The translations under genes were made by a program, and so were the position numbers. From contig JBEKRK010000003.1 of NCBI GenBank assembly GCA_049518795.1, positions 245,097 through 309,096 on the forward strand: a stretch of DNA of 64,000 bases, in the 5' to 3' direction. This DNA comes from Sedimentisphaerales bacterium. Its GTDB lineage: Bacteria; Planctomycetota; Phycisphaerae; Sedimentisphaerales; UBA12454. Of this stretch, positions 1-64,000 are shown one piece after another (the first letter of the stretch is position 1; every line of letters starts with the position of its first letter). Under the pieces are notes generated by a model, which ran no database searches, had not been told where the DNA came from, and saw only the letters and a list, made by a program, of their open reading frames with translations.

Positions 1-17
1 TTGTAGTCTGCAGCTCA

Positions 18-455
18 ATGCGTGAAACAAACGAGCTTGGCGGACAAATGATAGTTGATATGTTCGAAAGCGCAGGCTGGGATGTGAGATTTCTCGGCGG
101 CGGTTTAGGCAATGACGATGTCCTTGCTTTCGTGCACGAATTTCGCCCGGATTTTCTCGTAATTTACGGCACTCAGCCCGCCGAGGCCGCGGAAATTCGC
201 AGCATAATCGACCGGATAAGAGAAATTAACGCGCTGCCGCAGATGAAAATAATGCTTTCCGGCGGCGTGTTCGGCAGGGCCGATGGCTTGTGGGAAGAAA
301 TCGGAGCAGACCTTTTTGCCAAAGACGCTATTGAGGCTGTCCGGCTTGCTTGTGATGAAAGCCGGACGGGGTATCAGCCGGTAAGGACGATTAACCAGCG
401 TAAAAGAAAACAGTTGGCAATATCCTCTCAGGATAGTTTGGATAACGATTTATAA
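18..455 (+). CDS. Cobalamin (B12)-binding domain protein, C-terminal part (gene probably begins before the window)
   Basis: ELGGQMIVDMFESAGWDVRFLG...IMLSGG...IGADLFAKDA matches the Rossmann-like B12-binding domain; the frame is open towards the window edge. Confidence 0.7.
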   Translation: MRETNELGGQMIVDMFESAGWDVRFLGGGLGNDDVLAFVHEFRPDFLVIYGTQPAEAAEIRSIIDRIREINALPQMKIMLSGGVFGRADGLWEEIGADLFAKDAIEAVRLACDESRTGYQPVRTINQRKRKQLAISSQDSLDNDL

Positions 456-486
456 CCCCTAACCAAGAGATGAAAAATAAGAGGAG

Positions 487-514
487 AAACCGCTGCAAAA
501 CAGCGGTTTTTTTT
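487..514 (+). terminator. Rho-independent terminator
   Basis: AAACCGCTG-caaaa-CAGCGGTTT followed by a T-run. Confidence 0.85.
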
Positions 515-587
515 GCGCCTGAAATTTAACCGCGGATTCCACGGATTTTCACAGATTTTTTAATCTATCCTTAACAAAACCGGTGCC

Positions 588-887
588 TAAATGTCCTGTA
601 TTGGTCGAAATCGCCTCTGCCTATCCCTGCCTACGCAGGGATAAACTCTGGGGTGAACTCCAGAAAAAACCCGCTGTCGCCAAGGGCTGTGGCGGGCAAG
701 CTTGCGAATTTAAGATGACGGGCTATCCCGTAAAAACCCCAGTAAAAGTGGGGTGTAAATGTCCCATATTGGTCGAAAGCGCGCAAGAAAAAACTTGCGC
801 GCCTGAAAAAAATAATAAAATTTTTCTCCTTTATTGACAGGCACTTACAAAATCGCGTTGGTCGAACTTTGGTCGAAATTCGACCAA
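588..887. repeat. Cluster of TTGGTCGAA motifs (4 direct, 1 inverted), including a 27-bp imperfect direct repeat
   Basis: TTGGTCGAA at 601, 769, 858, 869 and TTCGACCAA at 879; taaatgtcc..tattggtcgaaa.cgc at 588-614 and 756-782. Confidence 0.8.
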
Positions 888-891
888 AACG

Positions 892-935
892 CCCCGATGA
901 GATAAGTCTCGCCTGCGGGCGGACATCTCACGGGG
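892..935. repeat. Palindromic REP/MITE-like element, CCCGATGAGATA...ATCTCACGGG family
   Basis: Related copies at 22281-22313 (opposite orientation) and 59594-59637. Confidence 0.8.
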
Positions 936-996
936 TAAACTCCAGTTTTAAACTAAAATAAATAAAGAAATATTTTAAAGAAAATCTTTTTTTTGT

Positions 997-1025
997 TTGA
1001 CATTTGTTACGCCATTTGATAAAAT
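997..1025 (+). promoter_or_regulatory. Sigma70-type promoter upstream of the HNH/AP2 gene
   Basis: TTGACA-17 nt-TAAAAT with an extended -10 TG. Confidence 0.6.
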
Positions 1026-1246
1026 ATTCATACAGTTAGGTAAAAAGTTAATATTTTAACGTAAGTTCCTATTCCGCACGGGAATAGAACAAAGCAAATC
1101 TGGATATTCCCTGTAGAAATTCAAAGAAGTGCATTCTCGGGAATGACATTTTCCTTTAATTATCCCTTTTTTGAAGAGGAAATACTATGTCCTAAATGAG
1201 TGAAAAGTTAAAAACGAAAAGTGATAAGTGATAAATGAAAATTGAT

Positions 1247-1280
1247 CCCCGCAGTTTCCTTGCAGAAACTAAGCGCGGGG
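1247..1280. repeat. Hairpin element CCCCGCAGTTTC...GAAACTAAGCGCGGGG
   Basis: Reverse complement matches 54718-54751 at 33/34 positions; a third, interrupted copy lies at 23923-23989. Confidence 0.85.
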
Positions 1281-1300
1281 ATATTAAAGCGGAGACAAAA

Positions 1301-1915
1301 ATGTATTTAAAATTTCAAATTAAAATTCCGGCAATTATCGAAAATGTCGTTGTCTATTTTCTGCTGCGATACAGAAAGAAAAAATTCGGCTATCCATTCC
1401 GCAAGATTAAACTTATTGGCGGAAAGTCCGCCGAGGCAAGGCTCGGCGAGACAAACCTTGCTGCGGCAAAGTTTGCAAAAGTTGACCCGGAAGATTATCC
1501 GGAATTATCTAAATATCCATGGCAGCTTGTGGAAAGCGGAATGGGAAAAGGCGTATTATACGCCGGCTGCGTTGATGGATGGAAAATTTTATATATGCAC
1601 AGAGTGATTATGAAAGGGCCAGAAGGCAAAGTTATCGACCACAGGAACCGCAACGGCCTTGATAACACAAAAAGAAATTTGCGAATTGCGACACATTCTC
1701 AAAACAGCTTCAACAGGCCAACAGGCAAAAGCGGCAGTTCCAGATACAGGGGAGTATGTTATCGTAAAAGAGGGAAAAAATGGGAGGCATCTATATTTTA
1801 CAATGGAACGTATAAATATTTAGGAAGATTCGAGAATGAAGAAGATGCGGCAAGGGCTCACGATGAGGCGGCAAAAATATATCATGGAGAGTTTGCAGTT
1901 TTGAATTTTCCCTAA
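1301..1915 (+). CDS. HNH endonuclease with C-terminal AP2 DNA-binding domain
   Basis: MHRVIM..IDHRNRNGLDNTKRNLRIATHSQN (HNH) plus SRYRGVC...WEASI...LGRFENEEDAARAHD (AP2); GGAG RBS before ATG 1301, so the 1235 extension is repeat-derived. Confidence 0.9.
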   Translation: MYLKFQIKIPAIIENVVVYFLLRYRKKKFGYPFRKIKLIGGKSAEARLGETNLAAAKFAKVDPEDYPELSKYPWQLVESGMGKGVLYAGCVDGWKILYMHRVIMKGPEGKVIDHRNRNGLDNTKRNLRIATHSQNSFNRPTGKSGSSRYRGVCYRKRGKKWEASIFYNGTYKYLGRFENEEDAARAHDEAAKIYHGEFAVLNFP

Positions 1916-1936
1916 CCGCCAACATAAAGTTGGCGG
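1916..1936. terminator. Hairpin between convergent genes
   Basis: CCGCCAAC-ataaa-GTTGGCGG directly after the HNH/AP2 stop. Confidence 0.45.
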
Positions 1937-2011
1937 CTTGTGGATAAGATAACTAATAATTGATCAAATTTCGAATGGTTTTAACATTGTTCAAAAATTA
2001 AATTCTAATCA

Positions 2012-5000
2012 TTAGGATTCATGAATAAAGTTGTAAGAGCTTTCAAAATTTCCATCATTTTTCATCCTAAAAACGCCGTTTAATATCAAACGATTAAAAA
2101 ATTTGTCATCCCCTCCTAATTTTCTCTTCTCTCCAAGCATTACCCATATTATGTCGAGCTCATTCTGATCCAAAAATAGTCTTAAATGCTGCTTCTTAAG
2201 CAGAAAAGAAGTTGGCCCTCCATATTCTACGATAGGGTTAACAGCAATTACTATGTCATTATTATCAAACCACTGTCCTTCTTTTCCTTTCCAAGACAAC
2301 TGCATACTTTCTGCAAGCCTTTGTGCCGGCAATGTAATATTTAGGCTATTCATAATTGAGCAGTCTCGCCCTGATTCCCGGTAATAATTATCTGTTGTCA
2401 AAGCTACGTCTACAGGCAAAGAATGCCAACGAGATTCATTCTTAATCCAAACATCCCTGCCATAATACGGGGTATTAAAATATTTAAAAGCTGGTGACCA
2501 ATAAAATTCACCAAAAAACAGCGATGTGGTTCCATTACCTTTTTCAGGCAACCATCTCCCCATAAAATTCTGTGTTTTTGCCCATTCAAATAACTTGTCC
2601 GAATCTTTTTTTCGAACCAAATAGGAATGAAAAAAGAACCATATATTTTTTCTGGCAATTTTGTATTTATCTTCTTCTGGAGGATATGGCTCTTCAAGGT
2701 TAAAATGACAATCCAAATTTAACCACTTTGCTTCATGGGAATCAGTAACTTCTATGATTTTTTCAAAGTTAGGCAAGTCATCTTTACTTCGAATCCAATC
2801 CACATCATTTTCAAATCTTTTCCATGAATTGCAACTATATGTAAACCACCAATATTTCCCATTATCCGGGATCTTTCTTTTGACAAATGAAGGGTCAATA
2901 TCCCTATAATATCTCTGCCAAGGCCCTAAATATTTATCATCTTCTTCAAAACCATCGCCATACTCATAATTATCACTTAGTCTTGCCAAGAATTCATGCA
3001 ATGCTATCCAGCGGTATTTCTGTGATATCATTTCAGGCTTATTTTCACTATGATAATCATAATCATTTAATCTTTGACGCATTTCATCAAACTCATAATG
3101 CAATTTGGGGCTCCAACCTAATTCTAAAATCCTGTTGAAGATATATGCCTCAATGAAATCTTTGCTGAATGGGTCATATTCAGTTGCATTAATATTATGT
3201 AAATAAGACGAAAATTCTTCATACTGCTTCCTTTTATTTTCGTCTAAAGATGCTAAAAATAGTTTTTCTGCATTATTAACCTCTTCTTCGCTTATATCCT
3301 CACCGATTTCTATTTTCTTATCTGGAATCCCAAATCCTTTTATTATTAACCTTAGCTTTTTTGAACTCAAATCCTTATAGCTATTAAATGCTTTTTTTTG
3401 TTCATCCGTTAAAGAATAAATAAACATTTCATATTTTTCTTTTCGTGAAACTTTTTTAGGTTCGCCGCGTCTCCGAGAAGACCATCCTGTATGTTCTATA
3501 TAATGTTTATTAAAATCTGAGTAATCATTTGTTACAATCCAGTATAAACGATGCAGGGCTTTTGACTCCAAGGTTTCATTATCTTTAGCTGGGGCATGAC
3601 AATATTTACTCTCTAATTCATTTTTAGCCGGAAAATCCTCTCGCCATTCACTCTTATAAGGAGGCCTGATTTTCTTAATATTGCATTTAATTGTAAGCTT
3701 ATAATGCAATGCCAATTCAATAATATTTCGGGCATAATCTCTAAGAAGAATATGTACCGGCGGGCAGCCTTTCTTGAAAATAGTATCGTAAACATACTGA
3801 GCCAAATCTTGTAATGATTTTATATCCAACGTACGCATCGCACAACCATAAGCAACAGCGTATAATCTTTCAGAAACATAAGGGTCATTAACTTTTTCGA
3901 AATCCGCTAATAATCTTTTAATTAAATAAATTTTGTTGGTTAGCAGGTTAACCATGGCCTTGGTTGACCAATCCCTTAAATAACGCTGGGAAGTAGTCAA
4001 AAACCAAGCAAGCATCTTTGCAACCAAATAGATTGATTCATCATCAATTCGGCTTTTATCCTCATCTGACAATGCCCAATCAATCAGCCGGTCAATTGCT
4101 CCTTTCTCGCCCACATGATAAAAAATATAGATAGACCAAGAAGCATCTCTTTCAGCTAATGGGTATTTCATTAAATAAGTATGGGTAAAATGTGTGTTAT
4201 ATGGGTGTTCCTTTATTGATGAAACGGTAATTAAAGTTTCAAAGAGTGAATTAAGTCCCTCCTTGCTTTTCAAACAACTGTTAATACACTTTAAAGTAGA
4301 TTCATATATTTTTTCTGGGTCTCGCCAAACTATGCTATCAAAAAATGCTTCTGTAATTGCACTATTTCCCTTCAGATGCGGCACATAATCCATTAGCTCA
4401 TGACCAAATATTTCCGGCACCTGAATAGATAAAGCTTCTATTAATCCTTTATTCAAGTAGCAAGCAGAAGAATCCTTAAAAATAATTTTTAGATTTTCAT
4501 TGGCTTGGAAGGATTTAGCCGGATCTTTAACATCAATAAAATTGGAAACATAATGTTTTGCAGTAAGATGATCAGAAAAACGTTCATAAGATAAACGAAA
4601 AACTTCTTTATACTCATTTTCAATGTAGTACATATCTTTATTGATTACCTGTTCTGATTCTAAATATCCAAGAAGTTTTGAAAATCCCTTTTCAAGAGGC
4701 ACATCCTTCATAATTGCCTGAATCTCTTCAAAAAACAAATAAGGCCTGTTTTTTTTGATAAAAGACTCCACTATTAAGTCTATTGCTTTGTGGATAGGCC
4801 TTGTTCTTTTGTCATAGTCTATATATTCAACTGATGATAATTTTCTATTTACCGAATCAATAAAGAAACTGTATATTCTTGATAGGCCACTATAGCCGCG
4901 TGGAAATTTTCTTATTTCATAATTTTTTAAGCTTTGACAAATTATTTTAAGAAACTGCGGGTTGGAAAATTCAGGGTTCAATAAAGGTATTGAGGGATAT

Positions 5001-6490
5001 TCAATTTTGTAAAACTCAAAAAAGCTTTTTACTGCTTTGTATTCTGCGCCTTCAAAGCCATGATGCTCAATAATAGTTACTTTGTCCGAATTCTTCATGT
5101 TTTCCGGAATTAAGTAATCATAATAAGAACCGCGGACACTGACAACTAAGCCAATCCATGGATATCTATTAATAGCAGTAAACATGCCTGCTAAGTGTTT
5201 AATCCACAATTCTTTCGGCCTGGATTCATTTATAGCATCAATCATAATCAATGCTTTGGAATTTGACGCTTCCCCTACTGTATTCAACATGCCTAAAAAT
5301 TCCTCTTTGCCGTTAGCTTGGACATGGAGTTGCTTAATTATCTGAATCTGAGGTTCGTCATCAGTAAAATTCTCTCCCAATAAAAGAACCGTTGGATATT
5401 CATTTTCCACTCTTTTTCTCGCCACATCGCATAACAAATGAGTCTTACCTGTACCTGCTTTGCCTGTTAATATCATATTCGGATAAACAGATAATGGTAA
5501 AAATTCACTCTCAATATATGGATACAATTCACCCAATTTGTCATAAGCATTTCGCAAATAATAAATCCAGCTATCATATTTATCGGAACGGTAATATGAA
5601 TCATCACCATGCCCGGACTTCTTTTGTTCTTCGTGTTTCCTTTCTCTCATTTCCGATTCACAATTCCAAAGAAGATCTTTAACGATTCGGGCAAGTTGCT
5701 TTACAAGTCCAACATCAAGGAGTGAATTTGCAGAACTTGCAAATTCAAAAAACATCCTAAAAAATTCTTCACTCTTATTTTGTATTCCTCCAATCTTATT
5801 TAAAAACTCAGTCTCGCCATAATGAACATTTAAAACTGCCCTTTTAAATTCACCTAATCTTTTTAATAGCTGATTATGAAAAATGTCAGTCCTTCCTAAT
5901 GCTTCAAAATATTTGGCAATATCTAATTCAATGTTTAATTCTTTAGTATACCTGGGGCCGACATTAGCAATAATATCATCAATATTTTCTTTCATCCTTT
6001 TAAAACTTAAGATGTCTTTGTTAAACCAATATAGCAATTTACCCCGGTGTTGCTCCCTCATTAATCTGTCTGCTATTTCGCTTGTGCCCCAATAATCAAA
6101 TTCAATGTCGCGATTGCTTTTTTGTTTAATTGCATTAGACCATTTTGACTTATAATCATTCCATTTTTTTATGCTTTTATCATTAAGGTCAACGGCACAA
6201 CAAACTATAAATTTTATAAGTTTCGGATGGCTTACCAAGGCATTATCAAGAGATTTTTTTATATTCCCCCATTGAGAAGCAGTGGGCTGAGAAGTAAAGA
6301 ATTTTGCCTGCCACCCAATCTGTCCACCATTTTTTAAGTCCCAATATCCCTCAATGCCTCCATCAGGAGCTTCCTTTTTCATGAATTTTACCCCGTCAGA
6401 AATTGATTCTGCACGTGCTAACTGGCAACAAATTTCCTCAAATGCCAGGTTTTTACTATTCTTCCAAGGCCTTAATTTTGACCAATCCAT
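2012..6490 (-). CDS. Avs-like (antiviral STAND) NTPase with N-terminal PD-(D/E)xK/Mrr-like nuclease domain
   Basis: N-term FEEICCQL..PDGGIE..GWQAKFF; Walker A GKAGTGKT; Walker B IMIDAINE; C-terminal DPYVSERLYAVAYG, HILLRDYAR, KYRWIALHEFLARLSDN and RDIDPS motifs typical of Avs-type proteins; AT-rich. Confidence 0.8.
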   Translation of the reverse strand: MDWSKLRPWKNSKNLAFEEICCQLARAESISDGVKFMKKEAPDGGIEGYWDLKNGGQIGWQAKFFTSQPTASQWGNIKKSLDNALVSHPKLIKFIVCCAVDLNDKSIKKWNDYKSKWSNAIKQKSNRDIEFDYWGTSEIADRLMREQHRGKLLYWFNKDILSFKRMKENIDDIIANVGPRYTKELNIELDIAKYFEALGRTDIFHNQLLKRLGEFKRAVLNVHYGETEFLNKIGGIQNKSEEFFRMFFEFASSANSLLDVGLVKQLARIVKDLLWNCESEMRERKHEEQKKSGHGDDSYYRSDKYDSWIYYLRNAYDKLGELYPYIESEFLPLSVYPNMILTGKAGTGKTHLLCDVARKRVENEYPTVLLLGENFTDDEPQIQIIKQLHVQANGKEEFLGMLNTVGEASNSKALIMIDAINESRPKELWIKHLAGMFTAINRYPWIGLVVSVRGSYYDYLIPENMKNSDKVTIIEHHGFEGAEYKAVKSFFEFYKIEYPSIPLLNPEFSNPQFLKIICQSLKNYEIRKFPRGYSGLSRIYSFFIDSVNRKLSSVEYIDYDKRTRPIHKAIDLIVESFIKKNRPYLFFEEIQAIMKDVPLEKGFSKLLGYLESEQVINKDMYYIENEYKEVFRLSYERFSDHLTAKHYVSNFIDVKDPAKSFQANENLKIIFKDSSACYLNKGLIEALSIQVPEIFGHELMDYVPHLKGNSAITEAFFDSIVWRDPEKIYESTLKCINSCLKSKEGLNSLFETLITVSSIKEHPYNTHFTHTYLMKYPLAERDASWSIYIFYHVGEKGAIDRLIDWALSDEDKSRIDDESIYLVAKMLAWFLTTSQRYLRDWSTKAMVNLLTNKIYLIKRLLADFEKVNDPYVSERLYAVAYGCAMRTLDIKSLQDLAQYVYDTIFKKGCPPVHILLRDYARNIIELALHYKLTIKCNIKKIRPPYKSEWREDFPAKNELESKYCHAPAKDNETLESKALHRLYWIVTNDYSDFNKHYIEHTGWSSRRRGEPKKVSRKEKYEMFIYSLTDEQKKAFNSYKDLSSKKLRLIIKGFGIPDKKIEIGEDISEEEVNNAEKLFLASLDENKRKQYEEFSSYLHNINATEYDPFSKDFIEAYIFNRILELGWSPKLHYEFDEMRQRLNDYDYHSENKPEMISQKYRWIALHEFLARLSDNYEYGDGFEEDDKYLGPWQRYYRDIDPSFVKRKIPDNGKYWWFTYSCNSWKRFENDVDWIRSKDDLPNFEKIIEVTDSHEAKWLNLDCHFNLEEPYPPEEDKYKIARKNIWFFFHSYLVRKKDSDKLFEWAKTQNFMGRWLPEKGNGTTSLFFGEFYWSPAFKYFNTPYYGRDVWIKNESRWHSLPVDVALTTDNYYRESGRDCSIMNSLNITLPAQRLAESMQLSWKGKEGQWFDNNDIVIAVNPIVEYGGPTSFLLKKQHLRLFLDQNELDIIWVMLGEKRKLGGDDKFFNRLILNGVFRMKNDGNFESSYNFIHES

Positions 6491-6632
6491 GCTTAAACTT
6501 TCCTGTATTAAAATATATTTTATCTGTTCTATTCTCTATAGGCTCGGTCTTTTTGTCAATAACACAATTACGGACTGACCCCCTAACCCTCGAGGGTAAA
6601 CTCCAAGTTGGGGGCTTTCGGATAAAATTATA

Positions 6633-6659
6633 AAAAAACCCGACTTTGAAGTCGGGTTT
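6633..6659 (-). terminator. Rho-independent terminator of xylB
   Basis: Minus strand AAACCCGAC-ttcaaa-GTCGGGTTTTTT. Confidence 0.75.
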
Positions 6660-6691
6660 GTTAGATTCCATATCGGTCTATTTAATTTTTC

Positions 6692-8170
6692 TTAAAATGC
6701 TTTTTTAAGGACGCTGAGCCAGTTTTGATAAGCTGTCTTATACAGCGGCACAAGTTTTTTGTCCGGCTCGATTTTTTTCGTGCTCTTTAACCCCTCAAAC
6801 GCCTTTGAGCAATCTTTATAAAAGCCAAGTCCTATCCCAGCGCCTCTTGCCGCGCCTGCAGAGCCATCGGTATTATAAAGCTCGACAACCGATTCGCTGA
6901 CGCAGGAGAAAGCCTGGCCGAACAATGGACTGAGGAACATATTTGCGTTGCCTGCGCGGATTTTTTTGGCCTTGACGCCGACGCTGCCCATTATTTCAAG
7001 GCCGTAGTTAAGGGCAAAAACGATGCCTTCCTGAGCGGCCCTTAGAAGATGGGCTCTGCTGTGGACGTTGAAGCTCATATTATGGATTGAGGCCCCGATA
7101 TTGCGATTTTCGAGGGTTCGTTCTGCGCCGTTGCCATAAGGAAGGATAGCAAGGCCTGCCGAGCCGACGGGCGATTTTGCAGCCAGTGCATCCATTTCCT
7201 TATAATCATTTGTGCCGGTATTGTGTTTGAGCCAGCTATTGAGGATTCCGGTGCCGTTGAGGCAAAGCAAAACGCCGTATCTCGGTTTTTTGCTTGTATG
7301 ATTGACGTGAACAAAGGTATTGACTCTCGATTTCGGGTCGAACTTCGTCTTCTCCGTAATTCCATAAACAACCCCCGATGTTCCGGCGGTGGCGGCGACT
7401 TCGCCGGGGTTGAGAACATTCAAAGATAAAGCATTATTAGGCTGGTCGCCGGCACGATAGGTAACCAATGTGCCGGCTTTCAAGCCAAGCTCCCTGGCGG
7501 CCTGGGCCGTCAATTCGCCCTGAACCGAAAATGTCGGCACAACATCAGCGACAAAGTCCTGCGGAATTTTATAATACTTCATCACTAAATCAGCTAATCC
7601 CTGCTTGGCGAAATCCCACATTATCCCTTCAGAAAGTCCCGAAGGCGTGGTCTTTATCTCGCCAGTCAACTTCATCGCAATGTAATCGCCCGGCAGCATC
7701 ATCTTGTAAATTTTCGAGAAAACCTTCGGCTCATTGTCCTCGACCCATTTGAGCTTGGACGCGGTGAAATTGCCCGGCGAATTCAAGAGGTGCGCCAGAC
7801 ACTTTTTCTCGCCGATAGCCTTCATCGCTTTTTGTCCGATTTCAACAGCCCTGCTGTCACACCAGATAATAGCGTCTCTTAAAACCTCTTTGTTTTTGTC
7901 AACCAAAACAAGGCCGTGCATTTGATATGAAATGCCGATAGCCTGTATATCCGCCGCGTCAATGTGCTTTGAAGCCAATATTTCAGCGACGGCTTTTTTT
8001 GCATTGTCCCACCAGGTTTGAGGCTTTTGCTCAGCCCAGCCGGATTTTTTAGCGATAATTTCAAGCTCTTTTTTTGGACTTGTTGCTGAGGCTAAAACTT
8101 TGCCTGTATTTGCTTCAAGAAGCGAAGCCTTTACCGATGAACTGCCGATATCGAATCCTAATAGATACAT
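6692..8170 (-). CDS. xylB: Xylulokinase (FGGY carbohydrate kinase)
   Basis: LGFDIGSSSVKA, GISYQMHGLV, AIIWCDSR, AGDQPNNA, AGTSGV, PYGNGAER motifs. Confidence 0.88.
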   Translation of the reverse strand: MYLLGFDIGSSSVKASLLEANTGKVLASATSPKKELEIIAKKSGWAEQKPQTWWDNAKKAVAEILASKHIDAADIQAIGISYQMHGLVLVDKNKEVLRDAIIWCDSRAVEIGQKAMKAIGEKKCLAHLLNSPGNFTASKLKWVEDNEPKVFSKIYKMMLPGDYIAMKLTGEIKTTPSGLSEGIMWDFAKQGLADLVMKYYKIPQDFVADVVPTFSVQGELTAQAARELGLKAGTLVTYRAGDQPNNALSLNVLNPGEVAATAGTSGVVYGITEKTKFDPKSRVNTFVHVNHTSKKPRYGVLLCLNGTGILNSWLKHNTGTNDYKEMDALAAKSPVGSAGLAILPYGNGAERTLENRNIGASIHNMSFNVHSRAHLLRAAQEGIVFALNYGLEIMGSVGVKAKKIRAGNANMFLSPLFGQAFSCVSESVVELYNTDGSAGAARGAGIGLGFYKDCSKAFEGLKSTKKIEPDKKLVPLYKTAYQNWLSVLKKAF

Positions 8171-8368
8171 TTTTTCGTTCCTTTAACAATAAAATTTAAT
8201 ATTGAATTATTACACGTTAATCACATTAGAGGGCGTAATAATAATCATTTACAGTCAACTTTGCAACAATAAAAGAGGCTTGCATTGGAACAGGCAACGA
8301 ACATGGCATATCAGCGAGCTATCTTGAAAATCAATTATCAGATTTGGGATAAGAGCTAACGAAGCCAG

Positions 8369-8428
8369 TCCCGTTAGAGACACATCCTAAGGATGTCGGT
8401 CATCGCGGATGACCTGTCTCTAACGGGA
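8369..8428. mobile_element. 60-bp palindromic MITE-like element (CCCGTTAGA family) with 4-bp target duplication CCAG
   Basis: TCCCGTTAGAGACA...TGTCTCTAACGGGA perfect 14-bp inverted repeat flanked by CCAG (8365-8368, 8429-8432). Confidence 0.85.
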
Positions 8429-8680
8429 CCAGTCGTTGAGATTTTTTGCGAGAATTACAACGTCTCGTTTCTGAAGAATATGCTGCACGATAGCGGGTGG
8501 AATTTTAAACTTTGTCAAAGCAGCCTCGACCTGTTTCCATAGCTTTTCTTTTTTTGCAGGGTCCTGTTCGAGATAAATTTTGCCTACAAGCTCCTGCAAT
8601 TTCGACAGGGAGATTTTATCCAAATTCTCATAATAATCCTTTATGACCTTTTTCTGATAACCTGAAAATTCCTTGCCCAT
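8420..8680 (-). CDS. Small hypothetical protein
   Basis: 86-aa helical ORF with an AGGAAG-like RBS; the last codons and the stop lie inside the palindromic element. Confidence 0.75.
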   Translation of the reverse strand: MGKEFSGYQKKVIKDYYENLDKISLSKLQELVGKIYLEQDPAKKEKLWKQVEAALTKFKIPPAIVQHILQKRDVVILAKNLNDWSR

Positions 8681-8893
8681 AAGTCTTCCTTAATATATCG
8701 CATTGTATAGCAAGAACTTACAATATGTCAACCATCGGCTTGAGACTATAAAACCCTTTAAAACCGCATTTTATCGGACTTTAAATTTATTATGGCCATT
8801 ATCAGTATTATTATAAAGGTTTTTTCTGGATTTAGCCGACCTTACAGCTATAATTTCTTTCTTAACAGGATGTTAATTTAAAAAAAAGCAGGT

Positions 8894-11800
8894 ATGCGGC
8901 ATAATTATTTAATTTTTCTTTTGATAGTTTTTTTGACTGCTGGAAGTTTGGCGGCGTCTGGGCCGGGGCAGGGAGAATTATTTGGGGCAGAAGATTTACA
9001 TCTAAAAGGTAAAACATTAATCAGCTATCAAAATTCCGACACTGAAAATATTCTTGCTTTCACAGATGGATTTGAACTTTCAATCGGCGACAATCTCCTC
9101 AAAAGCGATAAGGCCATTGTATGGCTTGACAGTCAGACAGAGGAATACCGAGGCACTGTCAGTGTAAATTACAAAGTTAAAGTATATCTTGCGGGAAAAG
9201 TTTCAGTCGATAGAGGAGCAGGCTCGCAAACAAGCGGACTGGAAGTAAATAAAAATGTTGTCTCTGGCGTGGAGTCGATGGTTGCGAATTTTACGGTGTC
9301 CGGCGAAATTTTCGCTACCGCCGAAAACAGAACCATTGAGGATTTCCGCACAACAAAACTCTATCACGATGCCCTTGTCGCTACAGGTCAGATACAGCCG
9401 ACGCCTGTGGAGAAACCACAGACCGTCCAGAAAGAAGAACCAGTAGTTAGTCAAAACGAAGAAAAACAAGAAGTTAGTCAGAATGAGGAAAAGCAGGAAG
9501 TTATTCAAAACGCTCAAGAACCAAACGCTGTTAAAAAAGAGGGAAAAATATCTGCGGCGGGGAAAACAAAAAAGACAGCAGCGGCACAGAAAACTCAAAG
9601 ACCGGCTGCTGTTAAAGATGCTAACGAAGGTAAAAAAACCAAGCAGGGGTTTATGTCAACATTTTTTGGAGCGGGCGGTGAGCAGGCAAAACCTGTTCCG
9701 CAGGCTCCTGTGCCAAAGATTCAATATCCTTTCGGTATAAGCGGGCTCGGCACTGAACCGGTGAAAATAACGAATGAAACTTTGCCTGACGGAACAAACA
9801 TCGCGACGATACTAAGCAGGTTTTATCTCTGGCAGAAACAGAATGAGCAGGGAGTCTTATTGGAATTTCAGGCTGACAGCGCGGTTATTTTTTTCAATCG
9901 CAATTCAAGCGGCGGTTCGAGCGGTTCCGGAGGTCTTCTTGCGGGCAATAGCGTAAAGGCAGTTTATTTCCGCGGCAATATAATAATGACTGAAGGCCAG
10001 CGAACCATACGCTCCGATGAGACCTATTATGATTTTCAGAGGAGACAGGCTCTTGTTATAAACGCTGTAATGCGCAACTATGACCCCCAAAGAGGCATAC
10101 CAATATATTTGAAAGCAGCCAGGCTCAGGCAGATTGCGGAGGATAAATTCTATGCTAAGGATGTTACGCTTACCAATAGCGAGTTTTATGTTCCGCGCAT
10201 TTCAGCGACTGCATCAGAAGTTTTCGTAACGGACACAACGGCTATTGACCAGAAGACCGGCGAATTGGGCAGACAGAGTTTAGATGCCGATATGCGAAAT
10301 GTAAAACTGAAACTCGATAACAGGACGGTTTTCTGGTGGCCAAGACTCCGAGGCAATCTTGAAGGTTCCGATATCCCGATAAGGAGCATAAAAATAAGCC
10401 AAGACAAGACTTTCGGCACAGCGATTGAAACCGAATGGTATCTTGCAAAGGTTCTCGGCCTTCGCGAGTCGAAAGGCGTTGATTCGAGGCTTATGATTGA
10501 TTCTTACTCAAAACGCGGCACAGGAGTAGGCGCCGATATTACATACAAAAGGGAAACTTATTTTGGCAATATTAACGGTTATATAATTAACGATGAAGGT
10601 AAAGACGACCTCGGCAGAGCCAGGCAGGACATTCAGCCTCCCAGAACGTTAAGAGGTATGTTGAATTTCCAGCACAGACAATTTTTGCCTGAACACTGGC
10701 AGCTTACCCTGGAATCCAGTTATATTTCAGATGAATATTATCTCGAATCTTTTCATCGTGAGGAATATTTTGGCGGCAGAGGTCAGGAAACTCTTGCGCA
10801 TTTGAAATGGACCAAGGACAATGAAGGTTTTGCGATTCTCGCCAAATGGCGAATAAATAATTTTGCCGATGAGCTTGAAGAGTTTCCTTCGGCCCAGTAT
10901 CACCGGACAGGGCAGTCGCTTTTTAACGATAAATTTACGTTATACAGCGACAGCTCGCTCGGCAGGTATCGTCAGCGAATCGGCGAAAATCATACCCTGA
11001 ACGTTTCGCAGGAATATTTTACGTTTGGAACGACCCGAAACGAGCTGGATTTTCCGCTTAAATTTTCCCGCGGCAATATTGTTCCGTATATAGCCGGCAC
11101 TTACGGCTATGACGACAGATACGGTTTTGACCGGGCAGCGGCTATCGGCGAAGGCACGGGTTCGCAGGCCGGCGAGAAAAATGTTTTCATCGGCGAATTC
11201 GGCACAAGGGCATCAACTCAATTCTGGAAGATGTATAATGTTCGTTCGAGATTCTGGGATGTCAACGGCATTCGCCATATCGTAAAGCCGTATGTGAATG
11301 CGGCTGTTTTTGCTGAAAGTTCCGATGTTGTCAAGCAGAAGAATACGTATAGTTTCGGCGTTTTACAGCGATGGCAGACCAAACGCGGGGTCGGCGAAAA
11401 GAGCAGGATTCTCGACTGGATGCGGCTGAATGTGGAATATACAATGGTCAGCGACAAAAATTCACAGATAAAGAGACCTGACAAGACCGTCTGGAACAAA
11501 CCTTTTGTGCCGCTTTCAGCCACTTTAGCGCCGGCTATCTTCAACGGCGATTTAGACACTACCTTCAGAACTTTCGACCTCTTCGGTCCGCAGACAGATA
11601 GTGTAAATGCCGATTATATTTGGCGTATAAGCGACACAACAGCTATTCTGAGCGACCTCAATTATGACACGACAAACAACAAGCTTGAGCAGTTCAATAT
11701 AGGATATTCTCACCTTTGCTGGCCGAATCTGAGCTATTATTTAGGTTATCGATATTTGAGAGATATAACGGTTGATGAGAAAAAAGGTTCGAAGGCTGTT

Positions 11801-12070
11801 ACCTTTGCCATAACATATAAACTTAATCCTCGCTATACGATTTCTTACGGCTGGCAGTATGATTTCGGAATGGGCGGACTCCTCTACAACGAATTCAGTC
11901 TTATCAGACGATATCACAGACTCTATTACGCTTTAACTTATAGGGCAGACCGCACTCTTGACAACACCGCGATAGTCCTTAGTATATGGCCGGAAGGAGT
12001 CCGTGAACTGTCTTTAGGCTCAAGAAGATATATGGGTCTGGATTCGCCTGAACACCGCAGCGGTTACTAA
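8894..12070 (+). CDS. lptD: LPS-assembly protein LptD-like outer-membrane protein (large form)
   Basis: Signal peptide; OstA-like VYFRGNIIMTEGQRTIRSDETYYDF; beta-barrel region with DSYSKRGTGVG, SYISDEYYLE, GIRHIVKPY, GVLQRWQTKRG. Confidence 0.7.
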   Translation: MRHNYLIFLLIVFLTAGSLAASGPGQGELFGAEDLHLKGKTLISYQNSDTENILAFTDGFELSIGDNLLKSDKAIVWLDSQTEEYRGTVSVNYKVKVYLAGKVSVDRGAGSQTSGLEVNKNVVSGVESMVANFTVSGEIFATAENRTIEDFRTTKLYHDALVATGQIQPTPVEKPQTVQKEEPVVSQNEEKQEVSQNEEKQEVIQNAQEPNAVKKEGKISAAGKTKKTAAAQKTQRPAAVKDANEGKKTKQGFMSTFFGAGGEQAKPVPQAPVPKIQYPFGISGLGTEPVKITNETLPDGTNIATILSRFYLWQKQNEQGVLLEFQADSAVIFFNRNSSGGSSGSGGLLAGNSVKAVYFRGNIIMTEGQRTIRSDETYYDFQRRQALVINAVMRNYDPQRGIPIYLKAARLRQIAEDKFYAKDVTLTNSEFYVPRISATASEVFVTDTTAIDQKTGELGRQSLDADMRNVKLKLDNRTVFWWPRLRGNLEGSDIPIRSIKISQDKTFGTAIETEWYLAKVLGLRESKGVDSRLMIDSYSKRGTGVGADITYKRETYFGNINGYIINDEGKDDLGRARQDIQPPRTLRGMLNFQHRQFLPEHWQLTLESSYISDEYYLESFHREEYFGGRGQETLAHLKWTKDNEGFAILAKWRINNFADELEEFPSAQYHRTGQSLFNDKFTLYSDSSLGRYRQRIGENHTLNVSQEYFTFGTTRNELDFPLKFSRGNIVPYIAGTYGYDDRYGFDRAAAIGEGTGSQAGEKNVFIGEFGTRASTQFWKMYNVRSRFWDVNGIRHIVKPYVNAAVFAESSDVVKQKNTYSFGVLQRWQTKRGVGEKSRILDWMRLNVEYTMVSDKNSQIKRPDKTVWNKPFVPLSATLAPAIFNGDLDTTFRTFDLFGPQTDSVNADYIWRISDTTAILSDLNYDTTNNKLEQFNIGYSHLCWPNLSYYLGYRYLRDITVDEKKGSKAVTFAITYKLNPRYTISYGWQYDFGMGGLLYNEFSLIRRYHRLYYALTYRADRTLDNTAIVLSIWPEGVRELSLGSRRYMGLDSPEHRSGY
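9446..9520 (+). repeat. 27-bp in-frame tandem repeat (VSQNEEKQE x2 plus a partial copy)
   Basis: gttagtcaaaacgaagaaaaacaagaa / gttagtcagaatgaggaaaagcaggaa / gttattcaaaacgctcaagaa. Confidence 0.75.
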
Positions 12071-12163
12071 AAATCGAAGCGGGAAAATCTCGACAATCCG
12101 GGACGGCTACTTAACTATACGTAAATGCAGAGTTTATCTATATTTATGGAAGGAATGTAAAAG

Positions 12164-13114
12164 ATGGCATTAGTTGATACGAAAAAAATGTTCAAAATGG
12201 CCTATAAAAACGGCTATGCAATCGGGGCTTTCAATGTCAACAATATGGAGATTACACAGGGCATTATCAGCGCTGTCGCTGAAAAAAAGGCACCGCTGAT
12301 TTTTCAGATTTCCAGAGGGGCCAGAAAATATGCATCAATGAGCTATCTGAGGGCAATTATTGACGTTACAGTTGCAGAAAATCCTGATATTCCAATCTGT
12401 ATGCATCTCGACCACGGCGATACGTTTGAAATCTGCAAACAATGTGTCGATGACGGCTTTACTTCCGTAATGATTGACGCATCGCATCATCCTTTCGAGG
12501 AGAATATCAAGATAACAAAACAGGTTGTTGAATATGCTCACGCACGAAACGTTGTCGTTGAGGCAGAACTTGGTCAGCTTGGCGGCATTGAAGAGGATGT
12601 CAAGGGCATTAGTCATGACGATGTTGCAAGTCATCTTACAGACCCCGACCAGGCTATTGAGTTTGTTCAGAAAAGCGGCTGCGATTCCCTTGTCGTTGCC
12701 TGCGGAACAAGCCACGGCGCTTACAAGTTCAAGTCCGAACCCAAGATAGCTTTCGACGTAATACAAAAGGTTGCAGACAAATTGCCGGGATTTCCTCTTG
12801 TAATGCACGGCTCAAGCAGCGTTCTGAAGGAATTTAAAGACCTCATTAATAAATACGGCGGCAAAATGCCAGATGCTATGGGAGTTCCGGAGTCAGCCAT
12901 ATCGAAGGCTGCGAAAATGGCAGTCTGCAAAGTCAATATCGATACCGACCTTCGTATGGCAATGACGGCGAAAATACGGCAGGTATTTGCCGAAAAGCCC
13001 GGCGAGTTTGACCCGCGAAATTATCTCGGCCCGGCACGAGACGCTATCAAGGCGATGGTTTCCCATAAGCTGGATGTTCTGGGCTGCAGCGGCAAAGCGA
13101 AAGAGTGTCTGTAA
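12164..13114 (+). CDS. fba: Class II fructose-1,6-bisphosphate aldolase
   Basis: GAFNVNNME, HLDHG, SVMIDAS, VEAELG, GTSHGAYK, VMHGSSS, KVNIDTD. Confidence 0.95.
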   Translation: MALVDTKKMFKMAYKNGYAIGAFNVNNMEITQGIISAVAEKKAPLIFQISRGARKYASMSYLRAIIDVTVAENPDIPICMHLDHGDTFEICKQCVDDGFTSVMIDASHHPFEENIKITKQVVEYAHARNVVVEAELGQLGGIEEDVKGISHDDVASHLTDPDQAIEFVQKSGCDSLVVACGTSHGAYKFKSEPKIAFDVIQKVADKLPGFPLVMHGSSSVLKEFKDLINKYGGKMPDAMGVPESAISKAAKMAVCKVNIDTDLRMAMTAKIRQVFAEKPGEFDPRNYLGPARDAIKAMVSHKLDVLGCSGKAKECL

Positions 13115-13239
13115 AAAATTTAAAATTGAAAATTTAAGATTGAAGATTTATTTAGCGGCGGGGGCTAAATGTAACAATTCTCCAATCCGTAATTTTCAAT
13201 CTTTTTTTGTCCTGATTTAGATTAAAAAGAAAGCAGTAA

Positions 13240-15456
13240 ATGAAGAAAAACATAATAGTTTTTTTTGTATTATTATCTATTATAGTCCCTGTTCCTGCTG
13301 CCGTGGCGATGTTGAAGCCTGCGAAGGTTTTGCAGACACAGACAGAATCATCTGTGCAGCCGACGGACAGCAACACATCTGAGCTGATAAAATCAGCCGT
13401 GCAGGAAATCTGCGACGGCAATTTCATTGTTGCCGGGCAGATATTAAGCAAAACAGACGCAAATAATCCAAATATTTCCGCACTTTCCAGCGTAATCTCG
13501 CAATATAAGAAAATTGAAAGTGTAAAACAACAATCGCAAAAAAAGTCTTTTGATGAGCAGTTTGCCGAACTCGAAAAATTCAAGGCTGCTGCCGATAAAA
13601 ATGAGCCTAACCTGCTGGAAGTATTTCCTGCGATTATCAAGGCTGATGAATTAGCGACTGATGAGCAGAAAAAACAGATTCTGTCCGATAAATTTGTTCA
13701 GAAGACCATCGAAAGAGCACGGAAAACGGCCGGCGAATTCGAATCAAAAGGCAACTGGCTTAATTCGCTTATTTATTGTTACAGCTGGCTTTCGGCTCTT
13801 TACGAAGAAGATAAGACAATACAGGATAAAAAAAAGGGACTGGAGGAAAAGCTGCTGATAGAGGCTTCATTAGCGGACAATTCCTGCGAAGCGTGTTCCG
13901 ACCGCTTTCAGAAGGTAAAACCCCAGATGTTCACCCGCAGCCTTGATGTTCTTGAATACGGGTATGTTGAACCTTTTTACTACAGCGATATGGCTGATAA
14001 GGTATTTGACCGCTGCCGCAATCTTGCGGATGTTCTGCAGTTTAGCGACAGCAACAAAAGCCCTGTTACAGTTTCAGCCGATTCTCCGCAGGAAATTCTG
14101 CCGGACTCTGCCGGCGGCAAAGTTACGATAACCTTTTTAAAAGACAAATTGCCTGAGTTTGCTGCAGGACTTGATTCATTAAGGAAAAAATACAGTTCAG
14201 AACCTACCGGCATGAATAAAGACCAGTTCACCAAATTGTTCGAAGAAGTTCAGGCTTTGAATTTGTCAACGATAAATCTGCCTGAGCAGATAATAGTCTG
14301 GCATTTTTCCGAGGCGGCATTATCCGCGCTCGACCCGCATACTATGATTGTTTGGCCGAAAGAGAAAGAGGATTTTGAGAAAAGTATGACCAATGAATTT
14401 TCCGGCATCGGCGTAGAAATCTCAAAAGCAGACGGCTTGCTGCGGGCGGCAAGTCTATTGCCCGACACTCCCGCGTATTATTCAGGTATGGATGCCGGAG
14501 ATATAATAGAGGCAATCAACGGCGAAAGCACAAGAGATATGCCGATTACCTGCGCGGTAAGCAAAATCACAGGCCCTGCGGGCACAAAGGTTGTGCTTAC
14601 AGTTCGCAGTTCGACTGAAGAAAAAGTGCGAACAATAGAAATTACGAGGGCGAAAATCGTTGTCCCTACCATTCGCGGCTGGCGCAGAAATGATTCGGGC
14701 GATTGGCAGTATTTTGTCGATGAAAAAGAAAAAATCGGCTATGTCCGCGCTACGAATTTTTCCGCATCCACATCTGCCGACCTCAATAGAGTTCTGAATA
14801 TTCTTGAATCGACTGGGATGAGGGCGTTAATCCTTGATTTGAGGTTTAATACGGGCGGTTTTCTCAAAAGCGCCGTGGAAATAGCCGATATGTTTATAGA
14901 AAACGGCGTCATTGTCAGCACTCAGCCGAGAATCGGCCCTCAAAGCTGGGAGGTTGCGCATAAAAAAGGGACTCATCCGAATTATCCTATTGTGATACTT
15001 ATTAACGGCGGTTCTGCAAGCGCCTCTGAGATTGTCGCAGGCGCGCTTGCGGACAATACTTACCGCCGGGCAACTCTTGTGGGTCAGCAAAGCTACGGCA
15101 AAGGCAGCGTTCAAACGATAAGCGACTATCCAGGCGACGGAGCGGAAATAAAATTCACGATGGCTTATTATCATCTGCCCGACGGCAGAAAAGTCAGCGA
15201 CCGCGCATCAGCAGAGAAAAAAGGCAGAAAAGACTGGGGAATAATCCCCAATGTTAAAGTCGAGATGTCTAATGAAGAACTCAAAAAACTGATTGACGTT
15301 GAAAAAGACAATGACGTGCTTGTCGCAGCGAACCGCAATAAGAGCAGGTCAAAATTGAAAAAACATAATTTGGCCGAGACACTGCAGGCAGACCCTCAGC
15401 TTGCCGTTGCGGTTCTTGTATCAAAAGCAAAATTGATTGAGGCAGGGCTTCAATAA
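13240..15456 (+). CDS. S41 family C-terminal processing protease (PDZ plus S41)
   Basis: LDPHT, FSGIGVEI (PDZ), LILDLRFNTGG, SASASEIVAGAL, SYGKGSVQ, DPQL; signal peptide. Confidence 0.92.
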   Translation: MKKNIIVFFVLLSIIVPVPAAVAMLKPAKVLQTQTESSVQPTDSNTSELIKSAVQEICDGNFIVAGQILSKTDANNPNISALSSVISQYKKIESVKQQSQKKSFDEQFAELEKFKAAADKNEPNLLEVFPAIIKADELATDEQKKQILSDKFVQKTIERARKTAGEFESKGNWLNSLIYCYSWLSALYEEDKTIQDKKKGLEEKLLIEASLADNSCEACSDRFQKVKPQMFTRSLDVLEYGYVEPFYYSDMADKVFDRCRNLADVLQFSDSNKSPVTVSADSPQEILPDSAGGKVTITFLKDKLPEFAAGLDSLRKKYSSEPTGMNKDQFTKLFEEVQALNLSTINLPEQIIVWHFSEAALSALDPHTMIVWPKEKEDFEKSMTNEFSGIGVEISKADGLLRAASLLPDTPAYYSGMDAGDIIEAINGESTRDMPITCAVSKITGPAGTKVVLTVRSSTEEKVRTIEITRAKIVVPTIRGWRRNDSGDWQYFVDEKEKIGYVRATNFSASTSADLNRVLNILESTGMRALILDLRFNTGGFLKSAVEIADMFIENGVIVSTQPRIGPQSWEVAHKKGTHPNYPIVILINGGSASASEIVAGALADNTYRRATLVGQQSYGKGSVQTISDYPGDGAEIKFTMAYYHLPDGRKVSDRASAEKKGRKDWGIIPNVKVEMSNEELKKLIDVEKDNDVLVAANRNKSRSKLKKHNLAETLQADPQLAVAVLVSKAKLIEAGLQ

Positions 15457-16913
15457 TGAGCGAACCACAGGATGCAAATAAACTTGAACAGCAAAGAAGA
15501 GAAAAACTTGAGCGAATAAAACAGCTCGGAATCGACCCTTACGGCCAGCGAATAGATAATGTCGAATCGACACAATCGGTCAGAATAAAATTCGATGAAA
15601 AAAAAGAGGGACAAAAGGCAGCCTGCGCGGGCAGAATAGTTCTTCTTCGCGATATAGGCAAATTGATATTTATGACTCTGCGCGACAGCAGCGGAACAAT
15701 TCAGCTCGGCCTGAGCAAAAAGCTGCTGGAGCAGCAATGGGAGCTGATAAAACTTTTTGACCTCGGCGATATAATTTGTGCCGAAGGGCAGCTTGGCCTG
15801 ACAAAAACAGGCGAGCTTACAATATGGGTCGAGAAAGTAACGATACTTTCGAAATCGCTTTTGCAGCCGCCGGAGAAGTTTCACGGCCTTGCCGATGTTG
15901 ACCTTCGCTATCGCAGGCGATATGTCGATATGTGGGCAAACCCCGATTGTTTGGAGAAATTCAAAAAACGAATTGCAATAATATCGACGATTCGCGCCTT
16001 TCTGCAGGAAAGGGGATTTTGCGAAGTTGAGACCCCGATGATGCAGGCGATACCCGGCGGGGCGGCGGCAAAACCGTTTATCACGCATCACAACGCACTC
16101 GATATAGATTTATATTTGCGGATTGCGCCGGAATTGTTTTTGAAAAGACTGCTCGTAGGCGGAATGGAAAAGGTTTTTGAGATAAACCGCAATTTCCGCA
16201 ACGAAGGTTTAAGCCCCCGGCATAATCCTGAATTTACAATGATGGAAATTTATCAGGCTTACGCGGATTATAATATAATGATGGAGCTAACCGAGGAGCT
16301 TGTCAGCTTGCTTGTTGAAAAACATTGCGGCGGGGTAAAATTGCAGTATGGCGATAAACAGATAGATTACAGCCGGCCGTGGAAAAAGGCTTCTTACGGC
16401 GAGTTGCTCAAAGAATACGGCGGATGCGAAATTGGCGATATCCAATCGATTCGCAAAAAAGCCAAATCGCTTGGTGTGGAAGAAGCTCAAAAAGCAGATG
16501 AGATTGTTATAAATGAGCTTTTTGAATTAACTGTGGAAAAAAATCTCATTAATCCGACTTTTGTAATCGATTATCCTGCGGCACTGTGTCCGCTGACAAA
16601 ACGAAGCAAGGCTAATCCTGAATATGCCGAGAGGTTCGAGCTTTATATAGGCACGATGGAAATAGCAAACGCTTATACCGAGCTGAACGACCCGCAGGTG
16701 CAGTATGAAAACTTCGTATCGCAGCTTAAAGGCGAGAATGAAGGTGAGGACACATTCAGAAGTCTTGATGAAGATTTTATAACTGCGCTCAAATACGGTA
16801 TGCCGCCTGCAGGCGGATTGGGTATCGGTATTGACAGGCTTATAATGCTGCTTACGAACGCAGCGAGTATAAGGGATGTGATTTTGTTCCCACTTTTAAA
16901 GCCAGAAAAATAA
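15456..16913 (+). CDS. lysS: Lysine--tRNA ligase (class II)
   Basis: PPEKFHGL, EVETPMM, YLRIAPELFLKRL, FRNEG..HNPEFTMME, YGMPPAGGLGIGIDRL. Confidence 0.97.
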   Translation: MSEPQDANKLEQQRREKLERIKQLGIDPYGQRIDNVESTQSVRIKFDEKKEGQKAACAGRIVLLRDIGKLIFMTLRDSSGTIQLGLSKKLLEQQWELIKLFDLGDIICAEGQLGLTKTGELTIWVEKVTILSKSLLQPPEKFHGLADVDLRYRRRYVDMWANPDCLEKFKKRIAIISTIRAFLQERGFCEVETPMMQAIPGGAAAKPFITHHNALDIDLYLRIAPELFLKRLLVGGMEKVFEINRNFRNEGLSPRHNPEFTMMEIYQAYADYNIMMELTEELVSLLVEKHCGGVKLQYGDKQIDYSRPWKKASYGELLKEYGGCEIGDIQSIRKKAKSLGVEEAQKADEIVINELFELTVEKNLINPTFVIDYPAALCPLTKRSKANPEYAERFELYIGTMEIANAYTELNDPQVQYENFVSQLKGENEGEDTFRSLDEDFITALKYGMPPAGGLGIGIDRLIMLLTNAASIRDVILFPLLKPEK

Positions 16914-16960
16914 ATAAGATTGAAAATTGAACGTTCAATGTTCTTAAAGGAAAACGATAA

Positions 16961-18289
16961 ATGCTGAAGTTTTTCCTTGCACTTCGATACTTAAAAAAGA
17001 AAAAAATTGTCTTTCTCAGTATCGTCGCCGTTGCCCTGTCGACTGCGCTATTGGTTACTGTCGCAAGTCTGTTTACGGCATTTATCAAGGCGGTCGAATC
17101 CAGCTCGGCCGATTATCTTGGCGATATAGTTCTTGACCCGCCGCAGGAAATTTACCACAGCGATGAGCTTGCTGACAGACTTAGCAGCGAAAAGGAAATT
17201 GCCGCTGCAAGCGCAGTCCTCTCAACTAACGGCCTTATCCATTTCGGACCCGGCAATGTAAAAGCCGTAAGTATCTGGGGCATAGATTTGCCGAGCCGAT
17301 GTAAAGTTACGGATATGAAAAACAATCTCATTAAGCAAGGAGACAATCCTTCAGTTCCGCAATTCGATAATGAAGATAAAACAGTAATACCTGTATTTGT
17401 CGGCATCGGTCTGCTTGCTGAGCCGGACGACAAAACCGATGAATACGACTTGGCTTATGTTAAAAGTTTTATCGGCGATGATGCCGTTGTAACAGTCGGA
17501 AGTGCCCAGGGAAAATCGCAGGCCAATGAACTACGAAGCCGATCGGCAAAAGTAAGAATCAGTGATGTCGTTCGCACTTCAGTTTATGATATAGATAAAA
17601 GATTTATCTTTATGCCGATAGACAGATTGGCGGAAATTTTAAACAAACAGAATCCAAAGCCGGCTGATATTATTCATATAAAATGCGCAGCAGGTTACAA
17701 TCCGGAGCAGACTGTTTCCGTTGTTCGCAGGATTTGGACGGAATTTGCCGGGCAAAGACTTAACTGGCCGACGTATTTTGCCGCTGATGCAGAGATTATG
17801 ACTTCAGTTGCCAGGCAGAGCCAATATACCGCTGAGCTTCGCAAACAGATGGGTGTGCTGCTGGTGATATTCGGAGTTATAAGTGCAGGCGTGATTGTGC
17901 TTGTTTTTTGTATTTTCTATATGATAGTTGCCGGCAAACTTAAGGACCTTGCGATAATCAAATCCGTCGGCGGCTCAGCATTTACCTCGGCTTCAATCTT
18001 TCTGATTTTCGGTCTTTTCACAGGCCTGCTCGGCGCATCGATAGGTATTGGTATTGGATATGCGATTACGCATTATGTGAACGCAATGGAACGATGGATT
18101 AGTCTTTTCTTCGGCCTTAAACTATGGAGCAGCAGTATTTATATGTTCAGCCGGATACCGAATAATTTTAACTGGTTCTGGGCCTGGCGGTTTTTCGGAG
18201 CGGCTGTTGCAGCTTCTGTGCTTGGTGCGCTGCTGCCGGCGATTGCTGCTGCTAGAACTTTTCCGGCAAAAATATTAAGATACGAATAG
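16961..18289 (+). CDS. Lipoprotein-releasing ABC transporter permease (LolC/E family)
   Basis: FLALRYL N-terminus, one N-terminal and three C-terminal TM helices, DLAIIKSVG, PAKILRYE end. Confidence 0.85.
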   Translation: MLKFFLALRYLKKKKIVFLSIVAVALSTALLVTVASLFTAFIKAVESSSADYLGDIVLDPPQEIYHSDELADRLSSEKEIAAASAVLSTNGLIHFGPGNVKAVSIWGIDLPSRCKVTDMKNNLIKQGDNPSVPQFDNEDKTVIPVFVGIGLLAEPDDKTDEYDLAYVKSFIGDDAVVTVGSAQGKSQANELRSRSAKVRISDVVRTSVYDIDKRFIFMPIDRLAEILNKQNPKPADIIHIKCAAGYNPEQTVSVVRRIWTEFAGQRLNWPTYFAADAEIMTSVARQSQYTAELRKQMGVLLVIFGVISAGVIVLVFCIFYMIVAGKLKDLAIIKSVGGSAFTSASIFLIFGLFTGLLGASIGIGIGYAITHYVNAMERWISLFFGLKLWSSSIYMFSRIPNNFNWFWAWRFFGAAVAASVLGALLPAIAAARTFPAKILRYE

Positions 18290-18290
18290 A

Positions 18291-19643
18291 ATGTTCGATA
18301 TAATTTTACCAATTAGATTTTTTCTGCGTCGCAGGATAACAATTCTTGCCGTTCTTGCCGTTGCGCTGTGTGTTTTTACTGTTGTAGTTGTAATGACGGT
18401 GATGAACGGCCTTGTAACCGATTTTACGAATATGAACCACACATTTTTTTCCGATTGCATTATTTCAACCGAATCGCTTGTCGGGTTTGGCCTTTATGAT
18501 GAGTTTATGGCTCGTCTTGAAAAGACCGGTTTTGTCGAATCTGTTGCGCCGGTGATAAATACATTCGGTCTTGTTGAGTCGCAATCGTCGGGCAAAAATG
18601 CCGCGCTCGATTTAATGGGCATAGATATAGACCGGCAAATTAAAACGACGAATTTTGCTGATTCTCTTTATTATCGAAAAAATGCGCCGCGGCTTGCCTT
18701 TGTGCCTTTGTATGATGCCAATCTGCCCGGCTGCGTTCTTGGAGTCGATTTACTTGTCGAAAGGCAAAAGTCCGGACAATACAGACAATTGAATTTTTTG
18801 CCGGCGTGGTCTTATCTTGTTACCTGTTTTCCTCTGACGCCAAAGGGTGCTCTTTCAAAAACCGGCACTGGGCTTTCCGCGAATTCAAAAAGATTTTTCT
18901 ACAGCGATAACAGCAATTCCGGCCTTGCAAAAATCGACAGCACCGTTGTTTATCTTCCGTATAATTTGCTGCAAACTCTTTGCGGAATGGATGCAGGCGC
19001 AAAAAGAACGAGCTCAATCTTGATAAAATTTAAAAATGGCTGCGACATCGGCCTTTGCACGGAAAAAGTATCTCTTCTCTGGCAGGATTTTGTAAAAGAA
19101 AAAAGCAATTTTGCTTATGCCGGATTGTTTAATACGGTTCGCGTTCAGGACTGGAAGACTTATCGAAGAGGAACTATCGCCCCAATGGAAAAGGAGCAAA
19201 CAATGCTGATTTTACTATTTGCGCTTGTGGGTCTAATTACGGTCTTTATTATTTTCGTGATTTTCTATATGATTATAAACCGCAAGAGCAAGGACATAGG
19301 CATTCTCAAGAGTCTTGGCGTCTCAAAATTCGGCGTCCTACGAGTTTTTATGAGACTGGCTTTGCTGATTGGCCTTATTGGCGCGGCAGTCGGAATTTTA
19401 TTTGCACTTGTTTTTCTTGCGAATATAAACAGGCTTGAAGGCTGGCTTTTTGACAAATTTGGTTTTCAGATGTGGAACAGGGAAATTTACGCGATAGGCG
19501 AGATACCGCACAAGATTGTGCCGCTTTTACTGGCGGCTGTTGCAGCCTGTGCTGTTGCGGCCTGTCTGCTGGGCGCTCTTTTGCCGACGCTCAAAATTTC
19601 AGGCCAAAAATGTGTTGATGTTCTTCGGGTGAACCAGTTATGA
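18291..19643 (+). CDS. Lipoprotein-releasing ABC transporter permease (LolC/E family), second paralog
   Basis: VVVMTVMNG, KDIGILKSLG, FtsX-type topology. Confidence 0.85.
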   Translation: MFDIILPIRFFLRRRITILAVLAVALCVFTVVVVMTVMNGLVTDFTNMNHTFFSDCIISTESLVGFGLYDEFMARLEKTGFVESVAPVINTFGLVESQSSGKNAALDLMGIDIDRQIKTTNFADSLYYRKNAPRLAFVPLYDANLPGCVLGVDLLVERQKSGQYRQLNFLPAWSYLVTCFPLTPKGALSKTGTGLSANSKRFFYSDNSNSGLAKIDSTVVYLPYNLLQTLCGMDAGAKRTSSILIKFKNGCDIGLCTEKVSLLWQDFVKEKSNFAYAGLFNTVRVQDWKTYRRGTIAPMEKEQTMLILLFALVGLITVFIIFVIFYMIINRKSKDIGILKSLGVSKFGVLRVFMRLALLIGLIGAAVGILFALVFLANINRLEGWLFDKFGFQMWNREIYAIGEIPHKIVPLLLAAVAACAVAACLLGALLPTLKISGQKCVDVLRVNQL

Positions 19644-20344
19644 CGGACAAAAATAATTGCATATTAAGCTGTAACGATATTTGTAAATCCTATCAGATGG
19701 GAGCGATTCGGCTTGACGTCCTCAAAGGCGTAAGTCTGTCGGTTAATCGCGGCGAATTTGTCGCCGTCAGGGGCGCTTCAGGCAGCGGCAAAAGCACGCT
19801 TTTGCATATCCTCGGCGCTCTCGATACGCCCGATAAAGGCGATGTTTTTTTCGAGGGTCAGGGACTTGCCGGTTTTTCAGGCAGGAAAATCAATGAATTC
19901 AGGAATAAAAAAATTGGGTTTGTATTTCAGTTTTATCATTTACTTGACGAATTAACAGTGTTGGAAAATGTCCTGCTGGCGAAGATGGCTGGCACATCAG
20001 CAATAAGCTGGCTTTTCGGCTCTGATTCGGCCAAAAAACGTGCCCGCCGGCTTCTCGACGAGATGGGATTATCGGAAAGGGTTCGGCACAGGCCTTTTCA
20101 GCTTTCCGGCGGCGAACGGCAGAGAGTTGCTATCGCAAGGGCGCTGATGAATGAGCCTCAAATCGTTCTTGCCGATGAGCCGACAGGAAACCTTGACTCT
20201 GAAACTGGAAATGGTATCCTGAAGGTCTTTGAAAAGCTGCACAGTCAGGGCCAAACGGTTGTAATGGTTACGCACGATGAGCGGATTGCCGCCAAAGCCC
20301 AGCGGGTGATAAAGCTTGCCGATGGCAGAGTATCGGCAGGTTAA
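19640..20344 (+). CDS. lolD: Lipoprotein-releasing ABC transporter ATPase
   Basis: GASGSGKST, IGFVFQFYHLL, LSGGERQRVAIARAL, LADEPTGNLD; follows two LolC/E permeases. Confidence 0.88.
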   Translation: MTDKNNCILSCNDICKSYQMGAIRLDVLKGVSLSVNRGEFVAVRGASGSGKSTLLHILGALDTPDKGDVFFEGQGLAGFSGRKINEFRNKKIGFVFQFYHLLDELTVLENVLLAKMAGTSAISWLFGSDSAKKRARRLLDEMGLSERVRHRPFQLSGGERQRVAIARALMNEPQIVLADEPTGNLDSETGNGILKVFEKLHSQGQTVVMVTHDERIAAKAQRVIKLADGRVSAG

Positions 20345-20361
20345 AAATATCGGAGTTTTTT

Positions 20362-21228
20362 ATGGCGTTGAAAATATGGCTTAACGGTTCTCTTGTTGAC
20401 GAATCGAACGCTAAGATAAGCGTTTTCGACCACGGTCTGCTCTATGGCGACGGCGTCTTTGAGGGCATTCGTGTTTACAGTTCGAAGATTTTCGAGCTTG
20501 ATGCGCATCTGAATAGGCTTTATGAATCGGCAAAAGTCCTGAGGCTGAATATCGGTATGACGCCGCAGGAGCTTGGCGATGTTACTGTCGAGACCGTTAA
20601 GGCGAACAATGTTGTTAATGGATATATTCGTCTTGTCGTTACCCGCGGCATCGGTTCGCTGGGCATCAATCCGTTTACCTGTGAAAAGCCGCAGGTTTTT
20701 ATCATTGCAGATAGTATTCAGTTATATCCTGCGGAACTTTGCGAAGCGGGTATCAGGGTTATCAGCGCCTGCACGATTCGCAATCATCCGCTTGCGATAC
20801 CGCCGCAGGTAAAAAGCCTTAATTATCTCAACAACATACTGGCTAAAATCGAGGCTCTCGATGCCGGCGTGCCTGAAGCGATTATGTTCAATCACGAAGG
20901 TTTCGTTGCCGAAGCTACCGGCGATAATGTCTTCATCATAAAGAACGCCGTTTGCTATGCTCCTCCGATACAGGCAGGTTCGCTTGAGGGTGTTACCAGG
21001 GCTGTTGTTATGCGTCTTGCAAAACGTGAAGGAATCGAAACTGTCGAAAAGAACCTGACACGCTTTGACCTTTACGTTGCCGATGAATTATTCCTTACCG
21101 GCACGGCTGCTGAGGTTGTCGGTGTTGTTGAAATTGACGGCAGACCGATTTCCGGCGGCAAACCCGGAAAGATTACGCAGCTTCTGCGCAAAAAATTCTT
21201 CGATTATGCTCATGGCCGCTCAAAATAA
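20362..21228 (+). CDS. ilvE: Branched-chain amino acid aminotransferase
   Basis: DHGLLYGDGVFEG, YIRLVVTRG, KSLNYLNN, EATGDNVF, LEGVTR, ADELFLTGTAAE. Confidence 0.95.
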   Translation: MALKIWLNGSLVDESNAKISVFDHGLLYGDGVFEGIRVYSSKIFELDAHLNRLYESAKVLRLNIGMTPQELGDVTVETVKANNVVNGYIRLVVTRGIGSLGINPFTCEKPQVFIIADSIQLYPAELCEAGIRVISACTIRNHPLAIPPQVKSLNYLNNILAKIEALDAGVPEAIMFNHEGFVAEATGDNVFIIKNAVCYAPPIQAGSLEGVTRAVVMRLAKREGIETVEKNLTRFDLYVADELFLTGTAAEVVGVVEIDGRPISGGKPGKITQLLRKKFFDYAHGRSK

Positions 21229-21229
21229 A

Positions 21230-22231
21230 ATGGCCATACAAAATTTATTGCCGGTTCGCCCGCGTCTTATAGCAGATGAGCTTGTTAAGGTGAACGATTT
21301 TTTTAATTCGCAGCTCGATTGTTCTGATGACAGGCTTGCGCCTTTTATGGATTATCTCAAAGAACGGCAGGGCAAGATGCTCCGCGCTTCCTTTGTCCTT
21401 CTTGCTGGCAAATTGTTCAGCCCTGCTGCTGAACTTCATATCAAAATCGCCGGCATAGTTGAGATGATACACGCCGCGACGCTTCTGCACGATGATGTAA
21501 TTGATAATGCCGCGCATCGCAGGCATCTGGCCACAGCAAATAATCTGTGGGGCAGTAATTTAGCAGTCTTGATGGGTGATTATCTTTTAAGCAGGACTTT
21601 TGTGGCGGTCGCGTCTCTGCAAAGAGACGATATCAATCGGCTGCTTACTGAAACTGCCGTGAAAGTCTGCCGCGGCGAAATGCTCCAGAACGCCTGTCGT
21701 GGTGATTTCAGCATTGGTATCGAAGAGTATCTCGACATAATTGAAAAAAAGACCGCGATTTTTTTTGCCAATTGCTGCAAACTTGGCGCAATGGCGTCTA
21801 ATGCCGATGAGCAATCCGCAGAACGTTTATATAAATTCGGCCTTAATTTCGGTATGTCTTTTCAGATTATTGATGACCTTGTTGATATTCTCATCGCCGA
21901 AAGCCAAACAGGCAAAACCGCCGGCACAGACCGTTTGACCGGCACGCTGACGCTGCCGGTTATTCACGCCTTCGGCGTTCTTGATTCTAAAGCAAAAAGC
22001 GAACTTCTCGATGCGTTTGACAATGAGCAGGCGGACATAAATCATATCATATCAATTCTGCACAAATCAAAGAGCATTGACTATGCGAAATCCCGCGCAC
22101 AGGAGTATCTTGCGAAAACTATTTCGATTCTTGATTATTTCGGCTGTCACCCCGCCGCTCAGGAATTGAAAAATCTGGTTTTTTCCGTAACAAATCAGAC
22201 GGAGCCGCTAAAACACGAAGGCGCGAAGTAA
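21230..22231 (+). CDS. Polyprenyl diphosphate synthase
   Basis: GKMLR, EMIHAATLLHDDVID, GDYL, KKTA, FQIIDDLVD; start placed just after the ilvE stop. Confidence 0.92.
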   Translation: MAIQNLLPVRPRLIADELVKVNDFFNSQLDCSDDRLAPFMDYLKERQGKMLRASFVLLAGKLFSPAAELHIKIAGIVEMIHAATLLHDDVIDNAAHRRHLATANNLWGSNLAVLMGDYLLSRTFVAVASLQRDDINRLLTETAVKVCRGEMLQNACRGDFSIGIEEYLDIIEKKTAIFFANCCKLGAMASNADEQSAERLYKFGLNFGMSFQIIDDLVDILIAESQTGKTAGTDRLTGTLTLPVIHAFGVLDSKAKSELLDAFDNEQADINHIISILHKSKSIDYAKSRAQEYLAKTISILDYFGCHPAAQELKNLVFSVTNQTEPLKHEGAK

Positions 22232-22280
22232 TACTGGATATTAAATTTTGAGTAATTATAATGCTTTGTGTCGAAGTTTA

Positions 22281-22313
22281 CCCCGTGAGATGTCCTTGAC
22301 TATCTCATCGGGG
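22281..22313. repeat. Palindromic element CCCCGTGAGAT...ATCTCATCGGGG inserted within an 8-mer repeat arm
   Basis: Same ends as 892-935; sits between ctttgtgtc and tgcctttgtggcta. Confidence 0.75.
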
Positions 22314-22355
22314 TGCCTTTGTGGCTAATTGTTTTTTTGGAGATACAAAAATGAA

Positions 22356-22450
22356 TCCCGTTAGACCTTGTTGGCTTTATATCCCATTTAGCATACTAAA
22401 AATAGGAAATTTTAACCGTTTTTACGCCTATGAAAGGAGGTCTAATGGGA
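22356..22450. mobile_element. 95-bp CCCGTTAGA-family element inserted at the DUF4139 start codon, target duplication TGAA
   Basis: a-TGAA-[TCCCGTTAGACCT...AGGTCTAATGGGA]-TGAA; net 99 nt, in frame. Confidence 0.8.
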
Positions 22451-23913
22451 TGAAAACGAAATTCTTTAATTTAATTCTGGCGATTCTTTTTATTTGTCCC
22501 TGTCTTTTGGCGGCCAAAGAGCCTGCGCAGGAAGGCAATTCCGTAGCGGTAACCGTTTATAACAACAATTTTGGCGTAGTTAAGGAGCGTCGTCCCATAT
22601 CTTTTGACAAAGGCCTCAACACGATAAAATTTACCGATGTTGCATCGGCGATAGAGCCGGCCAGCGTGAGTTTTCAATGCCTCAGCGCTCCGGGCAAAAT
22701 TTCTATCCTCGAACAGAATTATGAATATGACCTTGTAAACACATTCAGTCTCCTTAATCGTTATATCGACAAGGCCGTCAATATCTCAATCAAAGGCAGC
22801 GGAGCCGACAAAGGAAAAGAAATTGACGGCGTTCTTATGGCTTCAAGAGACAATAATCTTATCCTTAAAAACGACAATGGACAGTTGGAAATAATCAGCG
22901 AGGGTAGCGTTGAAAATATTTCACTGGCGCAGCTTCCTGAGGGGTTGGTTACCAGGCCGACGCTTGTCTGGCTTGCTCAATCCGAAACAGCCGGCAAAGA
23001 AAACTGTCAGGTTACATATACCACTTCTGATATTAGCTGGAACGCGGACTATTCAGCGATTCTGAACGCCGCTGAGAACGCCCTCGATATCAGCGGCTGG
23101 GTAACAATCGACAATAAAAGCGGCGCAGCTTACAAAGACGCAAAAATTAAACTTATCGCAGGCGATGTCAGACGAGTTGAGGCACCCCGGCCGATGAGAG
23201 TAATGGCCGGCTTAAAATATGATATGGCTGCCGAGGCCCTGGCTTTTGAGGAAAAGGCTTTTATGGAGTATCACATTTATACATTGCAGCGCAGCAGCAC
23301 TATAAATAATAACGAGGTTAAGCAGATTGAGTTTATAACTCCCGCTCAAAACGTTCCCGCAAAAAAGATATATCTTTATGAGCGGAGTAAAAACGACAAA
23401 AAAGTTCAGGTGAAATTCGAGTTTGAGAACAAAAAGGAAAACGGCCTTGGCATTGCTCTGCCAAAAGGCAAAGTTCGGGTCTTTAAGAAAGATACTGATG
23501 GGATGCTCGCCCCGTTAGAGACAGCCCCTAAGGGGCGTCGAGGCGTCTCAGATGCCTTGTCTCTAACGGGGCTTGAATTTGTCGGCGAGGATTTAATCGA
23601 CCATACGCCTAAGGATGAAAAATTATCGCTTTATATAGGCGATGCATTCGATATCGCAGTTGAGCACAAACTTGTTGACAGTAAGGTTGCCGAGCGTTAT
23701 CGCTGGGAGAAGCACTCGATTGAGATGCGAAACCGCAAGGATTCGCCGGTTACTGTTTTCGTCGATGAAAAATTTCCCCCCTGGGTCAACTGGAAAATCG
23801 ATGAATCGAACAAGCCTTATGTAAAGAAGGATGCGAATACCGCTCGCTTTACAGTTGATATTGCCGCCGATGCCAATGCGACTGTAGAATATTCCGCAAC
23901 GCAGAAATGGTAA
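22450..23913 (+). CDS. DUF4139/DUF4140 domain secreted protein
   Basis: Signal peptide MKTKFF..LLA; VAVTVYNNNFGVVKERR, EQNYEYDL, LVTRPTLVW, ISWNADY, GWVTIDN, LPKGKVRVF, FVGEDLIDHTPKDE; alternative upstream start at 22351. Confidence 0.85.
   Translation: MKTKFFNLILAILFICPCLLAAKEPAQEGNSVAVTVYNNNFGVVKERRPISFDKGLNTIKFTDVASAIEPASVSFQCLSAPGKISILEQNYEYDLVNTFSLLNRYIDKAVNISIKGSGADKGKEIDGVLMASRDNNLILKNDNGQLEIISEGSVENISLAQLPEGLVTRPTLVWLAQSETAGKENCQVTYTTSDISWNADYSAILNAAENALDISGWVTIDNKSGAAYKDAKIKLIAGDVRRVEAPRPMRVMAGLKYDMAAEALAFEEKAFMEYHIYTLQRSSTINNNEVKQIEFITPAQNVPAKKIYLYERSKNDKKVQVKFEFENKKENGLGIALPKGKVRVFKKDTDGMLAPLETAPKGRRGVSDALSLTGLEFVGEDLIDHTPKDEKLSLYIGDAFDIAVEHKLVDSKVAERYRWEKHSIEMRNRKDSPVTVFVDEKFPPWVNWKIDESNKPYVKKDANTARFTVDIAADANATVEYSATQKW
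23510..23571. mobile_element. 62-bp CCCGTTAGA-family element inserted in frame in the DUF4139 gene
   Basis: CCCCGTTAGAGACA...TGTCTCTAACGGGG flanked by CTCG/CTTG; adds 22 codons. Confidence 0.85.
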
Positions 23914-23922
23914 AAAATATTT

Positions 23923-23989
23923 ACCCCCGCGATTAGTTTTGCCCCCACAGCTTCTTGCGAAGCAAGAGTGGGGGCAAAACTGCGGGGGT
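23923..23989. repeat. Nested hairpin elements (1247/54717-family element with a second palindrome in its loop)
   Basis: acccccgcgattagtttt[gcccccac...gtgggggc]aaaactgcgggggt. Confidence 0.8.
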
Positions 23990-23990
23990 C

Positions 23991-24046
23991 GTCATTCCCG
24001 AGTGCTGCTCCTTTGGGCTTGCTACAGGGGATTGCTACAGGGAATC
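23991..24046. repeat. GTCATTCCCG REP-like element
   Basis: Near-identical inverted copy at 57120-57159; related copies at 1106-1147 and 26021-26044. Confidence 0.75.
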
Positions 24047-24335
24047 AATTTTCAACTTTCTACTTTCGATTTTCTATTCTATGTGTGATATTGATGCGCA
24101 TAAAAAAAGCGGCCCCTGTAATGCCCTCTTCCCCCGGGTTTTTGGCCCCTTTCGGAATCAATTGCCCGAGGCACATTACAGGTCTTACCCGCTCATATAT
24201 AATATACGATACAGACTGAAAAATTCCTAATAATTCTCAAAAATTCCTGATAATTCTAAATAACTCTAAACCCCCAATTTCAGACCTAAAAACCATAGCT
24301 TTTCCCGGTTTTTTGTATATTATCGCGTCGAAGTT

Positions 24336-24530
24336 TTAGCGAAGTTTACCCGCCTTTGGTGGGCGGGAATCTGTGTTTTTTTGTTTGGAATAATATTGTC
24401 TTAATTTTTTTTCAAAAATTACCCATCCCATTTGTCTTTGAACCTCTGATATATCCGCTGTCAAAAGTTCGAATAGAAGTTCTCCAATTTCTTCAAGATT
24501 TTGCCGGTTTCCTAATAATTCTTTTTGCAT
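24336..24530 (-). CDS. Small hypothetical protein
   Basis: 64-aa ORF with a GGAG RBS; the C-terminal RPPKAGKLR is encoded by a hairpin repeat. Confidence 0.45.
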   Translation of the reverse strand: MQKELLGNRQNLEEIGELLFELLTADISEVQRQMGWVIFEKKLRQYYSKQKNTDSRPPKAGKLR

Positions 24531-24659
24531 GTTATTGACTCCAAATGAAAATAAAAATCATTCTCAAATATTTGAAGCCAATATAGAGTCTGGAATACAT
24601 TTGTCCAAACGGCAGAGACGCTTATGTCACTTTTTACACGTTTTCTGTCGCTTTTTCTG

Positions 24660-25637
24660 TCACTTTAGTAGGGGTAGGCTTGCTATATGATCACGATAAC
24701 TTTGCCAATTTGCGATGAGGTCTTCTGCCTGATAATATTTTGCTTTTCCTGTACTCCATTTTTCGTCTATACATTTTGGAAGTTGAATATTTCCCTTCAT
24801 ATGTTCATTATTTAGGCATTTTCGCCAATGCGCCAAACGTCTTGGCATAGGATCTTTGCAATTGCAATAAGTTTTTATAAAAGCTCTGAGAGTTATTGGT
24901 TTTTTTTGAATCGTGGTTTTCCTAGACTGCAAGAAATCGTAAAATGTGTAATATTCCCAATTTTGAATTTTAGACTTTTCTCCTAATTCTTTACACATTT
25001 CAAACTTGCAATAGGCAAGTAATTGAGAAGCAAGTTTATTCAAGTTGAATATTATTTCTTTGTTGTGTTCAACAAACTCAATAAAATCTGAAATGCTTCG
25101 GAACGCTTCTTGATAATCTGCTAAAGTTAATTCATCATTTTTCTTGATGAGTAGCTTTGGGTTAGGATTTGCAAAAATACCACGAAAATATCTATCAGAT
25201 CCGTAATATTTATCAAATGCTTTCATATATTCTATATCGCCATGAAAGCCCAAAGAAACTTCATAAAAGAGAAAGGCTTCATCGCTTTTAGGACGAACGG
25301 TTTCAAGCAAACCAATGCCCTCTAATATTAAAGCATAGATTTCAGGGTTTTCTTGTCTGAAAGTTGAAATTCGTTTGTGATTGTAATATATTTTTGAAAG
25401 CAGATTGCATAATTCACCTCTAAACTCGCCAAAGTCCTCACTAATAGAATAACTTATCATTTCGTACAACTCAATCTTTTTACATTTAGGGCTATATTCC
25501 TTGTGCATTGTCTTATATTCATTAATGTAATCAGAATTGTATGCTGAAAGTTCCTCGGCTGTCCCTTGGAATTCATAAGCAATTTCCGCTATCATTCCCA
25601 GAGAATCTATATCATAGGCAAATGGATCATAATGCAT
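24660..25637 (-). CDS. Hypothetical protein (AT-rich accessory gene)
   Basis: 325-aa ORF with a GAGG RBS; no family recognised. Confidence 0.7.
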   Translation of the reverse strand: MHYDPFAYDIDSLGMIAEIAYEFQGTAEELSAYNSDYINEYKTMHKEYSPKCKKIELYEMISYSISEDFGEFRGELCNLLSKIYYNHKRISTFRQENPEIYALILEGIGLLETVRPKSDEAFLFYEVSLGFHGDIEYMKAFDKYYGSDRYFRGIFANPNPKLLIKKNDELTLADYQEAFRSISDFIEFVEHNKEIIFNLNKLASQLLAYCKFEMCKELGEKSKIQNWEYYTFYDFLQSRKTTIQKKPITLRAFIKTYCNCKDPMPRRLAHWRKCLNNEHMKGNIQLPKCIDEKWSTGKAKYYQAEDLIANWQSYRDHIASLPLLK

Positions 25638-25734
25638 TTTTTACCTCATAAACAGTATACTATTTATTTTCTACCGCCTGTGTCTTTTTGTCAAATCTTC
25701 TTTTCGCCAGATACCCTATACCAAATACTTCAAG

Positions 25735-26274
25735 AATCCGCGTAATCCGCGAAATCCGCGGTTAAAAACGGTGCCGTAACCGTGTTTTGTTTCAACTCCT
25801 TAGAGTCCATAGGACAAGGGCCGTTATATTTTTGCTTTAAGGCAAACTTATAGAACGGCAGTGTTATTGCTTCAACTTTGACGACTTTTCGGCAAAAATT
25901 CAGATTTCCAAACCTCGTGGGAAACTTTATCCCTTAGGGATTGTTTACCAAAGAGGTTAGAAATTTGAATTTAAGCTGTTCCGCAGAAATGCCTTAGTTG
26001 AAGCAATCAGTGTTAATGTTGTCATCCTCGCGAAGGCGGGGACCGTGTCCAAAATCTCTGCCTGTCCCGCCATAGCTTTTAGCGACGGCGGAACCGTAAC
26101 CGTATGACGTTTAATTGGATGTTCAAAGTTCAATTGTTCGATGTTGGACGTTATTTTTTTTAGAATTTTGAATTTGCTTAGGATTTAGGGTTTAGTGCTT
26201 AGGACTTTATTCTGTCTCCTGTATTCTGATTTCTGTGTTCTTTTTCCCTCTAAACCCTATACCCTAAACCCTAA
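25735..26274. repeat. Mixed cluster of periodic (6/7/9-mer) repeats, hairpin elements and a long inverted-repeat rod
   Basis: aatccgcg x3 (25735), rod 25866-26007, gtcatcctcgcgaaggcgggg (26021), heptamer arms at 26115, 26178, 26209, 26250. Confidence 0.75.
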
Positions 26275-26277
26275 TCT

Positions 26278-27723
26278 TTACGAGGCCTTCGTGCCTGCAG
26301 CGGGCAAGTGTCGTGAAGAGAACATTACCTTTGCCTGGCCGACGAGATAAAAGCTGCCTGTAATGCAGAGGAGGTCTTCTTTGCTGATAGCGCTCGAAGC
26401 GATTCTAATGGCTTCACTGAGGCTCATTGCGGTCTGACACATCTTACCGCAGATTTCCGTGTATATATCGGCGAGGTCCTGCGGATACATCGCCTTTGGC
26501 GAATTGCTGCGGGTAAATATCACTTTGTCCGCCCCATACTGAAGCTGTTCAAGCATTCCGCGGACATCTTTGTCCTGCCCGCAGCCGAAAATCATTATCA
26601 TCGAATCGTAAGGTATATGCTGACCGATAGCGCAAATCAATGCCTTGATGCTTGCCGCATTATGCGCAGCATCAATCAGAATTCTTGGGTCATTATGGAT
26701 TATCTCCATTCTGCCCGGCATCTTTATATCTTTAAGACCTTCGATAGCTTTATTATCGTCAATTTTATACCCACTGGCCTTGAGCGAATCGAGCATCGCT
26801 ATGGCAAGGCCGCAGTTTAGTGCCTGATGTTCGCCCGGCAGAGGCACTTTTAAATGTTCGAATTTGCTCGTCGGCGTTGTCAGGCATATTCTCGTATGCG
26901 GCCCGTGTTCGCGCGAAGATTCGAATCGATACGAAAAATCTATGTCTTTGCCGGTTACCGTAAGCGGTGCTTTTGCCGCCAGCGCTGCTTTTTTAATCTC
27001 TTTCATAGCGGCAGGGTCCTGCGCAACAGTTACGACAGGAACACCTTTCTTTATAATACCGGCTTTTTCTCTTGCTATGCAGTCAATCGTATTGCCCAGC
27101 AGGTTCTGATGGTCGATGCTGATGCTGGTTATTCCGACAACAGCTGGTTCTATAACATTTGTGCTGTCTAATCTGCCGCCCAGACCGGTTTCTATCACGG
27201 CGATATCGACTTTTTTATCGACAAAATACATAAACGCCATCGCAGTGAAAATCTCAAAAAACGTAGGCATATTAGCAGTATCTTTGGCCATTTTTTCAAC
27301 CGGTGCGTAAATACGGTTAATCAGACCCAAAAGCTCGGAATCGGAGATATTTCTTCCGTTAATCGCTATTCGTTCGTGTAAATCGACAACGTGTGGCGAA
27401 GTATAAAGCCCGACGTGGTAACCGTTTGCCTCCAACATCCGAGCAAGCATCGTCGCTGTTGACCCTTTTCCCTTTGTGCCGGCAATATGAGCTGTTGCCA
27501 GCTTCTTATGCGGATTGCCTAAAAGCGAAAGCAGCTTTTCCATACGTTCAAGGCTGAACGTAGTAACATTGTAGCGCAGGCGGGTCTGCTTTTCATAGTC
27601 CGTCCGGCTGAACAAATATTCAAGACCCTGTTTTATGTTCTTGAACTGTTTTGCCAGCTTGACCTTTTCGACTTTAGACGAGGCTTTAGCCGCTTTCTTA
27701 ATTGTATCTGTTTTCACAGCCAT
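26278..27723 (-). CDS. folC: Folylpolyglutamate synthase/dihydrofolate synthase
   Basis: HIAGTKGKGST, GLYTSPH, TFFE, IETGLGGRLDSTN, AREKAGI, PGRME, DAAHN, TGSFYLVG. Confidence 0.95.
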   Translation of the reverse strand: MAVKTDTIKKAAKASSKVEKVKLAKQFKNIKQGLEYLFSRTDYEKQTRLRYNVTTFSLERMEKLLSLLGNPHKKLATAHIAGTKGKGSTATMLARMLEANGYHVGLYTSPHVVDLHERIAINGRNISDSELLGLINRIYAPVEKMAKDTANMPTFFEIFTAMAFMYFVDKKVDIAVIETGLGGRLDSTNVIEPAVVGITSISIDHQNLLGNTIDCIAREKAGIIKKGVPVVTVAQDPAAMKEIKKAALAAKAPLTVTGKDIDFSYRFESSREHGPHTRICLTTPTSKFEHLKVPLPGEHQALNCGLAIAMLDSLKASGYKIDDNKAIEGLKDIKMPGRMEIIHNDPRILIDAAHNAASIKALICAIGQHIPYDSMIMIFGCGQDKDVRGMLEQLQYGADKVIFTRSNSPKAMYPQDLADIYTEICGKMCQTAMSLSEAIRIASSAISKEDLLCITGSFYLVGQAKVMFSSRHLPAAGTKAS

Positions 27724-28018
27724 AACCCCTTAAAATAGCAATATAATAGCCATAAGTCAATTTAATCATATTTTTAATAAATAACAGAATTTTAAATCCA
27801 TTTTTATCTGTTTATATAAGTCTATATTTTTGAAATAATTATGTATAAATAATATGTTTGGATTTTTTTGTTTTTGGGATAGATATTTTAGGACGTTGCA
27901 ACTCCAAATCTACTATCGAACTGTTACTTTTTTCTTTCATATCAGCGATTTTCTATTGCTTTTGATGCTAAATCGGATAAAAAAGGGACACAATTTTCCT
28001 TCTTTTTATGAGGCTGCA

Positions 28019-29164
28019 GTGGAAGGCAACTCAGCAAATATACGAAATTGGCTCAAACTTGTTCGAGCCCAGGGTGTCGGTTCGACCATTTTTATCAGAC
28101 TATTGAAGCATTTTGGCTCGGTAGAGGCGGCACTTGGCGCAAGTGCCGGCGAACTTGCAAAGGTCGAGGACATCGGCCAAAAAACGGCGGAGGAAATCTG
28201 CCGAACAAGAGATAAATTTGATGTTGAAAAGGAAATTGCCCTTGCTGAAAAGCTCGGCGTGTGGATTATAAACATTGAAGATGACCGTTTCCCTGTCCTG
28301 CTGAAGAAAATCTACGACCCGCCTCCGGTTCTTTATATTAAAGGCACTCTCGAAAAATCAGACAGCTTCGCAATCGCAATTGTCGGCTCGCGCAGATGCA
28401 GCTATTATGGAAGCGAGCAGGCTTCACGATTCGCTCATTTGCTTGCGAGCATCGGTGTTACAATAGTATCTGGTATGGCAAGAGGCATTGACAGCGCAGC
28501 ACACAGCGGCGCTTTGAGTGCAAACGGCAGAACTTTTGCCGTGCAGGGCTGCGGCTTAGCGAGGATATTTCCGCCTGAAAACAAGCAGCTTTTTGAAAAA
28601 ATCTCTCAAAACGGCGCCTGCATAAGCGAACTGCCCCTTGAATATGAACCATTGGCGGAAAATTTTCCGCCTCGAAACAGAATTATCGCAGGTCTTTCGC
28701 TTGCCGTAATCGTTGTTGAGGCAATGTCTCGTTCGGGCGCTCTGATAACCGCAAGGGCGGCTCTCGAAAACGATAGAGAGGTAATGGCCATTCCCGGCAA
28801 GGTTGATTCGCCTCTTTCAAAAGGGCCGCATAGTCTAATCAAGCAGGGAGCTAAACTTATTGAATCCGTCGAGGATGTAATTGAGGCATTTGAGTATCTG
28901 CAAAACGATTTTAAGGAATATGTTTCACAGTCCACAGGCAAATCCATTCAGAATGTTGAAAAATCTCTCTTTGATGTTTCGCAGTTGAATTTAACCGATG
29001 TTGAGAGAAAGATGTTTGATTGTCTCAATAATGAACCTGTCCATATCGAGCAGATAATAACTCAAACCGGCATTTCAGCTGGCAAGGTCAACGCTGCTTT
29101 GGTTTCTCTGCGATTAAAAGGAATTGTAAAGCAGTTGCCTGCGGATTACTTCGTGAAAAGATAA
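28019..29164 (+). CDS. dprA: DNA-processing protein DprA
   Basis: IYDPPPVLYIKG, AIVGSR, IVSGMARGID, NFPPRNRIIAGLS, SGALITA, LIKQGAKL; GTG start with a GAGG RBS. Confidence 0.95.
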   Translation: MEGNSANIRNWLKLVRAQGVGSTIFIRLLKHFGSVEAALGASAGELAKVEDIGQKTAEEICRTRDKFDVEKEIALAEKLGVWIINIEDDRFPVLLKKIYDPPPVLYIKGTLEKSDSFAIAIVGSRRCSYYGSEQASRFAHLLASIGVTIVSGMARGIDSAAHSGALSANGRTFAVQGCGLARIFPPENKQLFEKISQNGACISELPLEYEPLAENFPPRNRIIAGLSLAVIVVEAMSRSGALITARAALENDREVMAIPGKVDSPLSKGPHSLIKQGAKLIESVEDVIEAFEYLQNDFKEYVSQSTGKSIQNVEKSLFDVSQLNLTDVERKMFDCLNNEPVHIEQIITQTGISAGKVNAALVSLRLKGIVKQLPADYFVKR

Positions 29165-29323
29165 TTTTTAATCGCTGAGAACGCGGATTTTGGGAAATCG
29201 GGCTTTCTTGCTTTATACCGACAGATGTGGGATATTATAAGGAAACAATATAATCAGTTATTAGGTGCGTTTTCTTTTATGGATAACTTTAGTAAATATT
29301 AATCAAAGCTGAAAGCTAGTGGC

Positions 29324-31618
29324 ATGGCATCAAAAACAACAAAATATGACCTAACGGAAGCCACAGACTACTTAGGTTTTGAGTCGCTTTGTCATGATCT
29401 TATGTCACGTGAAGGCTACAAATCCATCCAGCCGCTTGGCGGAACCGGTGACAAGGGTAGAGATGCCATTCACTTCGATAAATCGACATCTATTTCGACG
29501 GTGTTTGCATACAGCGTTAGAAAAGATTGGGAAAGCAAACTAAACGAGGATCTGGAAAAGGTACGTCGTTATGCACATAAATGCGATCTGTTTGTATTTG
29601 TTTTCACTTCTCGAATATCGGCGAGAAAATTCGACGAGAAAAAGAGAGCAGTTAAGCAAACGTATGGATGGGAGCTAGATATATATGATCTGGAACGAAT
29701 TTCAACGCTTATAGATAACCACCACCTAGACTTGATAAGCCTTCACCCAAATATATTTCATATTTCTTCAAGAATAATTGGCTTTAAGCCCTGTCAGGAT
29801 TTTGATCCAAAGCAATATGCTGGCTATATGCTTGGATTGCACGAATTGTGGGTTGAACAATACACTCCACTATTAGCCGAACACAGAGAAATCGATACAT
29901 TTGTGGGACTGCAAGGTGAAACAGAGATTTTGTCAAAAGTTCCAGTTGTTGATATACCTGAAAAAGGTCGAATATCTATGTTGCTGGGTGAATCTGGAGC
30001 TGGAAAAACCACCTCTTTGTGGGAAATTGTAGTACGGTTTTGTCACTTGTTGACCGAGGATGGCAATGCTAGCGTACCAGTTTTATTTAGCCTAAAGAGC
30101 TGGTCGCCTACAAAGAAGTGTCGTGAACTTTTACAAGAGCAGTTTTCATTGTTGGACATACCTGAATCAGTTATTGAGCAGCATCTTAAGCGTGGTTCTT
30201 TCCTTTTACTTATAGATGGTTTCAATGAAGTTCTGGGGGCAAATAATACAGAATGTTATTTGGATATTGCTAATTTTATATCAGCCTACCGAAATAATAG
30301 TTATGTAATTGCATGTAGAAGTTCTGATTTCAATGCGAATTTAATTCCGACCGAAGAATGCAGACCACCTTTGCCAGATATCAATATATATGAGATCTGT
30401 CGTTTAGACAGGAAACAGGTAATTGAATATTCAAACTCATACTTTGCTAAATATTCAATGTCATCAGAGGAGTTTTTTGATCGCCTTCATATCCATGATG
30501 ATGATGTCTGGGAAGATATTACTGAATCTGTTCAGCTGACTCGAATTCCATTATATCTGCAAATATATTTAGATGTATTTCGTCAAACTAGTCGTCTACC
30601 AGACGGTAGGGTAATGTTACTTAAATCGCTTGTTGATCGAATTCTAGATCGTGAGGGTGCTCGTAGAAATATTGGTGTGGATAAACTCGCAAATGAATAC
30701 CTATTGGGTGGATTATCTTTTCGGTCAACCGAATCAGGTTATTCAATGAGATTTCCAGAACGTTATGCACATAAACAAATAATAGAAATACTGGAGATAC
30801 TAAAAACTCGCGGAATTATCACAGCCGCAGTAACTTTCGGTGAAATATGGCGAGGTATATTATCAGCTAATTTCATCAAGTCAGTAAATGGGCATTCTGT
30901 TGAATGGCTGCATCAACTTATTCGTGATTATTTCCTCGGTGTTGAGTATGCTCGAATTTTGGACGAAGTTGATGAAACTCAACTGAGATGCTTAACACAA
31001 CGATTGATGAACAAGGTATGGGATACGGCCTACACAATTGCACTAGGTTTGCTAGATGAACGGAGTGGTGCCACTTTTCTTTGGTTGTTGATAAATGCAA
31101 GTGAAGAAAATGCCAGAAGAGCTTTTGAGAACCAAACAGAGTCTGTTCGCACAGCACTTATTAACAATTTAGTATGTAACATACTGGAAAAAGGAGACTA
31201 CGATACAAAGAAATTAAAAACCATATCACGTGCTCTCCCTTACCCAGAGGTTGTAGAAGGGCTAGACTCCCAATTTGACTCTACTAGCAGTGATGAGATG
31301 CGTGCCTTGCTAATTGAAGCTATCTCAGAAATGGTTATAGAGCACTATCCTAAACTTTGTTCATCCGATAAATATTTATGGTCTGCATTATATGAAGCTA
31401 GAAGTCAGGAAACAAAGAAAGCAGTTCAAAGAAGCGAAGAACTACTAAGAAAGTATCTAAGAAATAAGAATGAAATTGTTAGCTTCTATGCAGTGAAAGG
31501 CTTATGGGAGCATGATCGACCTGCTGCAGTAGCTCAACTTAAAGAGCTTAAGCTTAGCACAAACCCAATGGTCATTTCAAGGGTTAACGATCTGATTTAC
31601 GAGTGGGGAATTGATTAA
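29324..31618 (+). CDS. NACHT NTPase with N-terminal restriction-endonuclease-like domain and helical C-terminus (probable anti-phage NLR-like protein)
   Basis: FESLCHDLM..GGTGDKGRDA; Walker A GESGAGKTT; Walker B LLLIDGFNE; IPLYL; WLHQLIRDYF winged-helix motif; atypical base composition. Confidence 0.8.
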   Translation: MASKTTKYDLTEATDYLGFESLCHDLMSREGYKSIQPLGGTGDKGRDAIHFDKSTSISTVFAYSVRKDWESKLNEDLEKVRRYAHKCDLFVFVFTSRISARKFDEKKRAVKQTYGWELDIYDLERISTLIDNHHLDLISLHPNIFHISSRIIGFKPCQDFDPKQYAGYMLGLHELWVEQYTPLLAEHREIDTFVGLQGETEILSKVPVVDIPEKGRISMLLGESGAGKTTSLWEIVVRFCHLLTEDGNASVPVLFSLKSWSPTKKCRELLQEQFSLLDIPESVIEQHLKRGSFLLLIDGFNEVLGANNTECYLDIANFISAYRNNSYVIACRSSDFNANLIPTEECRPPLPDINIYEICRLDRKQVIEYSNSYFAKYSMSSEEFFDRLHIHDDDVWEDITESVQLTRIPLYLQIYLDVFRQTSRLPDGRVMLLKSLVDRILDREGARRNIGVDKLANEYLLGGLSFRSTESGYSMRFPERYAHKQIIEILEILKTRGIITAAVTFGEIWRGILSANFIKSVNGHSVEWLHQLIRDYFLGVEYARILDEVDETQLRCLTQRLMNKVWDTAYTIALGLLDERSGATFLWLLINASEENARRAFENQTESVRTALINNLVCNILEKGDYDTKKLKTISRALPYPEVVEGLDSQFDSTSSDEMRALLIEAISEMVIEHYPKLCSSDKYLWSALYEARSQETKKAVQRSEELLRKYLRNKNEIVSFYAVKGLWEHDRPAAVAQLKELKLSTNPMVISRVNDLIYEWGID

Positions 31619-31677
31619 CGAGTCATTGGTACAGCCCACCATTTATTTAATCGAAGTGCGGGACAGGCGAATCAAAA

Positions 31678-32340
31678 TTATTTTTTGAGGTTTTTCATAA
31701 AACCAAATTCGAGCTGGGAATTTGCGCTGCACTTTGTTTTGTATTTTTTTAAATCCTCGTTTAACAAAATACTCCTGAAAGGCTCATATTGCCAGCAGGG
31801 GAAATTAAGAGGGGCATACTCCTCCTCGCCGGCCTGCAGGACAAATCTGTCACGCGCAAAAGCGGCTATAACTCTATTAGCGGGACTATCCGGCAGTTGA
31901 AACCGCAGTTCTTTTCCATCGGCCGCTAAAAACCTTCCCGTACAATAAGCTCTTTTGCCCGGATGTTTGATGAAAACGCCAAAAAAGCCGGTTCCATTAA
32001 TACATTTTTTGTTCAGATTATTCTGCCTTTTTGTTACTAAACGCAATTGGCTTCTTCGGTTGTCAAGAGGGTCCCTGTTTTTATGGTCAACAATCTGCCC
32101 CTTTTTTGCGTTCATTACGAACCGGGCGAGCGGAACATAACGCGAAGGCTTTTTGCCGATAACAATAACCGGATAACCATCCAAAGATATATATACCGAA
32201 GTAATGTTGCCATTATATTTTCTGTTAGGCGGGTTACGCTGGGTGTTAAAGATTTTACGATAAATATCGGGGTCAACTTTGATAATCCTGCCCTGGACTT
32301 TGAACATCAGATAATCGATTTTTCGTTTGGGTAATGGCAT
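31678..32340 (-). CDS. HNH endonuclease with degenerate AP2-like C-terminus
   Basis: LARFVMNA..IVDHKNRDPLDNRRSQLRLVTKRQN, GFFGV, AAFARD...PLNFP. Confidence 0.8.
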   Translation of the reverse strand: MPLPKRKIDYLMFKVQGRIIKVDPDIYRKIFNTQRNPPNRKYNGNITSVYISLDGYPVIVIGKKPSRYVPLARFVMNAKKGQIVDHKNRDPLDNRRSQLRLVTKRQNNLNKKCINGTGFFGVFIKHPGKRAYCTGRFLAADGKELRFQLPDSPANRVIAAFARDRFVLQAGEEEYAPLNFPCWQYEPFRSILLNEDLKKYKTKCSANSQLEFGFMKNLKK

Positions 32341-32492
32341 AAACAAGACCCTAAAATAGTTAAATAATCACATAATTTATGCCAATATTATACCATATTC
32401 AAATTAAAATGCAAGGTAAAAACAATAAATTTGCAAAAAAAATTTGCCTTTATTCAAATTGAAATTTAAGGTGATAAATTGAGGTTATAAGT

Positions 32493-32702
32493 TTATTTCG
32501 GAAAAAAATTTGCCTTTATCCAGTTGAAATTCAGCGCAAGATGAGCAATTATGAGGAAAACTAATAATGTTGCGCCTCCTACGTGAAACGTTTCAAAAGC
32601 CCAGGCCGGCAGTTTCGGACCAAGCGAACCAGTTACAATCTGGTTAATAATCAAAAGTCCCAGAACCGGATTTAGAATCTTAAGCACAGTAGTTTTTTTC
32701 AT
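32493..32702 (-). CDS. Small membrane protein with two TM helices and two His residues
   Basis: Two hydrophobic segments, FETFH and IAHLALN; GGAG RBS. Confidence 0.7.
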   Translation of the reverse strand: MKKTTVLKILNPVLGLLIINQIVTGSLGPKLPAWAFETFHVGGATLLVFLIIAHLALNFNWIKANFFPK

Positions 32703-32713
32703 TTTTGTCTCCC

Positions 32714-33169
32714 TCAGACAAAAACTGTTTTTTTTATTCTCAAAAGTTTAAAGCCGCTTTCAGGGTCGGTCTCTCTTTTAGCGTCAATGCCTGTTATTTC
32801 GATAATCGTTACTTCAAGGATTAAAAATATACTTGCTCCGCCGCGGGGACAGCCGACTATGTGGTTATCGCCTCTGCCTAACCCAGCGTGCAGGTGTAAT
32901 TTCGGTTTGCCTGCGTCGTCGCAGTAGATTGTGCCTACGCCGAGTGTTTCGCCCGGCCCTTCGAATTTTTTAAAATCGGCCTCAATTTTCGGCGTTTCAG
33001 TTTTAGGGCCGACGACAACGTCAGCTTTTCTGATTCCACCTGTTATCAGCACCGCCGCGGATTTTATTTTCTCTTTTTCAGCGATTGATTCGATGGATTC
33101 ATAAAGCTCCTCGCCTTCGAAAAGCCTTGCAGCGATTATTCTGCCCGTTTTGCCGACTGCATATTCCAT
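32714..33169 (-). CDS. PPC/DUF296 domain protein
   Basis: GRIIAARLFEGEEL, ETLGVGTI, LHLHAGLG, ILEVTIIE. Confidence 0.85.
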   Translation of the reverse strand: MEYAVGKTGRIIAARLFEGEELYESIESIAEKEKIKSAAVLITGGIRKADVVVGPKTETPKIEADFKKFEGPGETLGVGTIYCDDAGKPKLHLHAGLGRGDNHIVGCPRGGASIFLILEVTIIEITGIDAKRETDPESGFKLLRIKKTVFV

Positions 33170-33290
33170 AAATGTCTCCAATAGAAACGATATTAAATAT
33201 AAAGAATAAAAATGAAAAAATACAGATAAAAATTAGAGATGACAAATTTGAACGTGATGCGGCGAAATGCAAAATTTTTTATTTTTGATT

Positions 33291-33884
33291 TTAAATAATT
33301 GCTATTGCCTGATTTATTGTCTTTGCAATCTCGGCAGTATCTAATGTCTTTGTTATGCAGAAGTCATACCCCTTGTTCAGAACGTTCTGTGCTTCATTCT
33401 GTTTTAAACCCTCGGCGAGCGCAACTACTTTTGTGGTCCCCAAATCAGGATTTTTCCTGACGTTTTTGCATATATGGTCGGCATCAATATCGGATGCCAT
33501 TAAGTCTATTAGAATCACATGGGGCACGAATTTCTGGGCGATGAGTCCTGCGTCAAAACCGCTGTTTGCAATTTCCACGCCGAACGAAGGATTTTTACGC
33601 AAAGATTCGGCAAGGGTATTTGCCATTTGCCAGTCGCTGTCGATTAACAGTATTCTAACCTTGTCGTGTTCGAGCTGGCCGGTCGGCATATTATGCATTT
33701 TCATAAAGCGAATGAGTTCAGCCGCAGGAATTCTCCTGTCTCTGCCGCCGGGGATTCGATAGCCTTTCAGTTGGCCTGTGTCGAACCATTTGGTTACCGT
33801 CCGCGGAGCAACCTTGCAAATCTGAGCAACCTGACCGGTCGTCAGAATATCTTTTCTCTTATTGTTATTGTTATTATTATTCAT
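33291..33884 (-). CDS. Excisionase-type HTH plus receiver domain regulator
   Basis: LTTGQVAQICKVAPRTVTKWFDTGQLKGYRIPG..DRRI followed by RILLID...PHVILIDL. Confidence 0.88.
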   Translation of the reverse strand: MNNNNNNNKRKDILTTGQVAQICKVAPRTVTKWFDTGQLKGYRIPGGRDRRIPAAELIRFMKMHNMPTGQLEHDKVRILLIDSDWQMANTLAESLRKNPSFGVEIANSGFDAGLIAQKFVPHVILIDLMASDIDADHICKNVRKNPDLGTTKVVALAEGLKQNEAQNVLNKGYDFCITKTLDTAEIAKTINQAIAII

Positions 33885-34199
33885 AAAATCTCTATGGACT
33901 TTAATGCTATCTGTTTTTTCGACTTAAAAACTACCCAATTTAACAAAGAATTTATTTTTTGCCGATTGAACGGCCAAAATCTCTTCAAATTAGACATAGT
34001 CCGATAATTTTGTATATCCGGCAAAACCACTAAATATGTGAAGCTCCACAGCCTTTCGGCCATAGATACTTCACATACTTAATGCATCGTTTGTCAAAAC
34101 AGGCTTCTTCCCAACCCTCGGCGAGAAGTTTTCCACTTTTTGCACTCGTTTTATGACCTTTATCCGCCCCCAAGCGGCTAAATTTTTTTCAGAAACCTG

Positions 34200-34240
34200 T
34201 TGACAAATAGTTCTAATTACTATATAGTAGCAATTACTAT
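34200..34240 (+). promoter_or_regulatory. Sigma70 promoter overlapped by two tandem Fur/PerR-type palindromic boxes
   Basis: TTGACA(34200)-17-TATAGT(34223); ATAGTTCTAATTACTAT 34207-34223 and ATAGTAGCAATTACTAT 34224-34240. Confidence 0.8.
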
Positions 34241-34303
34241 TTTGTTCATAGGTTTTGATTAAATTATTTCAGATTAAGATTGATTACATTAATTTAAGGC
34301 AGT

Positions 34304-34753
34304 TTGAAGTTGAAGGAATTTGAAAATAACCTTATAAAGTTATATAACTGCTGTAAAAAGCATAAGTTAAAGATAACTCCTCAGCGTGTTGAGGTTTACA
34401 AAGCCCTTGTCGCGTCCAGCGACCACCCATCCGCAGAGACAGTTTATGAGAAGGTCAGGCAGGTTTTGCCGAATGTTTCGCTGGATACCGTCAACAGGAC
34501 GCTGAATACATTAAATGAAATTGGCGCTGCTTTTATTGTTGAGGGCAGCGGCGATGTGAAACGTTTCGATGGGAATCTGGAAACTCATCAGCATTTTAAA
34601 TGTATAAAGTGTAAAAAGATTTTTGACTTTCATCACGATGGCTTTGAGAATATAACTTCGCCAGACAAATTAAAGCAGGAATTCAGGGTGTTAAAGACTA
34701 CAGTTTATGTTGAGGGATTATGCCGACCGTGTTTCGAGAAGGGACAAGTTTAG
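34304..34753 (+). CDS. perR: Fur-family peroxide-responsive repressor
   Basis: ITPQR, HPSAETVY, RFD..HQHFKCIKC, CRPC; heads an oxidative-stress operon. Confidence 0.85.
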   Translation: MKLKEFENNLIKLYNCCKKHKLKITPQRVEVYKALVASSDHPSAETVYEKVRQVLPNVSLDTVNRTLNTLNEIGAAFIVEGSGDVKRFDGNLETHQHFKCIKCKKIFDFHHDGFENITSPDKLKQEFRVLKTTVYVEGLCRPCFEKGQV

Positions 34754-34848
34754 TTTTAAACAAGTAATTGCGAAGCGGTTTTCAGGGATATTCCTGTGTT
34801 TAAATAAAGAAAATAACGTTAAATTAAATTGACTTACGGAGGTAAACT

Positions 34849-35421
34849 ATGGACTTAAAAGGCAGGCAGACAGAAAAGAATTTGCTTACAGCATTTGCCG
34901 GTGAATCACAGGCTCGAAACAGATATACATATTTTGCTTCAGCCGCGAAGAAAGAAGGTTTCGAGCAGATATCGGCGATTTTCACTGAAACGTCGGAGCA
35001 GGAAAAGGAGCACGCAAAAAGAGAATTTAAGTTCCTGCAGGGCGGAGAGGTCGAAATTCAAGCGGCCTTTCCGGCTGGTGTAATCGGCTCAACGCTGGAA
35101 AATCTTAAAGCGGCGGCAGCGGGTGAAAATTACGAAACGATGCAAATGTATCCTGATTTCGCTAAGGTTGCCGATAAGGAAGGCTTTACGGAAATAGCAA
35201 AGGTCTTTCGAGCCATTGCGGTTGCTGAAAAGAGACACCGCGACAGATATTTGAAGCTTGCCGACAATATTGAAGCAACCAGAGTATTCAGACGTGAAAA
35301 ACCCGTTCGATGGGTCTGCAGAAACTGCGGTTATGTTTCCGAAGGCAAAGAGGCGCTTGATAACTGCCCGGCCTGTGCCCATCCTATGGCGTATGCGGAA
35401 ATTGAAGCAGCGAACTTTTAA
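34849..35421 (+). CDS. rbr: Rubrerythrin
   Basis: [45 protein letters not shown]. Confidence 0.95.
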
Positions 35422-35438
35422 AATTCAAGGGGTGTGTT

Positions 35439-35954
35439 ATGCCTGAGAGAAAAGGATTGGTAACAATGAAAGGCAAACCCATTGTGCTTTTGGGTAATGC
35501 CGTCAAGGTCGGCGACAAGGCGCCGGACTTTGAAGTCGTCGCGAAAGACCTTTCTACTGTTAAATTTTCTTCTTTCGCTGGAAAAATCTGCATCATCTCC
35601 TGTGTCCCTTCGCTTGATACGAGCGTCTGCGATATTATGACGCGAAGATTCAATGAAGAAGCTGTTAAACTCGGCGATGATGTTGTGGTTCTGGCGATTA
35701 GTATGGATTTGCCTTTCGGCCAGAACAGATGGTGTATTGCCGCGGATGTGAAAAATGTCTATGTTTTCAGCGACCACAGAACGGCATCCTTCGGTCAGGC
35801 GTATGGTGTGCTTATTAAAGATTTAAGGCTTCTGGCAAGAGCGGTTTTTGTCGTTGACAGAGAGAGAATTGTTCGTTACGAGAATATAGTGCCGGAGTTA
35901 TCTCACGAGCCGGACTATGATGAAGTCCTCGAAGCAGTAAAAAAACTCTTGTAA
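35439..35954 (+). CDS. tpx: Thiol peroxidase
   Basis: VPSLDTSVC..TRRFN, ISMDLPF, LLARAVFV, EPDY. Confidence 0.95.
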   Translation: MPERKGLVTMKGKPIVLLGNAVKVGDKAPDFEVVAKDLSTVKFSSFAGKICIISCVPSLDTSVCDIMTRRFNEEAVKLGDDVVVLAISMDLPFGQNRWCIAADVKNVYVFSDHRTASFGQAYGVLIKDLRLLARAVFVVDRERIVRYENIVPELSHEPDYDEVLEAVKKLL

Positions 35955-35984
35955 TTTTATAAAATGGGTTTATGAAGGCTGACT

Positions 35985-37160
35985 ATGAGACAGGTAAAAC
36001 CGGATATATTCGAGGTCGGTGCGATTGACTGGGACAGGCGGCTCTTCGATGAGCTTATTCCTCTGCCGGACGGCACAAGCTACAATGCTTATCTTATAAA
36101 GGGCAGCGAAAAAACCGCTCTGATTGATACAGTTGACCCTACCAAAACAGAAACACTTATAATAAACCTCGCCGAGGCGGGGATTGAAAAAATTGATTAT
36201 CTCATCTCGCACCACGCCGAGCAGGACCACTCAGGCTCAATACCGGCTGTTCTTGAAATCTATCCCGATGCGAAAGTTGTTACAAACGAAAAATGCAAAA
36301 ATATGCTCATCGACCTGATGGGCATTGACGAGCAGAGATTTATTGTTATCGAAGATGGTCAGGAACTTTCGCTCGGAAACAAAACTCTTAAATTTGTATT
36401 TACACCGTGGGTGCATTGGCCGGAAACAATGGTAACATATCTGGCCGAAGATAAAATCCTGTTCTCCTGTGACTTTTTCGGCTCGCATCTGGCGACAAGT
36501 GATTTATTCGTTACAGACAAAGCAAGGGTTAATGAGTGCGCAAAGTGGTATTATGCTGAAATAATGATGCCGTTCAGAGGCCCGATTGAAAAGAATCTCG
36601 AAAAAATAAAAAATCTCGATATTAAAATCATTGCGCCGAGCCACGGCCCGTTATATAATGAGCCGGAGTTTATCATCGACGCCTACAAAAAATGGATAAA
36701 CGACGATGTCGAAAATAAAGTTATTGTCGCTTATGTCTCAATGCACGGCAGCACAAGGAAAATGGTTGAGCATCTTGTTGAATCGCTTATGGCAAAGGGT
36801 ATCGGTGTTCAGCAATTTAACCTCGTTGGCGGTGATATAGGCAGACTTGCCGTCGAGACGGTCGATGCCGCCGGAATTGTATTGGCAAGTCCAACGGTTC
36901 TTACAGGTGCTCATCCTGCGGCAGCTTATGCGGCGTTTTTAGTTAATGCCCTGCGGCCCAAGACGAAATATCTCGCCGTTATCGGCTCGTTCGGCTGGGG
37001 CGGCAGAATGGTCGAGCAGTTAAAGGGACTGCTGGCCAACAGCAAGGCTGAAATACTTGAGCCGGTCATCATAAAAGGAGAACCGAAAAAACAGGATTTC
37101 AAACAGCTTGATGAGCTGGCTGAAAAAATAGCGGGAAAGCATAAAGAACTGAAAAAATGA
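35985..37160 (+). CDS. fprA: Flavodiiron protein (A-type flavoprotein)
   Basis: [49 protein letters not shown]. Confidence 0.93.
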
Positions 37161-37173
37161 GAAAGGGGCGGTT

Positions 37174-37548
37174 ATGGCAAAGAAACTTGAAATTTATAAA
37201 TGTATGATATGCGGCAATATCGTTGAAGTCACTCACGGCGGCGACGGCGAACTTGTCTGCTGCGGCCAGCCGATGAAGCTTTTTGTGGAAAATACCACGG
37301 ATGCGGCGAAGGAAAAGCACGTGCCGGTGATTGAGAAAATCGACGGCGGCTACAGAGTCAAAATCGGCTCCGTTCCTCATCCGATGGAAGAAAAGCATTA
37401 CATCGAATGGATTGAGCTGATTGCCGATGGAAAGGCATACAGGGAGTTTTTGTCGCCCGGCCAGAAGCCGGAAGCGGTTTTTAAAATAGATGCCGCGAAA
37501 GTCATCGCAAGGGAGTATTGTAATATCCACGGCCTGTGGAAGGCATAA
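37174..37548 (+). CDS. dfx: Desulfoferrodoxin (superoxide reductase)
   Basis: [43 protein letters not shown]. Confidence 0.95.
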
Positions 37549-37566
37549 TTCGGAAGGGAAATAGTT

Positions 37567-38073
37567 ATGATAAGCGAAAAAATAGTTAAAGCGTTGAATG
37601 ACCAGATAAACGCTGAATTATATTCGGCGTATCTGTATCTCGCTATGTCTGCGGATTTTCAGTCTAAAAATCTTGAAGGTTTTGCCAACTGGATGAAGGT
37701 GCAGACTCAGGAGGAAATGGTTCATGCGATGAAATTTTTTGATTTTATCGTTGAACGAATCGGCAAAGTCGAGCTTGAGGCAATACAAAAGCCGCCGGTT
37801 AATTGGCCTTCACCGCTGGCCATGTTTGAGGCCGCTTACAAGCACGAACAGCTTGTAACCGACAGGATACACAAGCTCGTTGAGCTTGCCCAGGGCGCCA
37901 AGGACCACGCCACGGAAAGTTTCCTTAAATGGTTTGTCGATGAGCAGGTCGAGGAAGAGGCCAGCACCGACAAAATTGTCCAGCAATTAAAACTTGTTAA
38001 GGATTCGACCGGCAGTTTGCTGATAATAGACCACCAGCTTGCCAAGCGGACATTCAATCCGCCGGCAAAATAA
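37567..38073 (+). CDS. ftnA: Non-heme ferritin
   Basis: NDQINAELYSAYLY, EEMVHAMK, HEQLVT, FLKWFVDEQVEEE. Confidence 0.93.
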   Translation: MISEKIVKALNDQINAELYSAYLYLAMSADFQSKNLEGFANWMKVQTQEEMVHAMKFFDFIVERIGKVELEAIQKPPVNWPSPLAMFEAAYKHEQLVTDRIHKLVELAQGAKDHATESFLKWFVDEQVEEEASTDKIVQQLKLVKDSTGSLLIIDHQLAKRTFNPPAK

Positions 38074-38101
38074 TATTGACCGGCTGTTGTAAAAGGATTT
38101 T

Positions 38102-38866
38102 ATGGAAACCGGCAAAATTGACTTAGAGGCTCTGTTTCAGCTAAATTACGGGATGTATATAGTCAGCTCCACAAAGGCTGATGCCGTTAACGGCTGTATC
38201 GCCAATACTGTTTTTCAGTTAACTCCTGAACCGCCGGTTATTGCGGTCAGCATCAGCAAGGAAAACCTTACGCACGAATTTATAATCAGCAGCGGTTTTT
38301 TTGCCGCTTCGGTGCTTGCTGAAGATGCGCCTGTGAAGTTTACTGGAATGTTTGGCTTCCGCTCCGGAAGAGATATAGATAAATTCAAACAGACAGCTTT
38401 TAAAAGGGGCGTAACAGGCTGTCCGATTGTGCTTGAGAACACTACCGGCTATGTTGAGGCAGAGGTTATCAATACGGTTGATGTCGGAAGCCATACGTTG
38501 TTTATAGGCAAAGTTATTGCTTGTGAGCAGTTCAACAACGGCAAAATCGCTATGACTTATAATTATTACCGCGACGTCAAGGGCGGCAGAACACCAAGAA
38601 CAGCAGCGACTTATCAAATAAAGAAATCTTTAAAACCCGCTTCGCCGCGAGGCGAGCAGGAAAAACAGAAAACAACCATTTCAAAAGGAGACAAAGCTAT
38701 GAAATATAAATGTCTTATGTGCGGTTATATTTACGACCCTGAAAAGGGCGACCCGGATAACGATATTGAGCCCGGCACGGATTTTGAGGATTTGCCGGAT
38801 ACCTGGGTTTGTCCCGAATGCGGCGCGGCGAAGGACGAATTCGAGCCGGTAAGCTCGGAAGATTAG
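38102..38866 (+). CDS. hrb: High-molecular-weight rubredoxin (flavin reductase plus rubredoxin)
   Basis: [36 protein letters not shown] and C-terminal [20 protein letters not shown]. Confidence 0.88.
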
Positions 38867-38872
38867 AAGACA

Positions 38873-40399
38873 TTGAAAATGGAGCATATTCGTCCATCAG
38901 TTGCCGATGAGCAGATGTTTTGCGTTGAGTCGCAGGCTCCGCTGTGCGGGCTTGTTGTTTTCGGCGCTTCCGGCGATTTAACGAAAAGGAAGCTTATTCC
39001 CGCGATTGCCAATCTTCTTAAAAAAGGATTGTTGCAGGAGGATTTTTTCTTTCTCGGCTGCGGCAGAAAAAAACTCACCGATGATGATTTCAGGAAAATA
39101 GCCGCCGAGGCCGTTAAAGGTATTTTGCCGGCCCCTGAAAAATTTTTGAATAACTTTTATTATACAAGCGGCGATTATGCCGACCGGCAGTTTTACAGCG
39201 ATATCAAACAAAGGCTTTCTGATTTGGACAAGAAGACCGGAAAGAATTTCGGCAGAATTTTTTATCTTTCTCTGCCGCCGCAGTTATATCCGGATGTAGT
39301 GGAAAATCTCGGACTGGCAGGTCTCAATAAATCCCCAAACGATGCTTTTGCCCGGCTGGTTGTTGAAAAACCGTTCGGCAGAGATTTGCATAGCGCCGTC
39401 AGTCTTAATAATGGTATTAGCAAATGGTTCAGCGAAGAACAGATTTACAGGATGGACCACTATCTCGGCAAGGAAACGGTGCAGAATATTTTATTGTTCC
39501 GTTTTGCCAACTCGATTTTTGAGCCGGTATGGAACAGGAATTACATCGACCATATTCAGATTACGATAGCGGAATCAATCGGCATCGAAGGGCGGGGCGG
39601 TTATTACGATAATAGCGGGGCGTTGCGCGATATCTTTGTCAATCATATTTTGAGTATGCTCTCGCTTGTTGCGATGGAGCCGCCGGCTTCATTTGAAGCT
39701 GAGCATATCAGGGATGAAAAGGTAAAACTTCTGCGAAGTATCAGGCCGTTTAATCTTCAGCCGTGGAATGAGGATATTATCAGGGGACAATATACTGCCG
39801 GCACAATTGACGGCAACCCTGTTTCTGCCTACCGGCAGGAGGCTGATGTTGAGAAAAATTCAAAAACTGAAACTTATGTTGCCGCGAGGCTTTTTATCGA
39901 TAATTGGCGATGGCGGGGCGTGCCGTTCTATTTGCGGACGGGAAAACGGCTTGCCCGGCGTATTACGGAAATTGCCGTAACTTTTAAAAAGGTGCCTCAC
40001 TTGTTATTCGCTTCGGCTGGAATAAAAGATTTACCTGCCAATATTCTCATATTGAAAATCCAGCCGCAGGAAGGCATTAGTCTTTTCTTTGAGGCGAAAA
40101 GGCCGGGCTCGAAACTGTGTTTCGGCACTCTCAAAATGGATTTTAATTATACTGAAATTTTCGGCTCTGAGCCGCCGGATGCTTATCAGCGGCTTTTGCT
40201 TGATTGTATGCTTGGCGACCAGACTCTTTTTACAAGAATTGACGATGTGAAGCTTGCCTGGGGTCTTGTTGACGATTTGCTTAAAGCCTGGCAGCGGGAA
40301 GATGGCGAGCCATATTTTTATCCGGCTGGAAGTGAAACTTTTTCTGCTGCTGATGACCTTATTCAAAAAGATGGCAAAAATTGGCGGAAAATTTCCTAA
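38873..40399 (+). CDS. zwf: Glucose-6-phosphate dehydrogenase
   Basis: FGASGDLTKRKLIPA, EKPFG, YRMDHYLGKETVQN, RWRGVPFYLRTGKRL; the start may be ATG 38879. Confidence 0.96.
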   Translation: MKMEHIRPSVADEQMFCVESQAPLCGLVVFGASGDLTKRKLIPAIANLLKKGLLQEDFFFLGCGRKKLTDDDFRKIAAEAVKGILPAPEKFLNNFYYTSGDYADRQFYSDIKQRLSDLDKKTGKNFGRIFYLSLPPQLYPDVVENLGLAGLNKSPNDAFARLVVEKPFGRDLHSAVSLNNGISKWFSEEQIYRMDHYLGKETVQNILLFRFANSIFEPVWNRNYIDHIQITIAESIGIEGRGGYYDNSGALRDIFVNHILSMLSLVAMEPPASFEAEHIRDEKVKLLRSIRPFNLQPWNEDIIRGQYTAGTIDGNPVSAYRQEADVEKNSKTETYVAARLFIDNWRWRGVPFYLRTGKRLARRITEIAVTFKKVPHLLFASAGIKDLPANILILKIQPQEGISLFFEAKRPGSKLCFGTLKMDFNYTEIFGSEPPDAYQRLLLDCMLGDQTLFTRIDDVKLAWGLVDDLLKAWQREDGEPYFYPAGSETFSAADDLIQKDGKNWRKIS

Positions 40400-40893
40400 C
40401 AAAAGCAATAAAAGGTATAGATATATTATATATCCAAATATGCTTCAAGCTGTTTTTAGTCCATTTCCCCTATTTTGGACTAATTTTTAAATAATTTTTT
40501 ATAATTTTTTCGTAATTTTTATAGGACTAAAAAGGCATTAAATAGCCATAAAATTACCCATCTTTAAAGTCCAAAATCACCATTTTCAGCATTAATATCA
40601 ACATTTTTTTAATTTTTCTCTTGCTTTTTAAATTGAGGGATGGTAATATAGTCAGTGAAAATTGTAACCGTCATATCTGCCTATATGGCAGAAAGGAGGT
40701 GTTGATTTAGGAGAAAGATTCGCAGACCAGGCGAACCTTCCGAGTCTGGTTGTAGATTTTACATCATAGCTTGTTGGGTTTCTTTCAGGCAAAATGGTGA
40801 TGAAAGATGGAAGGAAATAAGAAACCAAAGCTTCGCTGGGTGTGAGTCCCGGCGAGAAAGAAAAAAAGAGAATTGTTTTTAATGAGGTAAAAA

Positions 40894-41796
40894 ATGAAGA
40901 AGCTGATTTTAGTTTTAGCGATTTTGGCTGTCGCTTCCCCTGTGTTTGCATTGAGTGTTGATCTTGTCAGGCAGGGAGCGACAAACAAAGTTGATATTAC
41001 CTACAGCGCCGCAGACGCGTGTAATTTACCGCGGGCGTTTGCATTGGTCATTGACGTTAGCGGCGGCAAAGCCGACGTCTGTGAGGTTACCAACTACAAG
41101 CAGGGCGTAAGCACCTCAACGAACAGAGGCTTCGGCATCTATCCGGCCACAATTGTTATTGAGGCCAACGGTGTTGTAGATAGCAATGGCAACCCGATTG
41201 CCAGTTCAGGTGATCCGTTACCGGCTAACGCAGACCAGACTCTGCCGAGCAATAAGCTTGTTCTTGAGTTCGGTTCGTTGTATGCCCCTGTGCATGACGG
41301 GGCCAATTCGCCGGCTGTAAGCGGCACTCTTTGCACGCTGACTGTTGATTGCAACCAGCAGACAACAGACCCTGTTCTCACAATGACAGGTGAAACCACC
41401 TATCGCGGCGGCGTAGTCCTTGAAGACGGCAGTACCTTTGCTGTCAGCAAGACACTGACTATGACCAGCCTCTGTGCTGCGGCAGAGTGTTTCTCGAATT
41501 CGGACCCGAAGTATGCTCAATGGCTGCTTCAGGGCAAACCCAAAGCCTGGTGCTGCCTGCATCAAAGGGATGGCGACGCAACTGGTGATGGCTCAGTAAG
41601 TGGTAGCGACCTGATTAGGCTGAAAGCCTCTTACGGCCTGTCATTTGGACAGGTGGGCTATGACTGTAGAGCAGACTTTACCCATGACGGTGCGGTCAGT
41701 GGCCCTGACCTGATTAGGCTTAAGAGCAATTATGGTACCAACTATGGTGTTGCCTGCCAGTCAGATTGGAAAGATGATTGCGGCCCGAATCCGTAA
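40894..41796 (+). CDS. Secreted protein with C-terminal dockerin-like duplicated Ca-binding repeat
   Basis: Signal peptide; GDATGDGSVSGSDLIRLK / ADFTHDGAVSGPDLIRLK; beta-rich N-terminal domain. Confidence 0.75.
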   Translation: MKKLILVLAILAVASPVFALSVDLVRQGATNKVDITYSAADACNLPRAFALVIDVSGGKADVCEVTNYKQGVSTSTNRGFGIYPATIVIEANGVVDSNGNPIASSGDPLPANADQTLPSNKLVLEFGSLYAPVHDGANSPAVSGTLCTLTVDCNQQTTDPVLTMTGETTYRGGVVLEDGSTFAVSKTLTMTSLCAAAECFSNSDPKYAQWLLQGKPKAWCCLHQRDGDATGDGSVSGSDLIRLKASYGLSFGQVGYDCRADFTHDGAVSGPDLIRLKSNYGTNYGVACQSDWKDDCGPNP

Positions 41797-41872
41797 TCAA
41801 AAATTGTTAGTAATGTAAAAAAGATGAAATGTTTAACATTTGGATATAGTATTTTTGTAAGGAGGTTTTAAT

Positions 41873-42523
41873 ATGAAGAAGTTTTTAAGTTTAGTTTTAG
41901 TTTTGGCTCTATGTGGTCTTGTCAGCGCAGATTTGCTGGACCTCAAGGTTGCCAGTCGCGGACCGTCAGAAACGGGCACCACAACCATTACTGGAGTGAA
42001 GGATATTACAATTAATCCTTCCGAGTGGCTCGACCTGAACATTTACTGGACTGGTACAACGGGTTATAAACTTGCAACAGTGTCAGTGCTGCTCACAGTT
42101 ACAGGCCCGGGTAGTATTGACCTGTTCACTCAACATTTGACATCTGAAGATGAGGATCCGACAATGCAGTTGACAGAACCGGCCAACGCATGGGATCCGG
42201 ACTTGAGATGGATTAACGTGCTCACAGCAGGCAAGAGCATCATCCTTGATTACAGTATGGCCAGTGGTATTTCAGGTAACGGCAACGCGAAAATTGCATT
42301 GGACCATATTATGTTCCATTGCGATGGCGGTGGCGATGTTATCATCACAATGGTGAATACTACAAACAGCCATGCCATGAACACCCTCGAGTACCAAGTA
42401 GCTAATCCAGATAACCAGTTTGTCCCGAACTTTGGTGGTCCTGTGACTATTCACCAGATTCCAGAGCCGGCAACAATTGCGTTACTCTGCCTTGGCGGTC
42501 TTCTTCTCAGGAAGAAAAGATAA
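41873..42523 (+). CDS. PEP-CTERM sorting-signal surface protein (copy A)
   Basis: Signal peptide; IPEPATIALLCLGGLLLRKKR C-terminus. Confidence 0.92.
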   Translation: MKKFLSLVLVLALCGLVSADLLDLKVASRGPSETGTTTITGVKDITINPSEWLDLNIYWTGTTGYKLATVSVLLTVTGPGSIDLFTQHLTSEDEDPTMQLTEPANAWDPDLRWINVLTAGKSIILDYSMASGISGNGNAKIALDHIMFHCDGGGDVIITMVNTTNSHAMNTLEYQVANPDNQFVPNFGGPVTIHQIPEPATIALLCLGGLLLRKKR

Positions 42524-42549
42524 GCCACAAGAGCTTATAGTTTGAAAAG

Positions 42550-42583
42550 AAAAGGGGCTGATTTTTATCGGCCCCTTTTTTTT
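42550..42583 (+). terminator. Rho-independent terminator
   Basis: AAAAGGGGCTGAT-tttt-ATCGGCCCCTTTT plus T-run. Confidence 0.85.
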
Positions 42584-43130
42584 GTAGCCACAAAGGCACT
42601 AAGACACTAAAATTGCTATATTATAATAATATTTTTGCACTTTATGGAAAAAGTAAAACAGTTCGACAAATTATCCGACAAAGAAGAGTTAATTGCTACA
42701 CAAATAATGGATATAGCTTATGCAGTTCATAAGACGCTTGGCCCCGGCTTGCTGGAAAGGATTTATGAGACCTGTTTTTGCTACGAACTTTCCAAAAGAG
42801 GCCTTTCATATCAGCGGCAGATAGAAATTCCCATAAAATATGATAATATTGTATTTGACGAAGGTCTTCGGCTGGATGTTCTTGTTGAAGGATTGATTAT
42901 TTGCGAATTAAAGGCTGTTGAGCAAAATAACGCATTATGGGAAGCTCAGCTTTTAAGCTATTTGAGGCTCACCGGCAAAAGACTGGGATTTCTGATTAAT
43001 TTTGATGTTCCGCTAATCAAACAGGGGATAAAAAGAATAATTTTATAATAATAGCCACTAAGGCCCAAAGCCACAAAGTCTTATATATATCATTTTTTAT
43101 TCGTGCCTTTGTGACTTGGTGGCTACAAAA
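42580..43130 (+). mobile_element. Repeat-bracketed single-gene cassette carrying the GxxExxY gene
   Basis: 12-bp perfect terminal inverted repeats TTTTGTAGCCAC / GTGGCTACAAAA extended by 8-mer periodic arms; third arm at 43052-43078; mobility is inferred. Confidence 0.6.
42644..43048 (+). CDS. GxxExxY protein (PD-(D/E)xK nuclease-like)
   Basis: VHKTLGPGLLERIYE, RLDVLVEGLIICELKAV, AQLLSYL, GFLINF. Confidence 0.93.
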   Translation: MEKVKQFDKLSDKEELIATQIMDIAYAVHKTLGPGLLERIYETCFCYELSKRGLSYQRQIEIPIKYDNIVFDEGLRLDVLVEGLIICELKAVEQNNALWEAQLLSYLRLTGKRLGFLINFDVPLIKQGIKRIIL

Positions 43131-43146
43131 TTTTTTTATTTTTCTC

Positions 43147-43333
43147 TTGCATTCCTTTTTCTGATATGGTATAATACCCTCAATTAATCAGCCAAAGGTT
43201 TATATATAGGGGTGGCTGACGAGTTGGGGCAGAGAAAAGTTATTGCTGCAGGAAAAATATATTTTTCCCTTGCATTTATCTTTGAGATATGTTATAATAC
43301 GCTTACTTAAATGGGGTAGAGAAAAGTTATTGC
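43147..43333 (+). promoter_or_regulatory. Two tandem, similar sigma70 promoter modules
   Basis: TTGCAT-17-TATAAT at 43147/43170 and 43270/43293, both with an extended -10 TG and both followed by TGGGGYAGAGAAAAGTTATTGC. Confidence 0.75.
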
Positions 43334-43340
43334 AACGTAT

Positions 43341-43682
43341 AGTTTTGAATTTTTAGTTCTAAGTTCTTAGTTTTGAATTGTGGATTTTGTTATCCATTAA
43401 CTCAAAACTCAAAATTAAAAACTCATAACTGATTGTGGTAGCTCTTTCAAAAATTTTATTCACCGTAGCCACCAAGACCCCAAGACACGAAGTAAATATA
43501 TAATAATTAAAATTTGGTGTCTTAGTGGCTAAATGGGGTTCGAGAAAACACATTAATTTATACAACTTTGTGTCTTAGTGTCTTTGTGGCTATTCGTAGG
43601 CTTTAAAACGCGCATTCGCTGCGAGGCGCAAACGCGGCGAAAAAACGTTTACCACCTTCGTGCCTTAGTGCCTTGGTGGCTA
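43341..43682. repeat. Gene-less periodic repeat arms (7-mer inverted pair; four 8-mer arms)
   Basis: agttttgaatttttagtt.. / aactcaaaactcaaaatt.. (43341-43410); TAGCCAC arms at 43466 (+), 43514, 43566, 43656 (-). Confidence 0.8.
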
Positions 43683-43722
43683 AAGTAAGTAGTTAACCTT
43701 TTTATTTTTTGGAGACCGAACA

Positions 43723-44376
43723 ATGTTGAAAAAAATGTTTGTATTAATTTTATTTTTGGCGGTAAGTTCTGTGTATGCAGGAACGCTTGATTTGCAGATA
43801 GCCAGCCGCGGGCCGAGCGAGACAGGCACTACTTCTATTACTCCGGTGAAATCTGTTTCAGTTAATCCTTCTGAATGGCTCGACCTGAATATTTACTACA
43901 CTGGCGTGACGGGCTTTAGACTTGCAACATTGTCGACGCTAATCACAGTTACAGGCCCGGGTTCTATTGACCTGGTAACTGAACATAAAACATCTAACGA
44001 TGATGACCCCACAATGCAGTTGACAGAGCCGAGCAGTGCATGGGATTCTGACTTGAGGTGGATTACCGCGGTTACACCAGGCAAGAAGTTTATCCTTGAT
44101 TACAGTATGGCCAATGGTATTAATGGTAACGGCGCAGCGAAAATTGCGTTGGACCATCTTATGTTCCATTGCGATGGCATCGGTACCGTTACTATCACAA
44201 TGGAGAATACTACAAACAGCCACGCCATGAACAGCCTCGAGTACCAAATATCTCTTCCAGATAATCAGAATGTCCCGACCTTTGGTGGTCCTGTTACGAT
44301 AACCCAGATTCCGGAGCCAGCGACAATGATTCTTCTTGCTGTCGGCGGACTTGCACTTAGAAGATTTAGAAAATAG
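43723..44376 (+). CDS. PEP-CTERM sorting-signal surface protein (close paralog of 41873-42523)
   Basis: Shares ASRGPSETGTT, NPSEWLDLNIY, DPTMQLTEP, KIALDH.MFHCDG, NTTNSHAMN with copy A; IPEPATMILLAVGGLALRRFRK. Confidence 0.92.
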   Translation: MLKKMFVLILFLAVSSVYAGTLDLQIASRGPSETGTTSITPVKSVSVNPSEWLDLNIYYTGVTGFRLATLSTLITVTGPGSIDLVTEHKTSNDDDPTMQLTEPSSAWDSDLRWITAVTPGKKFILDYSMANGINGNGAAKIALDHLMFHCDGIGTVTITMENTTNSHAMNSLEYQISLPDNQNVPTFGGPVTITQIPEPATMILLAVGGLALRRFRK

Positions 44377-44403
44377 TTCCAATTTGATACATCGTGGAAT
44401 TTC

Positions 44404-44442
44404 AAACAGGCAGGGCTTTTATTTGGCCTTGCCTGTTTTTTT
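44404..44442 (+). terminator. Rho-independent terminator
   Basis: AAACAGGCAGGGC-loop-GCCTTGCCTGTTT plus T-run. Confidence 0.85.
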
Positions 44443-44448
44443 GTTTTT

Positions 44449-45035
44449 GTAGGGTGTAGGGTGTAGGGGATAGGGATTACTTCATTTACTTCTTTATCCT
44501 TGCCTTACAGTTCTATCTCTTTATAATTAGAATTTAGGATTTAGGAAAACGTTCATCATTCTATACCCTAAACCCTATTCCTATAACCTAAAATTGAAAG
44601 GCTTAAAAAATGGAGACCAAAAAACTTAAAAGTTTTAAAGAACTCATAGTCTGGCAGAAAGCTTATAAACTCGTTTTAGAAATTTATAAACTAACCTATT
44701 TCTTTCCTAAGAACGAAACTTATGGATTGGTTCAACAAATCAGACGAGCGGCAATTTCAATACCTTCGAATATAGCTGAAGGATATGGCAGAAAACACAG
44801 AACTGACTATCACAGGTTTCTGTCTATGGCTTATGGCTCGTTGCTGGAACTTGAAACTCAATATATGCTGTCAACGGATTTAAGCTATGCTAAACGAAGT
44901 GAAATCATCGATGGTTTGATAAAAGAAGTCGGTAGTATGTCTTATCGTATAATGAATCCGATACAAAATTAATGAAAGTAGATGATTATAGTTTTACTAT
45001 GCTCTATACCCTAAACCCTATCCCCTATATCCTAA
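44449..45035 (+). mobile_element. Repeat-bracketed single-gene cassette carrying the four-helix-bundle gene
   Basis: TAGGGTG heptamer arm 44449-44477; complementary CCCTA arms at 44561-44592 and 45004-45035 flank the gene as direct repeats; mobility is inferred. Confidence 0.55.
44610..44972 (+). CDS. Four-helix-bundle protein (23S rRNA IVP / bAvd-like family)
   Basis: SFKELIVWQKA, FPKNETYGLVQQIRRAAISIPSNIAEG, AYGSLLELETQ. Confidence 0.93.
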   Translation: METKKLKSFKELIVWQKAYKLVLEIYKLTYFFPKNETYGLVQQIRRAAISIPSNIAEGYGRKHRTDYHRFLSMAYGSLLELETQYMLSTDLSYAKRSEIIDGLIKEVGSMSYRIMNPIQN

Positions 45036-45046
45036 AGGAATTAAAT

Positions 45047-45673
45047 ATGAACAGAATAGTTTTTATCTGTTTTTATGCAGTGTTTTTGTGCATTTACACA
45101 GGATGCGTGCCGCGGGGCGACCGTGTCGCAACGGGCGATTCGCAGAAAAAAGGCAGCATAGCTGAAAAAAAAGTCGAGTTGCAGTCAAAATCAGGCGACA
45201 ATTCATTTTCGGCCTTTCTGGCTGGAAAATGGAAGGCAAAAGACTCGGATGATTGCAAATGGGAATTTACTTTTGAAAAAGATGGAACAATTTCCGCAAT
45301 GCGGAATTTTATGGGCACGTATGTCAGGGTTTCCCAGGGCATCGGCTATGAGCACTATGCTTCTGATGCAAATGTGGAGGCGGCCTGTGTTCTGGGGCCT
45401 GTAGATGTCCTTTTCGACCCTCAAAGCAGGGTGCTGACGGTCAAGGTTGTTACGGATTATTTTATGTTTCATATCTATAGCGGGATGGTAGAGGGCAGCA
45501 GTGTTGACAAATTTTCGGGCACTGTCTCACAGGATGGTTCAACCTGGAACGCCGAATGGCAAGACTTTTCACGTATGCTTGATGGCCCGCCTATGGATTT
45601 TAACAATCCATTGATAAATCAAGTTGTTTTTTACAAGGTCAGAGAAAAGGTCAGAGAAGAAGATAGTAAATAA
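45047..45673 (+). CDS. Putative lipoprotein
   Basis: MNRIVFICFYAVFLCIYTG-C lipobox; AAGGA RBS; the upstream extension from 44972 is repeat-derived. Confidence 0.75.
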   Translation: MNRIVFICFYAVFLCIYTGCVPRGDRVATGDSQKKGSIAEKKVELQSKSGDNSFSAFLAGKWKAKDSDDCKWEFTFEKDGTISAMRNFMGTYVRVSQGIGYEHYASDANVEAACVLGPVDVLFDPQSRVLTVKVVTDYFMFHIYSGMVEGSSVDKFSGTVSQDGSTWNAEWQDFSRMLDGPPMDFNNPLINQVVFYKVREKVREEDSK

Positions 45674-45827
45674 AGTAAAAAACAGAAAAGTCTTGACAAT
45701 TTATAGGGATTATAAGTATAATCACCTTAGAAAGTGGATGTTAAAAGGCCTGTTTAAGGCCTTGAAAAAACAGTTTCCTTAACGGTGAAAATAAAAAAGA
45801 TTTAGCCGCTTTTTTAGGAGGATAGAG

Positions 45828-46538
45828 ATGAAGAAATTATTGATTACAATTCTGGTTTTCAGTATTACCCCTCTTTGCAGTGCGATGCACTGGACGATAG
45901 GTTCTTCCAGCGGCTGGTCCGGAACGCCTGCGATTATCACCATAGCAGACCCTAATAAAAATGCAGTTACAGCAGAGGGGCTTGGTGACCCCCGGGTATG
46001 TATGGCTCAGACCTTCAAGATTTTACCGGGAATGAGTTTAAAGTTAGACAAAGTCGCTATATGGCAGGATGGCAGTCCGCCGACGCAGAATCCTTATACT
46101 TTGCGTCTCGTTGACCTTGGCACTACAGACCCGACATTTCAAGGCGGCGGTTCGCAAACTTATCCCGCCGGCACTGATTTGTGGGGTTCAGCTATGACTT
46201 TTACATTTGATGTAACGACTTCGAAAAGCGCTCTGGAGTTTGATTTCGAGAACGAAGAAGAACTGATGCTCACGACCGGCCATTTCTATGCCTTTGAGAT
46301 TACTGCTCCTACTTCAATCGGCGGAATCTATTGGTATCGTGCAAGTCTGGCCGGCAGCAGTTATACAAATGGCGCTATGTTTGTGGATACTACGACTACT
46401 ACCCCCGGCACTCGAGACCAGCTTTACAAGGGGACTAATGGTTGCGATTTAGCTATGGCGGTTTATCTTGTTCCCGAGCCGGCAACCCTTATTTTGTTTG
46501 CCATTGGCGGCTGGGTCGCCCTGAATAGAAAAAAATGA
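45828..46538 (+). CDS. PEP-CTERM sorting-signal surface protein (unrelated N-terminal domain)
   Basis: Signal peptide; VPEPATLILFAIGGWVALNRKK; AGGAGG RBS. Confidence 0.9.
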   Translation: MKKLLITILVFSITPLCSAMHWTIGSSSGWSGTPAIITIADPNKNAVTAEGLGDPRVCMAQTFKILPGMSLKLDKVAIWQDGSPPTQNPYTLRLVDLGTTDPTFQGGGSQTYPAGTDLWGSAMTFTFDVTTSKSALEFDFENEEELMLTTGHFYAFEITAPTSIGGIYWYRASLAGSSYTNGAMFVDTTTTTPGTRDQLYKGTNGCDLAMAVYLVPEPATLILFAIGGWVALNRKK

Positions 46539-46560
46539 CGTGCTGGTTTGTCTGTGGTTA

Positions 46561-49431
46561 TTATTTCCAACTGGCTTTCCACAGCCAGTTATCAGCGAAC
46601 ACGGCAAAGTCTGCGAAATCTATAAAGCCGTCCTTATATAAATCACCCGGCAGGTCGTTGCCTTCTGTGAGCCAGTAGTTTGTTATATAGGTCAGGTCAG
46701 AATAATCCACAATGCCATCGAGGTTAAAATCAGCCTGGTTTGTTATTACTTCATCGGCGCCAATGTCCACTGTAGAGTCAAATATTCTTTGTTCCAGGTC
46801 GATATCTGTAGTAAGTTGCGCAGGAACAGAGTTGTTATCACCGACGTTCACACAGGGTGACTTAGGCAGTATATGATAATTTCCTGCTGCAAAAAAGTCA
46901 TCATTTGTATCTAACGGCGTATTTGCATCGTCCCAGTAACCGGCATCAACAAAATTAGGGTCTGCACTTATATTGCCGTTTACCCCTGTCTGGTCAGGCA
47001 GGGCGCCGGTGTAATTGCCGTCATTGTTATCATACAGGTCATTGCATATTAAATACGGATTACCCGGATGATTGGCGTCATTATAGCAGTACAGGCCACT
47101 TCCTCTTCTGGTATAAGCAATAATATTATTTGCTAATAATGGGCTGGAAGATTTATCGCAGTATATTCCGCCGCCTTGTGTTGCTGAATTGCCGACAATT
47201 GTGTTATTGATTATATTAGGACGGCAGTAATGAACTTGTATGGCGCCCGCGTAATCCGTGGCACAGTTACCCAGAAATAAATTATTTAATATGTTAATGG
47301 ATAGACCACTTATAAATACGCCGCCTGCCCATATTGCCCTGTTGGAAACTATCGTGTTGTGTAATAGATTAACTGTGCCGGTGTTTCCTGAATAACACAG
47401 ACCTCCTCCTGTGTCTGTCGCGGTATTATAGGCGATGAAGTTTTTTTCTATTAAGGGCTGGCTGTATATATCGCAGAAAATACCCCCGGCATAAGTGGCA
47501 GTATTATTTATTACCTTATTATCTATAATGTGCGCTGCTGCGCTTGAACTCCAAAGATATATACCTCCGCCTTTATAGAAGGCGTAATTGTTCGTAATAA
47601 TATTTCTGGTTATGACAATAGCAGTATAGCACCATATACCGCCTGCGTGGCCGTTAGTTGCGTTTCCGCCGGTTATTGTAAAGCCCTGCAGACTTGCATT
47701 GGCATCCTGACCGCCTGCAATGGTTACCGCCGTGCCGGTTTGATTGGCGTCTATTATTGTTTTCTCTGCCGTTTCCCACTCGTCGGGATGTGATGAGCTG
47801 AGAATAATATTATGGCTGCCGAAATTAATTCTTTCATAATAATGGCCGGGAGCGACAATTATCGTATTGCCGTTGTTGGAATCATCAATTGCGCTTTGGA
47901 TAGATGTGTATTTGTTGCCGCTCGAAATGTTCCATACGGGCCAGGCCTCATCTGCTCCGATGTCGATGAACTGTCCGATTTTTCGCGGCTCTCCATCGAA
48001 ATCCGTCAGGCCCTGATATGGGAAATTCGGGTCGCCGGCGTTTATGCATTTACTATAGCAGCTTAAGTGATAATCATTACTATCGGCATCGACAAAATTA
48101 GGGTCGGCGGATATATTGCCGTTCAGACCGGTTTGGTCTGAAATAGCCGGACCGTAATTTCCCATTGTATGTCCCCAGACGTCATTATATGAAAGCATTG
48201 GCTGTGAATTTGAATCCTGAAGGACATATATACCGTATCCTGTTCCGTTATTGGTTATGACATTATGTTTTATTATTGGACTGGCTCCGTATTCGCAATG
48301 AATGCCGCCTGAGGATGGTTCCGCAGAATTATTTGCAATTGTATTGTTTTGTATGCTGGGCGAACTGCTTACGCAAAGAATGCCGGCTCCTCCGAAGTTG
48401 TCTGTTATAAAATTGGTGGTTATTGTCGGCAGACTGTCCCACATCACTGCGATGCCGGCCCCTCTGCTGGAAGTGTTATAGCGAATAGTATTTTTCTCTA
48501 TATATGGGCTTGAATAATAATAGACATATATACCGCCGCCGCCGAATGTCCCCGCCTTATTATATTCTATTTTATTGTTATAAATGGCGGGACTTGACGT
48601 GTAGGTAACGTGAATTCCTCCGCCAAGCATTGAGTTATTGTCGATAATATGGTTGTTTTCTATTGTTCCGTTGCTCCACTGCCGCAGATGTATTCCGCCG
48701 CCGTAGGAATAAGCATGATTGTTCTCGATTAGATTGTTTGTAATATTTGCATCAACGCCCTGGAAGCAGACTATAGCACCGCCGTCGCCGTGCCACTCGA
48801 CCGGATAATTATTGTCTGGCGGCGAAAAATTTAGGTCGAAAGAAGCAGTATTGTTTGAGAAGCTATTATATGAAATAATCGGTTTTATGTGCACCGTTGG
48901 ATTGGAAGGGTCATTTGGGTTCACTGGGTCGCCGAATATATAAATTCCGCCGCCGAGGTCAGCGATATTGTCAGCAAAGACATTTTTCGTAATTGTCGGC
49001 TGTGACATATTATAGCAGAGCACTCCGCCTCCGCAGCGGTTCCAGCGTTTACCCTGGAATTTCCAAGATGTTGTCAGCCACGAACCGCTGCCGCCTGTGA
49101 TTGTGAAGCCTTCAAGAACAGATGTGCTGGTTTCGCCGCTTTTGAATGTAACAACCGAAGCGGAATTTATATCAGCAGGGCGATTGCCGTCAAGAATTGT
49201 AGCAGCGACAATATTCGGGTCGTTTGGATCGGTTGAGCGGACGGTTATAGCTTTGCCTGAAAAGTTTATATTTTCAAAATATCTGCCGGGCGCGACGATT
49301 ATAGTATCGCCGTTTATGGCGGAGTTAATTGCCTGCTGAATGGACGGATACCCTTCGCTGGGAACGTTCAAAACGTTAGCCAAACACCCCGCTGTAAGCA
49401 GCAGCAAAATGCAAATCGAATATATACGCAT
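46561..49431 (-). CDS. Secreted right-handed parallel beta-helix protein (two tandem domains) with C-terminal dockerin-like repeat
   Basis: SIQ.AI..G.TIIVAPG.Y.E.INF twice, many N.A..GGGI repeats, GNISADPNFVDA twice, DIGADE twice, ADFNLDGIVDYSDL / GDLYKDGFIDFADF. Confidence 0.88.
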   Translation of the reverse strand: MRIYSICILLLLTAGCLANVLNVPSEGYPSIQQAINSAINGDTIIVAPGRYFENINFSGKAITVRSTDPNDPNIVAATILDGNRPADINSASVVTFKSGETSTSVLEGFTITGGSGSWLTTSWKFQGKRWNRCGGGVLCYNMSQPTITKNVFADNIADLGGGIYIFGDPVNPNDPSNPTVHIKPIISYNSFSNNTASFDLNFSPPDNNYPVEWHGDGGAIVCFQGVDANITNNLIENNHAYSYGGGIHLRQWSNGTIENNHIIDNNSMLGGGIHVTYTSSPAIYNNKIEYNKAGTFGGGGIYVYYYSSPYIEKNTIRYNTSSRGAGIAVMWDSLPTITTNFITDNFGGAGILCVSSSPSIQNNTIANNSAEPSSGGIHCEYGASPIIKHNVITNNGTGYGIYVLQDSNSQPMLSYNDVWGHTMGNYGPAISDQTGLNGNISADPNFVDADSNDYHLSCYSKCINAGDPNFPYQGLTDFDGEPRKIGQFIDIGADEAWPVWNISSGNKYTSIQSAIDDSNNGNTIIVAPGHYYERINFGSHNIILSSSHPDEWETAEKTIIDANQTGTAVTIAGGQDANASLQGFTITGGNATNGHAGGIWCYTAIVITRNIITNNYAFYKGGGIYLWSSSAAAHIIDNKVINNTATYAGGIFCDIYSQPLIEKNFIAYNTATDTGGGLCYSGNTGTVNLLHNTIVSNRAIWAGGVFISGLSINILNNLFLGNCATDYAGAIQVHYCRPNIINNTIVGNSATQGGGIYCDKSSSPLLANNIIAYTRRGSGLYCYNDANHPGNPYLICNDLYDNNDGNYTGALPDQTGVNGNISADPNFVDAGYWDDANTPLDTNDDFFAAGNYHILPKSPCVNVGDNNSVPAQLTTDIDLEQRIFDSTVDIGADEVITNQADFNLDGIVDYSDLTYITNYWLTEGNDLPGDLYKDGFIDFADFAVFADNWLWKASWK

Positions 49432-49585
49432 CTTCTCTCCCTGAGACCTTTTATATAAATAATAACAAAAAAATAACAAAAAAGCAATAAGAATAAAGAT
49501 AACTTGTTGTGTGTAAGTGAGTTACGGCACGACAGAAAGTCCAAAAATCAGGTGTGTTTTTGGGGCAATTTAGTAATTGGTATTA

Positions 49586-49612
49586 CTTAGTGTCTTGGTG
49601 TCTTTGTGGCTA
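49586..49612 (-). repeat. 8-mer periodic arm whose terminal TAG is the cimA stop codon
   Basis: Minus strand TAGCCACAAAG-ACACCAAG-ACACTAAG. Confidence 0.8.
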
Positions 49613-51172
49613 TTTGCCGTCTTTGATAAGTTTATATTCGACGCTGTCAACCAGTGCCTGCCAGCTTGCCTCGATGATATTTTCCGATACGCCGACCGTC
49701 CCCCATATTGCGTCTTTGTCCCGCGTTTCGATGATGACTCTTGTAATAGCCGCTGTTGCCGCTGCGGGGTTCACTATCCGGACTTTGTAATCAATCAGGT
49801 GCATTTCGCGGATCTTTGGATAGAACCTTTCGAGCGATTTGCACATCGCGCTGTAAAGCGCATCGACAGGCCCATCACCTTCGCTGACGGTATGTTCGCT
49901 CTGGTTATTTACAATCAGCTTGATTGTTGCCTGGCTTACCATTTTTCCCGCGAAATTTTTTTCAACCGTTACATGAAATTTCTCTAACTTGAAAAACGGC
50001 TTATATGTTCCCATTATTTTTTTGACTAGCAGCTCAAAACTTGCCTCTGCAGCCTCGAACTGATAGCCCTTGTTTTCGAGCTCCTGCACCTCGTTAAGTA
50101 TTTTCTGGGCAAGCTGTTTGTCCTGCGCGATATTTGCCTTTTCCAATTTCGCAAGGATATTCGCCTTGCCGGAAAGTTCTGAAATAAGAAATCGCCTTTC
50201 ATTTCCGACAACAGCAGGGTCGATATGCTCATAAGTCTTTTTGTTTTTACGCAGCGCATCGACGTGCAAACCGCCTTTATGCGCAAATGCGCTTTCGCCC
50301 ACATAAGGCATATTCGTAACCGCCGGCAGGTTTGCAATCTCGAACAAAAACCGCGATGTTTCAGTGAGCATTTTTATTTTATCCGCGCCTAGAACTTCAA
50401 AGCCCATCTTCAGTGCAAGGTTCGGGATAATTGTGCACAAATTCGCGTTGCCGCATCTTTCGCCCATCCCGTTTATTGTGCCTTGAACCTGCCTTGCTCC
50501 CGCCTGCACCGCGGCAAGTGAATTTGCGACCGCGCAATCCGTATCATTGTGGCAGTGAATACCGAGCGATACTTTGCCGAATTTTTGCTTTACAGCTTTT
50601 GTTATTTCATAAACTTCATTCGGCAGACATCCGCCGTTGGTCTCGCACAGCGCGATTGTATCAGCTTTGGCGTCAATTACCGCGGCGATAACTTTCAGCA
50701 CATATTCGGGATTTCTTTTGAAGCCATCGAAAAAATGTTCCGCATCGAAGATTACTTCAAGCCCTTTGCTTTTCATATATTCTACCGACTCGGCGCAAAT
50801 TGTAATATTTTCTTCAAGACTGCATCGCAAAACTTCCGTAACGTGCAGGTCCCAGCATTTACCGACAAGCGTTGCCACAGGCGTCTTGCAAGCCAGAATT
50901 GCATTAAGTGATGCGTCGGTTTGGCAGGTCGCATCTGCTCTGCGGGTATTGCCGAACCCCGCTATTTTGGCAGGCGACAAATTGAAGTTTGCTGCTTCCA
51001 AAAAGAACTGCATTTCTTTCGGGTTGCTCGATGCGTATCCGCCCTCGATATAATCGAAGCCGAGCTTGCTTAAGTGCTTTGCAATTAAGAGCTTATCGTC
51101 TAATGAAAAGCTGATTCCCTCAGCTTGCATTCCATCGCGTAGAGTGGTGTCATATATCTTTATTTTTTCCAT
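49610..51172 (-). CDS. cimA: Citramalate synthase
   Basis: YDTTLRDGMQAEG, IFDAEHFFDG, HCHND, GERCGNANL, AFAHKGGLH, SELSG, GYQFEAAEASFEL, WGTVGVSENIIEASW. Confidence 0.92.
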   Translation of the reverse strand: MEKIKIYDTTLRDGMQAEGISFSLDDKLLIAKHLSKLGFDYIEGGYASSNPKEMQFFLEAANFNLSPAKIAGFGNTRRADATCQTDASLNAILACKTPVATLVGKCWDLHVTEVLRCSLEENITICAESVEYMKSKGLEVIFDAEHFFDGFKRNPEYVLKVIAAVIDAKADTIALCETNGGCLPNEVYEITKAVKQKFGKVSLGIHCHNDTDCAVANSLAAVQAGARQVQGTINGMGERCGNANLCTIIPNLALKMGFEVLGADKIKMLTETSRFLFEIANLPAVTNMPYVGESAFAHKGGLHVDALRKNKKTYEHIDPAVVGNERRFLISELSGKANILAKLEKANIAQDKQLAQKILNEVQELENKGYQFEAAEASFELLVKKIMGTYKPFFKLEKFHVTVEKNFAGKMVSQATIKLIVNNQSEHTVSEGDGPVDALYSAMCKSLERFYPKIREMHLIDYKVRIVNPAAATAAITRVIIETRDKDAIWGTVGVSENIIEASWQALVDSVEYKLIKDGK

Positions 51173-51217
51173 ATCTGGATTTTATTTATCCTGACCTTAA
51201 AAGTAAAGTTAAAATGT

Positions 51218-52207
51218 CTAACGCTCCATTGGATAAACAAGTTTCCATTGTTTGCGAATCTTATCCATAGTTTTCATAATCGCCGCACTTGTTTTCAAAG
51301 GCATAATCGGACATTCCGTCTTACCTTCTCTAAGGCAATTCATAACCTCTGCCGCCTCGAAGCTCCAGCCGTTGCCAAGCCTCTTGTATGCAAATTCTTT
51401 TTCCTCATTTTCGCTTGTCTTTAAAATAATTTTATCCGGATTCCAGAACATCGATGGTATTTTTATATGGCCTTCAGTTCCATAAATAAACGCATCATTA
51501 ATTGCCCCTGTTCGAAGCGAACAGGTAAGAATTGCCGTTTCGCCGTTTTCATAGCCGAATATCGTTGAGGATTGCTCATCGACTCCGCTTTCGCCAATAT
51601 GCGCCATACTGCTGATTTTCTTTGGGCTTTTGCCGAATATCTTATATGCAAGCGCGATATTATAAATGCCCAAATCCAATAATGCCCCGCCTCCAAGCTG
51701 CGGATTAAAGAATCTGTCCCTTGCGTCCAATGCGCGCCTCATACAGATATTCGATTGAACCAGCCGGACTTCGCCGATATCGCCGTCCACAATAAGCTCG
51801 CAGGCCTTTGCAAGAGCCGGAAAGAAATACATCCACATCGCTTCCATAAGGAACAGTTTATTTTTCTTTGCACAGGCAATCATTTCGCGGACTTCTTTGC
51901 TGTTCATCGCAAGCGGCTTTTCGCACAATACCGGCTTGCCGGCGTTCAGGCAGCTAATAGTTTCATTTTTATGCATCGGGTGCGGCGTGGCTATATATAT
52001 GATATCAACGTCTTTATCGGCAGCTATTGCTTCTATGCCGGCATATCGGCGGGGGACATTGAATTCGTCGCCGAACTTATCAGCAGATTCTTTTGTGCGG
52101 GATGAAACAGCGGCAATTTCAGCGTCTGCCAGCGCGCCAAGTCCTTCTGCAAATTTCTGTGCCATCCATCCGGTGCTTACAATCCCCCATCTTATCTTTT
52201 GGGACAT
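51218..52207 (-). CDS. Gfo/Idh/MocA family oxidoreductase
   Basis: IRWGIVSTG, YIATPH..H, VLCEKP, LMEAMW, GGGALLDLGIY. Confidence 0.92.
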   Translation of the reverse strand: MSQKIRWGIVSTGWMAQKFAEGLGALADAEIAAVSSRTKESADKFGDEFNVPRRYAGIEAIAADKDVDIIYIATPHPMHKNETISCLNAGKPVLCEKPLAMNSKEVREMIACAKKNKLFLMEAMWMYFFPALAKACELIVDGDIGEVRLVQSNICMRRALDARDRFFNPQLGGGALLDLGIYNIALAYKIFGKSPKKISSMAHIGESGVDEQSSTIFGYENGETAILTCSLRTGAINDAFIYGTEGHIKIPSMFWNPDKIILKTSENEEKEFAYKRLGNGWSFEAAEVMNCLREGKTECPIMPLKTSAAIMKTMDKIRKQWKLVYPMER

Positions 52208-52390
52208 TAATATTCCTTTCTATGTATCGCCCCAATTATAATCGATTTTTTTGCTATTTTCAATCTTTGGAATAATGGTCGAATTAGCCCCAGGACCTGT
52301 GCCGGAGGGGCGGGGTTTGTGTCGTCTCCTCAAAGAATCGGGGAGCAGACCCAAAAATGTATTTGGCAAATCATAGAAATGGAACTGCCT

Positions 52391-52582
52391 TTATTTCTTG
52401 TCCACGGCTTTCTTGGTATCGTCGGCGGCATCTTTGACGGCGTCGTCGGTCTTCTGGGCGGCTTTATCCACCGCTTTGCCGGCTTTCTCCAGTGGGCCTT
52501 TTTTCTTGCAGCCGGCGAAACCCAGCACGGCTATCGCCAAAAGCACGAGTAACAGTTGCTTTAGAATCTGAATCTTTTTCAT
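52391..52582 (-). CDS. Small lipoprotein
   Basis: Lipobox FAG-C, KKGPLEKAGKAVD amphipathic repeat; AAAGGAA RBS. Confidence 0.85.
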   Translation of the reverse strand: MKKIQILKQLLLVLLAIAVLGFAGCKKKGPLEKAGKAVDKAAQKTDDAVKDAADDTKKAVDKK

Positions 52583-52804
52583 CTTTAGTTCCTTTCCGAA
52601 AAATTGTTAACGCCATTATAATGCCTTTTGGTTCGGCAGAAAACGGTTGTTTTTTTAAAAAATCTTTTTTTGTATGTCATTGTCTATAAACGACTTAAGA
52701 CAAAGGGGAATATTTTTGGGAATATTTTTCTGGACAAAAGTCAGGTTTTGCATTAGTCTTAGATAAGTAAAAGGATTTATAAGTTTAATAAAAGGATATG
52801 AAAA

Positions 52805-53431
52805 ATGGAACAGAAACAGTTATTTCCAGATACTGCTTCAAAGAAAATAGCTGAGCAGACGTTTAAGAATTATTTTGAAGATTTTTCAGATTGTATTCAA
52901 CATGGAGGGTGGAGTAAATGGGAAGATATTTTAAGAAAAGCTCCTGACGCATGTAAGTCGCTAAGATCATCCACCATAGCATCAATTATATTTGATAATA
53001 CTATTGAACGTATGAGAAAAATATTCAAAAAATACGAGCCAGAAGTCATAATATATGATGACAAAATTCTGGGATTTCCTGTTTTAGATTTCAGGGGAAA
53101 ATTTCTGGTTCGATTCAAAAAGCTACGGGATGATTTTAAACCAAGCAATGTAAAAACGGACAGACAAAAGGGGCTCAATCAGCAACTACTTACATCTGAT
53201 GGTATTCCTTGGGTCAGTGACGGTGCAACGTGGGTAACCGTTGGATACCGCCTTAATCAAAAGGAAGACAAAATAAAAGACATATCCATTGTATGCTGGA
53301 AAGGTGAATCTTTGGATTGGCATATAGAGTTACCATTGTTACAATCGTCTATCTCAGAGCAACCTGTTAACTTGAAAACGACAAAGATTAAGCTGAAAGC
53401 ACAAACCCAACAGAAGCGTAAAAAAGCTTGA
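52805..53431 (+). CDS. Hypothetical protein, probable toxin partner of the downstream XRE-ImmA gene
   Basis: AT-rich 208-aa ORF with LVRFKKL..PSNVKT.RQ and VTVGY motifs; co-oriented 63 nt upstream of the peptidase. Confidence 0.7.
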   Translation: MEQKQLFPDTASKKIAEQTFKNYFEDFSDCIQHGGWSKWEDILRKAPDACKSLRSSTIASIIFDNTIERMRKIFKKYEPEVIIYDDKILGFPVLDFRGKFLVRFKKLRDDFKPSNVKTDRQKGLNQQLLTSDGIPWVSDGATWVTVGYRLNQKEDKIKDISIVCWKGESLDWHIELPLLQSSISEQPVNLKTTKIKLKAQTQQKRKKA

Positions 53432-53494
53432 AATTTAAAATTTTAAACATATTATTTTGAGCTTGTAATTGCGGATTCTTTTTAGGGAAAAAGT

Positions 53495-54559
53495 ATGGAA
53501 AAAAATATTAATCCTAATATGTTTCAACTTGCGCGCGAATCTAGAGGATTGACACAAAAAGACCTTTCTGAATGCTCAGGAATTTCGCAAGGATTTGTAT
53601 CTAAGTTTGAAAAAGGACAAAAAGGTATATCAGATTTGCAGCTCTCTAAAATCTGTAAGATTCTTGATTATCCAGAATCATTCTTTTTTCAAGAAGGTTC
53701 TCTTTTTGGATTAGGTATTGGTACAGTATATCATAGAAAAAGAAAAATTATTCCGGTACAGAAATTAAAATTAATACAAGCCGAAATTAGCCGTTATATT
53801 TTATTACTTCCAAAAATCATGGATAATGTTGAATTTGAAACTCCAAATCAATTTTGTAATTTAGACATAGATGATTATGATGGAAATGCAGCAGTAATTG
53901 CAAATTATGTTCGTGCTCAATGGCATATTCCATTAGGCCCAATTGATAATATGATTGAAGTTGTGGAAAAAGTTGCAGGTGTTGTGATTCTTTGTGATTT
54001 TGGAGGAACAAATTTTGATGCAGCAAGTGTATGGCTTAAAGAAAAAGGCCTTCCACCTTTCTTTTTTATGAATAGAAAAGTTTCGACTGATCGCCTACGA
54101 TTTACTTTGGCTCATGAACTTGGACATCTCATTATGCATACAATGCCTAATCCCCAAATGGAAGAGCAGGCTAATATTTTTGCTTCAGAGTTTTTAATGC
54201 CCAGAGAAGAAATATCAGAAGATTTAAATCCTTTTTCTCTTAAACGCGTAATCCGTTTAAAATTAAAATGGAAGGTTTCGATCGCTGCTTTAATAAAACG
54301 TGCTTTTGATCTCAAAGTAATTAATGAATCACAATATAAATATTACTTTAGTCAATTGAGTGCCGCAGGATATCGAAAAGTAGAACCTTTTGAAATAGAA
54401 AAAGAAGAACCTCAATTATTGAAACGTCTTATAAGTTTTTATAGAAACAACCTTCATTACTCCGATCAAGAATTACAGAAAACTCTACTTATTAACTCTA
54501 ATGATTTTAGGTCTATGTTTTTATCAATGCCTAATATTCGCGTAAGTAGAGCTGGATAA
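53495..54559 (+). CDS. XRE HTH plus ImmA/IrrE (M78) metallopeptidase
   Basis: LARESRGLTQKDL..ISQGFVSKFEKG; RLRFTLAHELGHLIMH; EEQANIFASEFLMP. Confidence 0.92.
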   Translation: MEKNINPNMFQLARESRGLTQKDLSECSGISQGFVSKFEKGQKGISDLQLSKICKILDYPESFFFQEGSLFGLGIGTVYHRKRKIIPVQKLKLIQAEISRYILLLPKIMDNVEFETPNQFCNLDIDDYDGNAAVIANYVRAQWHIPLGPIDNMIEVVEKVAGVVILCDFGGTNFDAASVWLKEKGLPPFFFMNRKVSTDRLRFTLAHELGHLIMHTMPNPQMEEQANIFASEFLMPREEISEDLNPFSLKRVIRLKLKWKVSIAALIKRAFDLKVINESQYKYYFSQLSAAGYRKVEPFEIEKEEPQLLKRLISFYRNNLHYSDQELQKTLLINSNDFRSMFLSMPNIRVSRAG

Positions 54560-54639
54560 TAGCAATTTATTTTCTGTGGTTCTGTAGAAAAAATAATTCA
54601 ATTAATCCGCTAAATCTGTGTGGCTTTGTGGCTATAAAT

Positions 54640-54673
54640 AAAAAAAGCCCTGTCGAGGAATTGACAGGGCTTT
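54640..54673 (-). terminator. Terminator downstream of the 16S rRNA gene
   Basis: Minus strand AAAGCCCTGTC-aattcctc-GACAGGGCTTTTTTT. Confidence 0.85.
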
Positions 54674-54716
54674 AATTTTCAACAGTTATACCTATGTAAC
54701 GAAAGCGTCTGACTTG

Positions 54717-54752
54717 CCCCCGCGCTTAGTTTCTGCAAAGAAACTGCGGGGG
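54717..54752. repeat. Hairpin element in the 16S trailer (same family as 1247-1280)
   Basis: cccccgcgcttagtttctgcaaagaaactgcggggg. Confidence 0.85.
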
Positions 54753-54767
54753 GTCTTGGATATTCCT

Positions 54768-56317
<1,550 letters not shown>

Positions 56318-56539
56318 TGTCTGTATTCTCAGTCCATAATAGTTTGATTTCTCAAACCAAAACGGACAGGAATTGTTAATAGGCTCAACACATTTCGCTT
56401 ATATACGCATCGAAAGTGTTGAAAAAAAATGCGACTTGCCTATTGCAAGCCACACACCAATTTTAAAGCATTCGCCAAAGATTGCGTCAACCTTCGACAA
56501 AGCCACACTTTCGCTGCATCGTGGTACAACTGTTTTAAC

Positions 56540-56551
56540 TTTTAAAAGAGC
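56540..56551 (-). promoter_or_regulatory. boxA-like antitermination site in the rRNA leader
   Basis: Minus strand GCTCTTTTAAAA. Confidence 0.55.
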
Positions 56552-56684
56552 CCTGCTTCGCTAAAGCTACGCAGGGCAGGCGCCCCAGAACTTTAACAAA
56601 GCTTTCGGCCTTAATATCTAAGGACAAAAAACAGCGGTCGAGACGCCAATCGTAGCGACAACTCGTCCGCTGTCTGAGTCCAAC

Positions 56685-56713
56685 ATGATAATACGTTTTT
56701 AAGAATGAGTCAA
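56685..56713 (-). promoter_or_regulatory. rRNA promoter
   Basis: Minus strand TTGACT-17-TATCAT with an AT-rich upstream tract. Confidence 0.7.
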
Positions 56714-56769
56714 TATATATTTTTATAATAATTTTGGTTTTTCGTAACATCTTTACAAAGAACGAGTTA

Positions 56770-57293
56770 TAGCCACAAAGACACTAAGACACTAAGACAC
56801 CAAGAAAAAGAAGAATTAACCACGAATAAACACGAATGAACACGAATCTATCTCACCACAAAGCCACAGAGAGCACAGAGCGGCACAGAGGTTTCTGTTT
56901 CAGCGGCAATTAAAATTGCCCTAAATTCAAAAGCCAAGCCCTGCTTACAAGTAACACTTGACGCCGGCTTGCCATTTTGAATTTTAGGCTGCGCCTTTTG
57001 CTGAAACAAAAAACGTAAACTAATTAAACATTAAAGAGAGAAAGAAGATTACAAAGGACAAAATGTTTTGTATTTTCGACAAAAAGAGGATATAATTTTA
57101 ATTCAGAATTCAGTTATCGTTCCCTGCAGCAAGCCCAAGGAGCAGCATTCGGGAATGACAATGTTATCGGTTATCAGTAATACATAGAATACAGAACACA
57201 GAATACAGGAGGCAGAATAAAAATTTTAAAAGTGAACTTCCAACATCGAGCAATCGAACATCCAACGTTGAATGCGGAGCCGCCAAAGGCGGG
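56770..57293. repeat. Mixed cluster of periodic repeats, a long inverted-repeat rod and hairpin elements
   Basis: 8-mer arm 56770, cacgaat 9-mers 56820, cacagag 56856, rod 56891-57014, REP-like 57120, heptamer arms 57186 and 57235, ccgccaaaggcgg 57280. Confidence 0.8.
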
Positions 57294-57317
57294 AGATATT
57301 AAAATTGAGGTAAGGAC

Positions 57318-59423
57318 GTGAATGGAAAACAGATATTCGTAGGAAGACAAGAGGAACTTGAAGAGTTCAAGAAAGTTCTCGAAAATCCACAAGGACAAGC
57401 CGTTTTAGTCATAGGACAAGTAGGTATGGGAAAAACATTCCTTGTCAATAAAATGGCACAAATCGCACAGGAACATCCAGACCTCAAATGCGGCTGTGTG
57501 AGATACGAAGTAACTCCTACCGATTCTGTCGATTCTACAATGGCCTTAATGATGGATAATGCTTTTGAGGCAGCGGCCACAGAAGCCGGGAGTTTTGATA
57601 ATGTGCCGGAGAGAAGAAAACAGTGGATGGCATTGTTAAAAACAATTGTTCCCAAAGGTGATAAAATAGCTGAACTTATCGATAGTCTTCGCAGAGACCC
57701 TGCAAAAAATACAAGAGACCAATTTCTCGAAAGACTAAATTTGATTTCAAAGAAAATGCCGAAAAACGGGCGGGCAATATTCATAATCGACCCGGAAAAA
57801 TATATGCAGGAGAAAAGCGACCAATCGTGGGCAATTGTGGTTAAGCAATTGCCGGAGAAGATAAAATTTGTATTCGCACAACGAAATGAAGATATGCTGG
57901 TTGATAGCGAAGTATTCAACGAGTTAAAGAATGTGGTTCGTATTCCAGAAAAACATCTTGATGTGCTTGATGAGTTAAGCGTTGATGAATTGATAGGATT
58001 GGAATCGGCGAATATTAAATATCCGATTAGTGAAATAAAAAAGGTAATCTCCGGCCATGACGGGCATCCTTATGCTATTGGGGCGGCTTTGGGACTATTG
58101 AAGGCAGGAGTAAAGTTAGAAAAACTGCCCAAAAGGCCGGAGCCGAAAAAATTTGCAGAGATGCAATGGAAGGAGATATGCAAAAGAAGTGAAGAAGCAA
58201 TTAGATTATTCAGGGCATACGCAATTTTAGAGGTAGGTGTGCCAAATGAAATAATAGAATATGTAAGCGGATTAAATTCTTACCAAATTCAGCATTTATT
58301 AGCAGATAATTATCTTAAAGGGTTATTGCGAGAGGAAGGAGAAGGAAAAAGGATTTATCATTCGATATTAACTGACTACATACTCGGACAAATGAACGAT
58401 GAAGAAAAGAAAAAATATCATAAACAAGCGGTGAAAATTTACAGGGGGAAATTAAAAAAGGCAAAAGAAGAACAAATTAAGCCGGATGAATTGGCGGCAA
58501 TAAGACTATCTGAACACGTTCTTGCTGCTGAAGGAAACGATACTTTTGTAGATGTATTCATTAATGAATGCACAAAACCGTTATTTAACTTAGGCACATT
58601 TGATAGTTATATTAATCTATCTCATCGTGCATTGAAAATGGTAGAAAAAGACTCGGAAGACGAGACGATGCTTTTAGGCAATTTGAGCAATGTTTATTTA
58701 ATACGTGGCGAATTGAACGAGGCAGAGAAAATGTATAAAGAGGTATTATTGATAGATGAAAAATTTGACCGCCTCGAAGGAATGGCAAATCAGTATGGCA
58801 ACTTAGGTAATCTTTATATTACTCGCAACGATTTGCATAAAGCAGAGGAAATGTATATTAAGGTACTTGAAATAGAAAAAAAACTTGGTCGATTGAACAG
58901 CATAGCAAAAGCTTGCGGTAGTCTTAGCATTATTTATCGGCAACGTGGAGATTTGGATGAAGCCGAGAAGATGTGTAAAACGGCACTATCGATAAATGAA
59001 AAATTTAAACACCTTGAAGGAATAGCAATTGGTTATAGTAATCTTGGCGCAATTTATCAAAAACGCGGCGAATTAGATAAGGCTGCTGAAATATATAAAA
59101 AGGCTTTGGCGATAAATGAAAAACTTGGCAAACTTGAAGGAATGGCATATGGGTATGGCAATCTCGGTCTTATATATCAGATGCGCGGGGATTTGAATGA
59201 GGCCGAGAAAATGTATAAAAAGTCGCTGCAAATAAATAACAAAATAGGCAGGCTTCCAGGAATTGCAGCAGATTATTACAATTTAGGTGGTTTGTACAAG
59301 ATGCGTAGTGATTTTAAAAATGCGAAAGAATATTGGATAAAGGCACGAGATTTGTATCAGAAAATTGGGATAATTAATGAGGTAAAAGAATTGCAGGGGC
59401 TAATAGACGGATTGAAAATTTAA
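57318..59423 (+). CDS. STAND-type ATPase with C-terminal TPR array
   Basis: FVGRQEEL, Walker A GQVGMGKT, GHPYAI, IYHSILTDYI; about six 40-aa repeats of the form GNLG.IY..RG.L.EAEKMY.K.L.I.EK. Confidence 0.88.
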   Translation: MNGKQIFVGRQEELEEFKKVLENPQGQAVLVIGQVGMGKTFLVNKMAQIAQEHPDLKCGCVRYEVTPTDSVDSTMALMMDNAFEAAATEAGSFDNVPERRKQWMALLKTIVPKGDKIAELIDSLRRDPAKNTRDQFLERLNLISKKMPKNGRAIFIIDPEKYMQEKSDQSWAIVVKQLPEKIKFVFAQRNEDMLVDSEVFNELKNVVRIPEKHLDVLDELSVDELIGLESANIKYPISEIKKVISGHDGHPYAIGAALGLLKAGVKLEKLPKRPEPKKFAEMQWKEICKRSEEAIRLFRAYAILEVGVPNEIIEYVSGLNSYQIQHLLADNYLKGLLREEGEGKRIYHSILTDYILGQMNDEEKKKYHKQAVKIYRGKLKKAKEEQIKPDELAAIRLSEHVLAAEGNDTFVDVFINECTKPLFNLGTFDSYINLSHRALKMVEKDSEDETMLLGNLSNVYLIRGELNEAEKMYKEVLLIDEKFDRLEGMANQYGNLGNLYITRNDLHKAEEMYIKVLEIEKKLGRLNSIAKACGSLSIIYRQRGDLDEAEKMCKTALSINEKFKHLEGIAIGYSNLGAIYQKRGELDKAAEIYKKALAINEKLGKLEGMAYGYGNLGLIYQMRGDLNEAEKMYKKSLQINNKIGRLPGIAADYYNLGGLYKMRSDFKNAKEYWIKARDLYQKIGIINEVKELQGLIDGLKI

Positions 59424-60100
59424 AATTGAATATTTAAAATTTGATATCAGTTAAAAAAGAGCACAAGAACACAAGAGCATAAGTTAGAGTGATTTAAAAT
59501 TGAAGAATGAATCCGCCAGTCCGCCTGAGGCGGGTAAATCTTAATTTTGAGTTGAATAGACCGCTGAAGGCGGATTGAAAATTTAAGATTTAATCCCGAT
59601 GAGATAGCTTCCGCCAACGGGCGGGCATCTCACAGGACAAGTATTTAAAATTTAAGATTTTAGAAATGAGGTGCGTATGTTTATTTTATTAGGGATTGGC
59701 AAAGGTGCCTGGGCCGTTATTGCAGTGGTTACTTTAATTGTGATTTTAATTGCTGCAACAGCAATAAAGAAGAAAATGTATCCTGAGAAGATGGATAAGC
59801 CATGGAAAAAAGTGTGAAAATCCACCAGCCACAAAGGCACCAAGACACCAAGTCCTTGGGACTCCTAACGGAGAACATTGAATGAAAAACGGCCGATACA
59901 GCGAATTGAAAATTTAATAGCCACAAAGACTCAAAGACACAAAGGAAATTGAATCCGTCTTCGCCAAGGGCTTCCGTCTTCGTTAAAACTTCGACGAGAC
60001 AAGTCGACGCGACGCTTCGCGGATTGAAAATTTGAAGAATCCGCCGAAGGCGGATAAAAATTGAGAAAGAATAACGCCACCCTGAATGGCGGCGGCTAAA
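59424..60100. repeat. Mixed repeat cluster (TTGAAAA/TTTAAAA heptamers, CCGCC-N3/4-GGCGG hairpins, 8-mer arms, nested elements)
   Basis: Hairpins at 59521, 59561, 60040; element 59594-59637; arms at 59827 and 59918; nested element 59951-60024. Confidence 0.75.
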
Positions 60101-60303
60101 CCATACTTTCCTGTCGCGTTTAAGTTCTCCTGTTGTTATCGCTCCAGGCTCTGTTTCTGGGATTATATCCAATTAATTCATTTCGGATAGTTTTTAACCC
60201 TAATAAAAAAGCAAAAATAAAGATTTATGCAATAAGCAGCCGATGATAGACGTCTTATAATTAGTTGAAATTGAAATTATTAACCTTTTTCGGAGATGTA
60301 ATT

Positions 60304-60720
60304 ATGAAATCGAAACTAACATTATTGATGTGTGCGGCTGCGGTTATCTCTGTAAGCACTGCGGCGTTTGCCTTAAATTCGGGACATCAATTCAGACACA
60401 GGTGGTTCGGGCAGGACGCTAATCAGCCTGCAGGACAAGAGCCAAACCAGCCGGGACACAGGCAGGGCCTGCAGAAAATGATGGCTAAAAGAGAGGCACG
60501 TTTAGAAAAAATGATAGACGAGCTGAACCAGATTCGCCAAACAGCACAAAGCGAAAACGCTACCAAAACAGTCGCGGCATTAGATAAGATGATTGAGAAA
60601 TTGCAGGCAGCAGAAGATAAAATGAAGAATTTCACAAGCGATGCAAATCAGCCGCCAAGAGGCCATAGATTCCATAGAGGCGGCGGAAAAGGGCAGCAAT
60701 CAGACCCTAATCAGGCATAA
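60304..60720 (+). CDS. Secreted helical hypothetical protein
   Basis: Signal peptide ending AFA; coiled-coil core; repeated DANQP/EPNQP/DPNQ; GGAG RBS. Confidence 0.75.
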   Translation: MKSKLTLLMCAAAVISVSTAAFALNSGHQFRHRWFGQDANQPAGQEPNQPGHRQGLQKMMAKREARLEKMIDELNQIRQTAQSENATKTVAALDKMIEKLQAAEDKMKNFTSDANQPPRGHRFHRGGGKGQQSDPNQA

Positions 60721-60753
60721 AAACTAATCGCTGAGGATTGTCAGAAAAAGTTG

Positions 60754-60788
60754 AAAGGCCCGGCAGAAAAACTGCCGGGCCTTTTTTT
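60754..60788 (+). terminator. Rho-independent terminator
   Basis: AAAGGCCCGGCAG-aaaaa-CTGCCGGGCCTTT plus T-run. Confidence 0.9.
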
Positions 60789-60976
60789 GTTTGTGACACC
60801 CCTTGATAAATCAAGGGGCTAAATATGGCGAAAATGGGGTAAAAGTGGGGGGCTAAACAAACGGCGAAAAGGAGACAAAAAACTGGAAAAAGCGTTTAAT
60901 ACGGCAAATTCCATCTATTTAACTCTTGACAGAATCAATGACTTATGATATCCTGTTTTGCTGATATGATTGAGGT

Positions 60977-62929
60977 ATGAGAGGTATGGTTAAGAAAGTA
61001 TTAGAGGCTGCTGTTGTGGTAATACTCTTGGTATCCCTGTCTTGTAAAGCAAATACGTGTTTTTCCGATGATTTCGAATATGGCAATATAAACAACTGGA
61101 CAATTTCCACAACCGGCAATGCAACGGTTTCAGTTTCAGAAGAAAAAATTGTCAGCCCGCCTTACAGCATCGAGGTCAATTCGACCGGATACTACAGAGC
61201 TACGGCTGTTTCGCCTGCTTATGCACTGGACATTTCAAAGGACTACGAAGTGTCGTTTGATTTTTTAGTGCCGAATGTGAACAATAGTCTTTTCGAGGTC
61301 TTTAACAACAGCCAAATCTATCTTGCAATCAGCAGTGCAACTACTTTAAGCTGCTATGTGCCGCCGGGAACGGCGATGCCTATAGAGACGCTGCAGCCGA
61401 ATTACTGGTATAGGATAGAACTTAAAGTTCACCCGCTTACAAATAGTTATGACGTTTATATCGATAATGAATTCAGAATGACCTGTCCGTTCTGGATTCG
61501 TCCGGGTTTTGAAAATACCTTTAGAATAGGAGACAGTTACGACGGCTCGACGAACCGAGGACAGGGATATTGGGACAACTTTGTAATTACGCAGACGAAA
61601 GATTCCGACACAGACGGCATTGTCGACGATAATGATAACTGTCCGATGGTAGTTAATCCGGACCAAACAGATTCAGACCACGACGGCGTGGGCGACTTGT
61701 GCGACCAGTGTCCGCAGACGGCCCCTTATTCAAAAGTGGATGAATTCGGCTGTCCTTTCGGCGTGATTAGCGCCGACTTCGACGGCGACGGCGATGTTGA
61801 TTTAAAAGACTTCGCGCTCTTCGCGTCCTGCTGGCTGACTGAGCCCGGCAGAGTCGGCTGGAATTCGGCCTGCGATATCAGCGTTCCGGCCGATTATCAC
61901 GTGGATTCAAAGGATATGTCCGTAATGGCTAATAACTGGCTGGATGCCTCTGAAAGGTTCGCCATACTTGTCTGCGGAGTTACCGACAGCTGGATGGTTA
62001 CGGCTGTCGAACAGGCGTATCATACAGTCGCCGGCACGCTGAATTATGACAGCGACCACATTTACTTTGTGGCTCCGAACATATACGACTACAACGGCAT
62101 TCATTATTATGGCAACGGCGGCTCTGTATCCAAGGCAAATATTCAGAATGCAATCAGCGATGTGGCGGGTAAAAGCGGCAGCGACGACAGCGTGTTTATT
62201 TATATTATAACGCACGGCGACCAGAACGGCCTGTCTAATCCATTGATGTCCGGTGTCGAATTAGATACGGCAGTTGACGCGATAAACTGCAAACAAATGG
62301 TCATCACTTATGACTCCTGTTACGGAGAAAACATAATAGCTGATTTAAACGGCCATAACGGCGTTCCTCATAAAAAAAGAATCATAATCACTTCCACCCG
62401 CACAGGCAGCGAAATGTATTCTGCAAATAACCTTCCCCCCGACCCGTGCACTGATGCATATTATTATCCGCACGGCAGAGACAACAACGATGATGAGCCG
62501 ATGAACGGCTCCGACCCGAATCCGTGGGATGAGGGCGCCGAGTTCAGCAGCGGATTCTTTGAGGCTTTCTATCTGACGAGCTGGCAATGGACAGGTAACT
62601 GGATAGGGTGGCTGTGCACGCATTCAGGACTCTGCTCAGGCTCATATATTCCCGCCGGTCCACCGAGCTGGTATTCAAGAATGGATATCAACCATCCTCT
62701 CGTCGCAGACCGCAGCAAAAACAACCTTATCTCGGTGTATGAGGCGTTCGTCTATGCCTGCTGCGTGGACGAAGATAACCCGACCCTGCCTTTCTATGAT
62801 GCATTGCACCCCGCCGGCTGTCAAAATCATTATTATCGCCCAGGATATTCCGCTGAGCCGAAAATCTGGAGCGCTTACGCCGGTGGAGATGCCAACGGTA
62901 TTGACCCCAGTAACACCTATTTGAACTAA
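60977..62929 (+). CDS. Secreted multidomain protein: beta-sandwich, thrombospondin type-3 repeats, dockerin-like repeat and C13/clan CD cysteine peptidase
   Basis: DSDTDGIVDDNDNCPMVVNPDQTDSDHDGVGDLCD; ADFDGDGDVDLKDF; FIYIITHG and TYDSCYG His/Cys dyad. Confidence 0.8.
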   Translation: MRGMVKKVLEAAVVVILLVSLSCKANTCFSDDFEYGNINNWTISTTGNATVSVSEEKIVSPPYSIEVNSTGYYRATAVSPAYALDISKDYEVSFDFLVPNVNNSLFEVFNNSQIYLAISSATTLSCYVPPGTAMPIETLQPNYWYRIELKVHPLTNSYDVYIDNEFRMTCPFWIRPGFENTFRIGDSYDGSTNRGQGYWDNFVITQTKDSDTDGIVDDNDNCPMVVNPDQTDSDHDGVGDLCDQCPQTAPYSKVDEFGCPFGVISADFDGDGDVDLKDFALFASCWLTEPGRVGWNSACDISVPADYHVDSKDMSVMANNWLDASERFAILVCGVTDSWMVTAVEQAYHTVAGTLNYDSDHIYFVAPNIYDYNGIHYYGNGGSVSKANIQNAISDVAGKSGSDDSVFIYIITHGDQNGLSNPLMSGVELDTAVDAINCKQMVITYDSCYGENIIADLNGHNGVPHKKRIIITSTRTGSEMYSANNLPPDPCTDAYYYPHGRDNNDDEPMNGSDPNPWDEGAEFSSGFFEAFYLTSWQWTGNWIGWLCTHSGLCSGSYIPAGPPSWYSRMDINHPLVADRSKNNLISVYEAFVYACCVDEDNPTLPFYDALHPAGCQNHYYRPGYSAEPKIWSAYAGGDANGIDPSNTYLN

Positions 62930-63140
62930 TTGTTTTACGATGCGGTTTCTGGATTTTGTGCTGCCGGCATCACGGTATTCTTTATATAACCTCAAAATCC
63001 TCGCGAGTTATTTGCCGGTTGCCTCCATAAAGTGATTCAATGAAAAAAACAATTGCCAAAGAAAAAAGGATTTGAATTTTGCCAATTAAGAAGCGATAAT
63101 AACTTATATTCAGGATTAATAAATTTTAAAGGAGTAAAAA

Positions 63141-63395
63141 ATGGCGAAACAGAAAAGACAAAAAAAGACAAGCATAGCAGAATACATCGAAAAGATAAGC
63201 TCACGGATTTTCGACAGAGTAAAAGAAGAACTTGAAAAATCATTTAGAATGACGCCCTCCGGCAATATAAAGAAAATAAAGAAGATACTGCCGGGTCTGA
63301 AGAAACAAGTCCAAAAGAAAATAAAAGAGGAGTTAAAAAGGTCGTTTAGGGTAATGCCTGTTGGCAAGGCAAAAAAAGGGAAAAGTAAAAAGTGA
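63141..63395 (+). CDS. Small basic protein with an internal duplication
   Basis: AAGGAG RBS; KEELEKSFRMTPSG / KEELKRSFRVMPVG. Confidence 0.6.
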   Translation: MAKQKRQKKTSIAEYIEKISSRIFDRVKEELEKSFRMTPSGNIKKIKKILPGLKKQVQKKIKEELKRSFRVMPVGKAKKGKSKK

Positions 63396-63432
63396 ATCCG
63401 TCTTCGCCAAGGGCTTCGCCGCGACGCTGCGC
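63394..63432. repeat. Hairpin element CCGTCTTCGCCAAGGGCTTCG family
   Basis: First 24 nt identical to 59951-59974; related copies at 671, 26061 (reverse) and 56550. Confidence 0.75.
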
Positions 63433-63631
63433 GAAAGTTGAAAAAAGAAAGAAATAGAGCAGTTGAACGAAATTTAAAATTTAAGATTTTTAAATTTCGG
63501 TATTGGTAACGGTCCGCCAGAGGCGGATAAATATCGGTAACGTCTTGTTAGGCGTTATTGGTTTTAGGCAACGTTACCCAAACCGAACACGCGACCTTAC
63601 CAAATACCCATACCGGTAACAATATCTTTAC

Positions 63632-63886
63632 TTATTCGGTAATTTTGTAAACGTGGTCGCCTTTGCGGACACGGTCGGCAACTTTTATGCCGATAGAATC
63701 GCCTGCTTTGGCCTCTGTAACATTTGCGTTGTTGACCTGCAGCGAGGCAACGATCATTTCAAGCTCGGTAGTATGACCTTTAATTTTGATTTTATCGCCG
63801 ACTTTCAAAGGAGCTGTTAATTCAATGCCCGCAACAACCGGACGCGCAAAAAAGTCCGAAACTTTTCCAATAATCTCCTCAGTCAT
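63632..63886 (-). CDS. Translation elongation factor-like small beta-barrel protein
   Basis: IGKVSDFF..VAGIEL..LKVGDKIKIKGHTT..SLQV..AKAGDSIGIKV..RVRKGDHVYK. Confidence 0.85.
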   Translation of the reverse strand: MTEEIIGKVSDFFARPVVAGIELTAPLKVGDKIKIKGHTTELEMIVASLQVNNANVTEAKAGDSIGIKVADRVRKGDHVYKITE

Positions 63887-64000
63887 TTTTAGTTCCTTTC
63901 AAATTAAAGTTTTTTTTGCATTATCAGACAATACAAAAGACCAAGAAATTTAGTTTGACAATCCTTAAATAACGATTGCCCTGCGAGGGCCTTAAAACTT

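Follow-up and report, generated by a model that had tools for sequence, protein, structure and literature searches.

The window, a 64,000-nucleotide stretch from the genome of a Sedimentisphaerales bacterium, holds three short palindromic inserts. The coordinates, ends and 4-bp duplications given for them in the original prediction were all recovered as described. Element 1 occupies positions 8369-8428, with a 58-bp core (8370-8427, CCCGTTAGA..TCTAACGGG), an outer T/A pair at 8369/8428 and a CCAG duplication (left 8365-8368, right 8429-8432). A 14-bp terminal stem, counting the outer T/A pair, and two internal hairpins are predicted to make a three-way junction, with a DNA fold of -24.1 kcal/mol (z -7.7). 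The element overlaps a minus-strand ORF of 86 amino acids without a Pfam family (8420-8680), to which it supplies the final two codons and the stop (S-R-TAG, in the CC-CGT-TAG frame). The rebuilt empty site, ...GACTGG|CTTCGTTAG, agrees with the C-terminus DWLR* of the G004 orthologue, and the site is empty in all five same-genus orthologues.

Element 2 (22356-22450, plus strand; core 22357-22449, right end TCTAATGGG, outer T/A pair at 22356/22450) lies between TGAA copies at 22352-22355 and 22451-22454. The original start codon of its host gene, followed by AA (ATGAA), is at 22351-22355 on the plus strand, with the host Shine-Dalgarno sequence GGAG upstream. The last base of the element, an A at 22450, rebuilds the host ATG together with the next TG, 9 nt after an AGGAGG carried by the element. 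From this regenerated codon the host gene (22450-23913, plus strand) encodes a DUF4139 protein of 487 amino acids (PF13598, E = 9.9e-9), the N-terminus of which resembles a signal peptide. The orthologues of genomes G001 and G004 read ...ggaggtacaaaa|ATGAAAACGAAATT with no insert, and element 2 is also missing from the other same-genus orthologues. Element 3 (23510-23571; 60-bp core 23511-23570, outer C/G pair at 23510/23571) is a short three-way-junction copy with a predicted fold z of -8.3. It is flanked by CTCG (23506-23509) and CTTG (23572-23575), a duplication with one change, and forms a 22-residue in-frame insert (APLETAPKGRRGVSDALSLTGL region) within the DUF4139 gene. Empty sites of the form ATG-CTCG-AA-TTT occur in G001, G003 and G004; G002 has a 63-bp copy at this site with an exact CTCG duplication, and the remaining relatives have none. 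Assembled contigs give a weak hint of the same kind. In run X4, from a related population, one contig lacks the 99 nt between 22350 and 22450, and individual contigs of other samples lack the stretch from about 23498-23500 to 23571-23575, all at a likeness below 95%. Both patterns fit, weakly, empty sites in related populations.

The net gains from elements 1, 2 and 3 are 64, 99 and 66 nt. As had been proposed, all three leave intact ORFs: the gains of 99 and 66 nt are in frame, with one ORF (22321-23913) reading through both elements, and the TAG of element 1 ends the 86-residue ORF. The accompanying idea that the inserts add peptides to proteins survives for element 3 only. Element 1 instead swaps the last two codons of its host (LR* becomes SR*), and element 2 is better described as an internally deleted nuclease gene placed exactly on a start codon.

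The whole genome contains 36 such elements. An exact 4-bp duplication flanks 31 of them and a duplication with one mismatch another 4, compared with 0 of 36 in two offset controls. The outer bases are complementary in 36 of 36, giving a terminal repeat of 10 invariant nucleotides plus a variable complementary outer pair. We also considered a 5-bp duplication. In 22 of the 36 cases the last base of the element is identical with the one preceding the left copy, but CCAG and others do not fit, and the agreement arises because of ATG start codons; hence, the duplication is read as 4 bp, next to the variable outer pair. Exact half-sites are paired in 73 of 80 cases genome-wide. In the window alone, a scan allowing one mismatch gave 13 matches for 9.4 expected, which is not significant; the paired arrangement is. 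The reversed pattern, used as a control, had no match in any of the 41 genomes searched. The arms GTTAGAC/GTCTAAC recall the GTTRRRY core of integron attC sites. We rejected this assignment, since the order of the half-sites is reversed and the copies, rather than forming cassette arrays, are scattered.

Insertion, duplications and empty sites establish that the window inserts are real mobile DNA. The same segments could have been ancient sequence kept in relatives, or the duplications not enriched across the genome; the orthologues lack the segments, and the duplications are enriched genome-wide. The inserts behave as a non-autonomous mobile element with inverted ends that enters or abuts genes without destroying them, as the original prediction had it. 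Its description of the element as active went too far: the copies have diverged, and the evidence is one of presence and absence among same-genus genomes, not of current movement. Strong predicted folds, covariation and the Shine-Dalgarno-like tract of element 2 might suggest that the palindromes are immobile, i.e. conserved native regulatory hairpins acting as RNA or DNA. We regard this as extremely improbable. Same-genus orthologues lack the element and have the 4-bp target in single copy, elements are found in both orientations, whether within coding sequence, at gene starts or in intergenic DNA, and a scan of the window at Rfam gathering thresholds matched the 16S rRNA alone, with no family for the palindromes.

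The original prediction saw no mobilising gene in the window and none is there, but a candidate exists elsewhere. At G000:C1:105312-105577 lies a full-length family member, a 266-bp core with a single ORF for a 91-residue stand-alone GIY-YIG nuclease. Its inverted repeats are codons 3-6 (P-V-R-P) and the last codons (G-L-T-G) of this ORF, and it brings neither a start nor a stop codon with it. When it is inserted at A|TGAA, it takes its ATG from the left duplicate and its TGA from the right one, and its final base, joined to TG, re-creates the host start codon downstream of the element's own GGAGG. The protein consists of one domain, which matches the Pfam GIY-YIG family (PF01541) over residues 9-75 (E = 2.7e-13, 50.4 bits for a cut-off of 22.6). 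Its AlphaFold model (pLDDT 84.6; strand-strand-helix-strand-helix-helix) is predicted to adopt the GIY-YIG nuclease fold: the best PDB matches are 1zg2 (UPF0213 protein BH0048) and then Slx1 (TM about 0.6 on the query), followed more weakly by the UvrC and I-TevI domains. BH0048 is also the closest PDB protein in sequence (E = 1.5e-6), and the protein is likely of the UPF0213/Ssn-like kind of stand-alone GIY-YIG nucleases. The conserved motif residues of GIY-YIG enzymes are two tyrosines, an arginine, a histidine and a glutamate. In 15 full-length copies, Y10, Y12, Y23, R33, H37 and E69 never vary and E57 hardly does. Among full-length copies dN/dS ranges from 0.04 to 0.17 wherever dS could be estimated, which indicates that they are under purifying selection.

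The full-length element also accounts for one of the classes of shorter copies. Twenty copies have CCCGTTAGAC-type ends, and 19 measure 92-104 bp. They align to about 80 nt of its 5' end and about 22 nt of its 3' end with one common gap, and this alignment shows that the ~95-bp class derives from the GIY-YIG element. Element 2 is such a derivative: the 5'-terminal 80 nt or so (P-V-R-P-C-W-L-Y...) and the 3'-terminal 22 nt or so, with the AGGAGG, are retained, and about 170 bp in between are missing. The family shows the features by which MITEs are recognised, namely terminal inverted repeats, a 4-bp duplication, presence or absence at orthologous sites and, for the ~95-bp class, a longer coding parent. 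A separate class with CCCGTTAGAAAT ends, also of about 95 bp and likewise at start codons, seems composite, with an internal half-site. The short copies of this genome are diverged, and full-length copies number one.

The nuclease element usually lands on gene start codons. In this genome, 18 of 29 long copies are at ATGAA, and 14 of these 18 sites are start-like, compared with 8.3% of all 9055 ATGAA sites (p = 1.5e-12). Part of this excess may reflect selection rather than targeting, insertions elsewhere in genes being lost. The 21 host ORFs are diverse: 20 have Pfam domains, which are largely different and in many cases start at residues 1-13 (L13, AcrB, SurE, NIF3). The layout recurs in other genomes. 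Among 80 loci encoding relatives of the nuclease, 29 have GTTAGA-type repeats; 20 of these 29 show exact duplications (TGAA in 16), and in 22 a regenerated ATG or GTG opens an adjoining host ORF with 100 residues or more. Their hosts fall in 19 unrelated protein clusters. Records with this layout come from Planctomycetota, Omnitrophota, Nitrospirota, Saccharibacteria (CPR) and others. Sister clades of the nuclease have repeat families of their own: CCCTGTGAAATAA in Bacteroidota, CCCGGTGCTACAACTTCGA in CPR, and CCCTCACACCAATGG and CCCGCACCTTCT in this lineage.

Such placement could also be produced by a free-standing homing endonuclease that cuts gene starts at ATGAA and is copied by break repair, the duplication being a by-product and the short copies immobile decay. 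GIY-YIG homing endonucleases exist, the protein has a weak match to TIGR01453 (E = 8.7e-4, under the cut-off), and at four loci (L057, L061, L063 and L064) the same host gene is occupied in different genomes. We nevertheless find homing improbable. It needs homologous flanks, and the hosts here and elsewhere are mostly unrelated; repeats and duplications are present, unlike in a homing gene with a single cognate site; and the short copies have one architecture and one deletion in common.

The minimal class (57-63 bp), to which elements 1 and 3 belong, consists of the repeats and two small hairpins, and has just the ends in common with the 266-bp element. Short copies are also found away from ATGAA, at many sites that have separate duplications (CCAG, CTCG, TTTA and others), which implies that they moved as short units. 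The duplication is exact in 28 of 42 short copies, and TGAA/TTCA makes up 10 of these 28, for a background of 1.2%, a target preference in copies with no need to code. For the short class, 90.6% of cells in the predicted structure are paired, compared with 34-41% when the structure is slid, and 16 pairs show double changes, a value reached in none of 500 shuffles. The short-copy sample, 33 loci, was hand-picked among the first matches listed and copies have ancestry in common, so p-values overstate the support. The core length plus 6 is mostly divisible by three and, of the three reading frames, two are open. As a consequence, short copies persist inside coding sequence.

Another enzyme might move these copies. 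The elements would then be true transposon derivatives mobilised by a Y1/RAYT-type or unrecognised transposase, and the GIY-YIG ORF a passenger or selfish add-on. There are two Y1_Tnp (PF01797) genes in the genome, a 52-bp palindrome with GTTAGA/TCTAAC arms lies ~1 kb upstream of one of them, and GIY-YIG enzymes are not known as transposases. IS200/IS605-type movement leaves no target duplication, and most elements here have one. Y1_Tnp occurs in 39 of 41 relatives, the 18 without any element among them, and does not covary with the family. The repeats are the terminal codons of the nuclease itself and accompany it across phyla. The genome has no longer element bounded by these ends: when a classical insertion sequence was sought, as end pairs 400-8000 bp apart with a duplication, only two short copies next to each other and a spurious pair came up. 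Taken together, we judge movement by another enzyme unlikely. A RAYT as the specific partner was rejected, as Y1_Tnp loci are without flanking CCCGTTAGA pairs and independent of element count. Several relatives rich in elements (G003, 23; G005, 19; G009, 11; G014, 18; G017, 15; G022, 16) have no close full-length copy at E <= 1e-12, in genome assemblies that are incomplete.

We favour, at a probability of roughly two in three, the reading that the window inserts are non-autonomous copies of a tiny GIY-YIG element with repeats N-CCCGTTAGA...TCTAACGGG-N' and a 4-bp duplication. The full-length element would prefer the target A|TGAA. Its nuclease would be translated from the host ribosome site and the left ATG-AA(T), and would stop at the right TGA. 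The last codons, AAA-GGA-GGT, would act as a Shine-Dalgarno sequence 9 nt upstream of the rebuilt host start, to which the last base of the element (A or G) would contribute with the following TG in an ATGA overlap. Internal deletion yielded the ~95-bp class. As to movement itself, we infer that the candidate nuclease would recognise the stem folded from the repeats, probably as single-stranded DNA, and cut both there and at ATGAA, host repair finishing the move. To our knowledge, no GIY-YIG enzyme performs transposition. GIY-YIG enzymes hydrolyse DNA with no covalent intermediate, hence joining would need host functions. Whether all this amounts to an unrecognised class of prokaryotic transposons, ~270 bp long, with a GIY-YIG Ssn-like structure-specific nuclease as sole protein and start, stop and ribosome site borrowed from the host, is in our estimation evenly balanced. 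The smallest known autonomous insertion sequences measure ~700 bp.

Several known systems share some of these traits. MITEs, such as the Correia elements of Neisseria, are likewise short and non-coding, with inverted ends, a target duplication and a longer coding parent, and sometimes give expression signals to neighbour genes. They differ from the present copies, whose ~270-bp parent codes for a GIY-YIG nuclease instead of a DDE transposase, and whose start-codon target provides bases reused as start and stop of the element's gene. Rickettsia palindromic elements, the precedent named in the original prediction, also last in frame inside coding genes, a likeness of behaviour only. The present elements have a defined 4-bp duplication, a fixed 10-nt terminal repeat and a candidate parent gene, and we found no papers joining Rickettsia palindromic elements with GIY-YIG. 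In REP/BIME sequences and their RAYTs, a small nuclease-like protein whose gene lies between copies probably recognises the small palindromes once they are folded as single strands; that enzyme (IS200/IS605 Y1) has another fold, duplications are present here, and Y1_Tnp does not follow our family. Slx1, whose nuclease domain resembles the 91-residue model, cuts branched DNA; it differs in its additional domains and its partner, Slx4, and serves in repair, outside any mobile element.

The closest known system is the pair formed by Ssn nucleases and their SRM (NTS) hairpin repeats. Ssn are GIY-YIG nucleases that are described as cutting single-stranded DNA beside flanking hairpin repeats (Chenal et al., Nat Commun 2025, PMC11893778). 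Both systems have a single-domain GIY-YIG protein of ~90-100 residues (about 94 in Ssn, 91 here), inverted repeats at both ends of the gene with many further genomic copies, and repeat stems of the type ..TCCC....GGGA.... In the Ssn system the bracketing repeats form hairpins. In the element described here, which has 36 copies, the repeats are the first and last codons of the ORF, and neither makes a hairpin by itself: the two are the arms of a single long-range pairing within the ORF. Duplications, empty sites, internal deletions, in-frame copies and start-codon capture are documented here, whereas in the main text of that paper the words "duplication", "start codon" and "MITE" do not occur. 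Its authors likened the Ssn layout to an insertion sequence and asked whether the repeats are of that nature (PMC11893778). In Neisseria, the role published for Ssn is control of transformation, not movement. Within the openly accessible literature covered, we found no GIY-YIG elements with target duplications or start-codon insertion, and to that extent the duplications, empty sites and start-codon capture appear new.

If the nuclease moves the element, the GIY-YIG fold would join the short list of enzyme folds driving transposition in bacteria, and the element would set a new lower size limit for self-sufficient mobile elements. Codon borrowing would let a selfish gene be expressed although it brings no signals with it, and the host gene would stay intact, which explains its residence before housekeeping genes such as that of ribosomal protein L13. 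The element also suggests, for the hairpin repeats found alongside Ssn-type nucleases, a concrete origin that can be tested; were the elements a transposon class of their own, such repeats elsewhere would be products of like movement. The minimal derivatives would insert peptides of 21-23 residues into proteins, and the short copies are a natural source of in-frame peptides. A small site- and structure-specific nuclease with an ATGAA-adjacent target could become a candidate tool. Finally, gene callers misplace starts at such sites: in the window, the longest ORF begins at 22321, and the native ATG is at 22351/22450.

Inspection of the window sequence confirmed the predicted coordinates of the three palindromic inserts (element 1, 8369-8428; element 2, 22356-22450; element 3, 23510-23571). 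They share the core CCCGTTAGA...TCTAA(C/T)GGG, enclosed by one further complementary base pair (T/A in elements 1 and 2, C/G in element 3) and then by 4-bp direct repeats (CCAG/CCAG, TGAA/TGAA and CTCG/CTTG, respectively), with net gains of 64, 99 and 66 nt. ORF calls agreed with the original prediction: a TAG within element 1 ends a minus-strand ORF of 86 aa (8420-8680), and elements 2 and 3 are both read through by the ORF 22321-23913, which encodes a DUF4139 protein. An Rfam scan gave no match at the three elements.

The elements are insertions whose duplications have a fixed length. The claim that they are not ancient conserved sequence stood up in the orthologues of related genomes. Element 1 is absent from all five same-genus orthologues, and its removal in silico changes the ORF end from DWSR* to DWLR*, as in G004. 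Element 2 is absent from all same-genus orthologues compared; its empty site in G001 and G004 has ggaggtacaaaa directly followed by ATGAAAACGAAATT. The empty site of element 3 reads ...ATG-CTCG-AA-TTT... in orthologues of G001, G003, G004 and other genera (CTTGAA in some), and most relatives' proteins align as residues 1-353 and 374/375-487, skipping the insert. The closest relative, G002, has a 63-bp copy at this site with an exact CTCG duplication. In the G001 orthologue of the 86-aa ORF (L174, contig C14), a different palindrome of about 110 bp, CCCCGTGAGATAA...TATCTCACGGGG, is inserted behind the same Trp codon as element 1; it again yields a P-V-R-stop end, and is thus an independent hit on this spot.

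The window corresponds to C3:245097-309096 of the source genome (G000; 2.9 Mb, 8 contigs, 43.5% G+C). This genome has 80 exact half-sites, 73 of them paired, giving 36 elements of 57-266 bp. The 4-bp duplication is exact in 31 and has one mismatch in 4 more, against 0/36 in each of two offset controls, so that the predicted genome-wide enrichment was observed. The outer pair is complementary in 36/36 (T/A 30, C/G 4, A/T 2). Of 41 related genomes, G000 counted, 23 contain the pattern, with as many as 60 copies in one genome; among other genomes of the same family as G000 it is present in 19/24. The reversed pattern has no match in any of the 41. Some elements are tandem or nested (G000 C1:309444-309650 and C4:140701-144868; loci L044, L033, L035 and L036) because every insertion recreates ATGAA on both sides.

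Most long copies, when oriented by the adjoining ORF, have the arrangement ATGAA-T-element-A-TGAA. The full-length copy (C1:105312-105577, 266 bp) is open from the left ATG, giving a protein of 91 aa (MNPVRP...RGLTG), and is closed by the right duplicate's TGA, which overlaps the ATG of a 215-aa ORF. On the upstream side, the left ATG is overlapped by the rbfA stop codon. Since the nuclease ORF runs from one duplicate to the other, the element itself lacks start and stop codons, which are both supplied by the target A|TGAA. The layout thus reuses host codons. Its last base (A or G) with TG rebuilds the host start, and its last codons provide GGAGG 9 nt upstream. Pfam identifies the protein as a GIY-YIG domain (E 2.7e-13, above cut-off), with UPF0213 BH0048 as the closest solved sequence; a structure model (pLDDT 84.6) matches 1zg2 best and then Slx1. 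The Pfam domain does not cover the residues encoded by the repeats, where the model's confidence is lowest.

We aligned 20 copies above 85 bp with ends CCCGTTAGAC or CCCATTAGAC, including the full-length copy. The 19 short members (92-104 bp) match its first ~80 and last ~22 nt, with one common gap of ~170 nt. By this alignment they are deletion derivatives, which probably spread in already deleted form, and the long class descends from the nuclease gene.

Long copies are concentrated at start codons. We called a site start-like if, in the rebuilt empty site, the reading frame stayed open for at least 100 codons downstream and met a stop no more than 25 codons upstream. Among the 29 G000 elements above 85 bp, 18 are at ATGAA and 14 of these are start-like, against 8.3% of all 9055 ATGAA sites (binomial p 1.5e-12). 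With ATGCG and ATGGA sites the count is 16/29; four more long copies, with upstream open stretches of 26-71 codons, may also lie at starts. None of the seven shorter copies is start-like. The ORFs that follow 21 of the long copies are genuine genes, and 20 of them contain Pfam domains, frequently starting at residue 1-13. They include ribosomal protein L13, AcrB, SurE, NIF3, CDP-alcohol phosphatidyltransferase, ABC and RND parts, radical SAM proteins and peptidases.

G001, G002, G006, G013, G018 and G024 also carry full-length copies (73-91% identity), some in tandem with short copies; in G001 (C5) one is flanked by two. A scan of species-representative genomes gave 80 loci, 57 with flanking inverted repeats, of which 29 are of the GTTAGA type. 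These 29 have exact duplications in 20 cases (16 TGAA) and complementary outer bases in 28; at 22 a host ORF of at least 100 aa, from 19 unrelated clusters, adjoins the rebuilt ATG or GTG. When the outer pair is C/G, this start is GTG, not ATG. The loci come from records titled Planctomycetota (Sedimentisphaerales, Phycisphaerae), Omnitrophota, Nitrospirota, Saccharibacteria, Paceibacterota and others. Selection acts on the gene: across ten 91-codon copies, dN/dS is 0.04-0.17 wherever dS was estimable.

Elements 1 and 3 belong to a minimal class. We sampled 42 copies of at most 80 bp, 8 in G000 itself and a further 34 at 33 loci picked by hand among the first matches listed in G002, G009, G013, G014 and G016. 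Duplications are exact in 28, outer bases complementary in 39 and lengths divisible by three in 35. Fourteen copies lie within an ORF that stays open for at least 40 codons in both directions; their frame is CCC-GTT-AGA (12) or C-CCG-TTA-GAG (2), never the one with TAG. TGAA/TTCA makes up 10/28 exact duplications against a background of 1.2%, so the ATGAA preference is inherent in insertion and does not come only from selection to express the nuclease. A three-way junction (14-bp terminal stem, two 7-bp hairpins) fits twenty-two 63-nt copies: 90.6% of cells are paired, against 34-41% in slid alignments, and 16 pairs changed on both sides, a number that none of 500 shuffles reached. Elements 1 and 3 fold in this way on either strand (z -6.9 to -8.3).

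Which enzyme moves the elements? Ssn GIY-YIG nucleases bind their flanking repeats, which form hairpins, and cleave single-stranded DNA next to these (PMC11893778), and we infer that mobilisation is the work of the element's own nuclease. Its codons include the repeats, which have stayed with it across phyla, and sister clades carry repeats of their own. A search of G000 gave no other candidate gene with these ends, and Y1 transposases occur throughout the order without tracking the elements. Against this, GIY-YIG enzymes are known only to hydrolyse, G000 has a single full-length copy, and several relatives have elements without a close one. The duplication might, most simply, come from staggered nicks at ATGAA followed by host ligation and fill-in. 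In the Ssn paper, dispersed hairpin repeats are associated with small GIY-YIG genes, in a layout that its authors liken to an insertion sequence; the terms 'duplication', 'start codon' and 'MITE' do not occur in its main text (PMC11893778). Outside subscription journals we found no other relevant publication, and we give about even odds that the element represents a new class of transposon.

Other clades of the protein have the same layout with different inverted repeats (G000 C1:227542-227784; loci L050, L053 and L054). These include CCCGCACCTTCT...AGAAGGTGCGGG, then ATGA, and CCCTCACACCAATGG...CCATTGGTGTGAGGG, where the nuclease TGA overlaps the ATG of host ORFs (367 and 255 aa). Small GIY-YIG genes at G000 C2:722063-722275 and C1:375805-376029 adjoin sequences with tRNA 3'-like ends; the former is flanked on both sides by an identical ~40-nt stretch (ggttcgaatcccc...ctatttgat), as if inserted into a tRNA gene with its 3' end duplicated. 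A second palindromic family, with arms CCCCG(A)TGAGAT...ATCTCA(T)CGGGG, is in many cases linked to CCCAGTTAGATAGCTAA...GCATCTAACGGGG units. It has a small copy directly upstream of element 2 (22281-22315), where contig depth in sequencing run X1 is ~10x the surroundings, and others at C1:68414, C1:572386, C2:793, C2:95128, C3:131645, C4:197488 and elsewhere. Another GIY-YIG clade (L041, L047) ends in ...CCCCGATGAGATAG, so this family may be its repeat. The window also has an intergenic inverted block of TTAGGG-like units (26178-26274; TTAGGATTTAGGGTTTAGTGCTTAGG ... CCTATACCCTAAACCCTAA, ~52 nt apart) and, by the Rfam scan, a complete bacterial 16S rRNA gene on the minus strand (54772-56317).

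Follow-up and report, generated by a model that had tools for sequence, protein, structure and literature searches.

Two unrelated families of small genes lie between inverted periodic motif arrays in protein-gene spacers, possibly as cargo of cassettes like rRNA intervening sequences

In a 64,000-nt stretch of contig JBEKRK010000003.1 of a Sedimentisphaerales bacterium (positions 245,097 to 309,096, hereafter the window), two unrelated small genes each lie downstream of a PEP-CTERM gene and are each enclosed by short periodic repeats (arms), while similar arms occur nearby with no gene. This raises the question of what kind of element could give two unrelated proteins the same surroundings. 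The features that bear on it are as follows, with strand where assigned.

41873-42523, PEP-CTERM gene 5' of the GxxExxY cassette
42546-42583, + strand, terminator-like hairpin and T-run of that gene (17-nt arms, 88% complementary, 4-nt loop)
42584-42610, + strand, arm F1, a CAC-N-AAG-n array with a GTAGCCAC tip, 5' of the GxxExxY gene
42644-43048, + strand, GxxExxY (PDDEXK_3) gene, 134 aa, D...ExK nuclease motif intact
43051-43077, + strand, arm F2, just 3' of the stop codon, a direct repeat of F1 (78% identical)
43100-43130, - strand, arm R1 (array also delimited as 43100-43125), inverted CTT-N-GTG units ending in GTGGCTACAAAA, pairs with F1 or F2
43350-43428, no strand, gene-less hairpin with arms of the TTTTGAA/TTCAAAA type (7-nt period, 19-nt loop)
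43465-43531, no strand, gene-less CAC.AAG hairpin (F3 at 43465-43491, R2 at 43514-43531)
43567-43592, - strand, solo inverted array R3 (81% direct-repeat match)
43657-43682, - strand, solo inverted array R4 (92% direct-repeat match, 88% complementary to F1)
43723-44376, second PEP-CTERM gene, 5' of the 4HB cassette
44404-44438, + strand, terminator-like hairpin of the second PEP-CTERM gene
44449-44478, + strand, purine-rich arm of four TAGGG-nn heptamers
44560-44595, - strand, pyrimidine-rich arm (CCCTA-nn) directly 5' of the 4HB gene, complementary to 44449-44478
44610-44972, + strand, four-helix-bundle (4HB, 23S_rRNA_IVP) gene, 120 aa
45003-45035, - strand, pyrimidine-rich arm 3' of the 4HB gene, encloses the gene by pairing with 44449-44478
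49585-49613, 56769-56808, 59827-59854 and 59919-59947, other gene-less arms of the CAC.AAG type
26178-26277, gene-less arms of the TAGGG type

Profile searches assign the gene at 42644-43048 to TIGR04256 (GxxExxY, E 5e-40) and PF13366 (E 1e-38). Both the catalytic D...(D/E)xK and the GxxExxY motifs are present in it, and G33, E38, Y41, D78, E88 and K90 are invariant across 27 aligned GxxExxY sequences; the family match together with the invariant D78, E88 and K90 agrees with the original prediction, which had called the protein PD-(D/E)xK-like. The Foldseek neighbours of its AlphaFold2 model (mean pLDDT 91.8) are generic PD-(D/E)xK nucleases, none of them significant (best E 0.02). The nearest GxxExxY locus, at 78% identity, comes from a genome labelled uncultured Planctomycetaceae. 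The gene at 44610-44972 matches the four-helix-bundle families TIGR02436 (E 8e-34) and PF05635 (E ~2e-35), as well as XCC0516 (PDB 2gsc, an entry with five chains) at E 5e-24, and its product is not a nuclease. It encodes 120 aa and not, as first described, a protein of "42 aa-scale". The kinship proposed with Avd, the accessory protein of diversity-generating retroelements (DGRs), extends to the four-helix-bundle fold family, but the score on the Avd model NF033474 is only 29 bits against a cut-off of 80. Other DGR parts were sought as well: there is no ORF of reverse-transcriptase size in 42500-45100, and no template/variable repeat pair inside either cassette.

In the GxxExxY cassette the T-run of the terminator-like hairpin runs on into F1. 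The outer arms (42580-42610 and 43100-43130, 31 nt) are 84% complementary and are paired in the lowest-energy fold, although with a z-score of only -1.53, and F2 and R1 can form a local hairpin with an AT-rich loop of 22 nt. In the 4HB cassette the two pyrimidine-rich arms are direct repeats around the gene (22 nt, 95% alike), the outer arms (44457-44479 and 45012-45034) are 87% complementary, and these are again paired in the lowest-energy fold (z-score -3.37). The arms of both cassettes are imperfect and do not make perfectly pairing stems. The layout first proposed for the window, with two unrelated small genes in inverted periodic arms, outer arms that are terminal inverted repeats and a start at the T-run of a terminator, is thus confirmed for both cassettes. 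Since they begin right after terminator-like hairpins, read-through transcription into them is not assured. Two details of the proposal have a narrower range: three arms are found in both window cassettes, but other copies carry two, four or more, and the GxxExxY period, 8 nt in this clade (7 nt for this 4HB), is 9 nt in other GxxExxY clades.

Both families show the layout as a general trait, within this genome, across its order and in other phyla. Periodic arrays are present on both sides of all six PF13366 genes and all three full-length PF05635 genes of the genome, and eight of these nine full-length copies fall within the top 32 of 2161 crude genes (flank inverted-repeat score of at least 13). 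Among 30 relatives, with 26 loci of each family, a flank score of at least 11 is reached by 19/26 GxxExxY and 16/26 4HB loci as against 4.3% of control genes, and a score of at least 14 by 14/26 and 8/26, respectively, as against 1.2%. This score replaced autocorrelation thresholds and strict chains of three CAC units, which under-detected the arms of GxxExxY because estimated start codons cut into the arm; the RNAduplex energy of 150-nt flanks was discarded as a measure of pairing, being too noisy when the flanks of random genes already reach about -45 kcal/mol. The enrichment of arms around the two families relative to other genes, as originally predicted, is therefore strong both in the genome and in its relatives. 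Small GIY-YIG genes were considered as a third family, since one copy lies between distant arms, but were rejected on their flanks, which carry no periodic arms (five small copies of seven PF01541 matches). Among plasmid loci, inverted CAC-type arms are found in four of seven GxxExxY cases and heptamer arms on both sides in seven of eight 4HB cases. One of the latter, L118 of Azospirillum, sits within the LSU rRNA gene and is a true 23S rRNA insert. The layout also occurs in Bacteroidota, Cyanobacteriota, Gemmatimonadota and Alphaproteobacteria, and GxxExxY homologues that are 60-78% identical have kept CAC.AAG arms in genomes labelled Planctomycetota, Desulfobacteraceae and Bacteroidales.

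Each arm consists of three to five units in which a core of 5-6 nt is kept and one or two letters are free (CAC-N-AAG-n for this GxxExxY clade, TAGGG-nn for this 4HB), and the free letters differ between adjacent units while the core stays. The information content at position 4 of the 8-mer is 0.03 bit, and in 14 solo hairpins this position is complementary in just 5 of 24 cases. Free letters are no more common to cognate than to non-cognate arms: the values are 0.33 and 0.26 in the NAAG class and 0.39 and 0.31 in the NGAT class, differences reached in 358 and 419 of 2000 permutations, respectively. The cores are thus conserved as sequence while the interspersed letters drift, and the arms are poor stems. 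There is a weak lean of arm mismatches to G.U on the sense strand (80 versus 53, p = 0.024), in a sample where related cassettes are not independent. On the GxxExxY protein tree, arm class changes 3 times, compared with 10.3 times on average, and never fewer than 6, in 500 label shuffles; the predicted co-variation of arms with protein clade is therefore seen, as co-inheritance and not dependence, since kin share labels. The 4HB arms are private to each cassette, with a score of at least 12 in 13/27 cognate versus 9/702 non-cognate pairs. Between the end of the upstream 4HB arm and the estimated start codon lie 13.5 nt (median); this arm is often Shine-Dalgarno-like, and in 16 of 24 cassettes it is purine-rich.

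Gene-less arms of both the CAC.AAG and the TAGGG type are present elsewhere in the window, as had been claimed, and R4 lies 40 nt 5' of the PEP-CTERM gene at 43723-44376. The genome as a whole contains 580 periodic stretches, compared with 63-77 in three shuffles, and 386 of them are outside crude ORFs even though those ORFs cover 88.5% of the genome. For most of the repeat flavours there is no resident gene. There are 111 places with CAC.AAG doublets and none in a shuffled genome, and gene-less arrays of the same core are found at 111 plus 77 places, against six GxxExxY genes. Under a strict pattern most CAC arrays are single (172 of 216 clusters) and not hairpins. The polarity of those that are hairpins is fixed, with 15 F-then-R pairs and no R-then-F pair, and their tips (TAGCCAC...GTGGCTA) are conserved; examined for the GTAG/CGTC tag of REPs, the tips of this genome are GTAGCCAC, ATAGCCAC and TTAGCCAC, and those elsewhere TACCAC, TAACCAC or TGCCAC. 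Arrays also bracket some ordinary genes (rplK, rplA, rplJ and pseudopilin-like genes). At gathering thresholds, Rfam finds nothing but 16S rRNA in the window and in locus L067, and the arms, the promoter-like repeats and a direct repeat of ~130 nt near C1:427076 match no Rfam family. A promoter scan returned 7 promoter-like sites versus 7.5 in shuffles. Promoter-like repeats of the form TTGCAT...TATAAT do exist; the rule of the scan missed them.

The cassettes occupy short spacers and are mostly co-oriented with both neighbours (20/26 GxxExxY and 21/25 4HB loci, versus 54% of gene triplets genome-wide). The junction between an ABC ATPase and its permease is, depending on the genome, filled, or holds arms only, one unit or other hairpins, and there is similar turnover at the gspE|gspF and gspF-downstream junctions and at the leuA|leuC and leuC-downstream junctions. 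The empty orthologous sites that the original prediction called for thus exist, along with single-unit and arms-only junctions. The same type of cassette with the same arms occupies different junctions in different genomes, i.e. gene and arms stay together on change of location. Filled-versus-empty junction comparisons reveal inverted tips and no evident target-site duplication, a point on which the flanking TA, as its own reverse complement, cannot decide. Arms also occur where no cognate gene was found: G004 (97% complete) has 37 matches to the CAC.AAG pattern and no PF13366 match, and G006 and G007 have 113 and 63 pattern matches and no GxxExxY gene of the cognate clade.

Comparison with known systems places the cassettes nearest to the 23S rRNA intervening sequence (IVS), a precedent with the same protein family, inverted heptamer arms and RNase III excision (PMC4990558) that was missed when REP/RAYT pairs were named as the analogue. 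IVSs with an S23p ORF (Coxiella, Leptospira, Azospirillum L118) encode members of PF05635, as does 44610-44972, whereas the gene of the GxxExxY cassette belongs to PF13366. As described in PMC4990558, the IVS is regarded as a selfish element and holds its ORF in the loop between terminal inverted repeats; in Coxiella the 5' arm consists of tandem heptamers of varying copy number ahead of the S23p ORF, the stem of 28 bp is cut by RNase III and, according to Warrier et al., S23p is probably not expressed. Both window cassettes have terminal inverted repeats that can close a stem. They differ from an IVS in their host, which is a spacer between protein-coding genes and not an rRNA helix (neither is inserted in 23S or 16S, and rRNA matches in the window are limited to the 16S gene at 54772-56317), in the presence of an unrelated second family, GxxExxY, in the same layout with its own arms of 8-9 nt, and in the dispersal of gene-less arms in hundreds of copies. 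The layout itself is that of the known insert in rRNA genes.

Resemblance to other systems is more partial. Free-standing homing endonuclease genes are likewise small nuclease genes wedged between conserved co-oriented genes and vary in presence among close relatives, but they have no flanking inverted motif arrays or gene-less arrays, and 4HB is no nuclease. Intergenic heptamers described in Xanthomonas (GGGAATC) and Nostoc (GGGGAYT) (PMC4692102) and in Beggiatoaceae (TAACTGA; PMC4679880) are 7-nt units near gene ends, and those of Xanthomonas include 70-75 convergent pairs that could form stem-loops (PMC4692102). Tandem units of 6-9 nt are enriched intergenically here too; the difference is that the present arrays enclose genes of a particular family and vary together with it. 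The terms "S23" and "four helix" are absent from the texts of both papers, which thus make no link to 4HB or GxxExxY, although their supplementary tables of neighbouring genes might already have 4HB genes placed between repeats.

We favour the reading that both genes are cargo of selfish cassettes of the rRNA-IVS type, in which an ORF of ~120-135 aa lies between inverted arrays of a core motif, and we rate its chances as about even. Such a cassette would ride on the host transcript, where its arms may form an imperfect long stem that, by analogy with the Coxiella IVS, would be cut by RNase III, so that insert and host RNA become uncoupled. As DNA, cassettes may spread by being copied, and be lost by deletion, between arrays with a common core. 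The encoded protein, a predicted nuclease in the case of GxxExxY, would recognise this core, and the gene-less arms would be the same element without its gene, present in larger numbers. In a broader version, which is possible but which we hold only tentatively, GxxExxY and 4HB proteins would supply the protein component of a widespread selfish system in two parts. Each clade would read its own core of 5-6 nt in inverted periodic arrays, and the array hairpins would serve both as the gene-free form of the element and as landing pads, with cassettes and other hairpins copied into their loops. If true, this would be the source of much of the unexplained heptamer and octamer repeat DNA between bacterial genes, such as the heptamers of cyanobacteria and Xanthomonas, would explain how rRNA intervening sequences arose, and would constitute a counterpart of REP/RAYT whose proteins are a PD-(D/E)xK nuclease and an Avd-like RNA/DNA binder.

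A REPtron-like DNA element, in which the GxxExxY nuclease cuts at its CAC-type arrays and mobilises both the gene-less arrays and the cassette that encodes it, in the way that RAYT mobilises REPs, while 4HB cassettes are moved in trans or via arm homology, seems unlikely to us. Its appeal lies in the invariant nuclease triad, and in features that REP/RAYT systems share as described in PMC3733652: inverted cognate repeats that flank the gene and are also dispersed without it, as many single copies and hairpin pairs in intergenic DNA, with a repeat type that matches the protein clade. Here arm class crosses phyla with the gene, hairpin polarity and tips are fixed, and a core kept as sequence and not for pairing suits a protein recognition site. 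However, where a REPtron has an HUH/Y1 transposase, the cassettes encode a PD-(D/E)xK nuclease or a helical bundle that is not an enzyme (no IS200/IS605-type HUH transposase is present in the cassettes, and the two PF01797 genes of the genome lie elsewhere, without flanking CAC arms), and where a REP is one palindrome, the arms here repeat a core motif periodically. Because many genomes keep arms without the cognate gene, G004, G006 and G007 among them, the strict analogy is only partly supported: flanking cognate arms, gene-less copies and turnover stand from the original prediction of REP/RAYT-like mini-elements, against which are the abundance of arms without a cognate gene and the lack of visible target-site duplication. 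The identical architecture of 4HB with no nuclease, the generic and non-significant Foldseek neighbours, and a tree result that amounts to co-inheritance also count against it.

Two further explanations we consider improbable, and to the same degree. If the arrays were cis-acting sites bound by the oligomeric protein of the cassette itself, for autoregulation or TRAP-like RNA capture, with the inverted layout secondary, this would suit the observed units, three to five per arm, each with a conserved core and one or two free letters, and XCC0516, the relative of 4HB with five chains in 2gsc, is described as a homopentamer (PMC4990558); the position and purine-rich, Shine-Dalgarno-like character of the upstream 4HB arm and the many single arrays also fit. 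Left unexplained would be gene-less arrays at hundreds of unrelated junctions, arrays in gene-free genomes and presence/absence turnover. Alternatively, the arms may be generic, lineage-wide intergenic repeats or hairpins made by slippage (terminators, RNA stabilisers or processing sites), where small genes are tolerated or preferentially land. The intergenic position of most periodic stretches, the flavours with no resident gene, the bracketed ribosomal-protein and pseudopilin-like genes and the heptamers known from Xanthomonas, Nostoc and Beggiatoaceae all accord with this, but cognate inverted arms occur at 8/9 loci in the genome and 35/52 in relatives versus 1-4% of controls, arm class follows protein clade and not site or host phylum, the small GIY-YIG genes of the same genome have no arms, and slippage alone would copy the free letters, which instead differ between adjacent units whose core is kept.

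A full-text literature search returned no paper that ties the GxxExxY or 4HB families to flanking periodic arms outside rRNA. The finding connects the question of what rRNA intervening sequences and the S23p ORF in them do, and where they come from, with that of why tandem repeats of 7-9 nt are over-represented between bacterial genes. For annotation, it explains the presence of such genes inside cas, fab, leu, secretion and ABC-transporter operons to which they do not belong. It also bears on PF05635 and PF13366, two very large families without an assigned function: if each protein reads its own core, comparison of cognate with non-cognate arms, and of core with free letters, is a simple testable handle, and the proteins would be a new type of small sequence-specific nuclease or binder.

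Two small genes at 42580-45035, each located 3' of one of two paralogous PEP-CTERM genes, lie between arms, i.e. arrays of a short periodic motif; a gene with its bracketing arms is referred to here as a cassette. The arms that the original prediction placed around both genes are present, both cassettes start at the T-run of a terminator-like hairpin, as had been proposed, and arms without a gene also occur, at the positions listed and elsewhere in the window.

Features of the two cassettes and their surroundings (window positions)
41873-42523 and 43723-44376: paralogous PEP-CTERM genes
42584-42610 and 43051-43077: GxxExxY arms F1 and F2, direct repeats either side of the gene
42644-43048: GxxExxY protein gene (TIGR04256; PF13366, PDDEXK_3)
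43100-43125: GxxExxY arm R1, inverted
43465-43531, 43567-43592 and 43657-43682: gene-less arms
44449-44478: purine-rich arm of the four-helix-bundle (4HB) cassette, a TAGGG-nn array
44560-44595 and 45003-45035: two pyrimidine-rich 4HB arms, 3' of the purine-rich arm
44610-44972: 4HB gene, 120-aa product (TIGR02436; PF05635, 23S_rRNA_IVP)

The outer arm pair is 84% complementary over 31 nt in the GxxExxY cassette and 87% complementary in the 4HB cassette. GxxExxY residues G33, E38 and Y41 and the triad D78...E88-x-K90 are kept in 27 of 27 aligned sequences, and the predicted structure is confident (pLDDT 91.8). Its structural neighbours are generic PD-(D/E)xK nucleases alone (Cas4 SSO0001, E 0.02; lambda exonuclease; Hjc), with no significant match in the search with this model. 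PDDEXK_3 is described as a family of unknown function with multiple transfers (Steczkiewicz et al. 2012, PMC3424549). The 4HB protein matches XCC0516 (PDB 2gsc) and bears a weak likeness to the DGR Avd model (29 bits, cut-off 80).

The window also carries a promoter-like element in duplicate (43137-43187 and 43260-43310, with 43225-43246 and 43312-43333), consisting of TTGCAT, 17 nt and TATAAT, with TG immediately 5' of TATAAT. TGGGG(C/T)AGAGAAAAGTTATTGC follows both copies, and the orthologous locus of the relative G001 (L139, about 4227-4308) has conserved one of them. The duplicated element, to which no Rfam family matched at gathering thresholds, could be a leader or a small RNA. A 16S rRNA gene is found on the minus strand (54772-56317), with no 23S match anywhere in the window, and two periodic arrays of CAC.AAG and CACGAAT types (56769-56851) lie ~450-530 nt upstream of its 5' end.

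The 2.9-Mb source genome (G000), in which the window spans C3:245097-309096, contains 580 stretches of period 6-10 nt, compared with 63-77 in three block shuffles; 386 of the 580 are outside crude ORFs, which make up 88.5% of the DNA. There are six matches to PF13366 and four to PF05635, three of the latter being full length and the fourth a 62-aa fragment under the cut-off, and periodic arrays flank each of the nine full-length copies on either side. When 2161 crude genes of at most 500 aa were scored without bias for inverted repeats in the flanks (median score 8, 99th percentile 14), eight of the nine (25, 18, 17, 16, 16, 14, 14 and 13) fell within the 32 genes scoring at least 13, in agreement with the predicted enrichment of arms around both families relative to other genes. 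The ninth, at C1:427076, has arrays in direct orientation. Arms are not exclusive to GxxExxY and 4HB, since rplK, rplA, rplJ and two pseudopilin-like genes, all array-bracketed, are also among the top-scoring 32. The nusG-rplK-rplA-rplJ spacers (C3:7169-9816, outside the window) carry inverted pairs of AT-rich heptamer arrays of AAATTTA / AATATTT type, so that the flank scores of these essential genes equal those of cassettes.

At the ninth copy (C1:427076-427426; L067, C1:424500-430000) a direct repeat of ~130-150 nt is found on both sides of the gene besides CTTCGTG arrays in direct orientation; it is internally complementary (TTGCTTCAAC...GTTGAAGCA) and matched no Rfam family at gathering thresholds. 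GTG-type arms are in places broken up by inserts of ~42 nt that start with CGGAG and have their own small hairpin (C1 about 426,900, 5' of this gene; L139 4183-4225), and these recur elsewhere in the genome. These inserts resemble tiny nested elements with the arms as their target.

The comparison was extended to 30 loci of each family (GxxExxY and 4HB) in 30 genomes belonging to the same order, leaving out loci at contig ends (L006, L009, L021), with runs of N (L033, L045) or without a tblastn hit (L058), and setting aside the source genome's own L004 and L048. Flank scores of at least 11 are found for 19/26 GxxExxY and 16/26 4HB loci, versus 4.3% of control genes in the source-genome scan, and scores of at least 14 for 14/26 and 8/26, versus 1.2%. 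The genes on either side share the orientation of the cassette in 20/26 GxxExxY and 21/25 4HB cases (54% for gene triplets in the source genome), at median gaps of 36-83 nt. GxxExxY arms share a C-R-C core and an 8-9-nt period, with units CACGAAG, CACAGAG, CACNAAG, C(A/G)CNGATT or CACNGAC. 4HB arms vary widely among cassettes (TAGGGTG, ACGCTAT, AGTGAAA, GAGCATA, CGCTAGT, GATGGAC and others) and match their own partner: 13/27 cognate pairs score at least 12, versus 9/702 non-cognate pairs.

The predicted co-variation of protein clade and arm sequence is seen in a quick IQ-TREE tree of 31 GxxExxY proteins (arm class labelled for 23, eight unlabelled). The classes NAAG, NGAT, RGAG and NGAC require three changes, the minimum possible, versus a mean of 10.3 and a minimum of six in 500 label shuffles. 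GxxExxY gene and arms are thus co-inherited; as kin share labels, the tree does not speak for dependence of one on the other.

Orthologous junctions were compared at ABC ATPase|permease (17 loci, ATPase upstream in 16), gspE|gspF (16 loci) and the leu operon (29 loci).

Occupancy of two junctions (G000, genome of the window; other G numbers, relatives)
ABC ATPase|permease, G000 and G001: GxxExxY cassette present
ABC ATPase|permease, G009: arm type of the GxxExxY cassette without gene, 134 nt
ABC ATPase|permease, G004: 21-nt spacer, beginning with one unit TAGCCACGAAG
ABC ATPase|permease, G002 and G005: hairpin of other arms, GAAGTAA type
ABC ATPase|permease, G003: other 8-mers
ABC ATPase|permease, other nine: spacers of 12-125 nt without such arms
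gspE|gspF, G000 and G003: 4HB gene with AT-rich arms
gspE|gspF, G001: different 4HB subtype, GAAGATT arms
gspE|gspF, G023: GATGGAC arms
gspE|gspF, G005: single array, 36 nt

The GAAGATT 4HB subtype is located downstream of gspF in G004 and G009, not between gspE and gspF. Between leuA and leuC, G017 encodes an 87.5% identical relative of the window 4HB with TAGGG-type arms, G001 has a 4HB with near-identical arms, and the 12-nt spacer of G000, TAG|GGTATAAAT, is one unit including the stop codon; the corresponding sequences are GGTATAGGGTT in G004 and GGTATTATT in G003. A gene-less TAGGG hairpin occupies the following junction in G017 and G012, and within about 125 nt downstream of leuC there is another 4HB in five genomes and a GxxExxY gene in two. 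Empty orthologous sites, which the original prediction requires, exist among the relatives alongside filled, arms-only and single-unit ones; cassettes are thus gained, lost and relocated together with their arms. No target-site duplication is evident in these comparisons. In the leuA|leuC spacers of G018, G014 and G013 (L143, L146 and L153) one hairpin sits inside another's loop, the outer of C(A/G)CNGATT (GxxExxY) type and the inner of GAAGTAA / TTACTTC heptamers, as if one had inserted into the other.

For the full set of 122 period-8 arrays from autocorrelation, the logo, in which phase alone was set, on CAC, reads CAC-N-AAG-n, with 0.03 bit at position 4 and 1.05-1.36 bits at positions 5-7; in TAGGG arrays five letters are constant and two variable. 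The free letters of cassette arms are no better matched within cassettes than between unrelated ones, and position 4 is complementary in 5/24 cases (14 solo hairpins), so the arms are inverted conserved-core arrays rather than co-evolving stems. This design of core plus free letters suggests that each unit may be recognised as sequence. In the lowest-energy folds the outer arms are paired in both cassettes (z-scores -1.53 for GxxExxY and -3.37 for 4HB), and transition mismatches on the sense strand show a weak bias to G.U (80 vs 53, p = 0.024; counted in 63 of 82 cassettes, some of them related to one another). Hairpin polarity is fixed, with forward (F) then inverted (R) arrays in 15 hairpins and the reverse in none (21 vs 1 in GxxExxY cassettes), and the tips read T-run-TAGCCAC...GTGGCTA-A-run. 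Most strict-pattern arrays are single (172/216 clusters), F arrays lying close to the stop codon of the upstream gene and R arrays close to the start codon of the downstream gene.

The proposed analogy with REP/RAYT pairs holds in that gene-less copies are plentiful. Pattern CACNAAGNCACNAAG occurs 2-214 times per genome in 19/19 genomes of the window's family, the source genome included. In one other family the counts are 14 and 46, in four more families zero, and the reversed control pattern gave 0-1 match. The cognate GxxExxY clade (at least 59% identity) was found only in G000, G001, G002, G009, G024 and G030. G004 (97% complete) has 37 matches to the pattern and zero to PF13366, and G006 and G007, where the cognate clade was not found, have 113 and 63, so strict REP/RAYT-like dependence on the gene is not shown. 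REPs likewise outlive their RAYTs (PMC3733652). The flanks of the source genome's two Y1_Tnp genes hold no CAC arms. A Y1_Tnp-like gene (151 aa; L171, C2:670670-671125) has direct CGACGAA repeats on both sides, each followed by a GC-rich hairpin CCCCCTGGCAAGGCAAGGGGG, and looks like a distinct REPtron-like unit that has a repeat of its own. A near-perfect palindrome of ~35 nt, unrelated to the periodic arms, brackets each of two paralogous genes (about 106-112 aa; C2:404674-404994 and C1:567914-568252; N-terminus MDFNNW...TQFRKGLLEM).

The association of arms with both families extends to other phyla. The closest GxxExxY homologues (60-78% identity), from genomes labelled Planctomycetota, Desulfobacteraceae/Deltaproteobacteria, Bacteroidales, Prolixibacteraceae and Mariniphaga, retain CAC.AAG arms and GCCAC tips. 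Searches of plasmid records with tblastn returned eight GxxExxY and 34 4HB records, of which seven and eight, respectively, were examined. Inverted CAC-type arms are found at GxxExxY in Bacteroides finegoldii, Bernardetia, Gemmatirosa and Treponema (short), an array upstream only in Sphingomonas (L106), and other, direct repeats in a Fusobacteria bacterium and Prevotella. Heptamer arms are on both sides of 4HB in 7/8 (Trichormus, Nostoc punctiforme, Picosynechococcus, Stanieria, Riemerella, Gemmatirosa and Azospirillum) and on one side in Nostoc PCC 7120. The Sphingomonas gene lies between fabD and fabG (gaps 3-33 nt) and the Picosynechococcus one (L115) between cas10/cmr2 and cmr3; cassettes in such well-known operons fit the 18 23S_rRNA_IVP genes described inside cas loci (Zhang and Ye 2014, PMC3936711). 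The Azospirillum locus is within an LSU rRNA gene (Rfam RF02541, E 2e-162), so the same heptamer arms are also a feature of the canonical rRNA insert.

Warrier et al. (2016, PMC4990558) describe the rRNA intervening sequence (IVS) of Coxiella: RNase III cuts its terminal stem of 28 bp, and 5' of the S23p ORF lie tandem GACAGAT heptamers, three to four depending on the strain. The IVS is discussed there as an element that is selfish or was once mobile. Heptamer repeats are reported from Xanthomonas, including 70-75 convergent pairs, and from Nostoc (Rehm et al. 2015, PMC4692102), and TAACTGA repeats by MacGregor (2015, PMC4679880); a family-wide link between gene and arms was not found in the article text of the literature searched. 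By analogy with Coxiella, RNase III would process the cassette. The encoded protein would recognise the arm core, and cassettes may spread, and be lost, through copying and deletion between arrays with a common core. The initial observation is confirmed and generalised. The cassettes are best read as being of IVS type and residing not in rRNA alone but also in intergenic spacers, with GxxExxY as a second family of the same build and with its own core motif.
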